Shown here: positions 1 through 64,000 of the stretch, piece after piece | How the letters are laid out: each line of letters begins with the position of its first letter | How positions within the stretch are numbered: the first letter of the stretch is position 1 | Origin: Amphiscolops sp. MND2022 | Taxonomy: Eukaryota | Reading direction: 5' to 3' | Assembly: GCA_964187785.1 (NCBI GenBank) | Contig: OZ076409.1 | Span: 41,914,001 to 41,978,000 of the forward strand | DNA length: 64,000 nucleotides | The notes under the pieces: generated by a model | Told to the model about the DNA's origin: nothing | The model's database searches: none | What the model saw: the letters and a program-made list of their open reading frames with translations, nothing else | Position numbers and translations under genes: made by a program

Positions 1-354
1 TTTGTTGACGGTTTTGACGGTTTTGTAAATGAATTTCACTTTGGAAATGTCTTGTTTTATCAGATATATATCTATTACAATCTTCACACCAAACACGTCG
101 TTGTTCGGTTTTATTTTTATGTTCATCTGAATTTAGATGACTAGACTTACCTGATAAGGGCATATATAAATTACAATTTTTACAATAATATTGCTTAATT
201 TTTTTTGATGACCTATTGAATTTATATGATCGGATTTATAAGCTTTTTTATAATCAGAATTACAGATACTACAATTCTCCATTTCCTTTTATTAAGGAAA
301 AAATAGTTTAATTAAAATTTTTCAATATGTCTTTTTTAAAAAAAATGTTTTTTT

Positions 355-1145
355 TTATTTTTCTCACCTGTGGGTTCAAGATGAAAAAATTTGTTAGGAA
401 CAAAATTTGTTCATATTTTAGATGTCTCCAATTTTATTTACTGACTTTTCACGGTAGGACCAACCAGTCTTGAGAAAAATGCGAAAAACCATATTTTCAC
501 ACCTGTTTTCTCACCTGGTAATCAGTGGGTCCAAGATACAGAAAACTTTCTTCCAGAAAAAAGTTTGTCTTGTTATTGTCTATAACTTTGATTTTCTGCG
601 TCGGCATTGTAGGATGACTCAATTTCGAGAAAATTGAGAAAAACCAATTTTTCACACCTGTTGGGGCAGGTGGTAATCAGTGGGTTTTCAGTAACGAGCT
701 GAATTTTGGTGAGTAGATTTCTTTTCTGATGCACTACATTTTTGTTCCCATGAGTCATCACGCTAAAACTAACGGTTGAGCGAGTTCCTTTGATCTTGCA
801 AGTTTCAAGGTCAACCCTGATCTCAACACCTGTTCGGGTCACATACAAGCTGAGTATACCATAAGAAAGATCATATATGAGAGTGGACCTAATTTACAAC
901 TGTTACTAGTCTTACTCCAACCGTTTTCGTGAAAATTGAGAAAAACCATTTTTTCACACCTGTTAGGGCAGGTGATAATCAGTGGGTCCAAGATACAGAA
1001 AATATTCTTTTTGAAAAAAGTGTATCTTGGTATTGTTTACAATTTTGATCTCCTATGTCATTTCGCTGGGAAGAGTCATTCTCGAGAAATTGGGGAAAAA
1101 CCCTATTTTCACACCTTTTTTGGCACCTGGTAATCAGTGGGTTAC
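355..1145. repeat. Degenerate ~155-bp period repeat (core AAAAACC..TTTTCACACCTG..GGTAATCAGTGGGT), probably internal or subterminal repeats of a non-autonomous DNA transposon
   Basis: Core recurs near 484-540, 638-690, 940-1000 and 1095-1145 (spacings about 155 within each pair), with a partial copy near 360-380. Confidence 0.6.
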
Positions 1146-2108
1146 TTTTAGAGGACACCCTTAAGAACAAATTTTGTGTAATTTTTAATTTTCTACAACT
1201 TTTATTTCTAATGTTTTTCTCAAAAATGATTTCCTGTTGAGATATTGAACAAAAAATGTTTTCCCATGTATTAAGATTAGGTATAATTCACTAAGTCATG
1301 AAATAACTCGCTTGGAATTTATACTCGGTGAAACAAAAAGGCAAACCAAAATTCAAACCAAAACTCAAACCAAAACCAAAATTCAAATAATTTCAGAAAT
1401 TATCAGAATTTCCGATTTGGTTTAAATGCTTTGATCTACTTTCATGTTTCTCGAGTGTGAAATGTCATTTTGTCATCACTGCACACTTCACTGCAAAAAT
1501 GAATTGAATTGCACATGTTACACTTTTAAGCCAGCGTTGCTGTAATTCAATCCAAAAAATTTTTGCTACACAAACTTTCTCTATTACCATAATGGAGGTT
1601 AGTGAATTTTTGCTTCATGACAAAATTGTTTATTAATAAATTTTGCTCATTGATTTTTATTTTGTTAATTTTTAGCTGTGAAAAATGACTAATTTTTAGA
1701 TGGTTTGCCTTGGTTATTTTTTAACAGTTAGTTGTGAAAAAAACGTTGATTTTTTTTAAAAAAATAATAATTAACAATTTTTAAAAAAATATATATTTGA
1801 CTGGCCCGAATCGGGAGTTCGTATACTACTCACAGCACCTTGAGGAGTCTGCATTCCTTCATAATTGCTTTTCCATTTAGGCTTCAAGCAAACTACGAAT
1901 TCATGTCGAACCTGGATAAAGATCGCTAAAGCCATTTAAAAGCGCATTCAAAGAAACAATTAACAAATTTTCATCCAAAAACCACATCTGAAAATTTTGA
2001 TTTAGTTCACGTCTGACCCTTTCCAATCTTTTTAGTCGGTGTTTTTCTAAAAGCAGACTAGGATATTACAATGATTAGTTTTTTTCAGCTCACACTGACA
2101 CGTCCAAT

Positions 2109-2282
2109 TTCATAAATAAATGTACGTTTATAAATTCACGACCCCCAACACTTGACTTGGTTAGCGTGTATAGCAGGGGTTAGCGTGTATAGTAACTACT
2201 ATACACGCTAACCCCTGCTATACACGCTAACCAAGTCAAGTGTCGGGGGTCGTGAATTTATAAACGTACATTTATTTATGAA
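2109..2282. repeat. Near-perfect 174-bp palindrome (86-bp arms, 2-nt loop)
   Basis: TTCATAAATAAATGTACG...GTGTATAGTA-AC-TACTATACAC...CGTACATTTATTTATGAA; the arms are reverse complements with one mismatch (CCCCCAACAC vs GTGTCGGGGG). Confidence 0.95.
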
Positions 2283-2305
2283 TGAAGATTTAATCTTGAT
2301 GATTT

Positions 2306-2375
2306 AATCTTGAAGAACCATACAAATCTGCAGAATCTTTAAAGATTCTGCAGATCTGTATGGTTCTTCAAGATT
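2306..2375. repeat. Near-perfect 70-bp palindrome (35-bp arms, no loop)
   Basis: AATCTTGAAGAACCATACAAATCTGCAGAATCTTT|AAAGATTCTGCAGATCTGTATGGTTCTTCAAGATT; one mismatch. Confidence 0.95.
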
Positions 2376-2480
2376 CCGTGCAACGATCTTTGCAGAACCC
2401 TGCAGAAAAAATCCTGCAGATCTGCACAGTTTTGCAAAGGTCAAAAACCTAGGGTTTGCAAACGTTAAGTAAATTTCATA

Positions 2481-2548
2481 ACAGCGCGGGATTTGAACCC
2501 ATGTACTGCTGGTCCCCTGCTATACACGATAACCACTGGGTCAAGTCT
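2481..2548 (-). mobile_element. tRNA-derived SINE head (Pol III A and B boxes)
   Basis: Minus strand: A-box-like TGACCCAGTGG (2543-2533) and B-box GGTTCAAATCC (2499-2489), 33 nt apart; no full cloverleaf. Confidence 0.55.
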
Positions 2549-5099
2549 ATCTCTTTTGTACAAATCTATCTTTTTTGGCACTGTAACAAGAACACTTGTT
2601 ACAACAAAAAACGTTTGCAATTTTAGGCAACTTCGGATTTCACTTTTAAAATACACTAATTCCGTTTTCGTTCAACGCCTAGGATTGCCCAAAGCTGTCA
2701 AGAAGTTGAAATTTCGCGTTTTTGGAAAGAATTGCTCAACACTGTTGAAAAGTTTTACATTTTTGGGGTAACAAATAAAATTTTGGAGTTAAAATACATT
2801 AATGTTGCTTTTCTTGGATGCAAAAATACACAACGACAAAATTAAAATCCTAACACGTTTTTTTTAGAAAAGGAAGTGTCTGAAAGTGAGCCAAAAGACC
2901 TAAGAATTGTCATTTTTTTCAGTTTTTGTTTTTTGACGCCTTGTTCAAATATACTGAGAAAATTGAATTATTAAAACTTTACATTAACAGTTTCCACGTT
3001 TATTAATAAATTGCAACTTTTTTCTGATACTATGACTAACCAAAAGTTCAACACTGATTAGTGAATTTCAACACTTTATTCACCATTCTTTAGAATCTTG
3101 ACCAGATTTCCAAAAGTCATTGAGTTTTTTCGAAATCCTTCATCTAAGATTGAGTTGTTGAACGCTGGGTTCACTTGGAATCTTTTTAATCTTGAAAAGG
3201 TCAAACTTCAATGTATACAGGTAGCGGAGAGAACAAGCCATTAGAGTGTGAAGCTCACGTGTAGAAATGGCATGCTAATCGTATCTCGAGGCCACATCTA
3301 GAGATAACATCTGACAAAGCTTGAACTTGTCATGAATCGAGATGCGTTTTGAAATGAGAGATGTTATAATAGACTGTTTTCTTACATTTTGATAGAGTTT
3401 TGTCCATAATTTCTGTTGATACCTCCGTTTATAATTTATAACACCGCCATGTAGTGTCTGGCGATAAAAAATGAGATCCACATTTTGTCAATTCAGACAA
3501 GGATCTTGATTTCAAAGGTATATTTGTCTTGTTTTAGCACCAAAATTGACAGCAGTGGAATTATTTAAAGTTGCGTCTCTCGTTGCTGAAATAATTCCCA
3601 GTCTATGATCTCTATTATTACCCTCTTTCAAGTCTTTTTGGATAATCTTTATACACGAAGGGGCCTTTAAGCCATGAGGATTGCCAACTGCAATGACAAA
3701 TGCAATTCGACCTCAGGATAAAAGCCAGCAAGCTCTTTTAATTAAACGAGAATGCGCCTTTGCCCCCTTTGTGCCGTTTCGTGTAATTATCAAGAACTGA
3801 CTAGAACGTTGCGTTTGAAAAAGCGGGTTGTTCAAAAAGATGACAAAGTGGTTGACATGCTATTGTAAATTACAAAAACCCTATGGCCAAATTATAAGGA
3901 GAACTTGCGCTTACATTAGACATGAAATTATGAAGGATGTGGGGGGCGTTACGGCCTGAAAATAAAATCACGCAAATCAAAAGAAAGATTTCATGCAAGT
4001 CGGATTTTGAACATCAAATCAACTGTTCAGATACAGAAACGGGAGCCAATTTGTTGCTGAATAGCGTTCTATATAGTTTCAGGTACGTTATTAAATGGAA
4101 ATTTCATTTTTCTGTGGAGGAATGCTGACAATTTAGAGAAAATGTGTGTCTTAAGGAAATATTAAAATTGTTCAGGTTAGTCCTTGAAGGTGACAATTCA
4201 ACACACAGTAGCTAAAGCAGATCTGATTTGATTTTTTTGCTTGATTTGCTCCTTTGCCTTTTTCCTTTGCCGTTTCCAAAATGAAATTTTGTAGGAACCT
4301 GAACATAATAATAATTCAATTTATCAGAGGGCATGAATTACAGACAAAATACTAAATTAAACATAACGAATTTACAATGCAGCCCCTGAAAAGGACACCT
4401 AAAAGCACTTGGCTTTTAAAAGAGATCTATATCATTGGAACAAAAAAATTATTCTTTTGTGCGTGTGGTAGAGATTTCACATGTAGTTTTCATTTTTACT
4501 CACTTGAATTGAGTTTGATCAGTTCTTTCTATCCGGACATATCAATTTTTGAAAGTTCAAGAACGTTCTACTAACAGTATTAAACGTCTAATTTTCTCCT
4601 TGCGGAGCCTATTTTCTCCCTCTAAAGTAGCTTTAGATCGAGTTTTTGTTAACAAAACCGGTAGTTTATTAGCTGCCATGGAGATGTATAGGTCAGTTCA
4701 AAAACTCTTTCAGAGGTTTCCTCGTACCCTTTCATAGTCAGCAAAAAATTCATGATTTTTTTTTGAAAAATTGGATCGTGTGATAAAGTAAACGACAAAC
4801 ACAGAGGTTTCAGTTACTTGTAGATAAGCTTCCTAAGTTCCCTATTTCCAAAAATATAGAAACCCGATGTTTGGTGATAGCATCTTTCAAGTTGCTTATC
4901 ATCCACTTCACATATCAACTTATCAGAAGGTAATACACGCCATTCATGTAGTGCGTTCAGAATTATTACTCGAGCATCCAGCATATCATTTTTTTCCGAA
5001 AAGATACAAATATTAAAACTTACATAGCTTGTTTGTCTCTGTTGGATTTGCAATGGTAAGATTCTGGAAACCATTTCTGATTTCAGTCAATGAAAACCT

Positions 5100-8000
5100 A
5101 AATAGTTCATAGTTACGATGTTCGAATACAGTTCCAATTTTTTCCAGTTTTTTGAATTTTCCAAGAACGATGGCCTAAGGGGAAGCCGTAAGGCTATTCG
5201 AAATAGTGTTTTTGGGTTAGTTGGATTTTCTGTTGCTTTTTTTTGCTCCCAATCCGTACAGAAGAACGCCATAACGAACTATCTGTGATACAAAAAATCG
5301 AATATACTGTACTAATTGGTCTTTGTTTAATGTTTCCCTCAGTTTGTACTGTGTGCCGTAATGTTGTCCTAGCTTTCAGACATTTTTATGATGTGTCACA
5401 AAATTCAATTTTTTTCAAATTGTAAGCACACGTATTTGTAATTTTCACAGGAGGAAATTTAATAGTCACCAATTGCAATGTTTGAATGTTAACCTTTCTC
5501 TTGTCAAAAACGGTAAGCTTATTTTTCATGTAGTTACAATCTACGCCGTTACTAGACATGGAGCGCTCATGCATTTTTCCATTCTCAGATTTATGGTCTA
5601 GCTTTTTTTGATCAAAACTTTATCATCTGCGTATTTTATAGTTTCACTCTGCCAATTTTCGTCTGCACCGAGATCATCAATATAAAAAGGATTAATAAGG
5701 GACCTAGTATTGATTCTTCCGGGACACCGCGTTTGATTGATTTATAGCTGAACATTTATCATCTACTCTCACATATAGAAACCTCTCAGCTAAGTAGTTT
5801 GCTGCTAGTTTACGGGAAGTACCTCTAACACCAAAATGGTTTAATTTTTGTGATAAAACAACGTCATCAACTCAGTCGAACGTTTTTCTGAAGTCAACAC
5901 AAATACAGCTTGTTTTCCTTTTGGCTTCCCATTTTGCTGGTATTTGTTTCCATAGAAAGGTTGCTGCTTGTATTGAATTTTTTTTTCCGAATCAGCACTG
6001 ATGGTCTGAAAGAATTGAAAGTTTTTCAAGATAGTTCATCAGTCTTTTTATGTCTTATTTTCTCAAACATCTTTGAGAGAGTTCGTTTCCTAAATTGAAA
6101 TTGTTCTGTAGTTCGAGATCAGTTTTAATCACTTGCTTTGAAAATTGGAACAATTTTAGCTCTTATCAAACTTCTGCTATGCTATTATTGAATGCAGTTT
6201 TCAAAAATGTACTTATGATTGGAGCAGCCTTTTTCCACATCGTTGAACTTATACCATCGAATCCTACAAAGTTTCTGTTTTTCAATGTCGCATTCATATT
6301 AGCTATTTCAATTTCTGTAAGTCGATAATAGAAAGTGTTTCTGATTGATACTCGTATTCTTTTACATATTTGCTGCTAACCGGAGTGATTTTTTGTTGAT
6401 CGCAAGCAGTGATGAAATAATTGTTGAAATCATCTCCAGAGAGTTCACTGGAAAATTTCACTTGGCTGTTTTCTCTTTCTTTTATGCTTTTAACATATAT
6501 GATTAGTTCCTTTGGTCTTCTTCGACCAATTTGTGATTGAACATCATTTCCTTTCGCTTTTTTTGACGTTAACCTCGTTATGTTTCTTTTTGTATTTCTC
6601 AATTTGTTTTGATCCATAAATGATAAAGTTTCACTTTGATAGCGATATGTCTCTTATTTCGATTTTTATCCCAAGACATTTTGGGTTCACGTCTTCATTT
6701 TTTATGCAGGTGTAACACGTTAACAAATTTTACCCAAAAAAAGACCTAGAAAAAATAATTTTTCACTATACAGTGGATCTTCTAATTTTTGCAAGGCTCT
6801 AAACTCAAAAATTGTTTCCACTATCTCCAAGTTCAAATTCAAATCCATTTTTAGGCTGTAATGATCAGAAAAAATTGTTTCTACTATCTGTGGTCTCTGA
6901 ACCAAAAATCACTGTAAATAGCATTTATACACGTGCTTGATGCAGTTGTTCCTCTGGGGAATCCCCAGGACTCACTAAATCAAATCCTTTTGAGTTCACC
7001 ATGTTCTGGAACGATACACGCGCTCCAGCATTTTCATTTAATATGTCAGTCAGTATTGAAGTCCCGCATACAATCTGCAAGTCTTTACCATTTTTGTCAA
7101 GCACTTCTTTAACGTGCTCCAAATAAGTATTTTTGTGTCTGAAGGTTCGCAATAAAAACCAGATACTCTGATTTTTTTTGGCATTATTTATTTTTACAGA
7201 GACTGACTCGTAATATTCATTACGAATTAGTTCTGCTTCAAGGTCTAGTGTTACGTATATTGCTACTCCACCGCCTCGTTTTTGAGTTCTAGTAGTAGTA
7301 AATGGTTGGTGATAGCCTTCAACGCCAAATAGTTCATCATCGTGTTTGCTCTTAAACCACGTTTTGGTGAGGGCAATAACTGAAAGCATTAATTCATAAA
7401 CCCAAGTTCCAGGTGACCCAAGTTTACTGATCTAATGTCATTGTAAAAAAATTGTAATTTTCCCAACCACACAATTGAATTTTTGATTGTTGTTCATCGT
7501 ATAAGTGAACCCCAGTGTGAAAACGTTGTTTAAAATGAACGTTTACTTTACAAATGTTTTGAACTCAATTTGACTGGCTTTTTCAAGGATGATGAAGATG
7601 ATCGTAGGTTGAGTCGTTTGGCCTCTGGACTACAAGGTTTAATTATTTTGTTTTAACCAGATATTTTTTATCTTTCGTTTATTCACGTAGTCAACATTTT
7701 TATCCATTTGAATCATTTGTCTGTGGGGTTCGTTCATCGCTGTTGTTTCTTGCTACTGGGAATACCTTCAGTTTTTTATTCACCGCAATTGGTAGACGAT
7801 TATAATCAATTGTTTTTCTGCTTTTTACATCAATGTTCTCGCGAATTCCATCTTTTTTAACAAATAACAGAACCTGAGAGTTTTGTGTTCTGGTCACCAT
7901 ATTTTGTTCATTTGCATATACTTGTAACTCTTTGTCCCTTTGTGGAATCTTTCCTTTATGAATATTTGTTTTCCATTCATCCAATTTTTAACACCAATCA

Positions 8001-8440
8001 TCACGTTTTTCGGCCATAAGTTTCATTCTTTTCATGAAAGTAGATAAATTTGACTATGACTCAGATTCTGTCCGCGCCCAACAAGGGGTTGTTCAATTGT
8101 CCGCGCCCAAGAACATGACACGTTTTGAAATTGCCTGGATTTGTTGGAAAACTTAGGTACTCACCGAGGAAGCTGGTAACAAATTCAGTTACAGACTGCT
8201 TATCGTCCCATGGTAAATCTCAAAAATCAATAAGTCTTGTTTACCTTTGTTGTATGGTAATTCGTTCCTCAGTTCATAAAGTTCTTTGGTTTTTGCTGCA
8301 TTTTATTGTTACAAAACCTCAATAAGTTTTTTGTAGCGGCATCTTCGATTTCAGACAAGGCAGTTTCAAGGTTTATATTTGCCATTACGTAATAATTGTA
8401 TCAAAAGCGAACGTTCAAAAACGACCGACTGTACTCTACG
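5100..8440 (-). mobile_element. Decayed non-LTR retrotransposon (CR1/L2-like LINE): ORF1 remnant plus APE endonuclease and RT fragments
   Basis: Minus strand: ORF1-like remnant from ATG 8385 (DLPWDDK..FKTCHVLG..VIVKF); endonuclease motifs VIALTKTW, RGGGVAIYV (ORF 6925-7389) and FSDH (6720-6905); RT motifs GVPEESILGP (~5700-5730) and YADD (5633-5622); many stops and frameshifts. Ends approximate. Confidence 0.88.
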
Positions 8441-9024
8441 TGTTCATGTATGTTTGTGAACATAAATTTCCAAGGGAATTATTATGATTTTGCTTTTATC
8501 AGCTTTCAAAAGAAATGTTTTTCATTTCAATTCGTTTTTGAAAAAGCAATAAATTTTTGTGGGTAATCAGATACAATACCTCAACTTCTAGATCATCCTA
8601 AATGGGAGCTACTGTTATAATATGCCATTATATCAAAATCTGTGATTAATATGCTTTTTAACCATTCAATTATTTCTACCATCTCAAATAGTTTGTTAAT
8701 GTTTAATGTTTGGAAGTATTATGGGATGTTGTTGAGGCACATTAGCTTCAAACCCTTATTGGCGCTCTCTTCATCAGAAGTTCTTGTCGCGTGTTTGTTA
8801 ACAAGACTCACAATTAGCTATTGTTCCAAATTATACATACGTACCTTGAATGAGCAAAACTTTATCCGTAAACTTAAGTTTAATTGAAATCAGTTTATTC
8901 AACCCTTAGCTCATAGTTGAAGTTCGTATCACCAAGAGGAAAATTTTGGAAATAAAGACAAATTTGCATCTTGGTATTCAAATCTGTGTATATCAAACTG
9001 ACTGGGTTCTCGCGTGTGTTTCAG

Positions 9025-9178
9025 TATCTTACTGCCAAGAACGAGACGGACAATTTGCTAGTGTGTAACAAGGATACAGAATGGAGCTGTCCAGGGGTGC
9101 ATCAGTGCATACCCATCGAGTGGAGATGTAACCGCAACAAAGACTGTATGAACGGAGCCGACGAGGAAAATTGCGCAG
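9025..9178 (+). CDS. Host gene exon: LDLa module 1 of a multi-LDLa extracellular or receptor protein
   Basis: Acceptor TTTCAG|TAT (phase 0), donor GCAG|GTCGGT (phase 1); encodes [51 protein letters not shown] with 6 Cys and a DCxxGxDE motif; GC-richer than the flanks. Confidence 0.9.
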
Positions 9179-10716
9179 GTCGGTTACTCCATCTCTTTTC
9201 GTTAACTCATCAATGTGATCAGGTAGTTGTCATTTTTCGTTCTCTTAAAAAACGAAAACCTTTGGTTTTAGCCGCGGACCTTTTTGAAATTCTTTTCATG
9301 ACTTCACTTCAATTTATATGCCACATGGCCTGGAGGTTAACGCTGAGATTTCCTCCATTCGAGTCACGAGCTAAGCCAAAAATTTCTTATGCTTGCAAAG
9401 GCTGAGGAAAGACCAAAGAGTCCTCACCTTTCGGTTTTTTGGCGACTTTATTTCTGATTTTTAAAAACTGAAAACCCCTCCTTTCATTTTATGCAGAAGC
9501 AAAGCGTTTCGCGAGCATAGAGGGCTACTTTATGCAATTTAAGAATTTTTACACAATTTTTACAAACAGTAAAAGAAAACCGTTTTCCGAGTCTTAAGTG
9601 GGTGACCTATTTGTTTATTTTTTGGTCCTGTAGAACTGATGAGAGATTCGTCAATAATTGTGGAAAAATCTACGGTTTTTTGGCACTATGCAACTTTCCG
9701 AGGAGTTTTTCGTCGAAAAAGATAAGAAAAATCTTTCCGAAAAACTCTTCTGACACAGTTTTTGATTTTTTGTGATTTCCTTCTAAACCAATTCCCAAGA
9801 TTTGAAGGTGGCCTTTTCTCGTACTAAAAACTTTCAGAGAAAATCGCAGTCTTGATTTTGAGTTTCTTTGAAAAAAAGTCTTCACACTGAAAGGTCACCC
9901 CTTTCAAACTTCTCAATTGAAATCTAGAAAGATTCTTCTACAGAAGCCCCTTAAATTATTTACGCAACTTTCAATGAGAAACTTGGTCGAATAAAAGCGA
10001 GATTCAAAAAGGAATGTTACCTTCTTGGAACACGAACAATTCCTTTTTTAAAAAAAATTTTACCTAATTTAAATGTTTCACAATTCTGTAGATCATGAAA
10101 ACGACAAAGTTTTCTGATACTGAAACAATTGGTATGAAATTCATGCACGAAAAGATTTGAGCTGATGTCCTTTTTCGAAAATTTTGAAGAACAATTTAGA
10201 AAGCTGTCGTTATTTCTGCCGTCAGTTCTAATTTGCGTTGTCAATACAATGTATGTAATATTGTTTCGTGTTATCCACACAGGCGTAAAATGAGGTAGAA
10301 AACCAAATTAGGACAAAAAAGACCTGAAAACGAAAATTCTTACAAAAAGTTATCAGTTTTCAGTAGAATTAGAATTTTTTCAGATGACTGGCGCGCTGAA
10401 GTCTTTGAGACTTCATTCGACTGACATCTGAGACAAGCAAATAACACCTTTTTCTGATCAGTTGCGCCATACTCCGCCATGGTGAAATAAATTAATAAAG
10501 AAGTTCATATGAAATGAAGGCAATGGCCTGTAACTTCTTCGTTCCATCGACAGTAACCTAACGTCTTATTATATTGTCTCTTTTTTCGCCAATTTTTTGT
10601 CTTCAATGCGTCCAACCAGTGTTCCTAATCTGCGGTTTGAATTCCAAAATGTCAATATTCATTAACTGGAGTCAACTGGTTTAATTTGCAGACTTGATAA
10701 ACCTGCTTTCATAATA

Positions 10717-10738
10717 AATAGAGACAATTGTCTCTATT
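10717..10738. repeat. Perfect 22-bp palindrome
   Basis: AATAGAGACAATTGTCTCTATT, followed by a short tandem copy GTCTCTAT. Confidence 0.85.
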
Positions 10739-12009
10739 GTCTCTATCAAAAAAATCGCGCCAATGGCAATCGCAACAAACTATTTTACCTACTCCAGGAC
10801 AACGCTCGCTGCGTCAACTCTGACCTAAGATCATGTTACTTTTTTTCCGCCTTTGTTAAATCAAATTCAAAAAGCAAGTCTGTAAAAGATTTTTTGAACA
10901 GACATGTATTGTTTAGAGGACAAATTTTCGAACTGAATTTTCTCTCTGATGGTGTAGGATTATAGGCACTATAGACTAGTTTCGAGTACAAGTATTACGT
11001 AATTATGCTATCAAGTATTACGTAATACTTCAGTACATTTCGTAATTTAATTAGATCAGCCAAATTACGTATTATCTCAAATTTCTATCTCGAATGAGTT
11101 CTCCAAAGCTCGTAAGAATTAGGGCAAACTTGATGCTCGTTTTACATTATACCTCCACATAGTTTTACAATAATTCTGGCAAACGAATTTCTCAAATGAT
11201 TACGCAATTCGTTAAAATATTTCCTTTTTTGTCGGTGAAATTTTTCTATGTTGTCGAAAAAAGTAATTGAACATGTAGAAAAAATGGTTATGAATTTTTT
11301 ATGCACAGAATGAGAAAATAGTAGATTTTAAATTTCAATTGATTTCTACGATTCGCTTTTGCTAAACCCCATGTAATTTGACGAAAAGAATTAATAGGGA
11401 ATTAATAACCCATTCGGACCTCACGCACGATCATTTTTATTTGTTGAAGGGATTTTGAATTTTTTGGATGAATCTTCATTTTTGAATGAATGAATATACA
11501 TGCAGTTAGCATGATACCTCATGGGAACACCGGAAAGTAGATTTGTATCAAAAACCCAATCACACTGTTGAAACAGTTCATAATTTCAACATTACGAATT
11601 TTGGTATCAAATAGTTTGTTCTAAGGTGGCATACATTTTTGTTACCATCGCCTCCAAAATGCCGTACTTGAAAAAAACAATGGAGCTCCTTTTATATTCG
11701 GAAATTCATAACAACAGTTGTTGGTTGCAATTTTAGGGCTTGCGTATATTAAAGGGCAATTGCTCCCAAGTCAACAATTTTCAGACCAAAATCCAACAAG
11801 TTTGAATTTTCATCTCATTCCGAATTCTAGCTTTGTGGTACAAAAAACGCAGCAGACGGATAAAATAAAAAGACGAACAGCGACAGGCAAAACCAGACCT
11901 TTGCGATCTTGTCTTGATCGAGGCACTTCGGAACCACAACTTGAAGCCGATCACTGATTGACCACTTAGTTGCACACATGCAGCTTGATATGTACAAATA
12001 GTATCTGAA

Positions 12010-12530
12010 ACAAGCCGGGAACGGCCTAAGTCGGTACCCTATCTAAAGCTCACAAATAGCAAAAGGACTTCAATGTGTCAAGTATTCTCTTCTACAGTAC
12101 CCGCGTGAGGAAAAAATTGAAAAAAAAATCCGAATTTTTTGATTTTTTTTTCGATTTTTTTTTCGAAAATTTTTGGTCTCCGGTAAGTCACATAGTGCCG
12201 AAAAATGTAAAAGGGGGGCCCTTGGGAGTTTTTGAACATCCATTCTTTTGCAAAATAGAAAAAAAATGAAGGGGGGCCTTTGGAGACATTTTAAAAAATT
12301 GCAAAAGAAAGTCTCACAAAGCCGGAAAAAATCTGCACAAAAATTTTTTGGTCATGTGCGGGACTCGAACCCACGTCCTTCTGCTTGGCAGACATCAAAA
12401 ACTATCCTAATTAACCTCTATGCTAAATGACAGTAGAAGTTACAAGTGTGGCAGTTAGTGGCTTATAAATGAAATCTGTCACTTCGTTGGTCTTAAAAAA
12501 AACAAAAGGCACTACGTAAAGCGCCGACTA
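12010..12530 (-). mobile_element. Non-autonomous Helentron/DINE-1-like element (HINE), copy 1
   Basis: On the + strand it begins ACAAG-CCGGGAACGGC (stem-loop)-..AGTCGG and ends GCGCCGACTA (subterminal inverted repeat); A-rich flanks on + (TT on the element strand); highly similar to 34669-35181. Confidence 0.75.
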
Positions 12531-12575
12531 AAAAGCATCGACTTAGAAACACAGGTCTGGACTTGGAAACATGAG

Positions 12576-12753
<178 letters not shown>

Positions 12754-13960
12754 AGTAACGAACCTTCGGAAACAAAGCAAATAGCTATTTAGCAGTTTGT
12801 TTCCACAAACGTTCAACGAAGATACTTGGCTATATAGAATACTTTTTTGGAGAAAAGATTAGTTTTTATATAAACATGCGTAAGAAAACCATAAAACGTC
12901 AAAACCTTCAATTTTTGGAGATCCTGGTGTAGTGATAAAAGCCATTTTGAAGCTCTCTTAGCTCAGCATTTATGGTCCTTGAGTAAGTTCTTTATCCTTA
13001 GCTTGAAGGTATTTTAATGACAAAAACACATTCAGCGAAGAAAACAAAAAGAGAGTATCGGTTAGCAGCCCGCCTTTTGTTAACTTGAGCGAGACACTTT
13101 AAAACAGCAACTTCAAGCCGACCATTGCTTGACCACTATGCTGGAAATATGGTACTGCAGCTTGCTATGAGGAAGAATAAAACACCCCCACTTAAAAAAA
13201 CAGATCTGCTTATTCGACGTCCTCTTTGTGTGTGAATCAACTTCGTACTTTCTTTATCTGAATGGTCTCACGGAACTATTGGATTCAAAAGTCTTCAGAG
13301 TACTCGACCTCGACAAATTTTCTAGAGAAAAAGAAAATACTATTTTGTGACGTTTTTTTGTAACGTCCGCCAGCCTTGTGACAGAACACCTGTCAAAATT
13401 TACAGAATAAATTTTGAAAAATATCGTACACAAAGCGGTCGAAAATCAGTCAAGAAGACGTACGAACATACAACAAACACCACCCAGAAGACAAACGCCA
13501 CAGAGAACGTACAGTGACGTCCCGTGCAGAATCCCCGGAAAAGCGATATCCGCAAAAAATACGCCCGAAAATTCCGAAAACGCCTATTTTCGCTTGAAAA
13601 CTTCAAACTTCGGCATGTACAAAATATGGTATGGAGTATCTCGCATATCAAAATCTCGGTGAGTCATAATTGAATAGTGCAGCATTATATCAGGTGTTTG
13701 AGAATGATTTGTATGATCTATCAGATCCTGTAATTTGACCTGAATTAGCTAATGCAAGTTATTTCAGCCAACTGTGATTCTTTGACCTTCGGAACTGTCG
13801 AATTTATGGAGGAAGTCTCATGTACCCTAGAAAACCATTTTTACGTGCTTGTCGAACGTATCTGGTCTTTGAAAGTGCAAGCATGACACCACGGAGATCT
13901 GAAATAAGGAGTCTTGTCGGCGTCAGAAAATTTCCCCAGAAGACCACTGTTTTTGGGAGA

Positions 13961-14709
13961 ACAAGCCGGGAACGGCCCAAACCGACCCCATACCCAAGAT
14001 CAAAAATCCAGTCTTAGTCCTGAAAATCTGATCTTGAAGCATTACTTTGAACGCAAATTATGTGAAATTTTGGGGAAAAATCGATAATGTTATACGAGAA
14101 TTGAAAATGTTATAGCTGAAGTTCGAAAACTTTACTTCCGAATTTAAGTACGTGTTAGTTGCTATGTGAGAAATTTTCCACTTTGCAATTTTTTCAGTTT
14201 TGAAAAATTCTCCCAGAAACGTTATATCCGGTATACGTTTTATCCGGAAATCGTTATATCCGGTTTGCGTCAAATCGGGTTTGAGCCAAAAAAATCAAAC
14301 GGCGACCCTTTGGACTCAAAAGCTGGCGTACGCTTACTGAAAGCATCAATAAAATCATCAAAGGAACCATTTGGTAACATTTGAAAATTTTGGGAAATAG
14401 TCTCACAGAGCTGAAAAGTACTCAAAGGGTCCCGTCGAGTTTCTTAGATGATTTCGAAATACGTTGGAAGCTTTTGCGCTATTATGTATACAATTTTTGA
14501 AATTCATGAAAATTGTTAGAAAAGTGGACCACAAAGTGAATTGAAACAAACTACCCACTGTTACAGTCGTTTTTTTTCTTAAGGGAAACGATGCCGACTA
14601 AAAACTACCCTCTGTAAAAGTCGGGTTTTTTACTCAAGACAAGAGGCGCTGAATAAAAGATACACACTGTAAGAGTCGGGCATATTTTCTTGGGAAAATG
14701 CGCTGACTA
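13961..14709 (-). mobile_element. HINE-like element with a triplicated terminal module
   Basis: Head ACAAGCCGGGAACGGCCCAA at 13961; three tandem ~55-bp copies of CACTGT..AGTCG..GCGCCGACTAA-like terminus at about 14550-14710. Confidence 0.6.
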
Positions 14710-14894
14710 ATAACAAGTCTTTTGTCCAGTCAACCAAGTCGTTGTCCCAACTCTGGTATGTGCTCTTTCTGTTGGGCGTTACATCAGGAGTAGCAAAAAT
14801 TTTTATAGTGGAAAATAAAATTTAGTTCCCAAAAGTTGCAAACAAATTGTCGAGAAACAATTGCCAAAACAGAAGGAATATTTTTACGACCCGG
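14220..14894 (+). repeat. ~675-bp direct repeat, copy 1 (copy 2 at 19268-19940)
   Basis: Collinear from CGTTATATCCGG to TTTTTACGACCYGG, roughly 80-85% identity by eye; includes the triple HINE end plus about 185 bp beyond it. Confidence 0.85.
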
Positions 14895-17800
14895 TGAACG
14901 TTATGAAGTAGGACTCCTCTGGGCCGATGACAACCCTAATCTGCCGAACAACTATTATTCTGCTTACCAACAGTTTTTGTCAATGGAGAGAAGATTAAGC
15001 AAGGATCCAGAGTTGAAAGAAGCTTACAAAGATACCATTGAGAAGGACTTGGAAAATCATTTTGTACGAAAACTGGAACAAGAAGAAGTTGTGAGTACAG
15101 AGAATGACATGCAATGGTATTTACCTCACCATCCTGTCAAGCATCCACACAAGCCAGGCAAGGTTCGAAGAGTTTGTAGTGCAGCTTCGAAGTTTAAAGG
15201 CGTTTCGCTGAATGACAAACTTCTCAGCGGACCTGATTTATTGCGCAATTTAGAGGGAATTGTTTTCAGGTTCAGAGAACATCTGATAGCAATCACTGCC
15301 GATATAGAGTCAATGTTTTTACAAGTAGCAGTTCCGAAAGAAGAATGTAGAGTTTTACGTTTTCTCTGGCGAGATAAACCAGATGATAACATTGAAATTT
15401 TCGAATATACCAGGCATGTGTTTGGAGAGAGTGCGGTAGAGAAAACAAAAGCGAATTTCCTGTAGCAGCAGCTACAATAGACAGAAACTTCTATATGGAC
15501 GACCTTGTTAAAAGTGTTGATACAACACAAGAGGCCATCGAATGTTATCAGCAGTTGATGGAAACACTGAAGCGCAGTGGCTTCACATTGAAGAAATGGG
15601 CCAGCAACTGTTCAGAAGTTTTGCAAAGAATCCCATTTGAAGATCGTTTAGAAGCAAACGAATTTACATTGAACGCAGAATCATCTCCTATTCTAGGTCT
15701 GGAGTGGATAATCGATAGAGATTGTTTACAAGTATGTCGAGGACCTAGCGAAGAATGTCCGCAAGATATCACTCAACGAGTAGTGCTATCTTTTGTTTCC
15801 TCAGTTTTTGATCCCATGGGAATTTTTGCACCTTTTACTATGCGTATGAGAATACTATTGAAAAGTATTTGGATTCGCTTTGGCCAATCAGGGGATGAGA
15901 AAATTGCAAATGATGATTAACAGGTATTCCTGGAATGGGTGACAGAAATGCAAACAATTAAAAACACCTCACTTCCTCGGAATTATTTTCCCGATAGTCC
16001 TAAAAATATTCAACTGCACATCTTCAGTGATGCATCTCTAGAAGCTATGTGCATCGTCGCTTACTTTCGAGCAGAAGTCAACGATGGAGTTGAAGTCTCT
16101 TTTGTTTTGGGCAAATGTAGAATAGCTCCCATCAAACAATTGTCTATACCTCGTTTAGAGCTTCAAGCAGCTGTGTATTCAGTAAGATTCAGAACCTTGA
16201 TTGCTCAAGAACATGACTTACAGATTGACAGTGTTACTCATTGGACTGATTCAGTCACTGTGCTTCAATGGTTACATTCAGCTGACAAAAGACAAAATGT
16301 TTTTGTAGCTAACAGAGCAGCTGAGATCTTGGAAAGTTCCACAATTGACGAATGGAAGCACGTTAAAGGTGAATTGAATCCATCAGATATTGGAACACGT
16401 GGAATTACTATACAGAAATTGACCGAAAGCGATTGGTTGTCTGGACCAATTTGGCTCAAAGACCACCCTGACGATTGGCCTTTGTCTCTACAACCAGTTA
16501 ACTTGGTGCCTGATGAAAATGCTGCAGTTGCAGTAATTGCGAGCACAAGCATGACTCAGGAGCCAATAGTTGATTGCAGCAGATTTAGTAGCTTTTCCAA
16601 ATGTGTGCGTGTTATAGCATTTTGTCTACGTGTGAAGTTTGGAAGTCAATCCAAAGTTTTACTTCCCGGTGAATTGAAACGGGCGGAAGAAAGGGTTTTC
16701 AAGCTAATTCAACAAGAAACCTTTCCGGTAGTTCATGAAGAAAAGCAAACGTTCGGTAAGACAAACAAAGTTGGGGATTTGGCAAAATTTTCTCCATTTT
16801 TTGACGACACTGGCATAATAAGAGTAGGAGGACGTATTAAACATGCAAATTTGAGCTTTGAACAACGCCATCCGATTCTCCTGTCCACGAAACACGATTT
16901 TGTTAAAGTTTTGTTACGTGATTTACATCTCGAACACAACCATGAAGGAGTAGAGTACATTAGAAGCGTAATCCAACAGAAGTTTTGGATTTTGGGATTA
17001 CGAAATGCTTTGAGGAGCATCAAAAGCAGCTGTGTATTCTGTCGCAAATTACGTGCGCCGATAAACCTTCCTCTCATGGCCGATTTACCTGCAAAGAAAC
17101 TCGATTATCAGTCTCACCCTTTTACTCATGTTGGTATAGATTATTTTGGGCCGTTTGAAGTTAAATTGTTACGAAGATCCATGAAACGTTGGTGTTGTTT
17201 ATTTACATGCTTAACTACCAGAGCAGTACACATCGAGGTAGTCCGAAGCCTTGATACAGACTCCTGCTTGGTAGCTATAAAGAGGTTTATTGCTAGACGT
17301 GGCAAGCCAACAACCTTTATAAGTGATAATGGTACTAACTTCGCAAGATAATGGATCTGCAAGAGAGTTGAAGGAGTACATCAACTCATGGAATCAAGAT
17401 CAAATAACGTCAGAGCTTGCTCAGAAGCACATTGTATGGAAGTTTAACCCTCCTGGTGCACCCCATTTTGGTGGTGTATGGGAGGGATTAGTAAGAAGTT
17501 GCAAAAAGGCAATGGTGGCTATATTGGGTAATCGATCTTTTACAGATGAAGTTTTATTGACAACTATGTGCTTAGTGGAACAAACATTAAATGCGCGTCC
17601 AATTACCCCAGCAAGCGATGATCCTTCAGATTTAGAGGCACTTACGCCCAATCATTTTGTTTTGGGACGAGCGAATGTTTGTATACCCTTTATTCCCAAT
17701 GCTGAAATTTATTTCAATCATCGGAAAATGTTCCGATCCTGCCAGGCCTATGCTGATATGATTTGGAAAAGGTGGGTTAGTGACTATCTTCAACAAAACA

Positions 17801-18621
17801 ATGTCAGAACCCAGTGGAACAAATCAGAGGCCAATGTTCAAGTTGGAGACTTGGTGTGGTTGGTTGATAACAATGTGAAAAGATCTCATTACAAGATGGC
17901 ACGAATCAAAGAAATATATCCAGCAAAAGATGGTGTAGTGAGATCAGTGCTCATCAAAACTCATGATGGCACCTTCAAACGACCTGTAGTACGCTTGGCG
18001 CCAGTTTTTAATGAGCGTTTTCAATCTGAAAACGGGGCCGGCATTGTTGGCGCCTCAAACGAGATGCAAAAAACTTAGCGAAAAAATAGGTCGATATAGC
18101 CTAACTAAAAGTGCTGTAAAATTGTGTATAAGTGTATTTGAGCGCTAGTTTTCACCCAATCCCAATTATTTGACCCCTAAAAGCTATCCAGACCAAAAAA
18201 GTGAAAATCGAAGAGAAAAGTTTTTCTTTTTGTGTTCTAGGCCCCATTTTTGATTCTTTTTCCAAAATTACTGTAAATTTGGACTTTATTCTTTGCTTAT
18301 TGTATTTAACTTCTTATGAACTCCATATTTGGGCTACATGAGTGTCCGTAGGACCCATGAGGACTGTTTGTGAACTTCGCTGATTATTTAACAGCAAATA
18401 ACACGTGTAGATCTATGCCTTATTCTTGCTTAAATGTATGTTTTTTATATATACTTTTACATGTTTTGGTGTATACCTCCAGTCCAGTTAAATAGTTTGT
18501 TTCTGCTTATTCTATATATCAAGGCGCTTTTATGGTGATGGTAAATTTGACTACAAACAGCCGCCATCAGGTATTTCCTGTATGCTAAAGTAACCAGAGT
18601 TAACTCCTACTAAGACCAACA
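14893..18621 (+). mobile_element. 5'-truncated, decayed Bel/Pao LTR retrotransposon (RT-RNaseH-integrase plus 3' LTR)
   Basis: GERYEVGLLW, WYLPHHPV, ADIESMF, FYMDD, FSDAS, IPRLEL, HLEHNH..CVFC, IDYFGP, SDNGTNF, PHFGGVWE. Deletion near 15425, in-frame stop at 15918-15920, GATAATGG duplication frameshift near 17345. No gag, protease or 5' LTR. Confidence 0.93.
18045..18621 (+). repeat. 3' LTR of Bel/Pao element 1
   Basis: Follows PPT-like AAACGGGGCCGGCA; bounded by inverted termini TGTTGG...CCAACA. No partner LTR to confirm the end. Confidence 0.65.
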
Positions 18622-19267
18622 GCAACCAAGTAGAGATTAAAATCAGTCGACTTTGCTACTCAAGTATTGAAGAAAGTGAAAGCTTGGAAGTTTCTCGTAC
18701 AACTAATTCAGTTAACTCTGGCTATTGAAGGGCTTTTTGGAGTTGAACAAGTGATATTATATTGTTGCGAAATTCCAACGTCAGTTTATTATATTGCATA
18801 AGGTTGCGATATTTTTGCTTGAGAAAGTTATCGTAGACGCAAGGACTTGGACTTATCGTTTGGTTTAGCAGATCAACAACGCTACCCCTCATCGAGGCAG
18901 CTAAGTTGATTCCTATAATCACAATTTAGAGCTCCAAAGCTACTTTATGTTTGTGAAACAGAATAAGTGCAAAGTCAAAGATGCAGTAATTGCTTCACCG
19001 ACTTCCGAAACTTATTCAAAGTAACGCAAGCTAAATTTTCCTTTGAAAATAGTTGCGATATCAACCATTGAAGGTTTTTGAGTAGTGGTTTTGCAAGTGC
19101 CTTTCCTGGACAAATCAGTTGTAAAACTGTCCGCAAGTTGTCAACCAGGCCGTCGTATAGCTTGGTAAGTGTTTTTTGTTAATTTACCTTGCAGACGTAA
19201 AATCCGGCGTGGGTTTTACCCGGAATTCGTTATGTGCGGCTTGCGTCAGATTGGGTATGGGTTATGT

Positions 19268-19940
19268 CGTTATATCCGGTAAACTTTCTTTTGGGTTTTC
19301 GTTATATCCAGTTTGCGTTAAAACAGGTTTGCGAAAAAAATCAAAGGGCGACCGATTGAACTCAAAAGCTGGCGTATGTTTTCTGAAAGCATAACAAAAT
19401 CAACAAAGGGACCCTCTGGTAACATTTGAAATTTTGGGAAAACGTCTCACAGAGCCGAAAAGTACTCAAAGTGTCCCGTTTAGTTTCTTAGATGATATCA
19501 AAATGCGTTGGAAGCTTTTGCTCCAATATTTGTACATTTGCTAAAATTCATGAAAATTGTTAGAAGAGTGGATCACAAAGTGAACTAAGAAACTCTATTC
19601 ACTTATAAGGTCGGGTTTTGTTTCTTACAGAAAAAAACGCTGATAAAAAAACTACCCCGGTAATATTCGGGTATTTTTCGTTAGGACAAAAGGTGCTGTT
19701 TAAAAATATCCACTGTAAGAGTCGTGCACATTTCCGTAGGAAAATGCGCCGACTAAAAATAAGTTTTTTGTCCTTCAACATAGTCGTTCTCCCAACCCTG
19801 GTATGTGCTCCTTCTCCTGGGCGTTACAACAGGAGTGGCAAAAATTTTTATAGTGAAAAGTAAAATTCAGTTCCTGAAAGTTGCACAAAAATTGTAGAGA
19901 AACAATTGCCAAAAACAGTAGGAATATTTTTACGACCTGG
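19268..19940 (+). repeat. ~675-bp direct repeat, copy 2 (contains triple HINE terminus about 19595-19755)
   Basis: Collinear with 14220-14894. Confidence 0.85.
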
Positions 19941-22842
19941 CGGGAATGAATCGTTTCTAAGATGCCAAAAATAATGTCTCAAGACAAACTTGAAATCACT
20001 ACGTGTTCAATCGCTGTTTTGCCATGAGACTTTCCTTTTTCTAACAGTTAACTATGGCTTACAAACTTGGCCGTTTTTGTCACGGTGAACTTTGCAGTAT
20101 CAACATGACCGACCAAAGTGATTTTTGCTGTATCAACATGGCAATCGGCAATCCTTTGTTCCTTAATAGTCAATGCTTTGTTTCGAACCTAGATTGTTTG
20201 AGTTATCATTGTCTGATTCTGTAAAGACACTTTATTATTTGAGTTCTTCATATTCAATATACCAAAGGTAAACTGTCGCTTTTATTATCTGATGTAAAGA
20301 TCTCATCATCATTTTCAATTCAAACTTGCAGCACAGCCTAGTTTTTAAGAGCAGAAAGCTATGCTTCTCTGAACTGCTTGGTTACTGCTTCCCTTCCTTA
20401 GTCGGACTCGCAAATCAAGAAAACCCAGAAAATTTACTGATCTCTCTTCAAATAGTGAACCTCCTAAATCAAGCATCGGGATTTGCACGCTTAAGAATCT
20501 TTTTCATTCTCTCCTTTCGCTTGCGATTCTAAGTCAAGAGAAATTTCACTGGAAACATTGGGGAAACACTGTTCACTCACAGCGGGAACCCATTACCTTC
20601 ACAAGTTATGGACAAAACCCGAGTGGTTCTAAAGTTTGGTTCCCTTCGAACGGCTAAGTTAACCTCACATCAACATCGAGCGCAGCTAAGGCCTAAATTC
20701 TAAGTCTGAGTCCCTAAGCTTCCTTAGTTAGTGTGAAACCTTTGCTATCAAAACGCCTTCACCATAAAGGCGGTTTCGATTCGATTCAACGAAGAATACC
20801 GAAGCTTTTGTTTTCTTTTCACGCGTTGTTCTTTTGTCTAAGATAAGATACTAACTTACTTTTCGAACTACAAGAGATCGCAGCTCTCTTGAGGTCCTGG
20901 TTTCCTCAATACATTCGTTCCGCGCAACACCTTGACTACTCTTTTTGATCACCTTTTGGAAGCGTGCTTTTTCTACGTTTTTAGCGCGCATTTTTTGCTG
21001 TTTTGTTTTCCTTTTTTCCTTTTTCGCTCTCTGTTTTGGTTCTTTTGCTACGAAACACCCACCATGAGGGAGGCGTCGACTGCACGGAATAAACGCAAGT
21101 CTGAAATACAGATTGTTTTTATATACACAAAGTTACGATGCATCATCTTTCAGATGACGTCATGGAAGTCAGATATAGCAGGGACTTTTTAATCATGTTC
21201 AGCAAGTTACAGAGACATGAATAAGATAACAATCAACTTCAACTTGTTATAGTCAAGTCTTTTTGAACTTTTTTAAAAAATTTTTACTGGCGATAGTCGA
21301 GTTTTTTTATGAATTTAAAAAATAATTGGAATGAATTAGATCGTTTTGTCTGAAAAAAAACACAAAAATTATTCATGGAATATGTAATTACAAGTCCTAC
21401 TGTTCAAACATAGAACGTATGCCAAGATCTGTTACTTATCAGTAGATACCACGACAAAGTTTTCCCATGATCATTTGAAATATTCCAAGCTTGAACACGA
21501 TTTTTTCCGGGGTACCGACATTTTCCATAATCTTCACTAGCGCACAATGATACTGCACGACTACAGTCAATCCGATTACTGTCACAGTTTCGTTCTTTGT
21601 CATAGTGAAAAAACCAGACTAAATGCAGGAAAGAACGACCCATTCTCTAGAGCTCTGATTAGTTGGACAATGTAAACTCTTTTCAGAATCACGCCTTTGT
21701 CGAATAATGACTACATTTATCCAAGAAAAGAAAAACTAATGCTTCGTTCAATTGTAACTATGCTTTTAAATCAAGCTACAACCTTGCCAATTCTATCAAA
21801 ATATGTTTTCCTGAGGATACATTTTCCGTCTAGTTCCCATATGAGCTGAGACCATAGTTATTAGGTATAAATTTATTTATACATCTATCTAGAGATAAAA
21901 TCCGCGTCATTGCTAGCTCTGATAACAATAAATCAAGATTTCTAAAAATGTCACTTTTGATAACTACGTATATTTTGTCGCCACGGAATTTTCCATATCA
22001 CCATAAAATATAATTATGTATCCATATAAACAAAAGATCCTCCGGAGTATGATACTAGAAAGTTCCTTTAATTGAGGAAACATCACAAATTTGATGCAAA
22101 CTTATGACATAATAAGTATCATTTCCGGTAAAGAAGCATCGAAAATTTCTGCACCTGAGTGAAAGTCCATTAAAGGGGAACCTTATCAGTAACATTGAAG
22201 TATGTTTGATGACGTATATACGACGAAAAGACAAAGTGTCTGCCAGATTGTAAATACAACATCAGCGATTTGCCGTCAAACCAAAGAATAACAGTCTAGG
22301 GTCTAAAACAAGATTGGAATAATCACATGATGATGTTTTCTTCGCGCACATGACCAATAACCTTCAACTTTCCTAATATGAAATGAAACTTAAAACTCTA
22401 ACTTCCGCGCTATTTAAGTGGAAAAAAGTGGTCTAAAAGTACATTGTACTAGTACATAGTTTAATCGATGATGGTGGGTCCTTTTCAAAGAAAGTGAACG
22501 TTAAAAACCATTGAGAAAAGGAAATTTGCAATAGGTTATTGCGTTCACGTGGAATTTCATCAATCCTCGTGGGTTCCTGGAATCAGCGTCAATTATTGAT
22601 CTCAAAGCACATCATAGACGGATTTTTCATCCTATTCGAAAAATTATGGATGAAAAACACTTTATAACTTTGTTGTTTTTGTTGTCAGGAATTTGAATTG
22701 AGTTGATATTTCAAAGTGTTTGCAAGAGCATTGTAGTTTTTCAAACGAAAGAAAGTACTCAAGCCGTCATACTATTTCGACAAAAGTCTTGCAGAAATTA
22801 GATCTTCCTATATACAATTTAACTAAACATCCACTTCTCGTG

Positions 22843-25800
22843 AATCAGAAACAAACTGAAACCAAATAATGTTATTCATTCCATCGTTACAATGCGTGTG
22901 TATGTAGTGCGTATAATATAAATTCTTCCTATCAGATCAATCTCTTTTTGCTCAAAAAATAACATAGCAAGATTCGCTTATAACTTTCAACAGAAAATTT
23001 TTACAAGAACTCAACAATTACACAAGAACAAAATCCAAGACAAACATAGCACCCAATAACATCGAAGTACCATATATACAAGTCACCGGACTCAACGGGG
23101 AGAAACTGTACACATCAAAAACAATTTGAGAAATCACGACAAACTACACCACTAGAAAACAAAGCAAAAAGACAGTTCTGTTTTGCAAAAAATAACATAG
23201 CAAGATTCGCTTATAACTTTCAACAGAAAAGTTTTACAAGAACTCAACAATTACACAAGAACAAAATCCAAGACAAACATAGCACCCAATAACATCGAAG
23301 TACCATATATACAAGTCACCGGACTCAACGGGGAGAAACTATACACATCAAAAACAAACTGAGAAATCACGACGATCTACACCACTGGAAAACAAAGCAA
23401 AAAGACAGTTCTGCACGGAGCCGGATACAATCATAGTCGACAGATTGAAACATCTATCAAAAGAACTCCACAGCCCAAAAAAACTATCGCAGACGTTTAA
23501 AAAAGTTACTTGGCAAACCAGAAAAGCTGAAAAAAAATCTGAAACAAACTGAAACCGAATACTTTTATGCATTCCATCGTTACAATGCTGGTGTATGTGG
23601 TGCGTATAATATAAATTCTTTCTATTAGATCAATCTCTTTTTGCTCAAAAAATAACATAGCAAGATTCGCTTATAACTTTCGACAAAAAATTTTTACAAG
23701 AACTCAACAATTACACAAGAACAAAATCCAAGACAAACATAGCACCCAATAACATCGAAGTACCATATATACAAGTCACCGGACTCAACGGGGAGAAACT
23801 ATACACATCAAAAACAATTTGAGAAATCACGACAAACTACACCACTAGAAAACAAAGCAAAAAGACAGTTCTGCACGGAGCCGGATACAATCATAGTCGA
23901 CAGATTGAAACATCTATCAAAAAAACTCCACAGCACAAAAAACTATCACAGACGTCTAAAAAAATATTTGGTAAACTAGAAAAGTTAAAAAATAAATCAG
24001 AAACAAACTTAAACCAAATACTTTTATGCATTCCTTCGTTACAATGCGTGTGTATGTGGTGCGTATAATATAAATTCTTTCTATCAGATCAATCTTTTTT
24101 TGCTCAAAGAATAACGTAGCAAGACTCGTTTATAAAATTCAACAGAAAACTTTTACAAGAACTCAACAGTTACACAAGGACAAAAACCAAGACAAACATA
24201 GCAATCAATAACATCGAAGTACCATTTATACAAGACACCGGACTCGACGTGGAGAAACTATACACATCAAAAACAAACTGAGAAATCACGACGATCTACA
24301 CCACTATAAAACAAAGCAAAAAAAAAGTTCTGCACGGAGGCGGATACAATCATAGTCGACAGATTGAAACATCTATCAAAAGAACTCCACAGCCCAAAAA
24401 AAACTATCGCAGACGTTTAAAAAAGTTACTTGGCAAACCAGAAAAGCTGAAAAAAAAATCTGAAACAAACTGAAACCGAATACTTTTATGCATTCCATCG
24501 TTACAATGCTGGTGTATGTGGTGCGTATAATATAAATTCTTTCTATTAGATCAATCTCTTTTTGCTCAAAAAATAACATAGCAAGATTCGCTTATAACTT
24601 TCAACAAAAAAATTTTACAAGAACTCAACAATTACACAAGAACAAAATCCAAGACAAACATAGCACCCAATAACATCGAAGTACCATATATACAAGTCAC
24701 CGGACTCAACGGGGAGAAACTATACACATCAAAAACAATTTGAGAAATCACGACAAACTACACCACTAGAAAACAAAGCAAAAAGACAGTTCTGTTTTGC
24801 AAAAAATAACATAGCAAGATTCGCTGATAACTCTCAACAGAAAATTTTTACAAGAACTCAACAATTACACAAGAACAAAATCCAAGACAAACATAGCACC
24901 CAATAACATCGAAGTACCATATATACAAGTCACCGGACTCAACGGGGAGAAACTATACACATCAAAAACAATTTGAGAAATCACGACAAACTACACCACT
25001 AGAAAACAAAGCAAAAAGACAGTTCTGCACGGAGCCGGATACAATCATAGTCGACAGATTGAAACATCCATCAAAAAAACTCCACAGCACAAAAAACTCT
25101 CACAGACGTCTAAAAAAATATTTGGTAAACTAGAAAAGCTAAAAAATAAATCAGAAACAAACTTAAACCAAATACTTTTATGCATTCCTTCGTTACAATG
25201 CGTGTGTATGTGGTGCGTATAATATAAATTCTTTCTATCAGATCAATCTTTTTTTGCTCAAAGAATAATGTAGCAAGACTCGTTTATAAAATTCAACAGA
25301 AAACTTTTACAAGAACTCAACAGTTACACAAGGACAAAAACCAAGACAAACATAGCAACCAATAACATCGAAGTACCATTTATACAAGACACCGGACTCG
25401 ACGTGGAGAAACTATACACATCAAAAACAAACTGAGAAATCACGACGATCTACACCACTATAAAACAAAGCAAAAAAAAAGTTCTGCACGGAGGCGGATA
25501 CAATCATAGTCGACAGATTGAAACATCTATCAAAAGATCTCCACAGCCCAAAAAAAACTATCGCAGACGTTTAAAAAAGTTACTTGGCAAACCAGAAAAG
25601 CTGAAAAAAAAATCTGAAACAAACTGAAACCGAATACTTTTATGCATTCCATCGTTACAATGCTGGTGTATGTGGTGCGTATAATATAAATTCTTTCTAT
25701 TAGATCAATCTCTTTTTGCTCAAAAAATAACATAGCAAGATTCGCTTATAACTTTCAACAAAAAATTTTTACAAGAACTCAACAATTACACAAGAACAAA

Positions 25801-28800
25801 ATCCAAGACAAACATAGCACCCAATAACATCGAAGTACCATATATACAAGTCACCGGACTCAACGGGGAGAAACTATACACATCAAAAACAATTTGAGAA
25901 ATCACGACAAACTACACCACTAGAAAACAAAGCAAAAAGACAGTTCTGTTTTGCAAAAAATAACATAGCAAGATTCGCTTATAACTTTCAACAGAAAATT
26001 TTTACAAGAACTCAACAATTACACAAGAACAAAATCCAAGACAAACATAGCACCCAATAACATCGAAGTACCATATATACAAGTCACCGGACTCAACGGG
26101 GAGAAACTATACACATCAAAAACAATTTGAGAAATCACGACAAACTACACCACTAGAAAACAAAGCAAAAAGACAGTTCTGCACGGAGCCGGATACAATC
26201 ATAGTCGACAGATTGAAACATCTATCAAAAAAACTCCACAGCACAAAAAACTATCACAGACGTCTAAAAAAATATTTGGTAAACTAGAAAAGCTAAAAAA
26301 TAAATCAGAAACAAACTTAAACCAAATACTTTTATGCATTCCTTCGTTACAATGCGTGTGTATGTGGTGCGTATGATATAAATTCTTTCTATCAGATCAA
26401 TTTTTTTTTGCTCAAAGAATAACGTAGCAAGACTCGTTTATAAAATTCAACAGAAAACTTTTACAAGAACTCAACAGTTACACAAGGACAAAAACCAAGA
26501 CAAACATAGCAACCAATAACATCGAAGTACCATTTATACAAGACACCGGACTCGACGTGGAGAAACTATACACATCAAAAACAAACTGAGAAATCACGAC
26601 GATATACACCACTATAAAACAAAGCAAAAAAAAGTTCTGCACGGAGGCGGATACAATCATAGTCGACAGAGTGAAACATCTTCAAAAGAACTCCACAGCA
26701 CAGGGAAAATTAGCACAGACGTTTAAAAAATTTACTTGGCAAACAAGAAAAGCTAAAAAAAAAACAAAACAAGAAACAAACTGAAACCGAATACTTTTAT
26801 GCATTCCATCGTTACAATGCGTGTGTATGTGGTGCGTATAATATAAATTCTTTCTATCAGATCAATCTCTTTTTGCTCAAAAAATACCATAGCAAGATTC
26901 GTTTATAACTTTCATCAAAAAACCTTTACAAGAATTCAACAAATACACAAGAACAAAAACCAAGACAAACATATCACCCAATAACATCGAAGTACCAAAT
27001 ATAGAAGTCACCGGACTTGACGGGGAGAAACTATACACATCAGAAACAAACTGAGAAATCACGACGATCTACACCACTATAAAACAAAGCAAAAAGAAAG
27101 TTCTGCACGGAGCCGGATACAATCTAGTTGACAGTGACAACATCTATCAGAAAAACTCCACAGCACAAAAAACTATCACAGACGTTTGAAATTTACTTGA
27201 TAAACCAAAAAAATTTTTAAAAAAAATCAGAAACAAACTGAAACCGAATATTTTTATGCATTCCATTGTTACAACGCGTGTGTATGTGGAGCGTATTATA
27301 CAAATTCTTTCTATCAGATCAATCTCGTTTTGCTCAAAGAAAAGTATAGCAAGATTTGTTTATAACTTTCAACAAAAAACTTTTCAAGACTTCAACAAAC
27401 ACACAAGAACAAAAACCAAGACAAACATATCACCCAATAATATCGAAGTACCATATATACAAGACCCCGGACTCCACGGGGAGAAACTATTCAAATCAAA
27501 AACAAAGTGAGAAATCACGACGATCTGCCCCTTTAGAAAACAAAGCAAAAGGACAGTTCTGCACGTAGCAGAATACAATCAGAGTCAACAGATTGATATA
27601 TTTATCAAAAAAACTCGACAGCACAAAAAACTATTACAGACGTTTGAAAATTTACTTGCCAAACCAAAAAAATTTAAAAAATCAGAAACAAACGGAAAGC
27701 GATTACTTTTATGCATTCCATCGTTACAAGGCTGGTGTATGTGGTGCGTATAAAATAAATTCTTTCTATCTGATCAATCTCGTTTTGCTCATAGAATAAC
27801 ATAGCAAAATTCGTTGATAACATTCAACAGAAAATTTTTACAAGAACTCAACAATTACACGAAATAAAAAACCAAGACAAACATAGCACCCAATAACATC
27901 GAAGTACCATTAATACAAGACTACAAGACACCGGACTCGACGGAGAGAAACTATACACACCAAGAACAAACTGAGAAATCACGACAATCTACACCACTAG
28001 AAAACAAAGCAAAAAGACAGTTCTGCACGTAGCCGGATACAATTAGAGTCGACAGATTCATACATCTATCAAAAGAACTCCACATCACAAAAAAATATCA
28101 CAGACGTTTAAACAATTTACTTGGCAAACCAGAAAAACTAAAAAACAAATCAGAAACAAACTGAAACTGAATACTTTTATGCATTCCATTGTTACAATGC
28201 TGGTGTATGTGGTGCGTATAAAATAAATTGTTTCTATCAGATAAATCTTTTTTTGTTCAAAGAACAACTTAGTAAGGTTCGTTCACAACTTTCAACAGGA
28301 ATCTTTTACAAGAACTCAACAATTACACAAGAACAAAAACCAAGACAAACTCAGCACCCAATAACATCGACGTCCATATGAAGAAGACACCGGACTCGAC
28401 GGGGAGAAACTATATACATCAAAAACAAACTGAGAAATCACGACGATCTACACCACTAGAAAACAAAGCAAAAAGACAGTTCTGCACGGAGCCGGATAAA
28501 ATCAGAGTCGACAGATTGAAACATCTATCAAAAGAACTCCACAGCACAGGGAAAACTAGCACAGACGTTTGAAAAATTTACTTGGCAAACAAGAAAAGCT
28601 AAAAAAAAGAAACCAGAAACAAACTTAAACCAAATACTTGTATGCATTCCATCGTTACAATCCGTTTTTATAAGGTGCGTATAATATAAATTCTTTCTAT
28701 TAGATCAATCTCGTTTTGCTCAAAGAATAGCATAGAAAGACTCGTTTATAACTCTAAACAGAAAACTTTTACAAGAACTCAACAATTACACAGGAACGAA

Positions 28801-31800
28801 AACCAAGATAAACATAGTACTCAATAACATCGAAGTCCAAATAAAGAAGACACCGGGCTCGACGGGGAGAAACTAAACACATCAAAAACAATCTGAGAAA
28901 TCTCACGACAATCTACACCACTAGAAAACAAAGCAAAAAGACAGTTCAGCACGGAGCCGGATACAGTTAGAGTCGACAGATTGAAATATCTATTGAAAGA
29001 ACTCCACAGCACAAAAAACTATCACAGACGTTTAAAAAAATATTTGGTAAACTAGAAAAGCTAAAAAACAAATCAGAAACAAACTTAAACCAAATACTTT
29101 TATGCATTCCTTCGTTTCAATGCGTGTGTATGTGGTGCGTATAATATAAATTCTTTCTATCAGATCAATCTTTTTTTGCTCAAAGAATAACGTAGCAAGA
29201 TTCGTTTATAACATTCAACAGAAAACTTTTACAAGAACTCAACAGTTACACAAGGACAAAAACCAAGACAAACATAGCAACCAATAACATCGAAGTACCA
29301 TTAATACAAGACTACAAGACACCGGACTCGACGGAGAGAAACTATACACACCAAGAACAAACTGAGAAATCACGACAATCTACACCACTAGAAAACAAAG
29401 CAAAAAGACAGTTCTGCACGTAGCCGGATACAATTAGAGTCGACAGATTCATACATCTATCAAAAGAACTCCACATCACAAAAAAAATATCACAGACGTT
29501 TAAACAATTCACTTGGCAAACCAGAAAAACTAAAAAACAAATCAGAAACAAACTGAAACTGAATACTTTTATGCATTCCATCGTTACAATGCTGGTGTAT
29601 GTGGTGCGTATAAAATAGATTGTTTCTATCAGATCAATCTTTTTTTGTTCAAAGAACAACTTAGTAAGGTTCGTTCACATTTTTCAACAGGAATCTTTTA
29701 CAAGAACTCAACAATTACACAAGAACAAAAACCAAGACAAACTCAGCACCCAATAACATCGACGTCCATATGAAGAAGACACCGGTTTCGACGGGGAGAA
29801 ATTATATACATCAAAAACAAACTGAGAAATCACGACGATCTATACCACTAGAAAACAAAGCAAAAAGACAGTTCTGCACGGAGCCGGATAAAATCTGAGT
29901 CGACAGATTGAAACATCTGTCAAAAGAACTCCACAGCACAGGGAAAACTATCACAGACGTTTAAAAAATTTACTTGGCAAACAAGAAAATCTAAAAAAAT
30001 AAACCAGAAACAAACTGAAACCGAATACTTTTACGCATTCCATCGTTACAATCCGTGTTTATAAGGTGCGTATAATATAAATTTTTTCTATTAGATCAGT
30101 CTCGTTTTGCTCAAAGAATAGCATAGAAAGATTCGTTTATAACTCTAAACAGAAAACTTTTACAAGAACTCAACAATTACACAGGAACGAAAACCAAGTT
30201 AAACATAGTACGCAATAACATCGAAGTCCAAATAAAGAAGACACCGGGCTCGACGGGGAGAAACTAAACACATCGAAAACAATCTGAGAAATCACGACGA
30301 TCTACACCACTAGAAAACAAAGCAAAAAGACAGTTCTGCACGTAGCCGGATACAATTAGAGTCGACAGATTCAAACATCTATCAAAAGAACTCCACATCA
30401 CAGAAAAACAATCACAGACGTTTAAACAATTCACTTGGCAAACCAGAAAAACTAAAAATCAAATCAGAAACAAACTGAAACTGAATACTTTTATGCATTC
30501 CATCGTTACAATGCTGGTGTATGTGGTGCGTATAAAATAAATTGTTTCTATCAGATCGATTTTTTTTGTTCAAAGAACAACTTAGTAAGGTTGGTTCACA
30601 ACTTTCATCAGGAATCTTTTACAAGAACTCAACAATTACACAAGAACAAAAACCAAGACAAACTCAGCACCCAATAACATCGACGTCCATATGAAGAAGA
30701 CACCGGTTTCGACGGGGAGAAACTATATACATCAAAAACAAACTGAGAAATCACGACGATCTATACCACTAGAAAACAAAGCAAAAAGACAGTTCTGCAC
30801 GGAGCCGGATAAAATCTGAGTCGACAGATTGAAACATCTATCAAAAGAACTCCACAGCACAGGGAAAACTATCAGACGTTTAAAAAATTTACTTGGCAAA
30901 CAAGAAAAGCTAAAAAAATAAACCAGAAACAAACTGAAACCGAATACTTTTACGCATTCCATCGTTACAATCCGTGTTTATAAGGTGCGTATAATATAAA
31001 TTTTTTCTATTAGATCAGTCTCGTTTTGCTCAAAGAATAGCATAGAAAGATTCGTTTATAACTCTAAACAGAAAACTTTTACAAGAACTCAACAATTACA
31101 CAGGAACGAAAACCAAGTTAAACATAGTACGCAATAACATCGAAGTCCAAATAAAGAAGACACCGGGCTCGACGGGGAGAAACTAAACACATCGAAAACA
31201 ATCTGAGAAATCACGACGATCTACACCACTAGAAAACAAAGCAAAAAGACAGTTCTGCACGTAGCCGGATACAATTAGAGTCGACAGATTCAAACATCTA
31301 TCAAAAGAACTCCACATCACAGAAAAACAATCACAGACGTTTAAACAATTCACTTGGCAAACCAGAAAAACTAAAAATCAAATCAGAAACAAACTGAAAC
31401 TGAATACTTTTATGCATTCCATCGTTACAATGCTGGTGTATGTGGTGCGTATAAAATAAATTGTTTCTATCAGATCGATTTTTTTTGTTCAAAGAACAAC
31501 TTAGTAAGGTTCGTTCACAACTTTCATCAGGAATCTTTTACAAGAACTCAACAATTACACAAGAACAAAAACCAAGACAAACTCAGCACCCAATAACATC
31601 GACGTCCATATGAAGAAGACACCGGTTTCGACGGGGAGAAACTATATACATCAAAAACAAACTGAGAAATCACGACGATCTATACCACTAGAAAACAAAG
31701 CAAAAAGACAGTTCTGCACGGAGCCGGATAAAATCTGAGTCGACAGATTGAAACATCTATCAAAAGAACTCCACAGCACAGGGAAAACTATCACAGACGT

Positions 31801-33220
31801 TTAAAAAATTTACTTGGCAAACAAGAAAAGCTAAAAAAATAAACCAGAAACAAACTGAAACCGAATACTTTTATGCATTCCATCGTTACAATCCGTGTTT
31901 ATAAGGTGCGTATAATATAAATTTTTCCTATTAGATCAATCTCGTTTTGCTCAAAGAATAGCATAGAAAGATTCGTTTATAACTCTAAACAGAAAACTTT
32001 TACAAGAACTCAACAATTACACAGGAACGAAAACCAAGTTAAACATAGTACTCAATAACATCGAAGTCCAAATAAAGAAGACACCGGGCTCGACGGGGAG
32101 AAACTAAACACATCGAAAACAATCTGAGAAATCACGACGATCTACACCACTAGAAAACAAAGCAAAAAGACAGTTCTGCACGGAGCCGGATACAGTTAGA
32201 GTCGACAGATTGAAATATCTATTGAAAGAACTCCACAGCACAAAAAAAACTATCACAGACGTTTAAAAAAAAATTTGGTAAACTAGAAAAGCTAAAAAAT
32301 AAATCAGAAACAAACTGAAACCAAATACTTTTATGCATTCCTTCGTTACAATGCGTGTGTATGTGGTGCGTATAATATAAATTCTTTCTATCAGATCAAT
32401 CTTTTTTTGCTCAAAGAATAACGTAGCAAGATTCGTTTATAACATTCAACAGAAAACATTTACAAGAACTCAACAGTTACACAAGGACAAAAACCAAGAC
32501 AAACATAGCAACCAATAACATCGAAGTACCATTTATACAAGACACCGGACTCGACGTGGAGAAACTATACACATCAAAAACAAACTGAGAAATCACGACG
32601 ATCTACACCACTAGAAAACAAAGCAAAAAGACAGTTCTGCACGGAGCCGGATACAATCAGAGTCGACAGATTGAAACATCTATCAAAAAACTCCACAGCA
32701 CAAAAAAACTATCACAGACGTGTAAAAAGTTTTCTTGGCAAACCAAAAAAGCTAAAAAATAAATCAGAAACAAACTGAACCCGAATACTTTTATGCATTC
32801 CTTCGTTACAATGCGTGTGTTTGTGGTGCGTATAATTTAAATTCTTTCTATCAGATCAACCTCTTTTTGCTCAAAGAATAAAATAGCAAGATTCGTTTAT
32901 GACTTTCAACAGACAACTTTTACAAAACTCAACAATTACACAAGAACAAAAACCAAGACAAACATAGCAACCAATAACATCGAAGTACCATTTATACAAG
33001 ACACCGGACTCGACGGGGAGAAACTATACACATCGAAAACGAACTGAGAAATCACAACAATGTACACCACTAGAAAAGAAAGCGAAAAGACAGTTCTGCA
33101 CGGAGTCGGATACAATGAGAGTCGACAGGTTGATACATCTATCAAAAGAACTCCACAGCACAAAACAACTATCACAGACGTTTAAAAAATTTACTTGGGA
33201 AACCAGAAAAGCTACAAAAT
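22843..33220 (+). repeat. 10.4-kb tandem array (satellite) of about 21 monomers of ~460 bp, three carrying an internal ~232-bp duplication; higher-order structure; Gypsy-gag-derived
   Basis: Marker TTTTATGCATTCC recurs about every 456-469 bp (about 692 bp for the three long variants); strongly A/C-rich + strand; monomer encodes RQFCTEPDxIxVDRLKHLSKEL, similar to Gypsy gag at 61350. Confidence 0.97.
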
Positions 33221-34000
33221 ACCCGAATGAAAACAAATCAATAAACAAAACAAATACAAGACAAGAAAGACGAAAACTGCAGATTGTGCGGTAAAACAAC
33301 GATACTAATGCTAAAAATGAATTTTTCTGCAGAACCAGACCACCAGCGAGATTTAGTGAAAACCATAACCTGAGGATGACATAGAATTTTAAAAGAGTAT
33401 AAACGGTTTGTTTGAATGACGAACTAACAAAGCAACCTTGCATTGCACACTATCCTGGAGAGAAAAGTTGCACCCGAGTTTTGACCGATAACATCAACGC
33501 CTATCCAACCAAAATCGTGGTAACACAATGCCAACAGCAAACTAACGGAGACCTAAAATTGGTCGCATTTGCTGGCAGATTCCTTAATGAAGCAGAGAAA
33601 AATCGGAGATTTAGAGTTTTTGGTGGTCGTCTAGTGTATCAAAAGCTCTAATTTCGGTTCCACTGCAAACAAGTGAATTTATATTCCGACCAACAAACTT
33701 TCAAACTACTACTAAAAACAAGCTGGAAATGATTAATATAGCGCAAGCCTGCACGGTGTTGGGACAGATTGATCCAATTCATCACATGATTGAACACTGC
33801 AGCCAGAAAGCCGATTGAAAAGCCAATTCACTTACTTTTCAAGCAGAAACCTGACGTATGAAGCTGTTCAGGAGCAGAAACTTGGAAAACAATTGCAGTT
33901 GCAAATCTAATCAGCACAACAACAAACAATGTTGATACACACTGGCAAAAAAGCACGACTGCTACGTGCACACAATTCAACGGTTAAAATTACGCACGGT
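33221..34000 (+). pseudogene. Highly decayed Gypsy gag/pol remnant continuing from the satellite
   Basis: KKDENCRLCGK zinc-knuckle remnant (~33263-33295), then RNase H-like LTKQPCIAHY..LKLVAFAGRFLNEAEK (ORF 33412-33651). Confidence 0.7.
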
Positions 34001-34668
34001 CGTTTCATATTATTCGCATGCGAGTTGAGTTATACACACGGAAAAAGTTTTTAAATTATCTTACAAATGATAATACCGCTGAATTTACCACGAGAAGCAA
34101 CAAAATATATTAACGGGAAAAATCACAAAAAATGAAAAAATCACAATTTCTCGATAAATACGGCACATTTGAATGCACTGGGGTGCCATTCAGAGGACTG
34201 TGAGATTAATCAAATCCCTTAAAGAGTCACATTTAAGCAGAGCTATGTTGAACATGCGGCGAAATCAAACTTGGCTAGACGCGGACACACTTCAAGAAGT
34301 CCTCAAGTCGGGAATTACCCGTACCAAGCAGACTAAAAAATGACCGATAAAATGAAACAAATCGATGTCAACTTGAAATTGAGAATTTGTGACGTACGTC
34401 GCTTAACTACGTGAAGACATCACAATTTTTCTGGGGCAGTACTTGTCGGTACACCAAAATCGATAAAATCCGACAAAACGGTGTTTTCATTCCAGAGATT
34501 GTTCATTTTACATCGTGTTGCTAACAAATTATCAAAATCAACTATGGGACGATCATTCGCGTGAGCAATTTATCTGAACATAATTCAGTATGAAGGCCAA
34601 TAGTTGTTTACCAAAAACTTTATTTGACCCAAAGACTTTGATGCTTTCCATCCTCATATATATAAGGA

Positions 34669-35181
34669 ACAAGCCGGGAACGGCCCAAGTCGGCGCCATA
34701 TCGAAGGCTCAAAATTAGCAAAAGGACTTTAATGTGTCAAGTATTCTCTTCTACAGTACCCGCGTGAGGAAAAAAAAATTGAATTTTTTTCCATTTTTTT
34801 TTCGATTTTTTTCGAATTTTTTTTCGAAACTTTTTTGGTCTCCGGTAAGTCGCATAGTGCCAAAAAATGTAAAAGGGGGCCTTTGGGAGTTTTTGAACAT
34901 CCATTCTTTTGCAAAATAGGAAAAAAAGAGGGCCCGTTGAAGACAATTAAAAAATTTGCGAAAAAAGTCGAAAAAACCTGCACAAAAAATTTTTGGGCGG
35001 GACTCGAACACACGTCCTTCTGCTTGGCAGACAACAAAAACTTTCCTAATTAACCTCTATGCTATGCGGCAGTGGAAGTTTTAAGTGTGGCAGTTATTGG
35101 ACGCAGCTTCTAAAGCTTATGAAATTGGTCACTTCGTTGGTCTTAAAAAAGCGAAAACTAATAAGCGAAAAGCGCCGACTA
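34669..35181 (-). mobile_element. HINE-like element, copy of 12010-12530
   Basis: ACAAGCCGGGAACGGCCCAAGTCGGCGCC head and AAAAGCGCCGACTA end; the body aligns with 12010-12530. Confidence 0.78.
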
Positions 35182-35459
35182 GAAACCCAACAAAAATAGG
35201 CTGAAATGGCTGCTTCAATGAAGACCGATTTTTGGATCTGTCGGACCTACTACTAGTCTCCTGTAGTGTAAATATTACGAAAAGGATTTTTACGTTGGAC
35301 TCAACTACGAGTTATAGTAAAATTGATTTCAATTAGCTTGCAAAAGTTGTCGGTGTCCCCGTGTGAAATGTCAAATGAATATTTTGATTTGTGGTTCCTT
35401 TACAATCGGCTTAAGGTTGAAATGTTGTATGATCTCAGGATAACAATCAAGATATACTA

Positions 35460-36021
35460 TGTTGAGGAAAAGAACGTGTCAAATTTCTGGAGCTATAAAA
35501 CTTAAACTTTGTTAATTATAAAAGCTCAAAATCGAGAAGAAACAAACTAACCTGATATGTCAGCAAACTTCAAGTTGTTCGAGCAATGAATTAAATGATG
35601 GTGCTAGCTGAATCTGATTATTTGTTGATGTTTAACCTTTCAAGTTCCACCTGTGGAAAGTATCGTAAATATCAAACATCTGACTCCCAACTATGATCTC
35701 AAAATTGGAAAATGAAACGATTCTGAAGTTCATGATTGTTGCATTGAAGTATCACAATTTTCATGATGGTGTGATGGAAAATTCCTTCCAGAATATTCAA
35801 TTGTAAAAGTCAAGGAAATGCTCATCCGCCTTTTTCCAAAGTCTCCGACTTTTAACAAATGTCATGTTTATTTTTTGGCGTTTAAATACCCAGTGCTTCC
35901 CACAATTTTTCACAGTGCTCAACCACTGAAAATGCGTTCCAAGCTAATTTTAAAATTTACTCTTTTCTAATTGTCTTTCTAAACAAAAGTCTTCACTGCT
36001 CAGCCAAGTCCTAGCTTAATA
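35460..36021 (+). repeat. Copia 5' LTR
   Basis: Aligns with 40578-41139 and 44032-44585; directly followed by the PBS. Confidence 0.88.
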
Positions 36022-39000
36022 GGTTATGGGGCCCAGTGAAAGACAATTAAGATAAACAGTTTCTTTTTCTTTGCGCTTGTTGTCGTGAAGATCTCTGGTT
36101 TGAGGAAACCGCAACTATTCTCAGTGTGATTGCATATGATAAATAGTTCCTAGTAGGGTGCGGGAATTCATTAGAACACACTTCACTTGAACGGACCTTC
36201 GTGAGCAAGACTGTCTCATGGCGGCAGGCTAATAAGCTGAAGTTAAATACTGTGTCCTTCAGTGAAGTTTAAAGTACACCAGGCGTTTCAAAAGTCAAAA
36301 TGGAAGGCTCAAATTTAAATCTCAAATGGCTCTGCTTCTCTGGCCTGACTCAGGACTACGCAACCTGGTGTGCTAGAATTCAAGTCTTTGCTCAAACGAA
36401 AGGCCTATTCGACACGCTCACTAGCGATGATCGACCACCAACCCAACCCGCGCAGCTTGGGAACGACTCAACTAATGAAGCCCGCGCTGCTCACGATGCA
36501 GCTCCGCTCCAGAAGTTCATATACGTGCTCTTGATGACATCGAGAACTCTAAAAACACAATGTGGTGTTACCTTGCGATGGTTCTCGATTCAACAAGCCT
36601 GATGTTGATCAGGCATGATTGTGTTGACTGCAATGGCCTCGTTGATGGTCAAAGGCATGGGGGCTTCTGCAAGAAAGGTTCCGAAGCAATGAAACAGTGA
36701 CTGTAGTCAGTGTGTTTAGGCAACTCGCTCGTTTGACGCTGAGAGAAGACGAGGCACTCCACAATCCTTTTATAAGAACCCAAGAGCTCTCAACTCGCAT
36801 GGAACAAGAAGCGGAACATCTATCGGAGCTACTGCTCGATTCAAGGGTACTCAGTGGCTTACCTGAGCGCTATGAGCACTTCATTGCGCACGAGAGCCTC
36901 AATCCTGCTGGTAGCTTCGTGGAGGTTCGAACACGGACGACCAACTACGGAGTGAGTTGTCTACACCGCGAATCTGTGGATGATGTGGATTCACATGTGG
37001 CGATGACGTCCAAAAAGGCCAGGCCTACGCACAAGCCAAGTAAATATAACGCAGCGCCTGAGTCAAGTTCTCGACAGCTAACATGCTACTGTTGCGGCAT
37101 GAAAGGCCACATGAAAGCAGAGTGTTATAAGAGAGAAGCTGAATGTACTTTTTTAAGCAAAACGGCCAATTTGAAAAACAAAAACGAGCTCAAAGGAGGC
37201 AAGCACGGAAGTTAAGCATCAAGTCTCAAGTTAAAAGAATCAAGCGAGGCAACAGTTGAAGACTTAGTAGTGGACTCATGAAGTACAGACCATGTAATAT
37301 TGAACAAAAACTGGTTCAAAAACTTGAAAGAAGTAGATACTACAGACACCAATCCTGAAGGGGTAACACAAAAGTCCTAGGAATAAGAGAAGTCGAGGTC
37401 CGAGCTCGAAACGTAAAACGAAAGATAAACCTTCAGTCTTTTGAAAAACCTTAGATGTGCCAGGATCCTGAACTAACTTGATCTCGGTATCCAGTATTGT
37501 AGACAATAGACACAACGTAGTTCATGACGCGAAAAACAGTTTCCTTTGCCTCAAAAGGAAAGGGAAATTCCTCATCAAAAGAAAAGGAAATCTTCTTCCT
37601 AAGTATGATCCCGAAGCAAGAAAACTTATTGTTAATTTGAGTGGGGGGTCAAACGAAGTACAACTATGGCACTAAGTTTCGGACATGTAAATTACAAAGA
37701 CCTGTAAAACTCTCTGTTGAAAAACCTGATAGAGGTAGATGCAAAATGCGAACCTTGCTGCTCAGCCAAAATAACCAAAACGCCTGTCCCAAAACAAAAA
37801 GACAATAAAGCCTCAAAACCTGGTGAAAGGGTTTGCAGCGATGTTGTTGGACCTATCACTCCATCAAGTAAAGGTGGGATTAGATACTTCGTCACGTTCA
37901 TTGGCGAATACAGTTCGCATTTTTTTGTGAAGTTCATGCGTCACAAAAATCAAGTTCTGCAAAAGTTCAAAGAGTACTTTGCTGAATGCGGTACGCAACG
38001 TTTACACCGGTCTAACAATGGAACCGAAAATAGTAACAAAAATATCACGAACTTTTGTACCAACATTAAAATCAAACGAGAATCAAACGGAACCCCGGAA
38101 CAAACTGGTGTCGCAGAGCGATACAATCAAACTGTTGTAGAGACCGATCGAAGTTTCTAATCGAATCAATACTTCCAAAATGCTACTGGCTCAGAGCTGT
38201 AGACACTGCAGCTTATGTAAGGAACCGGACCAAAAAAGACAAAGGAGAGAAGACTCCTTTCGAAAAACTTTGGGCAGAAAACCCAAACAGATCACTTGAA
38301 AGTTTTCGGTTGTCTAGCATACGTAAAAAATAGAAAGCGTCAAAATTTCACCCGGATGCACGGAAACTTGTTTTCCTTGGCCACAATGGCACCTGTACGG
38401 CCCACCTGTTGCAAGACTTTGAAACTAGAAAATTGAGACGAGCTCGCAACGTCGTGTTCATTGAAAACAGAGTAGTTGGATTCACCAACGAAACAAGAGA
38501 AGACGAAAATGATAATCTTCTCTTCGAGGTAACTTTCGACGATGAACTTGAGCAAAGCTTAATGAACTTAACACAAGTAAATAACAAGGGTCCTGAAGTT
38601 GAAGTGAAAGTTGAAAACGCCACCGATGAAAAATTTCATCGAGTAGCGAATTTGAAAATTATGTTGACACGACTACTACAAGAATTCCTAACTCAGAAGT
38701 TTATGTTCAGGTTGTAACGCCCAGTAGGTCAGATCAAGTATTCCCTGCAAGACCGTCAAGAATTGCTTTCCTACTGGAACGCTTCAAAGATCAAGTGATA
38801 TTCGGCAATTTCCTCAGGTCGTAAAACCAAAAATTAAAGAACCCAGTACATTGAAACTAACTAGACAATACTTGAAAATTGCTATCAGAGCGAAATTGTG
38901 TTAGATGAGAGACTGGACAAATACTATGAGATGAAAGATGCAAGAAGAGAAGCTAATGAGCTAAAGCGAGAGGAGAAGTCACGAAATCCTCCTCAAAGGT

Positions 39001-40577
39001 ATGGCCAAAGTTACAGCCATGACTCAACGTTATTTCCGAAAGAACCTGGAACCTACAATCAAGCAATAAGTTCTTGTGAAAGAGAGAATTGGCCGCAAGC
39101 AATGCAGGATGAGTTCAAGTCTTTGAACGAAACTAACACATGGACGTTAGTTGAGCCTCCAAAGAACAAAAATATAATCCCGTGAAAATTTGTTCTCAAA
39201 GTCAAAAGTAAAGCCGACGGAGACTTGAAAAAAACAAGGCGCGTTATGTAGCCGAAGGTTTTAAGCAAATTCAATGTTTAGACTATTCAGAAACAGTTGC
39301 TCCAACGAGCAAACAAGAAGTTTTTCGGATCATTCTTTCGTTAGCAGCGAAACAAGACTTTACGCTAAAGCAAATGGATGTTAAGTCAGCCTCCTTACAT
39401 CCAAAAATCGAAGAAGATATATACCTCGAGCCAGCCACTGGCTTTGAGGAAACAGGTAGCTCTGGAAACAAGCTTGTCTGTAAATTGAACAAATCAATCT
39501 ACGGACTGAAGCAGGCCGCTAAAAATTGGTATGAGGAGTTAGTGAACTGCCTTATACAGCAAAGTTTTTGCCGTAGCAAAAATGACTACTGTCTTTTATT
39601 AAAAAAACAAGACAAAAGAAAGTTGTACGTTCTAAGTTGGGTAGATAATTCAGTAATAGCAGGTAGCAACGATGAGGACGTAGAGGATGTAAAGAAATCT
39701 CTTGAAAAAAAATTCAAGATGAACAAACTTGAAAGGTTCTTAGGCATGCAAATAAGTTAAAGAAGAGACAAAATACGTGACCAGGGAACATATATTGAGA
39801 GCGCCATAGAGAAATTTAGCATGCAAAACCGCAATCCTTCGAAAATCCTGAGAACAATATGAGATTATTTAAGGCAACTGAGATTGAAATATTGGTCGAT
39901 GAGAGACTATACGGAAGTTTGGTAGGGTCCTTACTTTACATAGCCAAGCAAACAAGGCCAGATATAGTATGGATTGTCAATGTGGTCTCTCGCTTTATGG
40001 ACAAACGGACTAACACTCACTGGCTGACTGGTAAACGTGTCCTCCGCTATCTTCAAGCCACGAAGTCACTCAAAGTGGTCTACTCATGAGACAGTGACTT
40101 CATTCCATGATGAAAAACAGTCGACCACTGGCTACTTCTTCAAGCTTGGATTAGTTGGGGGAGCAGTAAAATGGCATTTCAAGAAGCAGCAGACAGTGAC
40201 ACTCTCATCATGCGAAGCCGAATATCAAGGTCTAGCTGATGCAGTGCAAGAAGCAACCGTCTCGCAATCACGCTTGCGTGAAATGGGTTATGAACAATCC
40301 CAGCCAACTATTATTAGGGAAGACAATCAGAGTTGCATCAAGCTGACAACTAACCCTGTCATGCACAAGCGATCAAAACAAATTAACACGAAGTTTCACT
40401 TCATACGGGAGAAAATTGATGACAATTCAATTCAACTAGTCTATACGCCAACTGATCAACTGGCAGCAGATCTGTTGACAAAGGCACTACCACAAGTGAA
40501 AGTGGAGCAACATCGAAAGCAATTTTTGGGTTGAATGCAAATTGTTCTTACGACATCCTGAACAATCTGAGTGGGGG

Positions 40578-41139
40578 TGGTTAGGAAAAGAGCTTGTCAA
40601 ATTTCTTGAGCTATAAAACTTAAACTTTCATATTATAATAGCTCAAAATCGAGAAGAAACAAACTAACATGATATGTTAGCGAACTTCAAGTTGTTCGAG
40701 CAATGAAATAAATGATGGTGCCAGCTGAATCTAATTATTTGTTGATGTTTAACCTTTCAAGTTCAACCTGTCGAAAGTATCGTAAATATCGATTATTTGA
40801 CTCCCAATTATCACTTCAAAATTTGTAAAATGAAACGATTCTGAAGTTCATGATTATTGCATTGAAGTATCACAATTTTTCATGATGGTGAGACGGAATA
40901 ATCCTTCCAGATTATTCGATTGTAAAAGTCAAGGAAATGGTCATCCGCGTTCTTCCAAAGTACCCCACCTTTAACAATGTTAATTTTTTTTGGAGTATAA
41001 ATACCCGGTGCTTCCCTTAATTTTTCACAGCGCTCATCCACTGAAACAGTCTTCCAAACAAATCTTCTAATTAACTGCTTTTTTTAATTGTCTTTCTGAA
41101 CGAAAGTGTTCACTGCTCAGCCAAGTCCTAGCCTAATCA
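40578..41139 (+). repeat. Copia 3' LTR
   Basis: Follows PPT; termini TGGTTAGG...CCTAATCA. Confidence 0.88.
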
Positions 41140-42104
41140 ATTAAAATTTGTTGAATGTGTGTTCGGATGGAATCACCTTGAAAAGTCGATGAAAACTAAA
41201 GAGAACAGATTGGTTCGCAAGTTAATTTAAGTCAAATTTAGTATGATAACTCATAGTTGAGTTAACTTAAAAGGGGATTTCTTAATCTTTACTCTTCCGT
41301 GAAATACCCGAATCTTAGTGAAGCGAAGCCGATATATTGTATAGTATCACTTTTGTTATAGCAAAGTCAAAATAATAAACAATTTGAGGTTTCGATGGAT
41401 CTCGGTCTTCTTTGATCCGTGACTTTCCGCGAACCAGACGTTGAAAGGTATACAACAGGGATTAACAAAAATTACAACCGAATTAAAAGAAACGTCACGC
41501 CCCTGGCAGACTTGTGTTGATAGTTTTTAGTTGACAGCAGATAAAAAAAGAAGATGCAAAAACATCCAAGATTTAATTTCATCGAATAAAATTACGGAAA
41601 TCTACCAAATTCTATGAAAATCAATTGCAACCCTTAAAAATTGGGTAAAGTGCGAGGGTCTTTTCTCCACAACCCAAAAGCACAACCTCTCCCAAGTCTG
41701 GTTGGGGGCCTAGAAGTTCCCAACTCCATCGGGTTCCACTGTCTTAAAGCACTCAATAAAAGCCGCATCAATTGTAAGCAATTGTTCTCGAATTCCCAAA
41801 AAGCACTGATTCAAATTTATATAAGAGAGTTACTTCAAAAAACATGGTTTCAAAAAACCAAAATTCGCTCACTTGACCCGCAATCTCTACTTTCTATAAA
41901 CTTGATGCAAAAAATGTATGAGCCCGAAGGTCCCCCTTGTGGATTTTTCACAATTGAAAAACGCTTCTCTCAAAGCAAGTGTAGAAACCACTTTTCAGAC
42001 CTTTCTGAACTTCTTGTTTTTCCAATTTGAAAAAAATCCATACTTGAAGTTTTTGTACAAGACAGTTTTTAATCTATGCAACGTAGGACATCTTGTTTCA
42101 TGGA

Positions 42105-43539
42105 TGTAACGGGGCTACAAACTACTCCGCTAGAAAACTAGAAAAGAACAATACAATAAATTAAACTGAAGTGACAGTAATCTAAATCAATTAAAGTGAC
42201 CATTTAAATGACATAGTCTCTGTTTATTATTGTTGATGAATAGTTGTAAATTAATACCAGCAATATTGTAGACCATCATACTGATGGCCCATCCAGTTTC
42301 ACCACAAAGTTTCTAGTGGTAACAAAGGGACCTAAATGAAACCACTACAAAGTGGTAAAAACAGTACTAACGAAATTAAATAAAGCTAACATCAGACTAA
42401 AATGCGAAAAATGCAAATTCGCGCAGAAAGAGATCGAATGGTTAGGATATAAACTAACCCAAACCGGAATCAGCCCGATAAATACGAAAATACAAGCAAT
42501 AACCGAAAAATTGAAACCGGAAGACCTAAATGAATTACGTTCATACCTGGGAGCCGTAAACCAGACGAACAGATACATACCAAATCTAGCTCAATTGTGC
42601 TTCAAATTAAGACCATCGCTAAAAAAGGATAAACCATGGAATTGGGACGAAAGCCATGAAGAAGCCTTCAAAGAAATAAATAAACAGGTACAAAAAGTAG
42701 TAGAGGTCGGACACTTCAAGAAAAGTGAAAACATCCGTATATTCTGTGACGATAGTAAAACAGGACTGGGGTTGTTTTGCAACAGCAAGATGAAATTGGA
42801 TGGAGACCAATTCACTTTGCATCCAGATTCTTAACACCATTAGAAGAAAATTATTCCATAAACGAATGGAACTACCTGCTATCGTATGGGCAATCGAACA
42901 TTTCAAGAACTACTTATATGGAATAAAATTCCAATAGTGTCAGATCACAAGGCACTGGCAACAGTGCTAAAGGGAAATAAAATTAAGAAAACTTACTCGA
43001 GTAGACTTACTCGATGGGTAGATCGACTACTACCATTCGATTTCGAAATATTTCACGCACCCGGAGTGGCAATTGGCATCGCAGACTATCTATCAAGGCA
43101 TCTCTCACAAATAGAAGGAGAAAGTGTGAAAGCAAAAGATCTATGTGACAACTGGTTTACAGTGAACCATGTAAGTGATGTAAATAGTATTTTAGCAGAG
43201 GAATTCAACCGACCAATCAGAGGACGACAGTGGTTGAAACTCAGACGCGACGACAAATGCAGCAAGAGTAAACAAACACACAAAACACATGAGAATAGAC
43301 AAAGAACGCGGTTGACCAAAATGGGACAGAACAACTCATCAAACGCGTTAGCAGATAACGACAACAACTTCGAACTGGAGATGAGCGACTTCCTTCATCA
43401 CCAAGATTCGGAGATAGTGGTAAGAGAACGAGCACGAGGCTCAAAACTAGAAGATACATACAAACCCATGAAGGGACGCGTAATCAACGAAACACAGCAC
43501 ACGCTGACAAAGAAGCCGGGAAATCAACACGAAGCAAAA
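42105..43539 (+). mobile_element. Truncated duplicate of the internally deleted Gypsy element (LTR 42105-42306 plus RT/RNase H fragment)
   Basis: Near-identical to 45549-46983; cut by the duplication junction. Confidence 0.9.
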
Positions 43540-44031
43540 GTGAGACAGTGACTTCATTCCATGATGAAAAACAGTCGACCACTGGCTACTTCTTCAAGCT
43601 TGGATTAGTTTGGGGAGCAGTAAAATGGCATTTCAAGAAGCAGCAGACAGTGACACTCTCATCATGCGAAGCCGAATATCAAGGTCTAGCTGATGCAGTG
43701 CAAGAAGCAACCGTCTCGCAATCACGCTTGCGTGAAATGGGTTATGAACAATCCCAGCCAACTATTATTAGGGAAGACAATCAGAGTTGCATCAAGCTGA
43801 CAACTAACCCTGTCATGCACAAGCGATCAAAACAAATTAACACGAAGTTTCACTTCATACGGGAGAAAATTGATGACAATTCAATTCAACTAGTCTATAC
43901 GCCAACTGATCAACTGGCAGCAGATCTGTTGACAAAGGCACTACCACAAGTGAAAGTGGAGCAACATCGAAAGCAATTTTTGGGTTGAATGCAAATTGTT
44001 CTTACGACATCCTGAACAATCTGAGTGGGGG

Positions 44032-44585
44032 TGGTTAGGAAAAGAGCTTGTCAAATTTCTTGAGCTATAAAACTTAAACTTTCATATTATAATAGCTCAA
44101 AATCGAGAAGAAACAAACTAACATGATATGTTAGCGAACTTCAAGTTGTTCGAGCAATGAAATAAATGATGGTGCCAGCTGAATCTAATTATTTGTTGAT
44201 GTTTAACCTTTCAAGTTCAACCTGTCGAAAGTATCGTAAATATCGATTATCCCAACTATCACTTCAAAATTGGAAAATGAAACGATTCTGAAGTTCATGA
44301 TTATTGCATTGAAGTATCACAATTTTTCATGATGGTGAGACGGAATAATCCTTCCAGATTATTCGATTGTAAAAGTCAAGGAAATGGTCATCCGCGTTCT
44401 TCCAAAGTACCCCACCTTTAACAATGTTAATTTTTTTGGAGTATAAATACCCGGTGCTTCCCTTAATTTTTCACAGCGCTCATCCACTGAAACAGCCTTC
44501 CAAACTAATCTTCTAATTAACTGCTTTTTCTAATTGTCTTTCTGAACGAAAGTGTTCACTGCTCAGCCAAGTCCTAGCCTAATCA
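44032..44585 (+). repeat. Duplicated Copia 3' LTR
   Basis: Copy of 40578-41139 within duplication unit 2. Confidence 0.88.
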
Positions 44586-45548
44586 ATTAAAATTTGTTGA
44601 ATGTGTGTTCGGATGGAATCACCTTGAAAAGTCGATAAAAACTAAAGAGAACAGATTGGTTCGCAAGTTAATTTAAGTCAAATTTAGTATGATAACATAG
44701 TTGAGTTAACTTAAAAGGGGATTTCTTAATCTTTACTCTTCCGTGAAATACCCGAATCTTAGTGAAGCGAAGCCGATATATTGTATAGTATCACTTTTGT
44801 TATAGCAAAGTCAAAATAATAAACAATTTGAGGTTTCGATGGATCTCGGTCTTCTTTGATCCGTGACTTTCCGCGAACCAGACGTTGAAAGGTATACAAC
44901 AGGGATTAACAAAAATTACAACCGAATTAAAAGAAACGTCACGCCCCTGGCAGACTTGTGTTGATAGTTTTTAGTTGACAGCAGATAAAAAAAGAAGATG
45001 CAAAAACATCCAAGATTTAATTTCATCGAATAAAATTACGGAAATCTACCAAATTCTATGAAAATCAATTGCAACCCTTAAAAATTGGGTAAAGTGCGAG
45101 GGTCTTTTCTCCACAACCCAAAAGCACAACCTCTCCCAAGTCTGGTTGGGGGCCTAGAAGTTCCCAACTCCATCGGGTTCCACTGTCTTAAGGCACTCAA
45201 TAAAAGCCGCATCAATTGTAAGCAATTGTTCTCGAATTCCCAAAAAGCACTGATTCAAATTAATATAAGAGAGTTACTTCAAAAAACATGGTTTCAAAAA
45301 ACAAAAATTCGCTCACTTGACCCGCAATCTCTACTTTCTATAAACTTGATGCAAAAAATGTATGAGCCCGAAGGTCCCCCTTGTGGATTTTTCACAATTG
45401 AAAAACGCTTATCTCAAAGCAAGTGTAGAAACCACTTTTCAGACCTTTCTGAACTTCTTGTTTTTCCACTTTGAAAAAAATCCATACTTGAAGTTTTTGT
45501 ACAAGACAGTTTTTAATCTATGCAACGTAGGACATCTTGTTTCATGGA

Positions 45549-47824
45549 TGTAACGGGGCTACAAACTACTCCGCTAGAAAACTAGAAAAGAACAATACAA
45601 TAAATTAAACTGAAGTGACAGTAATCTAAATCAATTAAAGTGACCATTTAAATGACATAGTCTCTGTTTATTATTGTTGATGAATAGTTGTAAATTAATA
45701 CCAGCAATATTGTAGACCATCATACTGATGGCCCATCCAGTTTCACCACAAAGTTTCTAGTGGTAACAAAGGGACCTAAATGAAACCACTACAAAGTGGT
45801 AAAAACAGTACTAACGAAATTAAATAAAGCTAACATCAGACTAAAATGCGAAAAATGCAAATTCGCGCAGAAAGAGATCGAATGGTTAGGATATAAACTA
45901 ACCCAAACCGGAATCAGCCCGATAAATACGAAAATACAAGCAATAACCGAAAAATTGAAACCGGAAGACCTAAAAGAATTACGTTCATACCTGGGAGCCG
46001 TAAACCAGACGAACAGATACATACCAAATCTAGCTCAATTGTGCTTCAAATTAAGACCATCGCTAAAAAAGGATAAACCATGGAATTGGGACGAAAGTCA
46101 TGAAGAAGCCTTCAAAGAAATAAATAAACAGGTACAAAAAGTAGTAGAGGTCGGACACTTCAAGAAAAGTGAAAACATCCGTATATTCTGTGACGATAGT
46201 AAAACAGGACTGGGGTTGTTTTGCAACAGCAAGATGAAATTGGATGGAGACCAATTCACTTTGCATCCAGATTCTTAACACCATTAGAAGAAAATTATTC
46301 CATAAACGAATGGAACTACCTGCTATCGTATGGGCAATCGAACATTTCAAGAACTACTTATATGGAATAAAATTCCAATAGTGTCAGATCACAAGGCACT
46401 GGCAACAGTGCTAAAGGGAAATAAAAGCAAGAAAACTTACTCGAGTAGACTTACTCGATGGGTAGATCGACTACTACCATTCGATTTCGAAATATTTCAC
46501 GCACCCGGAGTGGCAATTGGCATCGCAGACTATCTATCAAGGCATCTCTCACAAATAGAAGGAGAAAGTGTGAAAGCAAAAGATCTATGTGACAACTGGT
46601 TTACAGTGAACCATGTAAGTGATGTAAATAGTATTTTAGCAGAGGAATTCAACCGACCAATCAGAGGACGACAGTGGTTGAAACTCAGACGCGACGACAA
46701 ATGCAGCAAGAGTAAACAAACACACAAAACACATGAGAATAGACAAAGAACGCGGTTGACCAAAATGGGACAGAACAACTCATCAAACGCGTTAGCAGAT
46801 AACGACAACAACTTCGAACTGGAGATGAGCGACTTCCTTCATCACCAAGATTCGGAGATAGTGGTAAGAGAACGAGCACGAGGCTCAAAACTAGAAGATA
46901 CATACAAACCCATGAAGGGACGCGTAATCAACGAAACACAGCACACGCTGACAAAGAAGCCGGGAAATCAACACGAAGCAAAACCTTCAGCAAGCGAGAA
47001 ATAACAAAACCACAGCCACCATTGGTTCCACAAAGCAGCCAATCAGAGAACGTGAACACACCAAAACAAAAGAAAGAAGCCAAACAAATGAAAGAATACA
47101 AACAAACAAAAACCGATGAACAACAAAATCCAAAGAAAAGAAAAGAAAAGAAAAGAAAAGAAAAGAAAAGAGGATTCCGGCGTTATTCAAACGCCTCTCG
47201 AACTGGAGAGAATTACTGCATTCAGACAAAGAAGAAGAAAGCGAAAAACGACGACTCGAAAGAAAACAAACAAACCACCCAAAACAATCAAAAACGCCAA
47301 TAAAAGCGATCGTGAACTGGGAAAAGCAAAAACCAGCCAAAGAAGAACCAGAGAGTGAAACAGAAAAAAAACAGTACCACAAGCGATAAACGACCAAAAC
47401 GAAACCGCACTGCACCGGAATACTACGGGAACCCAGTCATGATCTGCGGAGTGGAAAATGCTAACGAAGCAGGAGAGAGAGATCGTTACAATCTCAAGTG
47501 ACGAAATTTATAAGGACCAAATCAAACACAACATAGACAAACAGAACCAGCCAACTGCCCAACGATTTTCAAGTTCAACCCAAACTCAAAGAGCTCGTCA
47601 AGAATTAAGAAGGAGGAATGTAACGGGGCTACAAACTACTCGGCTAGAAAACTAGAAAAGAACAATACAATTATTTTAACTGAAGTGGCAGTAATCTAAA
47701 TTAATTAAAGTGACCATATGAATGATATATATCGTCTTTGTTTATTGTTGTTGATGAATAGTTGTAAATTAATACCAGCAACATTGTAGACCATAATACT
47801 GATGGCCCATCCAGTTTCACCACA
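45549..47824 (+). mobile_element. Internally deleted Ty3/Gypsy LTR element (~2.3 kb)
   Basis: LTRs TGTAACGGGG...CACCACA at 45549-45750 and 47619-47824; PPT AAGAAGGAGGAA; flanks TGGA/TGGT (possible 4-bp TSD with one mismatch); interior holds only RT C-terminus (KCKFAQKEIEWLGY, LRSYLGAVN) and RNase H (SDHKAL, SRLTRWVDRL, ADYLSR); no PBS, gag, protease or integrase core. Confidence 0.9.
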
Positions 47825-48231
47825 TGGTCTCATACGAATTTGATTCTTGTCTCGCTTCCTCTTGTTCCTGAAACAATAGAAGTTAATTAGAAACTATTCT
47901 AAACTACAAGTTTACCTTATACTATAACAGTGGACCAAAGTGAAAATCATGGAGTAGTTTTCCATATATTTGGGACATTGATAGTAAAGGGTAAATACGA
48001 TTATAGATTTGTCACAATCGATCGAAAAGCCCGTGCTCATGACATGACTTCTTGAGTTTAAGAGTGTTTTGATACCTGTGATTGTAAAATAAACCTGTGA
48101 TTGTGAAATTGACTCAAATTATTCAAAACATGAGCAGCGCCAATATCACTAATTTTACACTGCAAGTTTTTGAGACGTTGAAAGTTAAACGTCTATTTCA
48201 ACTGAAAGTGTACAAATTATCTTTCTTGCAG

Positions 48232-48468
48232 AGTGCGTGGAGGATTTCTGGGAGCTGAAGTGTCCAGGGGTGGAAGAATGCATGAAGGTATACGACTTCT
48301 GTGACGGGGCGTTCCAGTGCTCGGATGGGAGCGACGAAGCTGTCTGTGACGACCCTGACTTCGTGTGCCCCACCGACAAAATGTACTCAGACTACCTCTT
48401 CCAGTGCCACAACACGCACAGGTGCATCGAAGTGGCTTGGCTTGGAGACGGAATGGATGACTGTGGGG
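48232..48468 (+). CDS. Host gene exon: LDLa module 2 and most of module 3
   Basis: Acceptor CTTTCTTGCAG|AG (phase 1, completes GAG with the exon ending at 9178); donor GGG G|GTTAGT (phase 1); encodes CVEDFWELKCPGVEECMKVYDFCDGAFQCSDGSDEAVC..CPTDK..FQCHNTHRCIEVAWLGDGMDDCG. Confidence 0.93.
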
Positions 48469-48962
48469 GTTAGTCGACGTCAATTTATCCTTTCATTTTC
48501 CATGATTTTATTTCTAGAAGATCTTTTTGGATACTTTAAATCAATAAACTCATCGAACGTCTCAAAAACACCATTCCGCAATGAAAATGTTCACTTTTCC
48601 ATACCCAAGTCGTCCAGAATATATTTTATAAAACACTTTTATAAAAATGGGTTCTCTTGCTAGTTTCAAAAACAATATTAAGCCAGTACCTGACAAGCCT
48701 CATATTTTGTACCTTTCCAGCGTCTTAGATAAAGTAGTGAAAGCAAAGAAAAGAATTTATTGGATTTCAGTAACTAATTTATCCGTTTGAGAGATCCCCA
48801 AATAAAGTTAACCTGTTACACTAGCATTTGTCCCACTTATTACATCCTACATACATGCCTTCATGCAGTTTTTCTATGGGAAACCTCGAAGTTTCAGCAT
48901 GCTTCCGACGGTAAGACTTGCGATGCAGTTTATGTAAGAAACAAACAAGAAACGATATTTTA

Positions 48963-49075
48963 GTCACCGTGGCCCAGTTGGTAGTTCGTCTACCTGGCAG
49001 GTCGTAGGTTCGTGCCCAGGCTGCAGCCTGAAGTTTTTGAGGCGGAAAGTATCATGGTGCCTAACGGGCGTCTTG
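48963..49075 (+). mobile_element. tRNA-derived SINE head
   Basis: A-box TGGCCCAGTTGG (48970-48981) and B-box-like GGTTCGTGCCC (49007-49017); no acceptor stem or CCA. Confidence 0.6.
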
Positions 49076-49692
49076 TTGAATAACAATTGTGTTTGGTTTT
49101 GTTGCGGTTAGTCTTCTGGAAGAACTATTGCCAACTGAAATCGACAGGAGGCGCAAAAGCGCGGCCAAGTTTTTTGTTCAGTCTGCTGAAAAACCTTTAG
49201 AGGAAAATTCAAAAGGCTTCCAGCCCCAATTCTTTGACACAAAATGTGACATTTTTCCAAACAAAAAATACTCTGCATATTTGAAATATGTTCCATGCAT
49301 TTATACATGTAGAGTTTCTAAAAGGCAATTCGGTAGAAATACATCCTCTGCCTTCCATCTTGCAAGGTGCACTATAATGAGGAAGAAAGCTAAGTGATTC
49401 GGTTTAAAACCATTTTTAACGTTACTTGTATTATCACTGAAAGAAGTTTTAAAAATTGTAGTTTCGAAAACAAGAGTGGAAAAACTTCGTAGCATTACCT
49501 AGGACAGTTCGAATACAAGATTTGAAAATATTTAAGCCTAGCGTCAACAAACGGTTTTAGCTCATTTTTTATCGACTTGGTCTTTGTACCAGAAGACTGT
49601 ACTTTTAGTGTTCAATTTGAAGTTCAGACGACGTACAGAAGTTCGACACTAACTTTGTCCCTCGATGGACTTATTGGTGAAAAGAATTTTTA

Positions 49693-49940
49693 ACAAGCCG
49701 GGACCCGCCCAAGTTAGCGCCATATCTGAGGCTCAAAAATAGCAAAAGGACTTCAAAGTGTCAAAGTATTCTCTTCTACAGCATCCGAAATTTTTTTCGA
49801 AAAAAGGTCCCACAAAGCTGAGAAAACTCAAAGATGGGACCTTTTGGTAGAACTGTTTTGGTCACTTTAGTTGTATCGAAAAACAACACTGACAAAAAAC
49901 CATGACTATAGTCGGCTCTTTCCATAAAAAGCGCCGACTA
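49693..49940 (-). mobile_element. Short (248-bp) HINE-like element
   Basis: ACAAGCCGGGACCCGCCCAAGTTAGCGCC head; terminal hairpin TAGTCGGCTCTTT..AAAAAGCGCCGACTA. Confidence 0.72.
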
Positions 49941-50269
49941 AAAGGAATAATCCGAGAAAAGCTGAGAAGAACCTCCATGCTAAAAGAAGTTTGTCTTGCA
50001 AAAACAAAAGTTGAAAGGTAGACCAAGTGTTTAAAAGATACTTAAATTTAAAAAATCGCATAATTCCGTATTCATCCAAAAGAAGGACGCTTCAGGTATG
50101 AAAATAGTAATTTCCTAACTCATGGCATCACAACATCTAAAAGTAAACCATTATGCGAAATGGAAGAAACTCGAAAAAAGTTGCTCAGTGACAAAAACCA
50201 GAGCCGCATGAGCGGTAAAGAAGTCGGAAACGGATTAAAATATTGAAAACAGAGTACGTACTTTGTTAT

Positions 50270-50715
50270 TTGGTAATTTTTTTTACTAATTTGGACCATG
50301 TTTCTCAGATCCCAGCCATATTGTTTGATGTAATTGCACACATAGTGGCCTAATACGGTGTGAAATGACTGTAAAAAGTTTCGTTTGAATTAAGGGAACA
50401 GTCTGTGAGAAAATCAAAAGAAGTCCAAAAATGGCCGTTTTTGATCAATTTTGGACTAATTTTGGCTATGTTTCTCAGATGTCAGCCATACGATTTTGTT
50501 GCCATTGCACACACAGGACCCTAATATGACGTAGAATAACTGTAAAAAATCGTTTGAATCGTATGGACAGGTTTTAAGAAAATCGAAAAGAAATGGAAAA
50601 TGGCCATTGTTTGGTCATTTTTGGACTGGTTTTGGCTAGTTTTCTCAAATCCCAGTCATTGGATTTTGCTGAATTGTGCACACAGGAGCACCTTTGGGTG
50701 TAGAATGACTGTGCC
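50270..50715. repeat. About 2.6 copies of a ~170-bp degenerate tandem unit (TE-internal repeat)
   Basis: TTGGACTAATTTTGGCTATGTTTCTCAGATCCCAGCCATA-like motif at about 50281, 50451 and 50621, each followed by TTGCACAC..GTAGAATGACTGT. Confidence 0.75.
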
Positions 50716-50753
50716 AAACCAAAAAAAAACATTTGGTGTCCCAGGCTGCCGCC

Positions 50754-52215
50754 TGTGAAGGCAATTTCTAATAGATACCATTTCCGGGAGACGAAACTAA
50801 CCCCGGGGTATTACCAATTTAACCCACAGGGACCCTCAGGTCAACTGGCTACATGAACATTGAAATCCTATCCAGAATGTACCCGATTAGATCCAGGCTG
50901 ACCTACAGTCCGCATAGCTACAGGAAAACTTCTTGTTTGTATTAGATTACTGAATATTTTGTTGCTTTTAAATTATTCTGTGTCTGTTCCATTGCCAAAA
51001 GAAGTTGACAAAATGTGCATTAAAAGTAATATCATTAAGAACCTAAAATTAATTGAAATGATTGAATAAAAAGCATGCAATTACTCAATGAGAAGGAAAC
51101 TCGTTCAAGTAATATACTCTAGTAGATTACTGAACGCGTTGTCCGGTATTAAATCATCCAATCAGATTAGAGATTAACTGTACATTTACTCTAGCCAAAC
51201 GGACTCAGCGTCCGTCACGGTGCTATTACAACATTCAATATTTGCCTTCATATAGAACAACGTGTACTGTTGCTGCCAATCATATTTGCATGTAATACGT
51301 AGTTATAGATACTTTAGATTTGCTGGCCTATACCGCCAGTCCTTTGATGCTATTAATACTTTAGTAACGTGCCGATGACGTAATTTTGGTTTTCTCTTTT
51401 GGTGACCCTAGGAGCTATTGTTAACTTAGAGACACAAATAATTTTGCGTGTCATCCTCAGTTTACTATATGTACCAGGAAATTGTTATCAAGGGGACACC
51501 ATTCTGAATTGCCAGAAATAATACAAACGCTAACAATTGGCCTAAGATTACTCATTTGTCCACCTTTTTCTGAAACCTTAAATCAGTACTACGAGTTTAA
51601 TAATTAAGGTTCGGAACAAACACTTTCTACAATGCTTTCTAATAGAAAGCAGAAAGCAAGAGAAAAGTGATCGAGACAATCGGACGTGATGTCTGATCTG
51701 GAATAGGTAGACATAATGTTAGGAAGCTACACAAGAAATGATGAAATAAGTGATCAGAATGGCAGTGATACCAATCAGGACTTAGAGTAGAACAGACCAC
51801 AACAAAATTCTAACCTTGTAGGAAAGGACTTTAGATCATTGCTCGATACAAATAGCAGAGAAAACAGTGAAATGGCCATAGAGACAACCAGAATGATCAG
51901 TGATGAGATTACAAATCAAGTTACAAAAAGGCCCAATGAAATTGGAACTAGCCTGAATTCTCAGATACAAGACTCATTTGATACGGCAATTGCGAGGAAA
52001 TTCTACCTTCCATCCAAATAACGCTAGATATGCAGCGGAGATCTAATTTCAACATGATGAAGCGAAGGTCCAGTGGGCTAAAAAGGAGCCCCGGAGCAGC
52101 AAATTCTCAGAAAATCTGTAAAAATCGCCCCAAATTGGGCTTTACACTGAATAATCCAAAACATACGTCTAGAGAGAGTTCAGTGAATTCTCACACAAGC
52201 GAATAAAATTGCGAA
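50754..52215 (+). mobile_element. Possible decayed LTR-element 5' end with a pseudogenised gag-like ORF
   Basis: PBS-like TGGTGACCC (51400-51408; partial complement of tRNA-Trp 3' end) precedes a frame from ATG 51632 with in-frame stops (MLSNRKQKAREK*SRQSDVMSDLE*VDIMLGS...) that runs into ORF 51839-52021. A similar-looking decayed purine-rich frame lies near 53230-53670. No diagnostic domain. Confidence 0.3.
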
Positions 52216-54029
52216 ATATGGTAATTTTGAGCGCAATCATTGCGCATAAAGTGTAAAATAATTTTAAATTTCTAAATTGTAACTAATTATAAGTTATTAC
52301 GATTAGATATTATCACAATTGTCGCAGCCTCATGGTTGCTCTGACCCAGTTGTGCAAGTGTGAAAAGAGAACGAAGCAGCCCCGGGAAACAAACTTGCCT
52401 TAACAAAACTCTACAAACTGTCTGTTCCCCCTGCCTTTAGTGCCCCGTTTTTTGTTTTGAATAATGAATCAAGTCATGTAAAAATTTGTTTCTATATTTT
52501 TTATTTTAGAAGTGTAAAAGATTATCTTGAATTAAACACAGCCTAATGAGTGTTTTCTTGATTCTTTACCTTTGGTCACAATACAAATTAGTTATTGACC
52601 TTGCTAACTTTAAGTTGTTTTCATGAATGGAATTCGAGGATTACCTAATACGTGATATTTGAACAATCAATCATGCGTCACTTTGCAGAAAATATAGCTT
52701 CATTGGGTTGTTTTTAACTAGTAATTATGCGGTAACGTGCGGAAATTTCCAGACACATGTACTGCAACATGCGGAATTTTGTTACCGCATAAGCGGCATT
52801 ATGCGAAAATCCATCATGTTCCTCACACAGTTCTATTAGCATTTTTATACGTCATTATGCGGAAAAATAAAGACGTATACACGACATTATACGGACTTCC
52901 AGGGTTTTCACCATATTTGTACGGTACCTAATCTAACTGTCATGTAACGTTTTTTTCGGAGCTATAAATAGAATTACGGCATATGACGCAATTCTTTTTT
53001 TATCGATTTTCGGAATCATGACGCTCACAAAAACGGGTGTAATCCCAGATATTTTTTCCATGACACATGAGCGTGCAGGGGCTAATCATTCAACTAAAAA
53101 TTTTCACCAAAAGCAGTTGCTTAAAACTTTGACCCAACTTTTGCAAAGCAGTTCGTTTGATCAACCTTTGTCCAACTCTTTCAATTTGTTTTGTTGAAGA
53201 CCTTTGAATAAATTCAAATTCTTCCCCAAGAACCACAACGCATTTTCACTTGAGAAAGATGTGAAACAAGAGAAAATTGAGCGAAGTACAGGAAGAGACG
53301 CCAAATCAATGAGACTTTAACTATTGTTACTACTGTTATTCAGAAACCTTTAGGTGAAGACTATTTGAAGCCCTAGTTAATAGAACCTTGTCAAATTAGT
53401 AATGAGATCCAAGCATGGACTGAAAACTTCGAACAAAAGAACAAAGACAGAAAAATGAAAGTGAGGGAAGAGATGGAAAAGAAGAACAAATAAAACGCAT
53501 CAACAATAACAAATCCCAAATCTGAAACAAACAGAACTCAGAACTCACAACCTTCGGGATCCAAAAAAATGATAGGTCTACTGGGGTTCACGCATCTAAC
53601 ATTGAAAATTCAGACACAGAATACGACGATCATCCACTAAAAGCCTCAGTAATGTATGAACCAAGGAATCGTCCTGATCGTGTCAATCATTAACTAATTG
53701 TTAAATATTTTAGATTTCACTGTCAGTATTGAGCAGTGTAATTATACCAAATCTACCACTAAGAGCTTCTGGATTTTTTATGTTTTATAAAAACGTACCC
53801 TGCAAGAAGGCCTGCAGCAAAGTTCAAGCTGTCTCGGCTAGGGTAAGCATGGGAACAAAATTAAAGATTAGAATTTCACTATTGCAGAACTTTTTCCGGG
53901 TCATCAATTTCTCGAACTGAGGTTTAAATCAACTCGCTGGCTGAGATGTCAAAAAGCAAAAGTTTTTATCTGGAATTTAAATGAGAAATATTATTTTTAA
54001 AGGAATCTTCTATGAGTCTAATTAATTTT

Positions 54030-54130
54030 TTGTCGGTTCTTTTGTAACAAAGAGGGCTCGACTCTTACAGCGGCAAGTGTTTTCACAGACTGAATGGTCC
54101 ACCCTTTACAAACTTTACGTGCAAATTTTG
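54030..54130 (+). mobile_element. HINE terminus in opposite orientation (fragment)
   Basis: TGTCGGTTCTTTT..AAGAGGGCTCGACTCTTACAG is the reverse complement of the CTGTAAGAGTCGGGC..AAAAGCGCCGACT end seen in other copies. Confidence 0.5.
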
Positions 54131-54998
54131 AAGGGTACCCAAGGAGCCCATGGAGGGTAAATGGTACTCCCATTAAGTTTTTGTATAATTTACCGCATCT
54201 TCGAAGCTATTCGGGACCAAAGATTACCCATTAGGGATTTGTTCGGCACTGAACGACTTTTTTTGAAAACAATTTCGAAAATGACACGATTTTGCTTTTT
54301 GGTGTTTTCAGTTGGAGAAATGCGTTTTCCGTGCACGAAAAGCTCCTTCTATGTGTTTTCGGCACTCTTAAACTTGTGAGATTTTCCTTATGAAAGACAC
54401 TTGAGATGTTCCCCTTTTATTTTATAGTACGTTATGACAAAATGCTCCGGGGGATCCCCTCATTTTCAAAATTGCAACATTACATACAACTCACTTCTTT
54501 TTCAGAAAAAAAACAACTTCCTTTCTTGCTTTCGCTCTTAGATATTGTAACCTGTTATTCATACTCCAATTAATTTGTTCGGCCTGTTTGATAATTTAAT
54601 ATCGCAAAAAAAAACGATCTTTCCTGTTCAACTGGGAATTTTGACTTGGCCAAGTCATTATAAAAGGTCGAATTCATTCTTGGTAGGTACTGAACTTGGT
54701 AGGTACTGATAATGATGCAACATGAGGCAATAACATCTCTCTAATTGCAGATGATTAACACGAAAAGCATTAGCTTTGAAAAGTTTCTCTCTCTCGGGAA
54801 ATCACAGCCATGCAGTTATCCTTTTCTGCATTATACTTTAAGACATTTGATAATTTGATATGATTTTAATGAAGCCATGTACTGTTATTTTCTAGAATGT
54901 GAATGTGAAGAATCTTTTTAGAACGTTTAAAAATGGGCTGAATATTTTCTGGTTTCTGTTTTTTTTTCATGTTCAAAGATTTTCAAAGGAAAAGGAGG

Positions 54999-57900
54999 TG
55001 TACAGCAGCAAAACAGATCTGTACTAGCTTAGTTCTTTGTAAAAGAAACTATATTTTAATCATTTAACTTTACTTCCTGAAAGTTCCAACACCAATGACT
55101 AATAAATACGCGGGTTAAATCAACTTTAGATATTTCATGTGCAAAATAAGGAAATGAATCATCAATAATTTTCAAAAGTATTGAACATATCGCCCGTCTT
55201 GATTTTCTCTACGCAAATCAACTGAATTGCGAGTCAGTCGGTGGTAGGCAGTGGAAGTTTCCTCAGTTTATGAACGGCTCGATTATATTCTCCACTTCCT
55301 GTCTTTACTTTAACAACCCTGACAATGGAATCTCGCCCAACGTAAAGTTGCTTGACACGTCCTAGTGGCCATTGTAGAGGTGGAACATTATCATCAGTAA
55401 TGTACACTAAATCTCCAGGTTTTATATTGGGGACTTCATTCCTCCATTTGCTTCTTTCCTGGAGACTAGCGACGTACTCTTTACTCCATCGCTTCCAGAA
55501 ATGTGTCAATTTTGCTTGGATACAAGCCCATCTTTTTTTCGAATTGCAATGCGAACCTGAGATTGCATCCTGATTAACTTCTGCTGTTGATGGCAAGGCT
55601 TCCAACTTTGCACCCATACACAAATCTGCTGGAGTGAGTGGTAATTCATCTTTAGGATCATGACTCAGAAAACTGATGGGGCGAGAATTCAAAACCATTT
55701 CAATCTGACAGAAAAGTGTCTCCAGTTCTTCATAGTTTAGGACACATTTGCCCATGACACGTCGCAGGTGCTTTTTAGCGCTTTTTATGGCCGCTTCCCA
55801 CAAGCCACCGAAATGGGGAGCCCTGGGAGGAATGAACGTCCAAACAACTGACAATCCTGCTAAATAAGCCTGCAAGGAATCGCTATGATCGGCTACAAGT
55901 AGCCTTTGTAGTTCTTTCAGCTCTGCTTGCGCTCCAGTGAAGTTTGTCCCGTTATCGCTAAATATCCTCTTAGGACAGCCTCGGCGAGAAACAAATCTTC
56001 GTAGTGCAGCAATGAAGGCTTGCGAACTCAAATCGGACACTAACTCCAAATGCACAGCACGGCTAGCAAAACAAATGAAAAGTGCCATATAAACTTTAGC
56101 CTCCTTCGAGCCACCTGTTTTACACAAAAACGGTCCTCCAAAGTCAATGCCAATATCTTGAAAAGCTCGAAGTGGAACATCTATTCTTTCCTTTGGCAAA
56201 TCACCCATCAGAGGATTATTGGCTCTGGTTTGAAAGCGACAGCACGACACACAATTTCTAACTATTTTTCGTATCAGGTTTCTACAACTAGGAATCCAGT
56301 ATTTAGTTCTGACAAGAGCCAAAACTTGATTTGGTCCAGCATGCAATGTAGCATGGTGAGAATCCAGGAAAATAGAGCTAGCTAAATTGCTTTGTTGCGA
56401 AACGAGGCGTTGAAATTCCGCTTCATCGTTGAATTTACCATTAGCTAAGCGTCCTCCAACGCAGAGAACTCCATCGTTCAGAAAAGGATACAGCAATTGA
56501 ATTTTACTCGACTTTTTTACTTGTGAACTAGTTTGAAGCGTATTTATTTCATCAGAGTAGAATTTTTTCTGTTCCTGTATGAGGAGATTGCTCATGGCTT
56601 CAGTTAGCTCGCTGGCTGTAATGAAGTTAGGATAACTGGTTTTATATTTGCAGATGGAGATAAACCTCTTGACATAAGCAACAATTCTGAGAGCCTTTCT
56701 CAAGGAACGTTGTGCTGATAAATCAATAATATCTTCAGATTCTGCAACTTGAGACACATTAATCAAAAATTTTCGTTTCAGTTCCTCTTTCGTGGTAGGT
56801 AATTCCAATTTCTTCGGAAGTGCGCCGGTGATCAACCACTCAGGGCCTTGCCACCATAAACTTAATTGTTTCAGACTGGAAGGGTCTACTCCCCGGGATG
56901 CACAATCCGCAGAATTTTCATGAGAAAGTACATGGTTCCATCTCAAATTACTACTTTCCTGAATTTCTGCTACTCTATTAGCAACAAATGTAGACCAATT
57001 ACTTGCTTCTCGGTTCAGCCAACTGAGAACAATAGTAGAATCCGTCCACGCGAATGTCTTGTCAATATTTAATTCCATTTTTTGTAACGATTTAATCACT
57101 GATGATAAAAGTCGACATCCAAGTAGAGCAGCACAAAGCTCCAAACGAGGAATGGTTTTTGATTTTATCGAGGCTACTTTTGACTTTGCGACAAGTAAAG
57201 ATGACCTTCGCTCACCGTTGTTCTGCGAAACTACGAAGACACAAGCTGCATAGCCGAGTTCCGAAGCGTCACAAAATACATGGAGGTCTAAAATATCCAA
57301 TTGATCCTTTTTCAGAACGAATCTATCCAATTCGATCATTTCAATGCAACCGAGTCGTTCTAGCCAATCCACGTACTCCCGTGATAGGTCAACAGGCAAT
57401 ATTTGATCCCAATCTAGTTTTGCAATCCAAGCTTTCTGCATCAGGCACTTCAGGGAAATTATGACCGGTGTTAACCAACCAAGAGGGTCAAATGTTTGAG
57501 CAATATCACTCAGCATTTGGCGTTTGGTGATTGATTCTGCCTTCAAGGATTTCGATTTCGAAATAGTGAAGCGAAACTTATCCGACGAAGGGTTCCAAAC
57601 AATTCCTAATGTCGTTATTGTGTGTTCTTCGTCTAGAAATTTGAAGTTTTCGTTAGCCTCCCTGTACTCAGGTGGGAGACTCAGAACAAGTTCTGGATCA
57701 CTACTCGTCCATTTCCTCAAATCAAATTGAGCCTGCTTCAGAGTTAAAATTAGACCAGTTTGAAGTTCCTTTGCCTTTGATGCAGAACTAGTGCCAGTCA
57801 AAATATCATCGACGTAAAAATCACGTTGAAGTGCTTCTTTGACCTCTTTGGGAGTTGTTTCAAAGTTTCCACATTCTGATAAAGATCGAATGGAATGAAA

Positions 57901-59381
57901 AGATGAACTAGCCACACCATATGTTACGCGGGTCATTCTAAATGTCCCAATTTCCTTTTTGCCTGAGAATCGCCAAAGTATACGATGAAAATCTCGATCA
58001 CATTTCTGTAATTCGACTTGACGATACATTTTAGCTACGTCTGCGGACATCGCTACCTTGAAAAATCGGAATCGAATAAGAATATCGAATAAATCATCTT
58101 GAAATTCAGGGCCTACCATTAGGCAATCATTCAAAGAGAAACCACTTGTTGTTTTTGCACTTGCATCAAAAACAACTCGCAGTTTTGTTGTGGAACTGTC
58201 TTCCTTGAACACGCAATGATGAGGAAGATAAAAGTTCTGAGGGTTATTCAGTTCGCTATTTGGCACTTTCTCCATGTGTCCTAAGTCAATAAACTCGGTT
58301 ATGAAGTCTGAGTACCTTTTTTGCAACTCGGGATCACGTTTCAATTTTCTTTCCAAGTTTAAAAACCGTCGCATAGCAAGGTTTTTGCTCAAACCTAGTT
58401 TGAACTCTCCTCCCTTGAAAGGCATTCGAACGACAAATCGACCTTCGTGATTACGTTTTGTTGTGGACAAAAAATGTTCCTCACATTGGGTTTCTTCAAG
58501 AGTTAGCAGTTTGCGTGCAGGGACTTCTTCTAGCGCCCAAAACTTACTTAGAAGGGAATCAGTGGTCGGTGTCGTGATAACATGACAAGAAAAGTAATTG
58601 ACTTCAGCTGTCGTCGTTTTGATCGGACCAGACACAATCCAACCAAATATTGATTCCCGCAGGTAAACACCGTTATCTTTAATACGGTTGTCCAACATGA
58701 CTTCTTCAACGACGTCTGCTCCAAGCAAAACATCAATAGTGCTAGGCACGTTGAATTGGGGGTCGGCCATATTTAAATTTCGAATATGCCGCATTTGTGA
58801 AATGTCGATTTCATGTGATGGAATGTGGTTTGTTATCTTTGGTAAGATAAACATATTAACATCAATTGAGTCGTTGAGCTTTGTGGCTAGCAACTGATTG
58901 ACTCTTTGCGTGATACCAGCACCGAGTGGTGTCAACGTAGTGCTTGTCTTTTTCATAGGCAACATCAGTGCACGAGCTTTATCACTGGTGATGAAACTGG
59001 CTTGGGATCCGGAGTCCAGCATAGCGCGCAGATGAACTGGATTTCCTTTAGAATCTCGAATAGACACTAAAGCGGTTGCTAGAAGAACAGAAACAGGAGG
59101 AACTTGAGCACTACAATGGTTATTTGTCATTGTATTCATCTGATCACCTCGAGTCCAATCATTTTCCTTTTTGATTGTACATGCGGACCAAATGTACAGC
59201 AGCAAAACAGATCTGTACTAGCTTAGTTCTTTGTAAAAGAAACTATATTTTAATCATTTAACTTTACTTCCTGAAAGTTCCAACACCAATGACTAATAAA
59301 TACGCGGGTTAAATCAACTTTAGATATTTCATGTGCAAAATAAGGAAATGAATCATCAATAATTTTCAAAAGTATTGAACA
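54999..59381 (-). mobile_element. Very young Bel/Pao LTR retrotransposon lacking gag (4383 bp)
   Basis: Identical 189-bp LTRs (54999-55187, 59193-59381; TGTTCA...TGTACA on the minus strand); perfect 5-bp TSD GGAGG (54994-54998, 59382-59386); PBS-like TGGTCCGCA 2 nt after the 5' LTR; PPT-like AAGACGGGCGATA. Confidence 0.97.
55234..59139 (-). CDS. pol: Intact Bel/Pao Pol polyprotein (protease-RT-RNaseH-integrase), 1301 aa from the first in-frame ATG
   Basis: Uninterrupted ORF: LDSGSQ protease, YLPHH, RVVFDAS, YVDD, FCDAS, IPRLEL, HHATLH..CVSC, IDFGGP, SDNGTNF, GGLWE; no PHD, DUF1759-like or CCHC gag region. Confidence 0.95.
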   Translation of the reverse strand: MNTMTNNHCSAQVPPVSVLLATALVSIRDSKGNPVHLRAMLDSGSQASFITSDKARALMLPMKKTSTTLTPLGAGITQRVNQLLATKLNDSIDVNMFILPKITNHIPSHEIDISQMRHIRNLNMADPQFNVPSTIDVLLGADVVEEVMLDNRIKDNGVYLRESIFGWIVSGPIKTTTAEVNYFSCHVITTPTTDSLLSKFWALEEVPARKLLTLEETQCEEHFLSTTKRNHEGRFVVRMPFKGGEFKLGLSKNLAMRRFLNLERKLKRDPELQKRYSDFITEFIDLGHMEKVPNSELNNPQNFYLPHHCVFKEDSSTTKLRVVFDASAKTTSGFSLNDCLMVGPEFQDDLFDILIRFRFFKVAMSADVAKMYRQVELQKCDRDFHRILWRFSGKKEIGTFRMTRVTYGVASSSFHSIRSLSECGNFETTPKEVKEALQRDFYVDDILTGTSSASKAKELQTGLILTLKQAQFDLRKWTSSDPELVLSLPPEYREANENFKFLDEEHTITTLGIVWNPSSDKFRFTISKSKSLKAESITKRQMLSDIAQTFDPLGWLTPVIISLKCLMQKAWIAKLDWDQILPVDLSREYVDWLERLGCIEMIELDRFVLKKDQLDILDLHVFCDASELGYAACVFVVSQNNGERRSSLLVAKSKVASIKSKTIPRLELCAALLGCRLLSSVIKSLQKMELNIDKTFAWTDSTIVLSWLNREASNWSTFVANRVAEIQESSNLRWNHVLSHENSADCASRGVDPSSLKQLSLWWQGPEWLITGALPKKLELPTTKEELKRKFLINVSQVAESEDIIDLSAQRSLRKALRIVAYVKRFISICKYKTSYPNFITASELTEAMSNLLIQEQKKFYSDEINTLQTSSQVKKSSKIQLLYPFLNDGVLCVGGRLANGKFNDEAEFQRLVSQQSNLASSIFLDSHHATLHAGPNQVLALVRTKYWIPSCRNLIRKIVRNCVSCCRFQTRANNPLMGDLPKERIDVPLRAFQDIGIDFGGPFLCKTGGSKEAKVYMALFICFASRAVHLELVSDLSSQAFIAALRRFVSRRGCPKRIFSDNGTNFTGAQAELKELQRLLVADHSDSLQAYLAGLSVVWTFIPPRAPHFGGLWEAAIKSAKKHLRRVMGKCVLNYEELETLFCQIEMVLNSRPISFLSHDPKDELPLTPADLCMGAKLEALPSTAEVNQDAISGSHCNSKKRWACIQAKLTHFWKRWSKEYVASLQERSKWRNEVPNIKPGDLVYITDDNVPPLQWPLGRVKQLYVGRDSIVRVVKVKTGSGEYNRAVHKLRKLPLPTTD

Positions 59382-59555
59382 GGAGGCTCTCAAAAATTTA
59401 TGTGAAATTATAAATAAATTGTAAAAAACTGCCATTGTAATTTCAAAGTAATAACATAAAAACATCGCTTAGCTCTTCAACATATACATGTATACACGAT
59501 AAACTAGAAACTAAAACATCAAATTCATCGCAATTGATTTGAAAAAAAAATTTAG

Positions 59556-59815
59556 ACGGCGAAGACGAAGACCTGACGACCCTGGAATCCATGGTGGGCA
59601 AGTACCCGAGTAACATGTACGCATGTGGCAATGACTCACACCAGCACATAATGGCCGGATGGGAGTGTGACTCATACAAGAACTGCGCCAATGGCTTCGA
59701 TGAGTTGAACTGTCAGCAGAACCGCACTTGTACTAAGAATTTCTACCTGTGCGAGGAGGGTTACAGCTGCATCATGGATAACTTTCTGTGTGACGACTTT
59801 TTGGATTGCGTAAAT
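59556..59815 (+). CDS. Host gene exon: end of LDLa module 3, module 4 and most of module 5
   Basis: Acceptor TTTAG|AC (phase 1, G+AC=GAC gives DDCG-D-GEDE, completing the LDLa acidic motif); donor AAT|GTAAGT (phase 0); encodes ..YACGNDSHQHIMAGWECDSYKNCANGFDELNC..TCTKNFYLCEEGYSCIMDNFLCDDFLDCVN. Confidence 0.92.
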
Positions 59816-59986
59816 GTAAGTACATGTAAATGCACTGATCATTACAATCAAAAAATAAATCAGATTATTGAAGCAATCCTTCTATCAAAAACTACATGGG
59901 TTGAGATCCCATGTGACTCGATGCATGCCCACGCATGATCCATGCGAATTCACACATGGACCATCAATGACCATGGCACATTTCAG

Positions 59987-60017
59987 CTACAAGGACAACG
60001 CATGGAGACAACGGGAA
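59987..60017 (+). CDS. Candidate 31-nt micro-exon of the LDLa gene
   Basis: TTTCAG|CTACAAGGACAACGCATGGAGACAACGGGAA|GTATGT; open in phase 0 (LQGQRMETTG + A), ending where a GSDE motif could be completed. Confidence 0.4.
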
Positions 60018-60301
60018 GTATGTCGGTTGAAACGTAGGAACCCTTGTTGAAACTGCTTGAACTTTTTGAATGTTCTTTAAAGCTACCACCAACTTTTATT
60101 ACGAATTCTCTGGTTGAGAAAAAATACAGATCCTGAAAGAATTCTGACGGAAAAGGTACTTCTTGCAAGATTCTTGTGAGATTCTTACAAGATTTGTAAT
60201 ACCAGTGAAACATTTTGCAATATTTATATCAAAATACCGGCAAACATACTTTTGAAAATTTCGAAGTTTCTAGGTGCGCGGCAATGTTGGATTATGGTAC
60301 A

Positions 60302-60949
60302 ACAAGACGGGAACGTCTAAAGTCGGCGCTATATCCAAAGCTCAAAAAGCGCAAAGTTTTTAAAATTGTTGAAGGGGACCCTTTGGGCTTTTTGAAAATA
60401 CAGTTTGTTGCAAAATATCAAAAAAATGAAAGAGGGACCCTTTGGAGACATCAAAAAATTGTCGAAAAACATTTTCGAAAAAAACGAATAATGAGACGTT
60501 TGAACAGTCTCATTGTGCCGAAAAATGTAAAATGGGAACCCTTTGGGCTTTTTCAACACCCATCCAGTTGCAATATATCAAAAAACTTAAAGGAGAACAT
60601 GGAGATAAAAAAATTCGAAAAAAGTCACAAAGCCGAAAAAAGGGCAAGGAAAGTCTCACTGAGAAAACCCAGAAGAGTCCCCCCTTCGATTTTTTTCGGC
60701 ACAGTGCGACTTTTTTCGAACATTTTTTAACGTCTCAAAAGAGTCCCCCCTTCGAGGTTTTATAGATTACGTTAAAAAAGTAAAAAAATGAAACGTGGGA
60801 CCCTTTGCACTAAGTTTGCATTGGCCGGATTTAGTAGTTTCTGTAAAAAATGGTACATACACGATGAGGTATGTGGTCTGACGAAAAAAAAAGAAAAAAT
60901 ACTAGCCACTGTAATAGTCGGGCTCTTTTCACTAGAAAAGCGCCGACTA
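60302..60949 (-). mobile_element. HINE-like element, divergent subfamily
   Basis: Head ACAAGACGGGAACGTCTAAAGTCGGCGC; terminal hairpin TAGTCGGGCTCTTTTC-ACTA-GAAAAGCGCCGACTA. Confidence 0.78.
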
Positions 60950-60986
60950 CAGAGACTTAAAATCTTTTTTGGTGTATTAAGATAGG

Positions 60987-63900
60987 TGTTACCGATAATC
61001 ACGCGTTGGTGAAGATCTTCTATCTTTATTGGGTAATTGTATAACCGAGGGTATATGAAGTTAGTTATGATAAAAGAAACGATTGTTATATTCGGTTCAT
61101 ACCGGCTTGACCTCTACCGTAAATTCGGATACCAGCAGTCTAGAAGCTAGGAGTTGTTTACCAACAAACTCTAAATAGACTCTCATACCATACATACGTT
61201 TATACTTTTGTTTTGGTTATAATACAGTGATACAAACGTAGATCTATCTCTTTTAACAATTTCCTTTTCTCTTAACCTATATCCCTAGAATAGAACATGG
61301 CGCAGTCAGCCGATTTTTAAACTGTGTAAACCCTTCATAACGGAAAACAATGGCTGAAAGAAATACCGTCCCAAACCTAGAAACAAAAGCCACAGACGGA
61401 AACCCAGTATTTACACCGAGACAATGGCTTGAAAGGTTCCGGCAGTTTTGTAAACGGGAACACAAAATCGATATTACCCCATTACTGAAAGGAGAAAATA
61501 TTACGGACGCAAATTGGAACGGAAAAGAACAAGCCGTACAAGAAGATTTCATATGGGGAGTGGGACCGGAAGCACTATACCAAATAACCAGGGCCGAATA
61601 TAAAACGGAACCCGACAGTATAAAAGTGAAGGACCTAATCCGGTTATTCACCGAATTCTACATGCCGAAACGAAACACTTACCACAACCGAGGCGACTTC
61701 TTTTGGGCAAAGCAAACCGAAGATGAGACACCGGATGAATTCTGGAGACGACTAATTGAAATCGAAAAAGAGTGTAACTTTAATGCAATATCAGCCGAAG
61801 AATTGTTGATATCAAAATACATGACCGCAATCACCGATAAAAAACTACGGGACAAAATAATGAAAGAAAAAACGCTGGAACTGAAGAAAATAATCGAACT
61901 GATCAAACAAAATACATACGAAAAAAAGAATAAAAAGAACACAATACCGGAAGTTTTGATATCAACAAAAGAAAAACACATGATAAAGGAAGAACCAATA
62001 CAAAGAATGGAACGATTCGGTAACAGACCGAAAAATAAAAACAACGGAAACCGTACATGCAGCTTTTGCAATGCTCCAAACTGGACACCGATGCACAAAT
62101 GTCCCGCACTAGAAGCGAACTGCAACAAATGCGGAAAGAAGGGACATTACGCAAAAGCATGCAGACTGAAATTCAATAACAACCGAACAGTGAAAAGACT
62201 AACCGAAGAAGAAATGAACGAACCGGACGAATCAACAAGCGAATCAGACGAGAGTATACACCACATAAAAGAAATCAAGAAGATAAATGAAATGAACAAA
62301 CACTTTACAGCGGTAGTACGAGTTAACGGGGTAAAGAAAGAATTCATAATTGACACCGGATCACCCATTTCAATTATGCCACCCGACGAAAGAATTATAA
62401 AATCAACCGAAATTCAGAAAATAACCAACCGATACCAAGATGTGAACAAAAACGAAGTGAAATTCCGGGGAAAAATTCCGGTAAACATCGAACATGAAAA
62501 TAATAATCAAAAAATGGAAATCCTAATAACCGAGAGAACAGATATAACACCATTACTCGGTATGGACTGGATGAAGAAATTCAAACTGACAATCAGAAGA
62601 ATACAATTAGCCGAGAACAACCAATCAGAACGCGAGAAAATATTTAACAAATTTCCGGATCTATTTGAGAACAACGACACAATCAAAGATACCGAAATAA
62701 ATATCCAATTAAAACCTGGACACTACCCGGTAAAACAAAAAGCTAGACCGATACCACTACATCTACAGGAAGATGTTGGAAGGGAATTAGAAAAAGTAAT
62801 AAAATCCGGACATTTGGAAAAAGTAAAAGACGTAGACGAAGATTGCTTCGTATCACCGGTGGTAATAACCGTGAAGAACGATAAATCGGTGAAAATAGCT
62901 CTGGACTCACGCAAATTAAATGACAGCTGTATTAAAATGAGACCGCACATGCCGAAAATGGAAGAACTGTTAAACCAAATTTCGGTAGAAATAACACGTG
63001 ACCGAACACTACAACTATTCATGTCAAAGATCGACTTGGATTATGCGTACGGCCAAATGAAATTGTCCGAAGAAACAAGCAGACAATGCGTATTCACATT
63101 AACCGGAGGAAAATTCAGTGGATACTACCGGTTTAAAAAAGGTTTCTACGGCCTGTACACCGGCTTGGCTAGACGATATTATCGTGGTAACCCGAGGAAA
63201 CAAACAAGACCACGAGAAAAAGTTATTCGAAATACTGATTAAACTAGAAAAAGCCGGGTACCGAGCAAGTAAAAAGAAATCCGAATTCTTCATGAACCGC
63301 ACAAAATGGCTGGGACACGAAATTGATGAAAACGGAATTAAACCGAACGAAGAAAAAGTGGAAGCAATATCAAAATTAAAACCACCGGAAAATACAAAAG
63401 AACTAAAATCATTTCTCGGAGCAATACAATACATGGCAAAATATCTACCAAAACTGTCGGAGCGGGACGATAGATTGAGAAAATTACTCTAAAAGAATGA
63501 ACAGTGGAAATGGGGACCGGAACAAGAAACGGATTTTAACCGAATAAAACAAATGCTTACCGAAGGCCCATGCTCGGCACACTACGCAAAAGAAAAAGAC
63601 AATATAGTGACAACCGACGCCAACACAACCGGGCTGGGAATAACACTCTGGCAAAAACAAAATGACGGAAATACAAAACCGATAGCGTACGGAAGCAGAT
63701 ATTTGAATGAAACCGAAAAGAAATTATCAGAGGGCGAATTGGAATTATTGGCGGTAGTGTGGGGATTAGAGAAACTCCGATTTTATCTATACGGGAAGAA
63801 AGTTCACCTATACACCGACCACCAAGCATTGGAACCACTCATAAAAAGAAACCGAAGTAATAAACAATACAGCGCGAGATTGACAAGGTGGTTAGACCGC

Positions 63901-64000
63901 CTAACGCATTTTGATATATCAATACAACATATCGCAGGCAGTAATTTGAAATTTACCGATTATCTCAGCAGGAATCCGGTAGGGGGAGCTATACCGGAAG
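60987..64000 (+). mobile_element. Ty3/Gypsy (Mag-like) LTR retrotransposon, 5' part, running off the window
   Basis: 5' LTR ends ...GAACA at 61297 (start TGTT at ~60987 uncertain); PBS TGGCGCAGTC (tRNA-Ser-like); single gag-pol frame from 61350. Confidence 0.93.
61350..64000 (+). pseudogene. Gypsy gag-pol, recently disabled
   Basis: Two zinc knuckles (CSFC..HKC, CNKCGKKGHYAKAC), protease IDTGS, RT KIDLDYAYGQ / FYGL / WLDD, RNase H TDA..ELLAVVWG..TDHQAL; frameshifting deletion near 63155 and stop at 63490-63492. Confidence 0.92.

Follow-up and report, generated by a model that had tools for sequence, protein, structure and literature searches.

A 10.4-kb tandem array in Amphiscolops sp. MND2022 consists of repeated copies of one segment of a Gypsy retrotransposon, comprising the end of the LTR, a broken primer-binding site (PBS), and part of gag. 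The derivation of the unit from such a segment of an old Gypsy copy, which had been predicted from the sequence, is supported. The array probably arose when a copy that was already dead underwent a local tandem duplication joined at a microhomology, followed by unequal exchange, and likely has no function.

Twenty-one head-to-tail units of about 460 bp fill positions 22843–33215 of the window (the whole stretch of 64,000 nucleotides analysed). The predicted tandem repetition of about 21-fold was confirmed by TRF (23186–33213, period 460, 21.7 copies) and by an anchor motif that occurs 21 times in the array, with spacings of 455–469 or, in three units, 692–693. Each of these three units holds an extra piece of 233 bp. 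The array and its larger repeats are as follows:

22843–33215, plus strand: tandem array of 10.4 kb, composed of 21 units of about 460 bp each; A makes up 44% of this strand
22953–23413, plus strand: first unit with the internal 233-bp duplication; the duplicated part extends from the LTR end to the start of the second gag piece
23539–26769, plus strand: young higher-order repeat, a 1154-bp block present twice after a related two-unit block
29543–32304, plus strand: young higher-order dimer run, units 14–19

The unit with the internal duplication recurs at 24567–25027 and 25721–26181. The two copies of the 1154-bp block agree at 1130 of 1154 bases, and units 15–16 are identical to units 17–18 at 918 of 919 bases. 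Exchange among the units accompanies these higher-order repeats: units 13, 15, and 19 are mosaics, whose nearest neighbor switches along the unit length, and several units have stable variants and small insertions in common. Because the units are a median of 12% apart, the array is not a snapshot of satellite birth in time, as had been proposed; the real newborn stages are other, younger loci described below. An unrelated duplication of 3453 bp is also present in the window.

The anatomy of the unit and the continuation of the element behind it are best followed in the last unit:

32765–32883, plus strand: 3′ part of the LTR, beginning at the motif AACAAACT found in LTRs of the clade
32884–32894, plus strand: PBS remnant, first 8–9 bases absent
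32979–33038, plus strand: N-terminal gag piece, IEVPFIQDTGLDGEKLYTSK
33085–33198, plus strand: second gag piece (KRQFCTE...FTW); a net 125 nt has been lost ahead of it
33206–33295, plus strand: single-copy gag continuation with a weak trace of the first zinc knuckle at its end
33412–33800, plus strand: frameshifted RNase H remnant; protease and RT are lost ahead of it
34158–34477, plus strand: weakly matching fragments from the spacer and integrase region (E = 0.006 and 1.1), arranged in order
34586–34660, plus strand: remnant of the relic's 3′ LTR, truncated by another repeat beginning near 34668

From the 3′ part of the LTR through a PBS without its core and the leader to two gag pieces separated by the 125-nt loss, the unit is collinear with a single LTR-element segment, and the gag layout is identical across all 21 units. 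The unit begins within the LTR and extends past the LTR end; with about 120 of about 215 bp, it contains no whole LTR. The core of the PBS, that is, its first 8–9 bases, is lost in 21 of 21 units, the first and the last included. No recognizable purine tract precedes the LTR part of the unit, and a pattern search for the priming tRNA returned mostly elements and identified no tRNA.

The main gag match of the original prediction (KRQFCTE...FTW) was borne out. A 21-amino-acid gag stretch of the unit scored above 1997 of 2000 shuffles when compared with the gag in the window, and above all 2000 in the case of a closer family; the differences between unit and window gag amount to 8, 11, and 19 at codon positions 1, 2, and 3, respectively. 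A further match proposed upstream (FQDFNKHT...) is a chance similarity, whose score was reached by 186 of 2000 shuffles and which gave no BLASTP match. It is also out of order, because its frame is located upstream of the true gag start piece (32979–33038). The LTR part is the weakest link. The predicted resemblance to the LTR end of the element at 61 kb was retained insofar as, among 528 window tiles, the LTR of this element ranks first for six of the seven units tested, but across the clade the similarity is weak (mean score z of 0.4–2.2 against 18 natural LTRs), and most of the pairwise comparisons with seven elements carrying 214-bp-type LTRs fell short of significance.

Behind the last unit, the sequence continues as the rest of a Gypsy copy, which includes a trace of the knuckle, RNase H, scraps of integrase, and a remnant of the 3′ LTR; the array therefore grew in place, as predicted, inside one decayed copy. 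The RNase H debris expected here was recovered with tblastn (E = 2e-15), while its match to Pfam RT_RNaseH_2 (E = 0.004) is below the cut-off of that family. The knuckle CRLCGK is in the right position but weak by itself (E = 0.29–5.9). For the 3′ LTR remnant, the score against a clade LTR was reached by 1 of 1000 shuffles. It matches the units' own first bases at 20 of 24 positions (25 of 1000 shuffles for one unit), and the comparison with the first unit was not significant (345 of 1000). The order of the relic is thus LTR, PBS, gag, RNase H, integrase, and LTR, with weak traces of integrase and knuckle. The element has shrunk from about 5.9 kb to 1.9 kb, and the decay of its single-copy tail resembles that of the units. 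On the left flank, the 5′ part of the LTR is unrecognizable (254 and 436 of 1000 shuffles, 21 of 300 in another test) and no target-site duplication of the relic was found, so that the element has lost its left end and the first event is not directly visible. Readings of this flank as a U3 or as another, decayed unit were not supported.

Three features outside the relic define its surroundings:

9025–9178, plus strand: predicted LDLa exon of the host gene, upstream of the array
48232–48468, plus strand: predicted LDLa exon downstream of the array, with a splice phase fitting the exon at 9025–9178 and 59556–59815
61083–64000, plus strand: young Gypsy element belonging to a cousin family (LTR 61083–61297, PBS, gag-pol), a reference and not the parent

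The splice-compatible predicted exons on both sides, which are on the same strand as the array, indicate that the array likely lies inside an intron; this agrees with the predicted location, and it concerns position, not transcription. Protein searches yielded no full-length orthologue of the host gene. The element at 61 kb, whose LTR begins at 61083 and not at 60987 as stated before, was considered as a parent and rejected. Its family is only 42% identical to the second gag piece at the nucleotide level, and in the RNase H tree the relic falls outside the supported clade (96/94) that holds this family. Judged from these comparisons, the 61-kb element is a cousin of the relic. Among nine placed sister-clade copies, eight are 59–65% identical to the second gag piece and the ninth 56%, and the first gag piece is 68–82% identical to the placed copies. 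A close living parent was not found by tail searches, a unit-peptide search, or in 30 fetched genome stretches; living gag sequences diverge from the units by 18–41%, and the segment is present once in the living relatives of the relic.

Two motifs of the unit occur 18 and 19 times in the 1.07-Gb assembly, all within the array. This pattern search, which covers arrays within 2–3 mismatches, found no dispersed copies. The array is thus a single-locus repeat and not a dispersed satellite family, in which sense the earlier designation as a satellite did not hold; with 21 units at one locus, it has neither the many copies nor the long arrays or several loci of a satellite family in the strict sense.

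Local tandem duplications are frequent in this genome, and 7 of 254 listed clade primer-site loci lie inside such a duplication. Four younger loci carry a unit of LTR part, PBS, and gag in two to three copies each. Their units start inside the LTR (54, 87, 91, and about 190 bp before the LTR end) and end in gag or pol. The sizes of the younger tandems include 915 bp (two copies), 591 bp (two copies), and 1163 bp (three copies), and the LTRs of the element that contains the 915-bp case are identical. One junction shows microhomology at six of seven positions. One of the four loci (C10:51.38 Mb) is a gag-to-3′-LTR deletion with inserted filler, and its junction is a DNA-level event.

According to the origin we consider probable, the element would first have decayed through many deletions. 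A duplication would then have linked gag with the interior of the 5′ LTR at the short word AACAAA, which gag and LTR have in common at the switch point. Sister or homologous copies would next have undergone unequal crossover or conversion, which multiplied the unit, and recent block duplications may have led to the 1154-bp and dimer repeats. The word AACAAA is A-rich, and its sharing could be due to chance. Decay before duplication is supported by the primer-site loss in all units together with the similarly decayed tail; the shared deletions could instead have spread by homogenization after the first duplication. A point against local duplication is the position of the breakpoints, since an indifferent process does not predict an excess of starts in the LTR. 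Such starts were found in 4 of 11 duplications versus 1.4 expected (P = 0.036; a small post hoc test on loci found by mixed routes, counted without the shared-LTR tandems C4:28.21 Mb and L083 and without C2:63.26 Mb).

A doubtful alternative start is a pair of whole elements with one LTR in common, in which everything between gag and the interior of the middle LTR was deleted, with later growth by unequal exchange. The two shared-LTR tandems just named exist in this genome, the relic is rich in deletions, and McGurk and Barbash, in the part of their paper used here, interpret Drosophila internal-to-internal tandems of LTR elements in this way (PMC5932611). However, two events are required versus one, the array holds no direct trace of a shared-LTR stage, and the identical LTRs around the 915-bp tandem leave little time for two steps. 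The excess of LTR-internal starts, together with the ends in gag or pol and the microhomology at one younger junction, would fit an origin during reverse transcription, in which the enzyme, having passed gag and the primer site, entered the LTR end of one RNA and jumped back into gag of the other. The resulting two-unit insertion would have acquired deletions later, which homogenization spread. We regard this as unlikely: the breakpoint test has the limits given above, the primer site is broken even in the outermost units, and the junction at C10:51.38 Mb arose at the DNA level. Retention of the array for a function, either as a source of small RNAs against the Gypsy clade or in tuning transcription or splicing of the LDLa gene, is highly improbable. 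Its place between predicted same-strand exons, the LTR sequence in each unit, and the reported transcription of maize CRM4TR (PMC3648361, in the part consulted) would be compatible with it. Against it, the divergence from living gag makes the units a poor guide sequence, the array is confined to a single locus in head-to-tail orientation only, and Rfam gives no match. The variation also looks neutral, with 26, 16, and 17 among-unit variants at codon positions 1, 2, and 3 and thus no third-position excess, and a CpG-type excess of C>T/G>A is absent (10/30 vs. 46/131 sites). That the array or its near-identical blocks are an assembly artefact, as 7 of 210 unit pairs differing by ≤2% might suggest, is virtually negligible in view of the median difference, the stable shared variants and small insertions, and the unique, orderly array ends.

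Tandem repeats derived from retrotransposons are already established, mostly in plants. The array is of the same kind as maize CRM1TR and CRM4TR, which, in the parts of the source drawn on here, are tandem repeats wholly from one Ty3/Gypsy element, with independent origins from similar regions (Sharma, Wolfgruber, & Presting, 2013, PMC3648361). Their units also start inside the LTR and pass the LTR end, have internal sub-repeats, and occupy one or two loci. In contrast, they end in the UTR, whereas the present unit extends into gag; they are 97–98% like living parents, whereas the parent lineage here has no close living copy; and they lie in centromeric regions, whereas the array site is likely an intron. 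The start proposed there, a deletion that extends from the UTR as far as the downstream LTR, misfits the array locus, because the rest of the element and the 3′ LTR are still behind the array, but it does fit C10:51.38 Mb. As far as the cited parts describe them, rye E3900 and the Cereba gag-related repeat of Aegilops/wheat also have units with Gypsy gag (PMC3648361, PMC9659126), but are large chromosomal satellite families, unlike a 10-kb single locus still inside its parent. Shared-LTR tandems (rice, PMC11899658; Drosophila, PMC5932611) and Cassandra TRIM arrays (PMC7215508) likewise combine LTR and internal sequence head-to-tail at one insertion site; in the portions cited, they comprise the whole LTR and the whole internal part, in contrast to the partial LTR and broken primer site found here. 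The Lathyrus Ogre satellites are, in the cited part, short arrays located within LTR elements and expanded at some loci; they occur in every element and spread by transposition (PMC7004042), whereas the array segment is single in living relatives. In the literature searched, largely main texts of non-subscription papers, no animal array with a unit of LTR part, PBS, and gag was found.

By itself, the array is probably neutral sequence that fills part of a large intron. Because it is still inside its parent element, it provides a clear-cut case from an animal, where the origin of the unit, its junction, and the succession of events are readable, and the added value comes from the four younger loci of the same build amid frequent ordinary duplications. 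Array and younger loci form a natural series, in which it can be asked whether LTR-crossing segments seed arrays more than other DNA does. It is a tentative idea that tandem arrays in an animal are recurrently seeded by this short-LTR Gypsy clade's segment of LTR end, primer site, and gag, and that the LTR attracts the breakpoints; one genome would then display the steps from two copies of 915 bp in a brand-new element through two of 591 bp and three of 1163 bp to a 21-copy array with higher-order repeats. If this is true, the earliest steps of satellite origin would become countable and testable.

The window occupies C1:41,914,001–41,978,000 of the 1.07-Gb assembly. It contains:

22843–33215, tandem array of a unit of about 460 bp (10,373 bp, 44% A)

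Between 22882 and 32801, 21 occurrences of an anchor motif of the unit are spaced 455–469 bp apart, except for 692–693 bp in units 1, 4, and 6 (numbered from the left), which carry an extra 233-bp piece. TRF called 23186–33213 with a period of 460 and 21.7 copies, in agreement with the roughly 21-fold repetition of the original prediction. The units differ pairwise by a median of 12.0% (range 0–17.2%, 210 pairs of 21 units), and 7 of the 210 pairs by 2% or less. Two young higher-order repeats lie on top of the array, a 1154-bp block (1130/1154 matches) and a dimer run (918/919 matches). The nearest neighbor switches along the length of units 13, 15, and 19, and units 10 and 13 have an 8-bp duplication in common, which is the pattern given by exchange between units. 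The variants among units displayed neither a codon bias (26/16/17 at codon positions 1/2/3) nor an excess at CpG sites (10/30 vs. 46/131).

Two motifs of the unit, searched in the assembly with 2 and 3 mismatches allowed, occurred 18 and 19 times, every time inside the array. The best 20 matches of a unit peptide were also located there (best match outside: E 6e-4). Because both motifs and the best peptide matches are confined to the array, it is, judged by sequence searches, not a dispersed satellite family.

A search of the assembly with the unit gave 33 short matches (74–92% identical). Of the eight that were fetched, seven mark the gag start in ORF-bearing Gypsy elements and one falls in a decayed copy. 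The matched elements measure 5.9 kb with LTRs of about 205–240 bp, and two of them each have a single frame, of 1845 and 1853 aa. The unit is composed as follows:

Part 1, 3′ part of the LTR, about 120 bp
Part 2, remnant of the primer site, first 8–9 bases missing in 21/21 units
Part 3, leader
Part 4, N-terminal piece of gag (shuffle test, nucleotide identity to the clade)
Between parts 4 and 5, net loss of 125 nt
Part 5, second piece of gag (shuffle test, nucleotide identity to the clade)

Compared with the gag of the clade (short-LTR Gypsy relatives elsewhere in the assembly), the scores of the N-terminal and the second piece were each reached by 0/2000 shuffles, at nucleotide identities of 68–82% (10 placed copies) and 56–65% (9 placed copies), respectively. 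These counts come from an ungapped scan that misplaced one fetched copy in both tests, the second piece counting one copy fewer. The scan also misplaced L083, a copy of the 61-kb family (the family of the young Gypsy at 61083–64000), whose gag was taken from the window instead. The order of the parts and both shuffle tests support the predicted origin of the unit in the LTR end, PBS, and gag of a Gypsy element. A second gag match claimed alongside (FQDFNK...) was attributable to chance and lies out of order along gag.

Of these parts, the LTR is identified least securely. Compared with 18 natural LTRs, its mean score reached a z of 0.4–2.2; the LTR at 61083–61297 ranked top among 528 window tiles for 6/7 units. 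The unit begins at the AACAAACT motif, which can be recognized in many of the clade's LTRs.

The single-copy tail behind the last unit was searched by tblastn with two intact polyproteins. In order, it contains:

Zinc knuckle trace (weak, tblastn)
RNase H (tblastn, E 2e-15)
Spacer scraps (tblastn, E 0.006)
Integrase scrap (weak, tblastn)
34586–34660, 3′ LTR remnant, interrupted near 34668 by another repeat

The match of this LTR remnant to the LTR at 61083–61297 was reached by 1/1000 shuffles and that to the start of unit 20 (20/24 bases) by 25/1000; no significant match was obtained with unit 1 (345/1000). One unit and the tail make up 1903 bp, from an element of about 5.9 kb. The left end of this decayed Gypsy copy (the relic) is lost, and neither U3 nor a target-site duplication was found there. 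The RNase H of the relic is 59–68% identical to that of 22 relatives. In the RNase H tree, the relic takes its own branch outside a supported clade (96/94) containing the 61-kb family, which argues against the Gypsy of the window, used for comparison in the original prediction, as the source family. The relic gag is nearer to the sister clade and its LTR nearer to the 61-kb family; given this mismatch, the parent may have been an extinct intermediate or recombinant lineage. Searches across the assembly with the tail or the unit peptide found no close living copy.

Since the primer-site and gag losses are common to the units and the tail is decayed alike, the sequences point to an amplification after the death of the element: the shared losses would have come first and the tandem growth later. 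Retrotransposition is not expected of a unit whose primer site is broken. At the unit junction, AACAAA is common to gag and LTR, and the 233-bp sub-duplication likewise joins two similar short words. For the maize CRM repeats, PMC3648361 proposes a deletion to the downstream LTR as the start, which misfits the array because pol remnants and a 3′ LTR still lie behind it. The array would rather have started as a duplication, or as a shared-LTR tandem trimmed by deletion, a route taken from PMC5932611; both fit the locus.

Younger tandem loci were sought with primer-site patterns of the clade (560 matches in the assembly, 263 of them listed). Same-strand copies within 8 kb, judged by eye among the matches listed, were present at 7/254 loci. 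Thirteen loci, from this listing or met by other routes, were fetched or examined. At four, the duplication starts inside the LTR and ends in gag or pol:

C3:42.17 Mb (C3:42,163,000–42,172,900), 915 bp x2, 99.6%; LTR end, primer site, and gag, in a Gypsy copy whose 241-bp LTRs are identical
C3:64.09 Mb, 1163 bp x3, 96–98%; LTR-end/PBS/gag unit, junction microhomology 6/7
C3:31.80 Mb, 4.6 kb duplication, 96%
C10:51.38 Mb, 591 bp x2, 99%; ends in LTR, internal region gone

In the last (C10:51.376 Mb), a copy of the 61-kb family, all that is left is an LTR-PBS-gag piece linked to an LTR, in two copies; the junction carries 25 nt of filler made of short repeats, and the gag end lies near the position where the array unit ends. 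With an LTR at its end and the internal region missing, this copy resembles the maize model. At six loci, with seven duplications between them, the start lies in flanking DNA, and two loci are tandems of whole Gypsy elements apparently sharing one LTR. Leaving out these two and one locus of ambiguous structure, LTR-internal starts numbered 4/11 versus 1.44 expected (P 0.036, post hoc and from a mixed sample). The window itself carries a 3453-bp tandem duplication at 40087–46983 (99.2% identity), unrelated to the array. This duplication takes in the end of one LTR element together with an LTR-like repeat and Gypsy debris. As these younger loci and the 3453-bp duplication indicate, tandem duplication is common in this genome, and the pull towards the LTR is at most modest.

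The array is flanked by predicted LDLa exons:

9025–9178, + strand, predicted LDLa exon
48232–48468, + strand, predicted LDLa exon
59556–59815, + strand, predicted LDLa exon

Further ones are predicted near 81.8 and 88.4 kb (window coordinates). Because the splice phases of the flanking exons are compatible for joining, the array likely lies inside an intron of at most 39 kb. The predicted gene contains numerous LDL-receptor class A repeats, and its introns are very long and filled with repeats; two single-exon relatives show 75–79% and 57% identity. Between predicted exons, an LTR element at 54999–59381 (− strand) is bounded by two 189-bp ends of identical sequence and has a frame of 1327 aa; by its motifs, it is presumably BEL/Pao. 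An older, presumably BEL/Pao-like element with broken pol frames is located at 14220–19940 (680-bp ends, 82% identical), and a decayed, presumably Copia-like one at 35465–41137 (560-bp ends, 87% identical). A near-perfect 174-bp palindrome (97.7%) was detected at 2109–2282, and another of 70 bp at 2306–2375.

Two other classes were tested and rejected for the array: strictly defined satellite families and tandem-array TRIMs. In the features tested, it agrees with retrotransposon-derived tandem repeats such as CRM1TR/CRM4TR and works alike. Reviews (PMC9659126) record more cases, among them gag-containing plant repeats and LTR-derived animal repeats; our literature search found no animal case with exactly an LTR-part, PBS, and gag unit, which is weak evidence. 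The array is real and well explained, and is a further case among the retrotransposon-derived tandem repeats.

Follow-up and report, generated by a model that had tools for sequence, protein, structure and literature searches.

A gag-less Bel/Pao element in Amphiscolops sp. is probably one copy of a gag-pol family that suffered an internal deletion

Introduction

Reverse transcription and DNA repair commonly give rise to internally deleted copies of LTR retrotransposons. Elements of the Belpaoviridae have LTRs of the form TG...CA, a 5-bp target-site duplication (TSD) and pol domains in the order protease, reverse transcriptase (RT), RNase H, and integrase, preceded by a gag with a DUF1759 domain and a triple Cys-His box. 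Their primer-binding site (PBS) is 18 nt long and complementary to tRNA-Arg or tRNA-Gly, and their LTRs range from 0.2 to 1.2 kb (PMC8742986).

Elements without a functional gag of their own are known from the Copia group in plants. Tos17 of rice lacks gag entirely, keeps a long pol ORF together with its LTRs, PBS, and polypurine tract (PPT), and transposes; its authors found no Tos17 gag in rice, and the partner they propose is 64% alike in protein (PMC3977881). BARE2 of barley has a conserved small deletion and makes no Gag, and a downstream AUG might allow translation of pol; it retains the signals for packaging, is packaged, and is more abundant than BARE1 (PMC3735527). Among defective HIV-1 proviruses, one described deletion class joins the end of the PBS to a downstream position with a tRNA insert at the junction (PMC12657518). 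According to PMC11117352, fish BEL-PAO families are often without a gag detectable by HMM search, which may be a detection limit. Our literature search, which was incomplete in coverage, turned up neither a gag-less Bel/Pao family that transposes nor a Tos17-like state in Bel/Pao.

Here, we analyzed a stretch of 64,000 nucleotides from Amphiscolops sp. MND2022 (assembly GCA_964187785.1, OZ076409.1, positions 41,914,001 to 41,978,000), referred to as the window. A sequence-only reading had described in it a Bel/Pao element without gag and had proposed a Gag-parasitic family.

Results

The element has intact ends and an intact pol but no gag

The element spans positions 54999–59381 on the minus strand (4383 nt; Table 1). 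As the sequence-only reading had reported, its 189-nt LTRs differ at no position and GGAGG is found on both flanks. The repeat extends no further on either side, and this 5-mer would occur by chance at a given site with a probability of about 3e-4. On the minus strand, an open frame covers 1327 codons (59217–55234), and its first in-frame ATG, at 59139, lies 53 nt past the LTR. The claim of an unbroken 1301-aa frame running from protease to integrase was confirmed by translation, by Pfam, and by the presence of all 14 catalytic and zinc-binding residues that were looked for. Pfam domains in pol are a protease (weak), Peptidase_A17, an integrase zinc finger, rve, and DUF5641. The start codon had been placed correctly, at about 50 nt past the 5' LTR, and the statement that only a few residues precede the protease needed correction, the protease Asp being 41 residues after the pol Met.

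These features (LTR ends, TSD length, domain order, DSG, YVDD, DAS, long D-D-E spacing, Peptidase_A17, and DUF5641) are those of the Belpaoviridae, and the pol motifs match the Bel/Pao hallmarks given in PMC554778, save for the missing gag. A Pfam search of the element found no DUF1759, no zinc knuckle, and no gag family; the gag regions of the relatives P0033, P0001, and P0005 had no tblastn match in the 64-kb window at E ≤ 1; and the triple Cys-His box of Bel/Pao Gag is absent from this copy. The earlier description of the element as gag-less thus stands.

Table 1. Coordinates of the features of the element and its flanks within the window.
Feature	Position	Strand	Basis
TSD copy 1, GGAGG on +	59382..59386	.	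sequence comparison
5' LTR, 189 nt, TG...CA, identical to 3' LTR	59193..59381	-	repeat comparison
PBS-like stretch, 18 nt, starts TGG, 2 nt past LTR	59173..59190	-	sequence, 18-nt PBS per PMC8742986
Deletion junction, leader joined to codon matching P0033 residue 414; exact base uncertain (A-run)	59172..59173	-	protein alignment
Gag-protease linker remnant of 11 in-frame codons preceding the ATG	59140..59172	-	protein alignment
pol ORF, 1301 aa, from inherited internal Met (= P0033 residue 425), 21 private aa changes	55234..59139	-	translation, protein alignment
Protease active-site DSG	59008..59016	-	motif
RT catalytic core: first Asp 58041; YVDD with first Asp 57810	57805..58041	-	motif
RNase H acidic residues 57270, 57141, 57042, 56907; overlaps Pfam Peptidase_A17	56905..57270	-	motif, Pfam
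Integrase: HHCC zinc finger 56358-56244; D-D-E 56145, 55956, 55797	55795..56358	-	motif
DUF5641, Bel/Pao integrase C-terminal domain	55258..55536	-	Pfam
PPT-like purine-rich stretch, interrupted by pyrimidines, before 3' LTR	55188..55210	-	direct reading
3' LTR, 189 nt	54999..55187	-	repeat comparison
TSD copy 2, GGAGG on +	54994..54998	.	sequence comparison

Close siblings carry gag

The homologue search yielded a sibling protein, P0033, that is 96% identical to the window protein over 491 residues and whose first 413 residues contain DUF1759 and a triple Cys-His box (residues 335, 368, and 387). Since Gag is missing here and present in this sibling, the element counts as a defective member of a Bel/Pao family rather than a complete element.

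Two clusters at 90% identity hold 29 proteins, namely, the window's own and 28 pieces on 10 other contigs, distinguished by their length; contigs with family members may not all belong to one assembly, nor to the window's own. The search for gag-bearing relatives that the sequence-only reading had suggested was done on proteins: at ≥90% identity, gag pieces are present on 10/10 of the other contigs, and on the eight that have ORFs spanning the junction, all of these ORFs run into gag. The contig pairs 747260/182027 and 471166/134318 have breaks in common and probably represent alleles or duplicates, which would leave about eight independent sibling insertions. When shorter proteins were searched, older pol pieces with 75 to 88% identity emerged on 14 contigs. 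For 11 of these, gag pieces are present on a contig of equal length; the other three, with no gag pieces among those listed, are uninformative, as their ORFs start too far downstream. In P0033 and in a second sibling, P0132, the frame is open from the start of gag into RT and pol is broken. No unbroken full-length gag-pol at ≥90% identity was found in the homologue search or the 90% clusters, and the full-length relatives, P0001 to P0005, are unnamed and 56 to 62% identical.

The junction joins the leader to the gag–protease linker

Identity between the window and P0033 begins sharply at P0033 residue 414, which places the junction between 59173 and 59172. Relative to P0033, 413 gag codons (~1.24 kb) and some leader are missing; the leader that is kept consists of the 20 nt between LTR and junction, that is, 2 nt plus the 18-nt PBS-like stretch. 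The pol Met corresponds to Met 425 of P0033 and is found in 8/8 junction-spanning siblings. Judged from this alignment, the ATG of pol goes back to an internal Met of the gag–protease linker and is not a new start codon, and nothing suggests that this copy has adapted to express pol alone. Between the LTR and the pol ATG, there are two out-of-frame ATGs (59182 and 59162). A spliced origin of the junction appears unlikely, the sibling residues before it suggesting a purine-rich context. A two-ORF layout with gag elsewhere was rejected, as the siblings have one continuous frame and the window contains no gag.

The gag-less form is represented by one copy

The exact 1301-aa protein occurs on one contig. 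Neither a source nor a daughter copy was found among 451 proteins, of which none with more than 101 aligned residues exceeds 97.3% identity to the window pol. The best long matches (96.6–97.3%) come from gag-bearing contigs, and the nearest copy is 2.8% different. The window pol has 21 private residues; 20 of them occur in none of the 40 proteins with ≥75% identity, and the remaining site is common to three old copies. A Gag-parasitic family of the Tos17 or BARE2 type would be expected to have several copies with one common gag lesion; in this protein-level test, the lesion was seen on one contig. As far as the protein data show, the other family members carry gag and the junction is unique, which was the outcome that the sequence-only reading had named as speaking for a one-off deletion or an assembly gap.

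Other proteins that start close to the protease were considered as a parallel pol-only lineage and set aside: among the top matches covering the start of the protease, 5 of 114 have fewer than 100 residues upstream, but these are 38 to 42% identical. In the cluster-mates that were checked (7 of 21 in the cluster of P0023 and 2 of 59 in that of P0019), gag-bearing members are present.

Amino acid changes and age of the copy

Across 1312 positions, the private changes of the window pol number 21 (1.6%); in unpaired sibling contigs, the corresponding values are 1.2 to 3.0%. To locate these changes, we used 461 invariant columns, defined as unchanged in six relatives of 56 to 62% identity. Seven of the 21 private changes fall in such columns, compared with a 35% background (Fisher p = 1.0, with small numbers). 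Family sites that split groups served as a control expected to reflect active lineages; here, 1 of 15 falls in an invariant column (p = 0.026 versus background). Compared directly, 7/21 and 1/15 do not differ significantly (p = 0.10). A distance tree places the window protein in a star with gag-bearing copies, on a terminal branch of 1.7% versus 1.2 to 2.5% for its four nearest sisters; the neighbor-joining root, based on a 62% outgroup, was unreliable and left unused. At the amino acid level, private changes thus occur at the background rate, with no sign of purifying selection on the window pol's own branch, and we infer neutral decay.

The LTRs and the reading frame give a somewhat different impression. 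At 0.73% per missense site, about 2.8 LTR differences would be expected, whereas none is observed (P ~ 0.06; 0.15–0.27 if the LTR rate is half to two-thirds of the pol rate). The pol span is broken one or more times on all 10 sibling contigs (mean of 2.0 or more), and this copy has no such break (P(0) ~ 0.14, or 0.26 counting nonsense changes alone), so that its pol is the only unbroken one among 11 contigs. Identical LTRs and an open frame make this copy look somewhat younger than its amino acid changes and its sisters would suggest. This apparent youth arises partly because the copy was singled out for those very features, from some 25 contigs with family pieces, and it would also follow from a later jump of an unseen decayed template.

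Discussion

We consider the element to be one copy, with an internal deletion, of a Bel/Pao family whose gag and pol form one ORF, with a probability of about 0.8. The LTRs and the 5-bp TSD show integration by the family's normal machinery, and branch lengths suggest that this copy and several gag-bearing sisters were integrated in one wave. A single event would have removed gag and created the join, visible at the protein level, between leader and gag–protease linker. Such a copy would be unable to build particles and could move only in the particle of another copy; it would have decayed neutrally since, its frame remaining open by chance. The proposal of a one-off deletion, which the sequence-only reading had offered beside its headline, is the one that these data support. 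This is a known kind of defective copy, in an unnamed animal Bel/Pao family.

The deletion may have arisen by faulty strand transfer during reverse transcription, so that the copy was born gag-less, and we give this slightly better than even odds; deletion after insertion falls a little short of an even chance. The former is favored because the break is so close to the LTR, at the edge of the PBS-like stretch, where a misdirected plus-strand transfer would leave it. Deletions by aberrant second-strand transfer are described for HIV-1 proviruses in PMC12657518; these defective proviruses belong to a different family from this element and share with it full LTRs around one large internal deletion.

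As an alternative, an older, decayed gag-less copy could have been transcribed and moved once more with Gag supplied in trans, which we regard as unlikely. Such a jump resets the LTRs to identity and would fit young LTRs flanking a pol that carries 21 private changes, the low probability of identical LTRs under equal age, and the survival of both the catalytic residues and the frame; the siblings with open gag, P0033 and P0132, could supply the protein. However, the template should yield a near-identical protein, of which there is none among the 451, an unbroken gag-pol of the close family was not seen among the proteins searched, and the leader, the usual location of packaging signals, appears to be mostly gone. 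Slightly more doubtful still is the wider idea that the deleted form has moved at least once with sibling Gag and that the family might survive as a complementary pair of gag donor (P0033, P0132) and pol donor. If true, this pair would amount to an animal Bel/Pao element at an early two-component stage, similar to Tos17.

That an assembly error dropped the gag segment is very unlikely. The junction does lie at an A-run near the end of a repeat; against this, the window is free of N, the element lies inside a contig of 199,224 bases and has clean LTRs, a clean TSD, and a clean 3.9-kb frame, and its junction falls outside the LTR repeat. Least credible is a stable multicopy pol-only lineage that parasitizes Gag as Tos17 and BARE2 do: the clean loss of gag, the retained LTRs, PBS-like and PPT-like stretches, and the open pol are what Tos17 would lead one to expect, but there is one copy, nested among gag-bearing sisters on a branch no longer than theirs, with no sign of purifying selection at the amino acid level, and with no new start codon. 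The headline of a Gag-parasitic family is accordingly unsupported.

The comparison with the plant elements points the same way. Like Tos17, the element lacks gag wholly and keeps a long pol ORF with LTRs and PBS- and PPT-like stretches; unlike Tos17, it has gag-bearing copies of its own family that are 94 to 97% alike, and nothing shows movement (PMC3977881). Like BARE2, it makes no Gag and has a downstream AUG that might allow translation of pol; unlike BARE2, it is a lone copy that lacks gag and, apparently, most of the leader (PMC3735527). As it stands, the element matters little, apart from illustrating neatly how a copy may have been “born gag-less”. Were the junction to sit at several insertion sites, Tos17 and BARE2 would have an animal counterpart in Bel/Pao, in which the onset of Gag parasitism could be studied.

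Minor features of the element

No tRNA genes were found within the 64-kb window. The LTR end plus leader folds no better than shuffled sequences (z = −0.56), and a 7-bp hairpin around the PBS-like stretch, although the minimum-energy form, is not significant (z = −0.24). A 21-nt LTR pattern had no matches in viral contigs, and its single match, in a metagenome locus, was attributed to chance, only those 21 nt being common to the two; a search for related loci in viral contigs and prokaryote genomes found no relative. At 189 nt, the LTRs are slightly below the range given in PMC8742986. The integrase D-D-E spacing is D(62)D(52)E, compared with D(62)D(49)E in Sinbad (PMC554778).

Coding integrity of the element and its siblings

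Among the family members seen, only the gag-less Bel/Pao element of the window has an unbroken pol. No unbroken full-length gag-pol was found among family members at least 90% identical to its protein (the sibling proteins P0033, which bears gag, and P0121–P0148). In P0033 and P0132, the frame is open from the start of gag to the RT. The sibling proteins carry several breaks at recurrent sites, near residues 502 and 1228 in the numbering of the element's own pol frame.

The last bases of the element's LTR and its leader could pair into a 7-bp hairpin whose loop contains the PBS-like stretch; this hairpin folds no better than shuffled sequences.

Other repeats and retroelements in the window

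The window holds a second, older Bel/Pao pol fragment, which is frameshifted, is 31 to 36% identical to the element's pol, and has neither gag nor protease. The direct repeat flanking this fragment is probably not an LTR pair, since it overlaps pol-like sequence and has no clear TG...CA ends.

Features of the window
Feature	Position	Strand	Description
Inverted repeat	2109–2282		86 bp; arms 99% complementary; 2-nt loop
Direct repeat	14219–14893 and 19268–19937		675 bp; 82% identity
Bel/Pao fragment	14746–18066	+	
Tandem array	22.8–33.2 kb		~460-bp units; ~233-bp subunits; A-rich; >10 kb
Copia-type element	35.5–39.8 kb	+	decayed
Retrotran_gag_2	36646–37215	+	in Copia-type element
rve	37708–38160	+	in Copia-type element
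RVT_2	39212–39760	+	in Copia-type element
Tandem duplication	40087–43539 and 43541–46983		3.45 kb; 99.2% identity
Leader hairpin	59176–59198	−	
ORF	61341–63242	+	633 aa

The tandem array is satellite-like. The Copia-type element may have its LTRs in the repeats found at 35515 and 40632. The tandem duplication contains Gypsy-type RT and RNase H fragments. The ORF encodes a gag-like region, a CCHC-like knuckle, an aspartyl protease (Pfam) and what looks like the first part of a Gypsy-type RT, and stops early.
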